Source of the DNA: an uncultured Gemmatimonadales bacterium
Lineage (GTDB): Bacteria; Gemmatimonadota; Gemmatimonadetes; Longimicrobiales; RSA9
Direction of reading: 5' to 3'
Assembly (NCBI GenBank): GCA_963783305.1
Contig: CAWAMW010000001.1
Span: 1-21,392, forward strand
DNA length: 21,392 bases
Numbering within the stretch: the stretch's first letter is position 1; each line of letters starts with the position of its first letter. The position numbers and the translations under genes are program-made. Shown piece after piece: positions 1-21,392 of this stretch. The notes beneath the pieces were generated by a model. The model saw nothing but the letters and a program-made list of their open reading frames with translations. It had not been told where the DNA came from and ran no database searches.

Positions 1-801
1 CCTCCACGTGCCGCTCCGCCAGCGAGTTGAGGATCGACGCCGTCTTCTCCGGGTCCTCGCCGTTCAACTCCACCCGGAGGAACCCGCCCGTCTTGTCGAT
101 CTGGGTCCGCAGCCCGCGACCCAGCTTGAGCGCCTCGTCCGGGGCAATGCCAGCCGGAACCCCACCGCGCGGTCGGCCGGGAACCGGCTCAGCTCCGGCT
201 GCCACACCAGCCCCAGCGTCGACGCGCCCACGGAGTCGCCGAACGACCCGCGCTCCACCACGATCCCGTCGCTGGTCTCCAGCATGTACTGCCGCGCCTG
301 GGGCTGCTGCCGGATCCGGTAGCTGCCCGGGGCGAAGCGCTGCTGCAGGCCCAGGTCCGAGAGGAGCCCCTCGTCCTCCGCGCGCTCCGGGTGGAGGTGG
401 AGCTGCTCCGTGATCACCACCGGGTCCAGCACCATGAACGACCGCAGCAGGTCGATCCAGGCGGTGGACGGGGGCCGCTGCGAGGACTGGATGGGCCCCA
501 CGTCCACGGCGCCGCGCGCGCCGCTGGACTGCTCGATCCGAATGGTGGTCTGCGCCACGTATTCCAGCGGCACCCGCTGCGACGCGAAGTAGCCGCCCAC
601 CGTCCCCACGACCAGGAGCGCCAGCACCCACCACTTCTGCCGCAGCACCGCCCCAATGTAGCGCCGCACGTCCACGCTCCCGCCCTCCTCCTCGTCGTCG
701 TGCACGGGGGGAAGCTGCTGCGTGGCCGGAGCGGGGGGCTGCCCATCCGGGTCGTGGGGCGCCAGCTCGAAGAGCGGGTGCCTGATTCGATCGTCCGTCA
801 T
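1..801 (-). CDS. Wzc/GumC-type polysaccharide co-polymerase (chain-length regulator), N-terminal part; runs off the window; probable frameshift near 141
   Basis: ATG at 801 gives MTDDRIRHP...EEEGGSVDVRRYIGAVLRQKWWVLALLVVGTVGGYF...YVAQTTIRIE...IDLLRS, a Wzz-like N-terminus with a TM helix. After a shift near 141 another frame reads DEALKLGRGLRTQIDKTGGFLRVELNGEDPEKTASILNSLAERHVE, typical of Wzc periplasmic regions. The kinase domain is not visible in the window. Confidence 0.8.
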
Positions 802-1256
802 GCTGCCCTGGTCAGGAGGTGCAGGAAATCCGGTTCGCGCGGGTCCGCGCCGTCCGCCCCCATACGCGCAAGCGTGGTGCCTCATCCAGCGTCCGCTCCG
901 GCCGGGGAGTCGACGCGAGCTCGCGTCGGGGGGCCGGAACTCCCAAGAATAGCCCGCTTCCCCGGAGGATACCACCCCTGTCTCGCTGCGGTTCCTGTCT
1001 CCGCTTCCCGCTGCAGCGCCCCCACACCCGCCCCGGTTGTTGTGGCACGGAAGCCACACCTCGTCGCCGCACCGCCACATTTCGGCGCGGTCCAGCCGGC
1101 CACAATCGGCCAGGCGGACACGCAATATCCGTTGTCCCGCAATGGATTTACCGGATCCCGGGCCAAACCGTTCGTTCGCGAACACGGCTTGCGATAGGAG
1201 GTAGTCGGCGGCTCGACCGGGTCGCGCTACGGAAAACACGATTGAGCCTTGGGTTT

Positions 1257-2027
1257 ATGCCAGCATTGACAGCGATTCCACGAACCGAGCAGCGGGCCGA
1301 GCGGCGTCTCAGGCTGCTGCCGTACATGTTGCCCGAGGGAGGCGCGGCGGACGAGCCGGCCTCCTGGCCTGGCGTCGACCTGTCCTTCCTGAACGGCGAG
1401 GCCGCCCGGCGCGGACTGAACGTGGCCGTTGCGTTCCTGGCGCTGCTCGCCCTCGCCCCCCTCATGCTGCTGATCGCGGTCGCGATCCGTCTGACCTCGC
1501 ACGGGAGCGTCATTTACAGGCAGACCCGGATCGGTGTCGACCTCCGGAACCCCGACCTCCCGTCCGGCAACTGGCGCCGCGGTCGGGACCTGGGGGGCAA
1601 GCCGTTCACGATGTACAAGTTCCGCACGATGTACGAGGCCGACGACCCGCGTCAGGTGTGGGCCACCCCGGACGACACGCGGGTGACCCGCGTGGGCCGG
1701 TGCCTACGCAAGTGCCGCCTGGACGAGCTGCCGCAGCTGATCAACGTGCTGCGGGGCGAGATGAACATCGTTGGACCGCGCCCCGAGCAGCCGGAGCTCT
1801 TCGCCGACCTGCGGGTGCGGGTGGCTGGCTACCACGAGCGGCAGCGGGTGCTGCCGGGGATTACCGGCTGGTCGCAGGTGAACCAGTCGTACGACACGTG
1901 TATCGAGGATGTGCGCAACAAGGTGCGGTACGACCTGGAGTACATCCGCAACGCGTCCCTGCTCCACGATCTGAAGATCATGGGGCGGACCATGCCGGTT
2001 CTGATCGGCAGGAAGGGAGCCTGGTGA
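1257..2027 (+). CDS. Priming sugar transferase (undecaprenyl-phosphate glycosyl-1-phosphate transferase; Bac_transf, WcaJ-like catalytic domain)
   Basis: Motifs [11 protein letters not shown] helix, YRQTRIG...[60 protein letters not shown] and YDLEYI. Start chosen at ATG 1257; the longer ORF from 819 crosses an intergenic-looking region. Confidence 0.93.
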
Positions 2028-2135
2028 GTATTCGCCGGGTCGCAGGGCAGGACTCCGCCGCCTTCGAAGGGCTCGGGAAGGCGGGGACGCTCGACCAGGG
2101 GATCGCCGTTGGGATTGTTCGCGGGGCGTCGCGAG

Positions 2136-2151
2136 TGGCGCGCACCTTTGC
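2136..2151 (+). promoter_or_regulatory. Possible sigma-54 (-24/-12) promoter for the PEP-CTERM gene
   Basis: TGGCGCGCACCTTTGC resembles TGGCAC-N5-TTGC, but has 11 rather than 10 nt between GG and GC. PEP-CTERM genes are often sigma-54 driven, and indel errors are common in this contig. Confidence 0.3.
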
Positions 2152-2173
2152 GACGACACCCGGGGCACTATCC

Positions 2174-2263
2174 TGATGGCCTTAGGTGAGACCAGGTAGA
2201 GCAGCCGCCCGAAAGGGTCGGACGGGCAAAGCATCACTATCTCTCGAGAGGAGCAGTACCATG
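2174..2263 (+). ncRNA. Candidate structured leader RNA, GEMM-I-like (atypical), upstream of the PEP-CTERM gene
   Basis: AGAGC-AG-CCGCCC-GAAA-GGGTCGG-ACGG-GC-AAAGC (2198-2232) resembles GEMM-I P2 and J2/3 and the element at 20061. TGATG 2174-2178 can pair with CATCA 2232-2236. A hairpin at 2237-2253 covers the GAGGAG RBS. Confidence 0.45.
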
Positions 2264-2992
2264 AGTATCAGATTCATCAAGACAGCGTTAGCCGCTGCCG
2301 TGCTGGCCACAATGGCCGCACCCGCGGGGCTGCAAGCGGCGGAGGATCCGTTCCCGCTGGGCGGATACTCGCTCATCGGCAGCGGGAACCTCTACGCCAC
2401 CGGTCCTGACGTCTTCATCCAGTTCCTGGGCTTCGCGGCCCAGTACAAGGATGAGATCTCGTTCCGCTATGACCTCACGTATGGCGGGACCAGCTATTAC
2501 GACATTCTCAACAACAAGACGGCCGTGGCGAACACGGTCTGGCGGATCAACGACTTCGTCGAGGTCGACCAGGGCGTCGCTTTCGCGTTCGCCGAGGGTG
2601 ACAATGTCATCTTCTCGCTGTACGTCAGCCCGACCGGCAGTGGGTCGGAGCTGGGCACGGGCGACTTCGGTCAGACGTACTACACGAACAACGGTATGAA
2701 CGCGGATGGCGAGATCCACTCGCGGACCGGCGAGTACATGGGCACGGGTGCATACACGCCCATGGCCGGCGCGATCACCGGGGGTCTGGCTAGAACCGTC
2801 GAGTTCAACCGTCAGGTTGGCTTCGAGGACCGGCTGGCTGGCGACTGGGACTTCAACGACGTGGTCTTCGCCGCGCAGGGCGTCGATGCGCAGGTGCCTG
2901 AGCCAATGTCCATGCTGCTGATGGCCACCGGCCTGTTCGGGATCTGCGGTGTTGCATACCGCCGCAAGGAGACCGACGACAACGAGGCGTAG
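2261..2992 (+). CDS. PEP-CTERM sorting-domain surface protein with a DUF4114-like acidic motif
   Basis: RBS GAGGAG at 2248-2253. Signal peptide MSIRFIKTALAAAVLATMAAPAGLQA. GFEDRLAGDWDFNDVVF motif. C-terminal VPEPMSMLLMATGLFGICGVAYRRK (PEP, TM helix, basic cluster). Confidence 0.93.
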   Translation: MSIRFIKTALAAAVLATMAAPAGLQAAEDPFPLGGYSLIGSGNLYATGPDVFIQFLGFAAQYKDEISFRYDLTYGGTSYYDILNNKTAVANTVWRINDFVEVDQGVAFAFAEGDNVIFSLYVSPTGSGSELGTGDFGQTYYTNNGMNADGEIHSRTGEYMGTGAYTPMAGAITGGLARTVEFNRQVGFEDRLAGDWDFNDVVFAAQGVDAQVPEPMSMLLMATGLFGICGVAYRRKETDDNEA

Positions 2993-3028
2993 TCGGTCTC
3001 GTCCGTCTGGATCCTCCAGAATGATCCG

Positions 3029-3064
3029 GAATACGGCCCCGCGCTTCGGTGCGGGGCCGTATTC
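3029..3064. terminator. Strong hairpin between convergent genes; probable bidirectional terminator
   Basis: GAATACGGCCCCGCGC-TTCG-GTGCGGGGCCGTATTC: 16-bp stem (one G-U) with a C(UUCG)G tetraloop. It abuts the stop codon of the minus-strand GT. U-tracts are short. Confidence 0.75.
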
Positions 3065-4250
3065 ATTTCCGCTGAACAACCTCCAGCATCAGGTCGTTCA
3101 GCCGACGGATGTCGTAGTTCTCCGCGACGAAGGTCCGGCCCTCGTCCGTATACGCTTCCCACCGCTCCGGCGGCAGGGCGCTGGCCCGCTGGATCGCGTC
3201 GGCGAGCGCCTCCGGGTCGGCGGGCGGGACCTGGAAGTCGTGCATGCCCGGGGGGATGGACTCGGGCACACCGCCCGTGGTGGTGGTAACGGCCAGGCAG
3301 CGCATGAGCAGCGCCTCCTGCACCGCGGCGGCCTGGTTCTCCGCCCAGTTGCCGATATGCAGGCTCGGCAGGAGCAGGATATCGGAGGCGCCCATGAGCC
3401 CGGTGAGGGCCTCGGTGGTCACGGTGCCGGCAAAGGTCACGCGGTCGCCCAGTCCGAGGCGGTCGACGAGCGCCTCCAGGCGGGCCCGGTAGGGATTGGC
3501 CCCTCCGGTGAGCGTGTAGTGGAAGTCCTCCATCCCCCGGTCCCGGAGGATCCCGAGCGCCTCCAGGGCGTGGTGGAACCCCTTCTCCTCGCTCATCCGG
3601 CCGGCGGACAGCAGCGAGAGCGTGGAGCCGGGATGCCGCCTCCCGGGGTCCGGAAAGCTGTCGAGGTCGAAGCCTACCGGCATGAGCGTGATCCGTTCGG
3701 GAGGGCAGCCCCGGTCGATGGCGTGCCGGGCCGAGAACCGGGTATTCGTGAACACGTGGTCCACGCCCCGGAAAACCACCGCCGCCCGCTCGTCGGCCAG
3801 CGGAGGCATGTGCGGCAGCTCACCGCCATGGTAGTAGAGCGCGATGGGGACCTCCGGCAGGACGCTCCGGGCGTGGGCGAAGGGGAGGCCGGCATGGACG
3901 CCGTGAATGAGCACCAGGTCGGGGTGCGTGGCCTCGAGTGCGGCCAGACAGGAGCGAACGACCAGGTCGCGTTTCAGGGGACGCGTACGCGGCATCCGGA
4001 ACCAGCCGCCTGTCGCCATCGCCCGGGCAGCGGTCCCGGCGGTCCTGCCCAGTGTGCGGAGCGTGAGAGGGTAGTAGGTTGTCCTCTCCTGGAGCCGCCA
4101 CTGCAGGACCTTCGCACTGAGCGCGGTGTCGAACCGGCCGCCGGCGAGGACCCGCACGTCGTGCCCGCGGCTCAGCAGGTCGGCAAACTGGGTATCGAAA
4201 TACGTCTTGAACGTGGCCGGATAGTGCTCGGTGACCGCGACGATCCTCAT
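3063..4250 (-). CDS. Glycosyltransferase family 4 (WcaL-like)
   Basis: MRIVAVTEHYP N-terminus, LLSAGRMSEEKG, DILLLPS, EX7E motif ENQAAAVQE, GGVPE and DPEALADAI. ATGA overlap with the upstream GT. Confidence 0.9.
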   Translation of the reverse strand: MRIVAVTEHYPATFKTYFDTQFADLLSRGHDVRVLAGGRFDTALSAKVLQWRLQERTTYYPLTLRTLGRTAGTAARAMATGGWFRMPRTRPLKRDLVVRSCLAALEATHPDLVLIHGVHAGLPFAHARSVLPEVPIALYYHGGELPHMPPLADERAAVVFRGVDHVFTNTRFSARHAIDRGCPPERITLMPVGFDLDSFPDPGRRHPGSTLSLLSAGRMSEEKGFHHALEALGILRDRGMEDFHYTLTGGANPYRARLEALVDRLGLGDRVTFAGTVTTEALTGLMGASDILLLPSLHIGNWAENQAAAVQEALLMRCLAVTTTTGGVPESIPPGMHDFQVPPADPEALADAIQRASALPPERWEAYTDEGRTFVAENYDIRRLNDLMLEVVQRK

Positions 4251-5482
4251 GCTTGCAGGATCTCGTTGATAAGGCGCGGGACGAGCACTGTGTTGTCGTA
4301 CCTCCCTTCGACCCAGCGGCGCCCTCGGTGCGCGAGGGTGCAGATTTCCGAATCGTCCATGTCCATGATCGACCGTACCCGATCGGCGAGACCGGCGTCG
4401 TCGCCCGGTTCGAAGAGAAGCTCGTGGAGGAACGGCGGCAGGGATTCGGGAATTCCGCCGAGTCTGCTGGCGCTCACGAGGCAGCCCTGGAGCAGCGCTT
4501 CCTGCATTACGGCCCCCTGCGTCTCGCTTGTGGTGGCGGTCGGGATGCTCGGCAGGATCAGGACGTCCGCCGCCTGGAGCCGGGCCAGGAGGGCCTCGTG
4601 GGCCATCGACCCGGAGAACGTCACGTGGCTTTGCAGTCCGTGCGTTTCAACGAGAGCCTGGAGCTCCGGCTGCATAGGTCCGGTACCAATGATTTCGTAA
4701 TGCACATTCGACCCATCCCGTACCAGCCGCGCCAAGGCGAGAAGTGCCACCGCGTGACCCTTTCCTTCACTCAGGCGCCCGGCGCTGACCAGCCGCAGGC
4801 ATCCGCCAGGCCGATAGCCGCCCGGTAAACGAGTGCCATCGAACAGGGAGAGCCGAAAACCGACAGGGACAATTTTGGTGGCGTCGCCAGGGCTACCAAT
4901 GGCGATCGCCTCCACACGCGCCGCCTCGGTATTCGTGAATACAATGGAGGCCGCCGCAAAGGCCTGTCGAACCCTGCGCGGATTCAACCGGCCTGCTTCC
5001 GGCGGACGACCACCGTGGTGGTACAGCGCTATTGGGATGCCCGGATACGCATCTTTCAGCCAGGGGATCATGAGCATGGTCTCGTGCTCGTGGACCAGGC
5101 AGAGGTCCGGCGCGCGCGCCGGAAGCACGGCCGCTCGAATGGCGTGCTGTACTCTGTTTTTCAGCCCTTCGCCCCGGCTCGCTGCCTGCCGCACTCGGCG
5201 CCACGTCAGCGACGGGCGCAATGTCGCTCTCGCAGTTAGATTGGGCACGAGTCGGACGGCGGCGCGCTTGCCGTCAGACAGCAGGTAGCGCGTCCTGGCT
5301 GTCAGGTCGTAGGCCGCTACGAGGCCCCCGTGGACCTTGCTGATCCGGTCGCGTGCGAAGATCGTCAGGTCATGCCCTTGATCCAGCATTTCCGCGAACT
5401 GCGCATCATAGTAGGGTTTATACGCGCTTGGATATGATGGAGCGAAGACATATATCCTGAGCGACGAGTCATGAATCGGCAT
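4247..5482 (-). CDS. Glycosyltransferase family 4 (WcaL-like), paralog of the adjacent gene
   Basis: ATG 5482 gives MPIHDSSLRIYVFAPSYP; motifs LVSAGRLSEGKG, ADVLILPS, ETQGAVMQE and GGIPE. Confidence 0.88.
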   Translation of the reverse strand: MPIHDSSLRIYVFAPSYPSAYKPYYDAQFAEMLDQGHDLTIFARDRISKVHGGLVAAYDLTARTRYLLSDGKRAAVRLVPNLTARATLRPSLTWRRVRQAASRGEGLKNRVQHAIRAAVLPARAPDLCLVHEHETMLMIPWLKDAYPGIPIALYHHGGRPPEAGRLNPRRVRQAFAAASIVFTNTEAARVEAIAIGSPGDATKIVPVGFRLSLFDGTRLPGGYRPGGCLRLVSAGRLSEGKGHAVALLALARLVRDGSNVHYEIIGTGPMQPELQALVETHGLQSHVTFSGSMAHEALLARLQAADVLILPSIPTATTSETQGAVMQEALLQGCLVSASRLGGIPESLPPFLHELLFEPGDDAGLADRVRSIMDMDDSEICTLAHRGRRWVEGRYDNTVLVPRLINEILQA

Positions 5483-5546
5483 GGCCCGAATATCCAGTAG
5501 CGAGTGGCGAGTCCGCAAGTCGATGAGTTGCAGCCCGGGAGCGGCG

Positions 5547-6497
5547 GTGAGCAAGCGAAAGAACCTGTTCGTTTTCGGAAGCCCGCGGAGCGGCACCACG
5601 TGGATCCAGCTGCTTCTAGACCAGCACGAAGCGGTCGTTACGGCTCCGGAGACGCAGATCTTCTCCTTCTATCTGAGCCGTTTTCGGAGCCAGTGGCAGG
5701 AGGAGATCAATGGCGAGCAGCACAACGCTCAGGGCGGCGGTGGGCTGAGTCAGCTGCTGAACGAAGAGGAGTTCCGGCAGCTCTGCCGGTTGAACGCCTC
5801 CTTCGTGCTGGACCGGATCGCCGCGCGCGACCCGGAGGCGACGGTGGTCGTCGAGAAGAGTCCCATGCATGCGGTTCACGCCGGCTTCATACATTCCATT
5901 TTTCCTGAGGCCTATTTCCTTCACGTGCTGCGCGACCCTCGAGACACCGTTGCATCGCTCCTGTCCGCGGGGCGGAGCTGGGGCCGACACTGGGCACCGT
6001 CTCACCCCGTCGACGCGGCGCGCATGTGGCGGCGTCACGTCGTGAAGGGACGGGAGATCGCGGGCACAGAGGCGCGCTACATGGAAGTCCGGTATGAGCA
6101 TCTCAAGCGCCAGCCGGAACAGACACTCGGCGGTGTCCTGTCGTGGCTGGGGCTCTCGGCCGATGAACATGATGTGGCGCGGTTCGTAGAAGCGTGCCGG
6201 TTGCAACGGCTTCAGAAAACGGAGGAAAAGAGTGCGGCGAATTGGCCCATGCCGAGTCGCAAAGTACCTGCCGGCTTCTTTCGGAAAGGCGAGGTCGGCG
6301 GCTGGCGGAGCGATCTCACGGCGGCCGAAGCGAGAATCGTCGAGGCCATCGCCGGATCGATCATGGAGGATGCTGGCTATGAGCGACAAATGAATGGAGG
6401 AACTCGGGCGACGGCGCGGATCCGGCTGCACGACACGCTGTCCCGCGTCCGCGAGAGCGTAGACTGGCAGCTCCAGCGATTGCTTCGAAAGGTCTGA
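5547..6497 (+). CDS. PAPS-dependent sulfotransferase
   Basis: GTG 5547 follows GGGAG. 5'-PSB motif FVFGSPRSGTTW, EKSP, 3'-PB motif RDPRDTVAS, VRYEHL, and C-terminal FFRKGEVGGW. Confidence 0.92.
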   Translation: MSKRKNLFVFGSPRSGTTWIQLLLDQHEAVVTAPETQIFSFYLSRFRSQWQEEINGEQHNAQGGGGLSQLLNEEEFRQLCRLNASFVLDRIAARDPEATVVVEKSPMHAVHAGFIHSIFPEAYFLHVLRDPRDTVASLLSAGRSWGRHWAPSHPVDAARMWRRHVVKGREIAGTEARYMEVRYEHLKRQPEQTLGGVLSWLGLSADEHDVARFVEACRLQRLQKTEEKSAANWPMPSRKVPAGFFRKGEVGGWRSDLTAAEARIVEAIAGSIMEDAGYERQMNGGTRATARIRLHDTLSRVRESVDWQLQRLLRKV

Positions 6498-7645
6498 TGC
6501 CTGCTCCTGGCAACCTTCTATGTGTGGCGAACTTTCCGACCAATGCGGGATATGCGTGGGAGTTCATAGAGGGCCTCTATGCCGGTCTCGCTGATGACCT
6601 CCACCGGTTCGGCGTGCGGACATGGGTGGCGTACCCGCGCGTCGACGGTCCGCCCCGGACGCTCGCCCACAGCGCCGCCGAGCCACTCGAACTGCGAGTG
6701 GACTACGGCTCGCCTCGGGGACTCGCAGCGCTCGTGCGGGCGGTCCGAGCCCGCGACATCCGCACCATCTATCTGACGGATCGGGCAGCGTGGCACCCCG
6801 GATACGCGGTGCTGCGCGGGGCCGGCGTCCGCACCATCATTTCCCATGACCACACGTCGGGCGACCGCACGCGCCCAACCGGGCTCAAACGGGCGCTCAA
6901 GGCCACTCTCAGGAGGTTTCGCCCGGCCCTCGCCGACAAGGTATTGGCCGTGAGCGAGTACGTGGCCCAGCGGAAGGTCGAGGTGGACCTCGTCGACCCG
7001 ACGCGCGTGCGTGTCCTGTGGAACTCCGTAGCAATACCGGAGGTGGTCAACCGCGCGGCGCTCCGGGAGAGCTTCGGGATCGGCGCAGCCCGGCCGATCG
7101 TTGCAGGAGCCTCCCGGGTGGCGGAGTACAAGGGGATCCAGTATCTGATGGAGGCGTTCGACCGGGTGTGGCGTGGGCGCGATCCCCGTCCCATCCTCGT
7201 CTACTTCGGTGACGGCCCCTTCATGCCCGAACTCCAGAACCGGATGAAGCGCCTCGCCTGCCGCGAGGACATCATCCTCGCCGGGTATCGACCTGAAGCC
7301 GCCGACCTCCTGGCTGGCGCCGACGTCTGCGTCGTGCCATCCACGTGGCAGGAGGCGTTCGGGCTGGCCGCCTTGGAACCAGCCGCCCGCGGCGTCCCGG
7401 TCATAGGCAGTCGGGTGGGCGGGATCCCGGAGGTGATCGAGGACGGAGTCACAGGGCTGCTGGTCGAGCCGGCGGACGTGGACGGCCTGGCCGCAGCGAT
7501 GGTCGAGCTGCTCGACCACCCCGAACGCCGGATGGAGATGGGGCGAGCTGGACGACGTCTCGCGCAGGAGCGGTTCGCTCAAGCTGATCAGCTGGCTCGC
7601 CTATGTACGCTGGTCCGCCAGGAGATGGGTCTGGGTGCCACGTGA
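6497..7645 (+). CDS. Glycosyltransferase family 4
   Basis: TGATG coupling to the sulfotransferase; motifs AVSE, SRVAEYKG, GDGP, ADVCVVPSTWQEAFGLAALE and GSRVGGIPEVIEDGVTGLLV. Confidence 0.93.
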   Translation: MPAPGNLLCVANFPTNAGYAWEFIEGLYAGLADDLHRFGVRTWVAYPRVDGPPRTLAHSAAEPLELRVDYGSPRGLAALVRAVRARDIRTIYLTDRAAWHPGYAVLRGAGVRTIISHDHTSGDRTRPTGLKRALKATLRRFRPALADKVLAVSEYVAQRKVEVDLVDPTRVRVLWNSVAIPEVVNRAALRESFGIGAARPIVAGASRVAEYKGIQYLMEAFDRVWRGRDPRPILVYFGDGPFMPELQNRMKRLACREDIILAGYRPEAADLLAGADVCVVPSTWQEAFGLAALEPAARGVPVIGSRVGGIPEVIEDGVTGLLVEPADVDGLAAAMVELLDHPERRMEMGRAGRRLAQERFAQADQLARLCTLVRQEMGLGAT

Positions 7646-7647
7646 GC

Positions 7648-8542
7648 ATGACCGGGCGGAAGCTGGCGAAGTCGTTCGTGGAGAGCGCCCTCGCCGCCAG
7701 CGGTGTTCCCGCGGTGACGCGGCGGCTGCGACGAGACCGGGCGGCGATCCTCGCCTATCACAACGTGGTCCCCGATCATGAGGCTGGCCGCGGAGACGCG
7801 AGTCTGCACCTGCCGCTGTCCCGTTTCCTCGCCCAGCTCGACGCGCTGCGAGAGACCCATGACTTCGTGGACCTGCCCACCGCCATGGCTGGCGGGGGCG
7901 ACCGCGATCCGCGCCACCGTGACGTTCGACGATGCCTACCGCGGAGCCGTCAACCTCGCGCTGCCCGAGCTGCGCAAGCGGGGGATCCCCGCCACCGTGT
8001 TCGTCTGCCCGGGGCTGCTCGACGAGGCCGGGCTCTGGTGGGACGAGACCGCGGAAGCCGGGCGCCTCACGCCTGCCGTGCGGGCGCGCGCGATGCACGA
8101 GCACCGCGGTGAGCTGGATGCGGTGCGCGAATGGGCCTTCGGACGGGAGCCGCCGCCGGCGCTCCCTCACAATTTCGGCGTTGCGTCGGAGGCGGAGCTC
8201 CTGGACCAGGTGCGGGACGGGATCGCCGTGGGGGGGCACGCGTGGGCCCACGCCTGTCTCCCATCTCTCGAAAGTACCGCCCTCCGTGTGGACCTCGGGC
8301 GGACACTGGAATGGCTGAGGTCCTCCCCCGGTCCGACCGTACCCTGGCTGGCGCTGCCCTACGGCGAGGGCACCCCCGAAGTGGCGGCCGCGGCGCTGGA
8401 TGCCGGGTACGACGGCGTCCTCGAGATCCGGGGCGGCCTGTGCGCCTTCCCGGCCGACCCGGCGGCGATCCCGCGGATCAACGTGCCGGCGGGGATGTCC
8501 AGCCGCGGCCTGGTCCTCCGGGCCAGCGGTGTGTGGAAGTGA
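7648..8542 (+). CDS. Polysaccharide deacetylase (NodB/CE4 family); frameshift near 7912
   Basis: Frame 1 reads MTGRKLAK...AILAYHNV...FLAQLDALRE. Frame 2 reads TVTFDDAY...ALPELRKRGIPATVFV...GGHAWAH...LALPYG...IPRINV. Together they form one CE4 domain. Confidence 0.85.
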
Positions 8543-9708
8543 AAGGGGTGGTGCTGGTAACTGACGGGGAGCAGCGGGCGGCGCTGGCCACCATCCGGTC
8601 GCTGGGTCGCGCGGGCTACCGCTGCATCGTCTCCAGCGCCAGCGGCCGATCGCTGGCCGGGGCGTCTCGCCACAGCCAGCGGGAAGAGCGGGTGCCCGAC
8701 CCGGCGAGCGCGCCCGGGGAGCACGCGGCGGCGGTCCGGGAGCTGGTGGCGGCGGAGGGAGTGGGGCTGGTGATCCCCATCTCCGAGCCGTCCATCCTGT
8801 CGCTGCTGCCGGCGCGCGACGGGATCCCCGCCGCGATCCCCTTCCCCGCCCTCGCCACGTTCCAGGCCATCTGCGACAAGGGCCGCGTGCTGCGGGAGGC
8901 CGCCGAAGTCGGGATCCGGGTGCCGGGACAGGTGGAGGTGCGCTCGGCGGAAGAGGGTCGGGACATCGAACTGGACCTCCCGCTCGTCCTCAAGCCCGGC
9001 CGCTCCGTCTACACCGCGCCCGACGGGACCCGTGCCAAGGTGGGGGTGCGCTGGGCACGGAGCCGCGCCGAGCTGCGGGCGGCGCTGGAAGCCTACCCGC
9101 CCGCCGCGTACCCGATCCTGGCCCAGGAGGCCATCGAGGGCCCGGGGGTCGGGGTGTTCGTGCTGCTCCATGAGGGGCGCCTGGTGGCCCGCTTCTCTCA
9201 TCGGCGACTGCGCGAGAAGCCGCCCAGCGGGGGCGTGAGCGTGCTGCGCCAGAGCGAGCCCATGGACCCGGCGCTGCTCGACAGGAGCCTGGCGCTCCTC
9301 GAACGGTTCCGGTGGTCGGGCGTGGCCATGGTGGAGTACAAGCTGGACCGGAGGACGGGCGAGGCGTACCTCATGGAGATCAACGGTCGGCTCTGGGGGT
9401 CGCTCCAGCTGGCCATCGACGCCGGCGTCGACTTCCCGCGGCTGCTGGCGGCCGTTACCTTCGGGAACGCCGTCGAGCCGGTCGAGACGTACCGGTTCAC
9501 CCGGAGCCGCTGGTTCTGGGGCGACGTGGACCACGTGGCCGCCGTCTGGCGGGATGCGAGCGCGAGCTGGAGCGAGCGTCTCGGCTCGCTCGGCGGCTGG
9601 CTCCGCTCGTTCGGACCCGGCCACCGGAGCGAGGTGTTCCGCTGGAGCGACCCGCGACCCTTCGCGCGCGAGAGTCTGCGCTGGCTTCAGGACGCAACCC
9701 ACCGTTGA
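8539..9708 (+). CDS. ATP-grasp (carboxylate-amine ligase-like) protein
   Basis: GTGA overlap with the deacetylase; VLVTDGEQRAALATIRSLGRAG, CDK, PLVLKP, LAQEAIEGPG, HRRLREKPPSGGVS, GVAMVEYK and LMEINGRLWGS. Confidence 0.9.
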   Translation: MKGVVLVTDGEQRAALATIRSLGRAGYRCIVSSASGRSLAGASRHSQREERVPDPASAPGEHAAAVRELVAAEGVGLVIPISEPSILSLLPARDGIPAAIPFPALATFQAICDKGRVLREAAEVGIRVPGQVEVRSAEEGRDIELDLPLVLKPGRSVYTAPDGTRAKVGVRWARSRAELRAALEAYPPAAYPILAQEAIEGPGVGVFVLLHEGRLVARFSHRRLREKPPSGGVSVLRQSEPMDPALLDRSLALLERFRWSGVAMVEYKLDRRTGEAYLMEINGRLWGSLQLAIDAGVDFPRLLAAVTFGNAVEPVETYRFTRSRWFWGDVDHVAAVWRDASASWSERLGSLGGWLRSFGPGHRSEVFRWSDPRPFARESLRWLQDATHR

Positions 9709-9710
9709 AC

Positions 9711-11056
9711 ATGGCTTCGATGTCACAGCCGCGGCACGACCAGGCGGTGCCGGCAATGCTTCCGGGTGCGTCCCCGGGCGATCTGGAAGTTCCTCCGGAC
9801 GCAGCCGGCTTCCTTCTGGCTGATGAACTTCTATCTCTTCCTCGAATATGTTCGTCCGCAGACTATCTGGCCGTGGCTCGACGTGATCCCGTGGGCGCAG
9901 ACCACTCTGATACTGGCCACGGTCTCCTTCTTCCTGGAGGGGAAAACGTTCCGGCTGCGTACCGCCGCGGGCCCGCTCCTCATGGGCTTCTCGGCCATCG
10001 TCGCACTCTCCTCCTTCACCGCCCTCGATCCCAGCTATGCCATCGCCCGAATGGGAGCTCTTCTACTCCTGGATCCTGATCTACCTGCTGATCACGAACA
10101 CGATCACGACGGAGAAGCGATTCTTCGTTTTTCTCCTGGCGTTCCTGCTCTACTCGTTCAAGATGTCGCAGCACGGGTTCAGGGTGTGGGCCACCAGAGG
10201 ATTCGGATTCGCGGGCTGGGGCCTTGCCGGTCCAGGAGGGTGGTTCCAGAACTCGGGCGAGCTGGCAATTCAGATGTGCATCTTCCTGCCCCTGTCCGTC
10301 GAATTCGTGCTGGCGCTGCGCCCCCACATGGGCCGGTGGACCCGGTGGCTGTTCTACTTCGTTCCCGTGACAGCCCTCTCCACCATCGTGGCCTCTTCAT
10401 CCAGAGGGGGCCTGGTGGGCGCGGCGGCCCTGGGCGCATGGTGGGTGGCTCGATCGAAGCAGCGAGTACGCGTCCTCGTCGCTGTGCTGCTCGTCAGCGG
10501 CCTGACCTGGGCGGTGGTCCCGCCTGAGCAAAAGACCCGGTTCAGCGAGGCCGGAGAGGACGACGATTCTGTCACGCGAATCGAGCGTTGGAAGGCGGGG
10601 GTCGCCCTCGCCAACCAGTATCCGGTGCTCGGAATCGGCTACAAGAACTGGGGGCCCTATTTCGGCGGCTGGCTTTCCCACAACATTTTCATCGAGGCGA
10701 TGGCGGAGCTCGGCTACACAGGGCTGCTCTCGTTCCTCTCCCTCATCACGGCCACGTTCTGGATCAATGCCCGCACCCGCAAGCTGCTGAAGGGCGCCCG
10801 CACCTCCAGCAGCTTCATGGAACACATGGCACATGGTCTGGATGGTGCCCTGATCGGGTACATGGCGAGCGGCTTCTTCGTCACCGTTCTCTACTACCCG
10901 TTCTTCTGGATCAACCTGGCCATGACCGTGTCGCTGCATTCCGCGGCTCGGCACGAGGTGCGGCGACTGAGGCGAGAATTCGCCAGCCCGTCCCGGGCAG
11001 CGCCCCTGGGTCGCTCGTCTTCCTGGGGTACCCCTGGCCTCGCGGCTCCTCGATGA
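9711..11056 (+). CDS. O-antigen ligase / Wzy_C family membrane protein, resembling exosortase-associated putative O-glycosylation ligases; frameshifts near 9760 and 10048
   Basis: YLFLEYVRPQ, many TM helices, NSGELA, SSSRGGLVG, RIERWKAG, PVLGIGYKNW and SHNIFIEAMAELGYTG. The start (9711, 9720 or 9766) is uncertain. Confidence 0.85.
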
Positions 11057-12237
11057 AGATGGAACGGGGGCGGGTCCTGCACCTGATCGATACAACGGGG
11101 CCGGGCGGCGCCGAGACGGTCTTCCTCCAGCTGGCGGCGGGGCTGCGGCAGAGAGGGTGGGATTCACGGGCGGTAGTGGTCGGGCCCGGATGGGTGCTCG
11201 ACAGCATCCGGGAGATGCAGGTGGGTGTGGACATCGTGGAGACCCGGGGTCGCCTCGACATCGGATACCTCCTGTCGCTCCGGGACCTTGTCCGACAGCA
11301 CCGGATCCAGCTGATACACGCGCACCTCTTCAGCCCGGCCGTCTACGCGAGCGCCATCGGGGCGATCACCGGAACACCGGTGATCGCCACCTTCCATGGG
11401 TCTTCCGATACCCGTGCGGCGGGGGTCGGCGGCCGACTTCGATATCGGCTGCTGGAACGGAAGGCGCGCGTAGTATGCGTATCGGAGACCCTTCGCAGCG
11501 AGCTGCTCGCGCGACAGCGGCTGTCGGATGGCACAGTCAGCGTGATCCACAATGGAGTGGACGTGGACCTGTTCGCGGCCGCCGACGGAAGCGCTGTGCG
11601 GGAGGAGCTCGGCGCTGCCGACGACACCGTTCTCGTCGGCGCGCTCGGCAACGTCCGACCGGCCAAGGACTACGCCACTCTCATCCGTGCGGCCGCCAGG
11701 ATGGCACCGGACGAGCGCTTCCGCTTCGTCATCGCCGGCGAGCGAACGCAGCCGCTCTATGGCCAGCTGCTGGAGCTGCGGGACGGACTGGGCCTGGAGA
11801 GTCGAGTGCGGTTCATCGGCTTCCGCGATGATGTACCCGCTCTCCTCGCCGCGCTGGACATCCTCGTGATCAGCTCGAGCTCGGAAGGGTTCTCGCTCGC
11901 AGCGCTCCAGGCCATGGCGGCGGGTACCCCCGTCGTTGCCACCCGCTCGGGCGGCCCCGAAGGCATCATCACGCACGAGGAGGACGGTCTGCTCGTCGCG
12001 GCTAGATCCCCTGCCGACATCGCCGCGGCTGTCCAGCGGCTGGCCGACGATCCGGAGCTAGCGAGCGGGCTCAGGGGCAGGGCGCGGGAGACGGTGCGGA
12101 ATCAGTTCTCTCTGGCTGCCATGCTGGACAGGTACGAAAGGCTCTACACGGAGTCGCTCTCGACCGGCGACAGCCAGTCCTCCGCGACTCCCCTGGCACC
12201 CATCTCCGAGAGGAGTGAATCCAGCTCCTCGATCTGA
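11053..12237 (+). CDS. Glycosyltransferase family 4
   Basis: ATGA overlap; VLHLIDTTGPGGAE, IHAH, VIHNGVD, GNVRPAKD, DILVISSSSEGFSLAALQAMAAGTPVVAT. Confidence 0.93.
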   Translation: MKMERGRVLHLIDTTGPGGAETVFLQLAAGLRQRGWDSRAVVVGPGWVLDSIREMQVGVDIVETRGRLDIGYLLSLRDLVRQHRIQLIHAHLFSPAVYASAIGAITGTPVIATFHGSSDTRAAGVGGRLRYRLLERKARVVCVSETLRSELLARQRLSDGTVSVIHNGVDVDLFAAADGSAVREELGAADDTVLVGALGNVRPAKDYATLIRAAARMAPDERFRFVIAGERTQPLYGQLLELRDGLGLESRVRFIGFRDDVPALLAALDILVISSSSEGFSLAALQAMAAGTPVVATRSGGPEGIITHEEDGLLVAARSPADIAAAVQRLADDPELASGLRGRARETVRNQFSLAAMLDRYERLYTESLSTGDSQSSATPLAPISERSESSSSI

Positions 12238-13037
12238 GGACGAAAACGGTCCTGCAGGTGCGACCTGAGGCGCGGCGTGACGGGACGCTCCGACGGGTCC
12301 CGGTTGGACCTCCTGCTGAGGCCGGTCGTCACCAGTCGTCCGTCGACCCCGATATGATCCCTGACCTCCATCAGGAACCGCTCAGGCGCAGCGGCGAGGG
12401 AATCGTACCGAAAGACGCGAAAGTTCTCCCCGAACGCGTCGCGCCAGAGGCGAACCATCCGCGGGTAGTCGTTTCTCAATCTGTATCCTGCCCAATCGAC
12501 CTCCCGGAGGATGTCATCGAGGGCCGCGTTGCTTATCCGTTCGTCCTTCCAGCGGTACATCATCTTCACCGCGGACCACAGCCGTTCCACTGGATCGCGG
12601 ACCAGCAGCAGGATGCGGCAGTCCGGCTTCAGAACGCGTCGCGCGAACGCTACGCCCCGATCATCGAGCGTGGAGTAGGCGGGCGTGATATCGCCCGCCT
12701 TCCGGCCCTCCACGACATCCGCTGGAAACAGGGAATAGTACCAGGTGTTCGACAGCGCACCATGATGATGGAAGCGCCGGATCCACCGGAGCGTCCTCAG
12801 CCCCGGCCGCTCGATCAGCGGCCGGTACTTCTCCCTGAATCCCGGCGGAACCCGCTCTTCCACGCCCAGGAGCTCTTCGGCCGGGCACACCCGATTGAAG
12901 AAGTGGAGCTCCTTCACAGGCGGCAGCCATACACCTGGCTGGAGAGCCAGGTTGTCATAGAGCCAGGTGGTTCCCGCCTTCTGGGCCCCAATGCAGACGA
13001 AGTCCGGCCCGGATCTATCACCTCTGCCCGTCGTCAA
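12144..13037 (-). CDS. PAPS-dependent sulfotransferase
   Basis: TTG 13037 overlaps the upstream stop (TTGA). Motifs PDFVCIGAQKAGTTWLY, KELHFF, GDITPAYS and RDPVERLWS. Confidence 0.9.
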   Translation of the reverse strand: MTTGRGDRSGPDFVCIGAQKAGTTWLYDNLALQPGVWLPPVKELHFFNRVCPAEELLGVEERVPPGFREKYRPLIERPGLRTLRWIRRFHHHGALSNTWYYSLFPADVVEGRKAGDITPAYSTLDDRGVAFARRVLKPDCRILLLVRDPVERLWSAVKMMYRWKDERISNAALDDILREVDWAGYRLRNDYPRMVRLWRDAFGENFRVFRYDSLAAAPERFLMEVRDHIGVDGRLVTTGLSRRSNRDPSERPVTPRLRSHLQDRFRPQIEELDSLLSEMGARGVAEDWLSPVESDSV

Positions 13038-14722
13038 AACCGGTGCCCGCCCGCTGCGGCAGCGATGGTGGCCGAGGCGAACGCGACTGGAACATTGGTG
13101 GGCCCAAGATTCTTCTCCCACCGGTTCCAGGACTCACGCGTGACAAAATCAAGGCGGGGATCACCCGAGGTGTAGTCAGTCGCGTTGAAGTCCGTTCTTT
13201 TCATTGCGGCGGGCCAATCACATCTGCCAACGATTCGGCGTCCTCGAAGGCGGGCCGCTATGCCCGCGCGCAGCTCGGTCCTGATTCGCTCCCCCTTCGG
13301 CTCCGGGTTGAAGGGACGTTTTCCGCGCCTGCGCAGGCGAGCAGTGATTGCGCCATCATACGCACGCTGACCGGCCAGTGCATCGGCTGACGCAGTGAGC
13401 GCTGATGCGATCAGCTGCCGATGCAGGAAGGGATAGGAAATGGGCAGAAACCAATCGCACAAGTCGAACATCATCGAGATCCAGCGTGCCTGCCGCCATT
13501 GAAGATCGAGGATCATCAAGGCGCTAGTGGGTCCTATGTCCTTCGCGAGTTTCTCGAAAAGTCCGAGAACGTGGTTTTTTACGAATTGGCTCTCTTCAGC
13601 GTAGACCTGCCCGAGGAGCGGGTCACGCTGGCTCGGCAACAGAATACTGAGGGCGTACTCATGATCTGGCCGCCCGGTCGGACCGGAGTGGGCACCAGTC
13701 AATGCGTCCCCAAGAAAACCTACCACAGCTAGGCTTGCCTTCTCTCTGACCCATTCCACGCCCGCAATGTTGTGCCCTGTCTGAAGTCCCGAGCAACCGG
13801 CGTGTAGTCCAATCACCTGAGGCCGGTATGAGTTCAGAGTCCAGTCTCCATATGGCACCTTCAGCGCTTTCAAGCCCAGCTTCTTCGCCCGACTCCTCCC
13901 TCTGACAGCGTCCACGGAATACGACTCACCGTAGGTAGCCGACGTATTCGGATACTCAGATTCTGCGATAGCGACTGCCGTGGAATCGCGTCCGCCTGAG
14001 TACATCAGAATGCTGGTAGCGTCGTAAGACTCACGCTGGGCGCTGTGATCCATCATCGTCCAGAACGTTGACGGATTGAGCGGAGGGGCGTCCGTGCTCA
14101 TAAGCTCCTGGAGCCACTGATCTCTGGAACCCGCCAGCCGTGGACCATTCAGATCAGCGATCAGGCGCATCCCGGCGGGCAGTCGGTAGACACCCTCGAA
14201 ATGTGTCTCATCGAACACCTGCGACCTGCCGAGCAACTGAGCCGCCACACCAACCTGGTTCAGCCGTGGCTGCCAAGGCAGAAGCTGGAGAAGTAGCCCA
14301 AGATGCGAACTGAAGTATGTGATCCTGTCAGAAGCTGCGTAGAAGACGGCGCCGGCGCCGATCCAGTCCGTAAAGAGTTCGACGGCACCTCCTGCACGTA
14401 CGCGCACACCCGAGTACTTCCCGTCGAAGCTGGAATACGATGGGGTCTCGCCAAACTTCTGATTCCAGATGAGCCTGTCCTGAAAGAAGGGTCTGCCCGT
14501 GAACAGAAGTAGACCAGCCGGGCTGATCTCGGCACCGTTCCCGTGCTGCGTACGTTCAACCACCGTCAATCTGGTCGAACCGACCTCCATGCACCGAATG
14601 AACATAGTTGGAGAGGGGCAGATCAACTGGGAGAGTGGGGCGCGGTGGTCCTCCAAAAGCGGAGCGGTCACTCCGGCATAGGCCTGTACTGACAAGGGGG
14701 CAAGCACGTTGTCAGATGTCAT
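13034..14722 (-). CDS. Asparagine synthetase (AsnB)-like protein with a degenerate glutaminase domain
   Basis: TDWIGAGAVFY...FSS and FEGVYRLPAG match the AsnB N-domain. YSGGRDST is a PP-loop-like motif (cf. LSGGLDS). GFLGDALTG and YPFL are also present. GAAGG precedes ATG 14722. There is no N-terminal catalytic Cys. Confidence 0.7.
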   Translation of the reverse strand: MTSDNVLAPLSVQAYAGVTAPLLEDHRAPLSQLICPSPTMFIRCMEVGSTRLTVVERTQHGNGAEISPAGLLLFTGRPFFQDRLIWNQKFGETPSYSSFDGKYSGVRVRAGGAVELFTDWIGAGAVFYAASDRITYFSSHLGLLLQLLPWQPRLNQVGVAAQLLGRSQVFDETHFEGVYRLPAGMRLIADLNGPRLAGSRDQWLQELMSTDAPPLNPSTFWTMMDHSAQRESYDATSILMYSGGRDSTAVAIAESEYPNTSATYGESYSVDAVRGRSRAKKLGLKALKVPYGDWTLNSYRPQVIGLHAGCSGLQTGHNIAGVEWVREKASLAVVGFLGDALTGAHSGPTGRPDHEYALSILLPSQRDPLLGQVYAEESQFVKNHVLGLFEKLAKDIGPTSALMILDLQWRQARWISMMFDLCDWFLPISYPFLHRQLIASALTASADALAGQRAYDGAITARLRRRGKRPFNPEPKGERIRTELRAGIAARLRGRRIVGRCDWPAAMKRTDFNATDYTSGDPRLDFVTRESWNRWEKNLGPTNVPVAFASATIAAAAGGHRF

Positions 14723-14779
14723 TGAGTACCTTCGGGGCAGCAGTGTTCACTTGGTTCATTCGGAAGATTTCAGGCACCT

Positions 14780-15961
14780 TCAGACTTCCTTTTTCCCCTC
14801 GTAATGCAAGCGCCGGTACGTGTCAACGTACATGTGTCCTGTCACCGAAATGCTGAAATGGCTCTGCACCCGTTCTGCGGCCGCCTTGCCGATCCGTTCC
14901 GCCCGCCGCTCATCGCCGGGGCCGAAAGCGGCTTCCAGGGACTCGAGGAAAGTGGACGCGTCGCGTGGCTCGAAGAGGAACCCTGACTCGCCGTGCTCGA
15001 TGACGTCTTCAGCGCCGCCCGTGCGAGTGGCGATGGGGACGAGGCCCGAGGCCATGGCCTCGATCAGTGCGTTGGGCAGGCCTTCACTCGTGGACGGCAG
15101 CACATAGCCATCGGATGCCTGCAGATAGCGATGGACGGCGGGGTCGCGCTCGCGCAGGATGATGCGGTCCCGCACGGGGCTGCGGGCGACCTCCTCGAGC
15201 AGGTGCCTCATGTACCCGGTCTGGCTGTCTTCGCGGGCCGGACCGCCGACCAGCACCAGCGTCAGATCCAGCCGAGCCAGGGGCTCCGCCAGGACCGGGA
15301 TCAGCCAGTCCAGTGACTTGCGGGCGATGAACACCCCGTGGTAGACCAGGATCCTGCCCCGGGAGGGGAGCGAGAGATCCTTTCGCAGCCGTTCCTTCGT
15401 CTCGGCGGCAACAGGATGGTCAATGTTCGTGTCCACCCCGTTGGGGATGCGATGAAGCCTGGATACAGGGAGGCCACTGAGCCCGAACTCCTCTTCCAGG
15501 CGCCTGCTGAGGACCACAAATGCTCCCGCACCCTGCAGCATTCGCCGCTGGACCCTCCCGCTCCTGGACGTCCCAAGCCCGGCGAACTCGCCGGAAATGC
15601 TCGAACGTACCAGTACCGGCTTCCCGAGCAGTCGCGCCATGGGCACCGCGGCGGACTGGCTGAACTCTGCCGAGTGGACATGCAGGACATCGAACCGCCG
15701 ACGCAGCGCCAGAAGCCGTGCACCGACCCGGCTCCAGTACGCGAGCAGTTGCGGATAGCTCGGATCGGGAGGGGGCGGGCGCACCCGGTGCAGGGGGAAG
15801 CCCTCGATCTGCTCATCGCGCCCGCTGTTCGGCGTGCCATCGGTGAGGAAAACGACGTCCCAGCCCTCCGCCTTCACCACGCGGGCCAGCGTCAGCGCCT
15901 GCTTCCCAGCGCCGCTGGGGTCGGGCGGCATGAACCGCTGGTAAATGCAAACCGACGGCAT
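14780..15961 (-). CDS. Glycosyltransferase family 4
   Basis: SGAGKQA, DVLHVH, IPNGVD, DGYVLPSTSEGLPNALIEAMASGLVPIATRTGG and GESGFLF. Confidence 0.93.
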   Translation of the reverse strand: MPSVCIYQRFMPPDPSGAGKQALTLARVVKAEGWDVVFLTDGTPNSGRDEQIEGFPLHRVRPPPPDPSYPQLLAYWSRVGARLLALRRRFDVLHVHSAEFSQSAAVPMARLLGKPVLVRSSISGEFAGLGTSRSGRVQRRMLQGAGAFVVLSRRLEEEFGLSGLPVSRLHRIPNGVDTNIDHPVAAETKERLRKDLSLPSRGRILVYHGVFIARKSLDWLIPVLAEPLARLDLTLVLVGGPAREDSQTGYMRHLLEEVARSPVRDRIILRERDPAVHRYLQASDGYVLPSTSEGLPNALIEAMASGLVPIATRTGGAEDVIEHGESGFLFEPRDASTFLESLEAAFGPGDERRAERIGKAAAERVQSHFSISVTGHMYVDTYRRLHYEGKKEV

Positions 15962-15986
15962 CAGTCGGCGACCATGGGAGAACGCG

Positions 15987-16874
15987 TCATGACGTGTCCC
16001 GCGGGTGCCCCGGACCCTCGAGGGTTGTGGTCCACTCTTCGAAGGGGCGTCCGAGCAGCGTTTCGAGCCGGCGAACCGACTCCCGCAGGTGGGGCCGGAT
16101 CTCCTCGATCACGTCGTCCAGCGCTTCCCTCGGCATGGGATCCGCGGAGCGGTAGGCCAGGCGTTGCCCGATCCTCTTGACCGCCCGTGGAATGGCCGGC
16201 GAGACTCCGCCCCAGAGCGAGACCGTGAAAATCGGTCCAGCCAGCCGTGCCCGCGGACGCGAGTGAAGGTCTCCGGCCTGGCGTTCTGCTTCTCGAGGCG
16301 AAGGTCGGCGCCGCCGGGTGGAAGCCTCAGCCACTCCAGTATGTTCCCCGTGATGCGCTCGGGCTGCCGACCAGCTCCTCGAACGTCGCGGTGAAGATGG
16401 CGTCCATGCCGAAAGTCCGGATGAACGGCTCGAGCTGCATGGCGTAGTCGCTCACCGCCAGGTACTCCGGAACCTCCCGAAGCGCTTCGCGAAGACCCGA
16501 TGCTCCTGGTGCTTCCGAACATTGTGCCAGTAGCTGCTGAGCGTGCGTTCCACCGGGTCCCGCATCAGATAGATGAAGCGCGGCTCTTCCTCCACAAAAG
16601 ACGCGATTCGCTCAGGCACCCCTTCGTACAGCGGCCGCTTGGTGTAGTGCGTGCTCGATTCACCACGGTAGCGAGCCGTTCCGGCTCCGGCAAAGAGACT
16701 CAGGTACCACTCGGTGTCCGCGGGATAGTAGCTCAACTCCGGCACGAAGAAGCCCGGCTCCTTCGGGTCGGAGAGGAAAATGTCGGGGTGCTGGGCCAGC
16801 AGGTGGTGCAGCGAAGTCGTCCCCGATTTCGCCGCTCCGATGATGAACAGATTGGGACCCATTGGCTCGGCCAT
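15987..16874 (-). CDS. PAPS-dependent sulfotransferase; frameshifts near 16497, 16368 and 16220
   Basis: PNLFIIGAAKSGTTSL, KEPGFF, GESSTHY and RDPVERTLSSYWH. It continues in shifted frames as YLAVSDYAMQLEPFIRTFG...TFEELV, QPERITGNILEWL...N and ...RLETLLGRPFEEW. The true stop could instead be the TGA at 15963-15961, coupled to the next GT. Confidence 0.85.
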
Positions 16875-17260
16875 CCCGCAGCAACACCCGTATTCGAGAG
16901 CTTGGATTCGTGTGTCGGGTCGACATTGAAAACCCGACCACGAACGTCGCTTCGTCTCCGAGCGACGTCAACAGCATGGGAGTGCCTGCGGGACCAGAGA
17001 GGACGGACACGGCGGCCGTTCCGGCCTTGTTCCGGACCGGGGCGCACGCCATCTTGTCTCGCTGTAACGAGAGCCTGCATGAGCAGAGCGACCTTCCTCG
17101 ATAGCCCTTCAGATCGTTTCGTACCCCGCCCGCTATTGCCGCATGAGACCTCGAAATGCTGCTCATCACGGTCACGTGGTGCCCGGCATGCGCCCCTACT
17201 GTGGAGACCGGTGCTTCCCGGTTCACATTCGGGTGTGCCTGAGCGTCCGGAGCGCCCGTG

Positions 17261-18629
17261 ATGGCAAATCTTCTCCCGCGAGCGATCTTCCACGCGGCCA
17301 CCCGGCTGAGGGGCGAGGGCAACTGGAAGCAGCACCTCGGCGAGCTGAGACGTCTGGAGCGCGCCGGTACAGTCGAGGTCGAGGCCGACCAGGCCCGCAG
17401 GCTCGATCGGATGCTGACGTTCGCCACCGAGAGCGTCGAGCAGTATCGAGGGCGTTCACCGGGCTCCCGGCGGGGTCTGCTCCAGGACGCACGTCTCCGC
17501 CTGTCTTCGTTTCCGCTGCTCGAGAAGCGGACCATACAGCAGACTCCCGAGCGCCTGCACGGCGACCTGAGAGCACGGACCATCGTCAAGTCCACGGGCG
17601 GCTCCACCGGTGAGCCCGTGAAGCTGCTGAAGACCGCCGACGGCGTCGCCCTGGAGAGGGCCGCCAGCTGGCTTGGGCCTCGGCTGGTTCGGCATCGGGG
17701 TGGGCGACCCCGCGGTTCGCTTCTGGGGCACGCCGCTCACGACCTCCCGTCGCTTCCGGTTCCGCCTGGCCGATCTGGCCATGAACCGGATCCGCCTCTC
17801 CGCCTTCGACATCGACGAGGCCGACCTGGAGCGCTACTACGACCGCATACAGCGGTTCCAGCCGGCCTGGTTCTACGGGTACGCGTCGCTGATCGATCTC
17901 ATGGCGGAGTGGATCGAGGAGACGGGCCGCGATGGCACCGCGCTGGGCCTGCGCGCCATCGTGCCCACGTCCGAGCCGCTGAGTGCGGCGCAGCGGGAGC
18001 GGATCACCCGGGTCTTCGGTGCGCCCGTCCAGAACGAGTACGGTTGCGGCGAGGTGGGGGCGATGGCCTACGAGTGCGAGCAGGGCATGCTCCACGTCAT
18101 GACGAGCTCGGTCCTGGTGGAGGTCCTGAACGACGATGGCTCGCCGGCCGCTCCCGGGGAGACGGGGGAGGTGGTGGTGACCGACCTCAACAACTACGCG
18201 ATGCCCCTCATCCGCTACCGGATGGGCGATCGTGCGGTGCCGGGACGGCCCTGCCCGTGCGGCCGGCCGTACCCCACCCTCGAGAAGGTGGTCGGGCGAA
18301 TCCACGATGTCGTGTTTACGCCGGCGGGCCGGCGCTGGCACGGGGAGAAGATCGACTACCTCATGTCGTCGATCCACCAGGAGCTGTTCCCGTTCCAGCG
18401 GTACCAGGTGGTGCAGAAGGAGCCGGACCTCCTGGAGGTGAGGCTCGTGGCGGACGCGCCGATCCCCGAGGCCGCCAGCGAGCGGATCTCCGCGTACGTC
18501 CGGGAGCGGCTGGACGGCATGCGGACGGAGGTCCGGCGGGTGGAGCGGATCGAGCGGAGCGCCAGCGGCAAGCTGCGTCTGGTACGGAACGACGTGCAGG
18601 GTCGACCGGAGCAGGAGGAGGATGCTTGA
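17261..18629 (+). CDS. Phenylacetate-CoA ligase family (CapK-like) adenylate-forming enzyme; frameshift near 17675
   Basis: FPLLEK and STGGSTGEP (ANL P-loop), then GYAS, TSEPL, NEYGCGE, GEVVVTDLNNYAMPLIRYRMGD, GRIHD, YQVVQ and SASGKLR. Confidence 0.88.
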
Positions 18630-19876
18630 CGGAGCGCGGTCGCGAGCGGCTCCTGTTTCTGGCCCAGACGCTCCCGTACCCGCCCGACGGCGGCGTGCAG
18701 ATCCGGACCTACAACGTCCTCCGACTCCTCGCCCGGCGCTTCGACGTCACCGCCCTCTGCTTCTACCGCCGCGCCTCGCACCCCACGCCGGAGCACGTGG
18801 AGCGGAGCCTGAAGGGGCTTTCGGAGCTCGTGGAGGTGGAGGCGTTCCCGATCCCGCAGGAATACTCGCGACGGCAGCTGCTCCTCGATCACGCCGTGAG
18901 CAGCGTCACGGGCCGGGTGTACACGGTTCGGAGCTATCGCTCCACCGCCTATCGGGAGCGGATCCAGCAGCTGTTGAACGACCGTTCGATCCGCCTGGTG
19001 CACGTCGACAGCCTGGACCTCTCCGATTACCTGCCGATGGTATCGGGGATTCCCACCGTCTGCACCCATCACAACGTGGAGTCGGCGCTGCTCCGGCGCC
19101 GGGCGGAGCAGGAGTCCAGCTCCCTCCGCAGGGCGTACCTCCGGTACCAGAGCCGGCTCATGCGGCGGGAGGAAGCGCGGTGGGCTCCCCGCGTGGATCT
19201 CAACGCCACGGTGTCGCCCGCTGACGCGGAGCTGCTCCGGGACATAGCCCCTGGCGCCCGCACGCGCGTCGTCCCGAACGGTGTGGACACGCGACTGTTC
19301 CAGCCGGCTCCAGGGGGTGAGGACGGGATCGTGTTCGTGGGCGGGTACACCTGGTTCCCGAACCGGGATGCCCTGGGCTACTTCGCCGAGGAGATCCTTC
19401 CGCTGATCCGGAGGAAGGACGCGGACGTCCCGGTCCGCTGGATCGGCCGGGCTCCCGCCGCCGTCCGCGAGGAGTACCGGGAGCACCACGCCATCGAGCT
19501 GACGGGCTACGTCGATTCCATCCAGCCCCTGGTGAGCCGCGCCGCGTGCTACGTGGTCCCCCTCCGGGTCGGGGGTGGCACTCGCCTCAAGATCCTGGAC
19601 GCGTGGGCCATGGGGAAGGCGGTGGTCAGCACCAGCGTCGGCTGCGAGGGGCTGGATGCCCGCGATGGCGAGAACATCCTGATTCGGGACGAGCCGGCCG
19701 GCTTCGCCGACGCCGTCCACCGGGTGCTGCGGGATCCAGCGCTGCGCGAGCGGCTCGGCAACGCAGCCAGGAGGACCGTGGAGACCACGTACGACTGGGA
19801 CGTCATCGGTCGGACCATGATCCCCGCCTACGAAGAGCTGCTCGACCCCGCCGCCGCGGAGCGCGCCATTTCGTAG
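18626..19876 (+). CDS. Glycosyltransferase family 4, of the type often associated with PEP-CTERM EPS loci
   Basis: TTG 18626 overlaps the upstream stop. Motifs LLFLAQTLPYPPDGGVQIRTYNVLR, HHNVES, VVPNGVD, FVGGYTWFPNRDA and VVPLRVGGGTRLKILDAWAMGKAVVSTSVGCEG. Confidence 0.92.
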   Translation: MTERGRERLLFLAQTLPYPPDGGVQIRTYNVLRLLARRFDVTALCFYRRASHPTPEHVERSLKGLSELVEVEAFPIPQEYSRRQLLLDHAVSSVTGRVYTVRSYRSTAYRERIQQLLNDRSIRLVHVDSLDLSDYLPMVSGIPTVCTHHNVESALLRRRAEQESSSLRRAYLRYQSRLMRREEARWAPRVDLNATVSPADAELLRDIAPGARTRVVPNGVDTRLFQPAPGGEDGIVFVGGYTWFPNRDALGYFAEEILPLIRRKDADVPVRWIGRAPAAVREEYREHHAIELTGYVDSIQPLVSRAACYVVPLRVGGGTRLKILDAWAMGKAVVSTSVGCEGLDARDGENILIRDEPAGFADAVHRVLRDPALRERLGNAARRTVETTYDWDVIGRTMIPAYEELLDPAAAERAIS

Positions 19877-19988
19877 CGGGACCCCGAAATAAGTATCCCC
19901 CCCCGGCCGCGTGGCCGCCGATCGATTTCTTTAGCTTTCCACCGTTTTTCGCGCCGTTACGCCACATCCGGCCTCATCTGCCCCCTCC

Positions 19989-20003
19989 GAGCACCTGCCT
20001 TGC
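19989..20003 (+). promoter_or_regulatory. Possible degenerate sigma-54 promoter upstream of the riboswitch
   Basis: GAGCACCTGCCTTGC has the correct GCAC-N5-TTGC spacing but AG instead of GG at -25/-24. It would start transcription about 35 nt before the riboswitch. Confidence 0.3.
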
Positions 20004-20048
20004 CATAGACCTGCGCCGTCAGTTGTAGACAGCCGCTGACGAAATGCA

Positions 20049-20148
20049 GGATCGCTGCTCAGAGCGAAGCCGTCCGAAAGGCGGTGGCGCAGAGCTACGG
20101 GGCTACCGCGATACCGATCGCCATGCTCGCCGGGCCGCCAGTGAATCC
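20049..20148 (+). ncRNA. GEMM-I (c-di-GMP-I family) riboswitch with A at position 20; candidate 3',3'-cGAMP sensor
   Basis: P1: TCGCTG 20052-57 with CAGTGA 20139-44, extended by GGA/TCC. J1/2: CTCAGA. P2: GC-GAA-GCCGTCC-GAAA-GGCGGT-GGC-GC. J2/3: AGA. P3: GCTACGGGGCTACC-GCGAT-ACCG-ATCGC-CATGCTCGCCGGGC, with a receptor-like CTAC/CATG segment. The 3' GCC supplies the C92/C93 equivalents. It lies in a 5' leader. Confidence 0.85.
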
Positions 20149-20210
20149 ACCACCCCGTGGGGACACCAGGCGGCCGTCATAGCATTCAGCGAGTATCAAG
20201 GAGCTGGTCG

Positions 20211-21392
20211 ATGTCGACCCCGGCGATCAAGCGAGCCAAGCAGGATCTCTTCGTTCCCGCGTCCGCCATCCTGGCGCTCTTTCTCATCCTCGGCGGCTGT
20301 GACGCCGGGTCGTTCGTGGAGCCGGAGACCGAGACCGCCAGCTGGCAGATCCAGGCCAGCGCCTACGACCACGTCTTCACCGCCCTCGAGCAGACCGAGC
20401 GATTCACCGCCACCGCCCAGGACAAGGCCGGGAACCCCATCCCCAACGCCGTCTTCAAGTGGACCACCTCGGACGCAGCCGTGGCCACGGTGGGAGCGGA
20501 CGGCTCGGTGACGGCGGTCGGCGCCGGCGAGGCGGCCATCGAGGTCACCTCGGAATGCTGCTCCGGCTCCGACGTCATCCTCATCACCGTGGCCCAGGTC
20601 CCGGTGTCCATGAGCGTCTCGCCGGTGGAGGCGGAGGTCGGTATCGGAGACACGATCCAGCTGGTCACGGAGGCCCGCGACGCGAACGGCCATCCGATCT
20701 CCGGCGCCGAGTACGCAACCAGCGACTCCGCCATTGCCACGATTTCTGCCGAGGGGGTGCTGCGGGGGCTGGAGGCGGGCTCCGTCACCGCCTCCGCGGA
20801 GATCCGCGGCAAGGTGGTGAAGTCCAGCATCAAGGTGAAGGGGACGAAGACCGAGGGCACGGTCGCGTCCGTGCAGGCGAGCACGGCCAGCCACGCCTTT
20901 ACGGCTCTGGGCCAGACGGTGGAGCTGAGTGCCACGGCCCACGACGGTTCCGGGGGCGCTGGCGGGCGTTACCTTCCAGTGGACCAGCACCGACACCAAC
21001 ATCGCCACTGTGAGCTCCATGGGACTCGTCACCGCCAAGGCCGTGGGGACGGCGAACATCATCGTCGCCGCGCTCTGCTGCACCGCCTCTGACACGGTCG
21101 CCATTACCGTGGAGCAGGTGCCGGCCGCCGTGTCCGTGTCTCCGTCCTCCGCTCGGCCTCGAAGTGGGGCAGACCCAGGAGCTGACCGTTCAGGTCAAGG
21201 ACGCCAATGGCCACTCGGCCGCCGCCGACATCACCTTCGCCAGCAGCAACGGCTCGGTGGTCTCCGTTTCGGCCTCGGGATCGTGAAGGGGCAGGCCGCC
21301 GGAACCGCCACGGTTACGGTGAAGGCAGGCCCGGTCACCGGCTCATCCCTCGTGACCGTCGAGGACACTGAGATCCTCACCGGCGAGGGCGG
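20211..21392 (+). CDS. Lipoprotein with tandem bacterial Ig-like (Big_2) repeats; runs off the window; frameshifts near 20958, 21150 and 21280
   Basis: RBS AAGGAG. Signal peptide ends in lipobox LGGC. Four repeats of the pattern WTTSDAAVATV..DG.VTA...G.A.I, which continue in shifted frames (FQWTSTDTNIATVSSMGLVTAKAVGTANI; FASSNGSVVSVSASG/IVKGQAAGTATVTV). Confidence 0.85.

Follow-up and report, generated by a model that had tools for sequence, protein, structure and literature searches.

The window, the whole 21,392-base stretch of Gemmatimonadota DNA analyzed here, carries a GEMM-I riboswitch of a conserved A20/G48 subclass, which lies in front of a gene for a Big_2 Ig-repeat lipoprotein. With about even confidence, we read this RNA as a functional ON switch for the lipoprotein of an exopolysaccharide (EPS) locus, with c-di-GMP as its most likely ligand here, bound by an A20 aptamer that is bispecific or tolerates c-di-GMP. 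The coordinates of the features are listed in Table 1.

Table 1. Positions in the window of the aptamer elements, the predicted expression platform and the neighboring genes.
Feature	Position	Strand	Basis
GEMM-I (RF01051) aptamer, A20/G48 "type 1" subclass	20053..20142	+	cmscan; covariation in 32 members
P1 5' strand CGCUG, partner 20139-20143 (CAGUG)	20053..20057	+	alignment A2, columns 3-7 with 100-104
A in place of Vc2 G20 (alpha-base contact)	20063..20063	+	cmscan model position 11
P1a hairpin, GAAA tetraloop 20076-20079, bulged U 20073	20069..20085	+	cmscan alignment, MFE helices
Junction C44 G45 C46 A47 G48 A49; A47 = 20091, G48 = 20092 (consensus A)	20088..20093	+	cmscan alignment
P1b hairpin, tetraloop-receptor-like CUAC/CAUG internal loop	20094..20136	+	cmscan alignment
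C92 equivalent (Watson-Crick partner of beta guanine)	20138	+	model position 83; invariant in A2
Predicted anti-aptamer hairpin, GGCCGCC-A-GUG (20133-20143) with CAC-CA-GGCGGCC (20164-20175)	20133..20175	+	MFE helices
Part of the leader whose predicted ligand-free pairing partner is the P1b 5' half (20101-20127)	20181..20205	+	RNAfold
Gene for a Big_2 Ig-repeat lipoprotein, start ATG 20211, lipobox LILGGC	20211..21392, off contig end	+	Pfam Big_2; lipobox from translation
Upstream EPS biosynthesis locus	64..19876	mixed	Pfam scan of 48 window ORFs

Aptamer fold and position 20

A cmscan search of the window returned RF01051 (c-di-GMP-I) as the sole Rfam 15 match. The match scored 46.6 bits, above the gathering score of 35 (E 2e-6; E 9.6e-8 in the whole-genome search) and covered the full model (1-87), so that the full GEMM-I architecture described in the first-pass annotation passed the Rfam check which that annotation had proposed. 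The equivalent of Vc2 G20, unpaired before a G-C pair, was A at 20063 in the cmscan alignment, and the equivalents of C44, A47 and C92 occupied their model columns at 20088, 20091 and 20138; all four had been assigned in the same way by eye. Beyond what the first-pass annotation had noted, the RNA also departs from the consensus at 20066 (GCGAA instead of GCAAA) and at 20092, where position 48 is G (GCAGAGC instead of GCAAAGC). The ligand-contact set of RF01051 (G20, A47 and C92) is incomplete, as A47 and C92 are kept and position 20 is A. A20 is a departure from the c-di-GMP pocket and not from the GEMM-I fold; published A20 variants stay within the family.

The fold was assessed in alignment A2, which holds 32 of the 35 closest (type-1) matches of relatives after removal of one 128-nt match and of two rows that came from unpublished genomes. 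Among its 896 cells, 97.0% paired, and changes on both sides occurred at 12 of 28 pairs, supporting P1, P1a (with its GNRA loop) and P1b. None of 500 shuffles scored as high, and the slid controls gave 25.7-54.0% paired cells. Compensatory changes were found in three of the six P1a pairs and at eight pairs in helices 6 and 7 of P1b; P1 had 98.1% of its cells paired, with one pair changed on both sides.

The genome contains one G20 and two A20 GEMM-I switches. The second A20 copy lies on contig C4 (4801-4889), also within an EPS locus, and its leader is nearly identical to that of the window. The two copies stay nearly identical between about 19960 and the start codon and have diverged further upstream, which argues for purifying selection on the aptamer and leader.

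The A20/G48 subclass in related genomes

We surveyed 108 GEMM-I matches above the cut-off in 36 related genomes. A20 was present in 51 matches, 47 of which (from 30 genomes) also had G48; all 53 G20 matches had A48, and the combination of G20 with G48 was absent among the 108. The coupling of A20 with G48 held in two sequence backgrounds (35 type-1 and 12 type-2 matches), and the A20/G48 and G20/A48 classes were found together in 14 genomes. Because the same A is present in the C4 copy and in all 47 A20/G48 matches, a sequencing error at 20063 is unlikely. More broadly, the indel-type errors on this contig could suggest a fortuitous match or an error in base calling, that is, no riboswitch or a true G at 20063; however, the E-value in the window, the covariation of the fold, the independence of the C4 copy and the lack of any G20/G48 precedent make this extremely improbable.

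The subclass signature reads CUGCUCAG-A20-GC ... GC-A47-G48-A, followed by C90-G91-C92, or CUGCUCAGAGC ... GCAGAGC in short form. Judged by this signature, the RNA is a member of a conserved A20/G48 GEMM-I subclass. A search for the motif gave at least 122 pattern matches, with occurrences also in Nitrospirota, Acidobacteriota and other phyla, and one Desulfuromonadales genome carries both kinds of RNA, two resembling Gs1761 (L308 and L310) and one of the window type (L311).

The two classes also differ in the genes that they precede. Big_1/Big_2 lipoproteins lay downstream of 16 of the 35 type-1 matches and of none of the 53 G20/A48 switches; these genes were assigned by GC3-based frame choice, and some assignments are uncertain, especially where the ORF begins over 300 nt downstream. 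Two classes that are kept apart and have different regulons form the pattern expected from two different ligands, which argues against the c-di-GMP reading.

We compared the RNA with known systems. It belongs to the same Rfam family and has the same fold as Vibrio cholerae Vc2 (PDB 3irw, 3mum, 4yb1, cited in PMC6140456), with which it has G21-C46, A47 and C92 in common, and it shares A20 with the Vc2 G20A variant. Unlike Vc2, it has G48, C-G at 90-91 before C92 and a conserved CUGCUCAG J1/2. Like the Geobacter GEMM-Ib RNAs Gs1761 (pgcA) and pilM/Gmet_0970, it has A at position 20 (A14 in those RNAs) and a C75/C92 that reads guanine. However, Gs1761 has C15-G40 and A41-A42, with A42 listed among the ligand contacts (PMC6274999), and pilM has U15-G38 (PMC9262584), whereas the window RNA has G21-C46 and, by a numbering equivalence inferred from the offset, G48 in place of A42. 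That is, the pocket trait of validated GEMM-Ib RNAs, informally a pyrimidine at 21 with G46 and an A after the intercalating A, is lacking here. Since G48 adjoins the intercalating A47 and its Gs1761 counterpart is a listed ligand contact (PMC6274999), G48 could, by analogy, sharpen selectivity for adenine. We found no literature on GEMM-I position 48 in the accessible parts of the sources searched, which lay outside Kellenberger 2015, Nelson 2015 and Ren 2015, whose supplements may bear on novelty.

Expression platform and downstream gene

The aptamer is in sense orientation to the Big_2 gene, whose ATG lies on the same strand 68 nt beyond the aptamer end. Pfam Big_2 matched both reading-frame pieces of this gene (E 7.5e-14 and 7.7e-8), and together with the lipobox these matches bear out the Ig-repeat surface lipoprotein proposed in the first-pass annotation. 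An EPS setting with sulfotransferase genes was likewise borne out; the locus encodes Wzz, the priming transferase (Bac_transf), six GT4-type transferases, a deacetylase, an ATP-grasp protein, Wzy_C and an AMP-binding protein, as well as two sulfotransferases (5481-6497, plus strand; 12144-13121, minus strand). The host, suspected not to be a deltaproteobacterium, belongs to Gemmatimonadota. A sigma-70 promoter scan of 19800-20300 gave no hit, a result that carries no information in this phylum.

On sequence complementarity, the aptamer 3' strand at 20133-20143, which comprises the end of P1b, C92 and the P1 3' strand, would pair with 20164-20175. The resulting anti-aptamer hairpin excludes P1 and the base of P1b, and its homologue in the relatives is the terminator stem. 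A complementary anti-aptamer strand was present in 27 of 35 type-1 leaders, and in 19 of these at least four T followed within the next eight bases. In most relatives, the hairpin and U tract thus form an intrinsic terminator, and a ligand-stabilized P1 would prevent the hairpin. The Geobacter pilM switch works by a comparable ON logic, in which terminator and aptamer are mutually exclusive (PMC9262584). Most relatives of the window RNA keep such a terminator derived from the aptamer 3' strand, the full form being present in 19 of 35, whereas the window copy has the hairpin and no U tract. An intrinsic terminator in the window was ruled out, as two T occur in the eight bases after the hairpin and no terminator was predicted there, in agreement with the first-pass annotation.

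The window copy may act on translation instead. In the predicted ligand-free fold (leader RNAfold MFE -90.5 kcal/mol), the competing pairing would extend from the P1b 5' half to the GGAG (20200-20203) of the Shine-Dalgarno sequence AAGGAG (20198-20203), which lies inside segment 20181-20205. The predicted unpaired probability of GGAG was 0.02-0.05 in the free fold and 0.75, 0.69, 0.97 and 0.12 for its four bases when the aptamer was enforced. Similarly, in an alternative construct the Shine-Dalgarno sequence was unpaired with a probability of 0.05-0.11 in the full leader vs 0.91-0.94 when the downstream part was folded alone. Once ligand is bound, the ribosome-binding site would become accessible and expression would turn ON. 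In these predictions, the platform looks like an ON switch, and the earlier statement that the expression platform was unclear gives way to a predicted anti-aptamer hairpin extending to the Shine-Dalgarno sequence. The sequestration model is limited because it rests on MFE prediction and the duplex test was weak: RNAduplex, run between the aptamer 3' half and the 130 nt that follow downstream and compared with 100 dinucleotide shuffles, gave z -1.47 (about -1.5) for the window and a type-1 median of -0.94. This shuffle test is non-discriminating in GC-rich DNA, and we did not count it as support.

By inspection of the sequence, the frame of the Big_2 gene is broken near 20955-20965, at about 21150 and at about 21283, that is, at least three times within 1.18 kb of coding DNA. 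Decay of the unit is thus conceivable, which speaks against a functional switch. We considered an orphaned switch in which the synthase and the U tract were lost and the aptamer is an intact relic without useful regulation. Such a relic would fit the tail of two T behind the hairpin, against at least four in 19 of the 27 hairpin-bearing relatives, and the disappearance of a GAF-GGDEF gene from its syntenic site (below). However, purifying selection on the C1 (window) and C4 leaders argues against decay; moreover, frame breaks occur in other genes of the contig too (overlapping Pfam pieces), at homopolymers, and a CD-NTase gene on another contig is likewise split. Breaks at homopolymers are typical of assembly indels. 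Decay is therefore a rather improbable account, and we retain the functional ON switch.

Candidate cGAMP synthases and the ligand

The ligand, we infer, is a 3',3' cyclic dinucleotide whose guanine is recognized by C92. Given A20, the subclass is likely to bind 3',3'-cGAMP, and the first-pass annotation had taken A20 as characteristic of a cGAMP preference and suggested searching the genome for Hypr-type GGDEF proteins. All 14 GGDEF domains of this genome have Asp at the specificity position (PleD-D344 column), and 12 of the 14 matches have an apparently intact GG[DE]E[FL]; no Ser/Thr/Asn-type domain was present among them. The lack of a cGAMP synthase, part of what that annotation had listed against its own proposal, was thus found for GGDEF enzymes. 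Geobacter uses GacA, a Rec-GGDEF with Ser348, in contrast to this genome. The genome is 96% complete, which counts against the c-di-GMP reading.

Relatives differ in this respect. A Ser-type (Hypr-like) GAF-GGDEF was found in five of six same-genus genomes, and Ser+GGDEF enzymes of this architecture were found in 10 of 61 relatives, those five included. All 10 full-length orthologues read G-S-[QR]VL ... RYGGDEF, whereas all 18 other best matches had Asp; two loci from unpublished genomes were omitted from this readout. The combination of Ser with GGDEF is reported as exclusive to Ser/Thr enzymes (eLife 2019, PMC6456294), so the relatives' enzymes, with Ser and GGDEF rather than GGEEF, would be Hypr-type by sequence. 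Judged by architecture only, they (for example L143, L150 and L152) resemble M. xanthus GacB (MXAN_2643), a cAMP-activated GAF-GGDEF Hypr cyclase (bioRxiv 10.1101/600031), in combining GAF and GGDEF domains with a specificity-position Ser and the GGDEF motif. The gene is absent from the window genome: tblastn with three Ser-type orthologues recovered Asp-type paralogues only, none above 40% identity, and at the syntenic site after tRNA-Lys the contig is unbroken and leaves about 200 nt vs a gene of roughly 1.15 kb. Neither Hypr GGDEFs nor GEMM-I switches in Gemmatimonadota were found in the accessible literature, where the one co-mention of Gemmatimonadetes is PMC12448109.

These data bear on a dedicated riboswitch for 3',3'-cGAMP, with the signal supplied by a CBASS-type CD-NTase, a cyclase that escaped recognition or a gene from the 4% missing in the assembly. 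The strict A20-G48 coupling in two backgrounds, its separation from G20/A48 inside the same genomes, the distinct regulons and the GacB-like orthologues all favor this possibility, as does a Nitrospirota genome that has tandem type-1 switches and two Ser+GGDEF among 33 domains read (of 37 found). Against it, the congeners' enzyme is missing here, and G017, a genome with type-1 switches (95% complete, 5 contigs), has no Ser or Thr among its 13 GGDEF domains. On the supporting side, this genome does carry a CD-NTase gene; however, it lies in a defense operon with a 2TM effector, and a frameshift splits it as assembled. The PF21654 (DncV-like) profile had no match in this genome, and the control genomes were equally silent, so absence is not implied. 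The pocket, moreover, is unlike those of Gs1761 and pilM at 21/46 and, by the inferred offset, at 48. Taken together, we regard a dedicated cGAMP switch in this strain as fairly unlikely.

Co-occurrence can be placed on both sides of this alternative. The Ser-type orthologue was found in 7 of 30 genomes with the A20/G48 switch vs 3 of 31 without it; that is, 7 of 10 enzyme-bearing genomes have the switch, but 3 do not, and 23 A20/G48 genomes lack the orthologue by this query. We set this pattern aside as evidence either way, since it is too weak and the genomes are too closely related.

A20 alone is not proof of cGAMP preference, because two A20 RNAs bind c-di-GMP well: Vc2 G20A, which also has G21-C46, is bispecific (c-di-GMP 53 nM, cGAMP 120 nM), and Cbe 1-2, a natural A20 aptamer of Clostridium beijerinckii, binds c-di-GMP at 30 nM and cGAMP at 463 nM (both PMC6140456). 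Similarly, the cluster-3 A20 RNA of Desulfobacca acetoxidans gained affinity for cGAMP, and its c-di-GMP affinity fell only slightly (PMC9481103). By their published descriptions, the Cbe 1-2 and Desulfobacca aptamers resemble the window RNA as natural A20 aptamers outside Geobacter. Published A20 RNAs range from about 1200-1600-fold cGAMP-selective (PMC6456294, PMC8835794) to c-di-GMP-preferring (PMC6140456).

Because no Ser/Thr-type GGDEF is present and the congeners' Hypr-like GAF-GGDEF is missing, c-di-GMP most likely drives the switch in this organism. cGAMP may well be the ligand of the class, since A20/G48 is kept apart, has its own regulon and occurs in a genus with Ser+GGDEF enzymes; for this strain it is doubtful. 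The proposed cGAMP control therefore stands in part: A20, the separate subclass and the enzymes in the genus favor it, whereas A20 is not decisive and a Hypr GGDEF is lacking here. We also propose, tentatively and as a possibility well short of probable, that A20/G48 RNAs form a distinct cross-phylum subclass in which the doubly substituted alpha-site makes dedicated sensors of 3',3'-cGAMP (or another A-G dinucleotide), unlike the Geobacter design. In Gemmatimonadota, cAMP would then activate a GAF-Hypr-GGDEF whose cGAMP, through the riboswitch, would turn ON EPS-locus Ig-repeat lipoproteins, and this strain would represent a mutant arisen in nature, with the writer lost and two readers kept.

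A20 is widely used as shorthand for "cGAMP riboswitch". The present case, with one G20 and two A20 switches, 14 Asp-type GGDEF domains and the congeners' Ser-type cyclase missing, shows that this shorthand needs care. If A20/G48 RNAs are cGAMP-selective, riboswitch-based cGAMP signaling would extend beyond Geobacter relatives to Gemmatimonadota, Nitrospirota and Acidobacteriota and would be linked to surface proteins associated with exopolysaccharide; the A20/G48 pair would amount to an independent second way of recognizing adenine in the GEMM-I fold. If c-di-GMP is bound equally well, the subclass would represent natural tuning of affinity or threshold within one signaling system and a warning for automated annotation.

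As a separate observation, the Ser cases in a second Nitrospirota genome (G063) were all atypical, one Ser+GGEEF and one Ser+GGDDF, and were given no weight.

The A20 aptamer and its subclass

The first-pass annotation had described a GEMM-I riboswitch with A at the position of Vc2 G20 and had placed the C44, A47 and C92 equivalents by eye. Rfam 15 was scanned against both strands of the 21,392-base window, which is the entire contig C1 of a 17-contig, 4.35-Mb genome (96% complete), and c-di-GMP-I was the sole match; A20 was confirmed, and the three other residues agreed with the model columns. The base directly after intercalating A47 (GCAGAGC) had been overlooked; it is G at 20092, where the consensus has A.

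Features of the aptamer, its gene and related loci in the same genome (plain numbers, contig C1)
Feature	Position	Strand	Details
c-di-GMP-I (RF01051) aptamer	20053-20142	+	46.6 bits vs gathering score 35, E 2e-6, full model
A at Vc2 G20 equivalent	20063	+	unpaired model position 11, before G-C pair
C44 equivalent	20088	+	covariance-model column
A47 equivalent	20091	+	covariance-model column
C92 equivalent	20138	+	covariance-model column
AAGGAG before Big_2 gene	20198-20203		ahead of ATG
Big_2 protein gene	ATG 20211, runs off contig end		downstream of aptamer; Pfam; lipobox LILGGC
Second copy of leader and gene start	C4:4801-4889		47.4 bits; A20 and G48 as in window
Third GEMM-I	C6:96283-96358		canonical G20, GCAAAGC; upstream of subtilase lipoprotein
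CBASS-like operon	C17:about 350100-352400	-	L034: TGT-like gene, CD-NTase split into two frames, 2TM effector

RF01051 was matched in 36 of 61 related genomes (23/36 in the same family, 12/12 in a second and 0/12 in a third). We read 111 of the 112 listed matches, leaving out one from an unpublished genome, and took positions 20 and 48 from offsets in full-length matches. Among the 108 matches above the cut-off (loci L001-L109), the two positions co-vary: 53 were G20/A48, 47 A20/G48, four C20/A48, three A20/A48 and one A20 with GGA, while G20/G48 occurred only in two sub-threshold matches. These counts take in two matches from genomes G021 and G024, both flagged unpublished, that were left out of the alignment described below. 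C90-G91 precedes C92 in 46 of the 47 A20/G48 matches, and A20/G48 and G20/A48 switches occur together in 14 genomes. The four C20 RNAs (L084, L086, L089, L053) read C-GCACC ... GCAAAGC, and two of them have a Big_2 protein downstream.

The A20-G48 coupling is present in two sequence backgrounds. Type 1 (CGCUGCUCAG-A-GC[AG]AA ... GCC-AGC; 35 matches) occurs in both families and includes the window RNA; type 2 (12 matches, nearly all from one family) otherwise resembles local G20 RNAs. In an alignment of 32 type-1 RNAs (A2), the GEMM-I fold with P1 paired 97.0% of cells, and both-side changes were found in 12 of 28 pairs, a level reached by 0/500 shuffles; slid controls gave 26-54%. The fold with P1 is thus strongly supported by covariation. 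Positions 23 and 43 (A2 columns 16/37, window 20066/20087) also co-vary in part, with A/A in 20 rows, G/G in seven, the window among them, A/G in five and G/A in none.

Between about 19960 and the start codon the C1 and C4 copies are near-identical; further upstream they have diverged. The C4 copy is surrounded by EPS genes (pyruvyl transferase, GT2, GT4, AMP-binding protein). The window carries a real GEMM-I riboswitch with A20, a member of a conserved A20/G48 subclass, and we give almost no credence to the switch being an artefact.

Ligand and cyclic-dinucleotide synthases

A20 pockets accept c-di-GMP through adenine protonation; the affinities of Vc2 G20A are 53 nM for c-di-GMP and 120 nM for cGAMP, and those of Cbe 1-2, a natural A20 aptamer, are 30 and 463 nM, respectively (PMC6140456). 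A Desulfobacca A20 aptamer gained cGAMP affinity and lost little for c-di-GMP (PMC9481103). Because published A20 RNAs bind c-di-GMP too, A20 alone predicts that cGAMP can bind, not that it is preferred; the cGAMP reading of the first-pass annotation is only partly supported. The validated selective RNAs carry C15-G40 with A41-A42 (Gs1761; PMC6274999) or U15-G38 (pilM; PMC9262584), whereas the window RNA has G21-C46, in common with Vc2, and adds G48. An effect of G48 on the alpha base is conceivable by analogy, since its presumed Gs1761 counterpart, A42, is named among the ligand contacts (PMC6274999).

Ser with GGDEF is given as the Hypr signature (PMC6456294). The cGAMP reading had called for such an enzyme in this genome, and the search found none: all 14 GGDEF matches carry Asp at the PleD-D344/GacA-Ser348 column. 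Among relatives, one of 23 GGDEF domains in genome G052 has Ser and is part of a GAF-GGDEF protein, the architecture of cAMP-activated GacB (bioRxiv 10.1101/600031). With this protein as query, full-length orthologues were found in 10 of 61 genomes (47-55% identity, E at most 2e-89), including five of the six others of the window's genus; all ten have Ser and GGDEF, and the other 18 best matches have Asp. Genomes with A20/G48 held the orthologue in 7/30 cases and those without in 3/31, a difference too weak to weigh.

In five congeners (L150, L152, L153, L154, L155), the Ser-type gene lies directly after tRNA-Lys(UUU). At the syntenic site here (tRNA at C15:164190-164265), it is missing from C15:163990-164270, where about 200 nt replace the ~1.15-kb gene; a single contig spans the tRNA and both flanks, so the gene is truly absent rather than lost in an assembly gap. 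Genome G017 (95% complete, five contigs), in which three of nine GEMM-I matches are of type 1, likewise shows Ser/Thr at the specificity position in 0/13 GGDEF domains. By contrast, two Ser+GGDEF domains turned up in a Nitrospirota chromosome that carries type-1 switches in tandem, where 33 of the 37 GGDEF domains were read. GGDEF domains having Asn at the specificity position were seen in two Nitrospirota genomes with type-1 switches (L331 in G062, L372 in G063); no Asn-type GGDEF domain was found in the window's genome.

The A20/G48 class may be cGAMP-responsive. In the window's strain, with the Hypr-like cyclase lost, c-di-GMP is the more likely trigger, and we give roughly even chances to c-di-GMP or a bispecific switch. 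We consider it rather unlikely that the switch is dedicated to cGAMP made by a different synthase; the sole other candidate synthase is the CBASS CD-NTase on C17, which matches PADLOC cyclase model PDLC00790 on two frames (76 and 149 bits) and adjoins a 2TM effector.

Predicted expression platform

The 3' strand of the aptamer, GGCCGCC-A-GUG at 20133-20143, has its complement at 20164-20175. Such an anti-aptamer strand was found in 27 of 35 type-1 leaders, 19 of them with at least four T in the next eight bases; judged by sequence, the T-tailed hairpin in these 19 is a putative terminator sharing a strand with P1 and P1b, a design likened to the ON switch pilM. As first described, no U-tract terminator follows the window aptamer (two T in the eight bases after the hairpin). 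In its predicted ligand-free MFE structure (-90.5 kcal/mol), the competing pairing continues (20123-27/20181-85, 20118-21/20189-92, 20110-14/20193-97, 20106-07/20200-01, 20101-04/20202-05) and would bury GGAG of the ribosome-binding site. The predicted unpaired probability of GGAG was 0.02-0.05 in the free fold and, with the aptamer enforced, 0.69-0.97 for three of the four bases and 0.12 for the last G; a second construct gave 0.05-0.11 in the full leader vs 0.91-0.94 in the downstream part alone. Modelled as a duplex with the downstream 130 nt, the aptamer 3' half did not differ significantly from shuffled sequence. Ligand binding would mean ON for the EPS-associated Ig-repeat lipoprotein gene, and the window RNA is most likely an ON switch for this protein.

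Regulated genes and distribution

The setting was as first annotated, an Ig-repeat lipoprotein beside a sulfotransferase-bearing EPS locus. Pfam searches of 48 window ORFs placed upstream of the aptamer Wzz, a Bac_transf priming enzyme, six GT4-type transferases, two sulfotransferases, a deacetylase, ATP-grasp, Wzy_C and an AMP-binding protein. The frame of the Big_2 gene is interrupted at short homopolymers, at least three times (near 20955-20965, 21150 and 21283). Further C1 genes and one on C17 are split likewise, so we read the breaks as probable assembly indels rather than decay. That the switch is a relic seems improbable. Reading frames at 7778-9708 and 17258-19876 of C1 are also broken at short homopolymers. 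One EPS locus is present in three diverged versions (79-95% identity; window 1-18810, C2:936801-945508 at a contig end, C3:4897-21536), which represent paralogous loci or else strain variants placed in one bin. Short contigs have GC of 0.65-0.67 vs 0.69.

We scanned 107 downstream ORFs against Pfam, using heuristic gene calls. Big_1/Big_2 Ig-repeat proteins followed 16 of 35 type-1 switches (one weakly), several ending in polysaccharide-lyase or beta-helix, and 0/53 G20/A48 switches. A conserved ~420-aa protein without a Pfam match (N-terminus MFESLL..LP..WR) followed four type-1 switches (L023, L027, L045, L056), two of these genomes belonging to the window's genus. G20/A48 switches preceded PAS-GGDEF-EAL, GH26, GH6, GH16, M23 and S8 peptidases, DUF4382, curlin and SpaA-type proteins; the 12 type-2 switches preceded EPS priming transferases, PilZ-bearing cellulose-synthase-like GT2, GGDEF-EAL, GAF kinase and subtilases. 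The regulons of the classes thus differ.

Scanned for by exact pattern in one genome per species, the type-1 signature occurred at no fewer than 122 loci. By record titles, the matches listed comprised 73 of Gemmatimonadota type, 21 Nitrospirota, 11 Acidobacteriota, four Deltaproteobacteria or Desulfuromonadales, eight from other phyla and five unclassified; the signature is thus not confined to the window's lineage. That lineage is Gemmatimonadota, and its order label, Longimicrobiales, draws on titles of related records, some of them from genomes flagged unpublished. One Desulfuromonadales genome has 19 GEMM-I matches, including one type-1 RNA and two A20 RNAs with the flipped C-C...G-G pair and AAA, as described for Gs1761; the two A20 designs are thus distinct and able to co-exist. 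Tandem GEMM-I aptamers were seen at L231, L247 and L219 (Nitrospirota records) and at L011, L010, L024 and L266-L268. A Manganitrophaceae chromosome has type-1 pairs ~185 nt apart, and in G013 (L010) a type-1 aptamer lies upstream of a G20 aptamer, with one gene after both.
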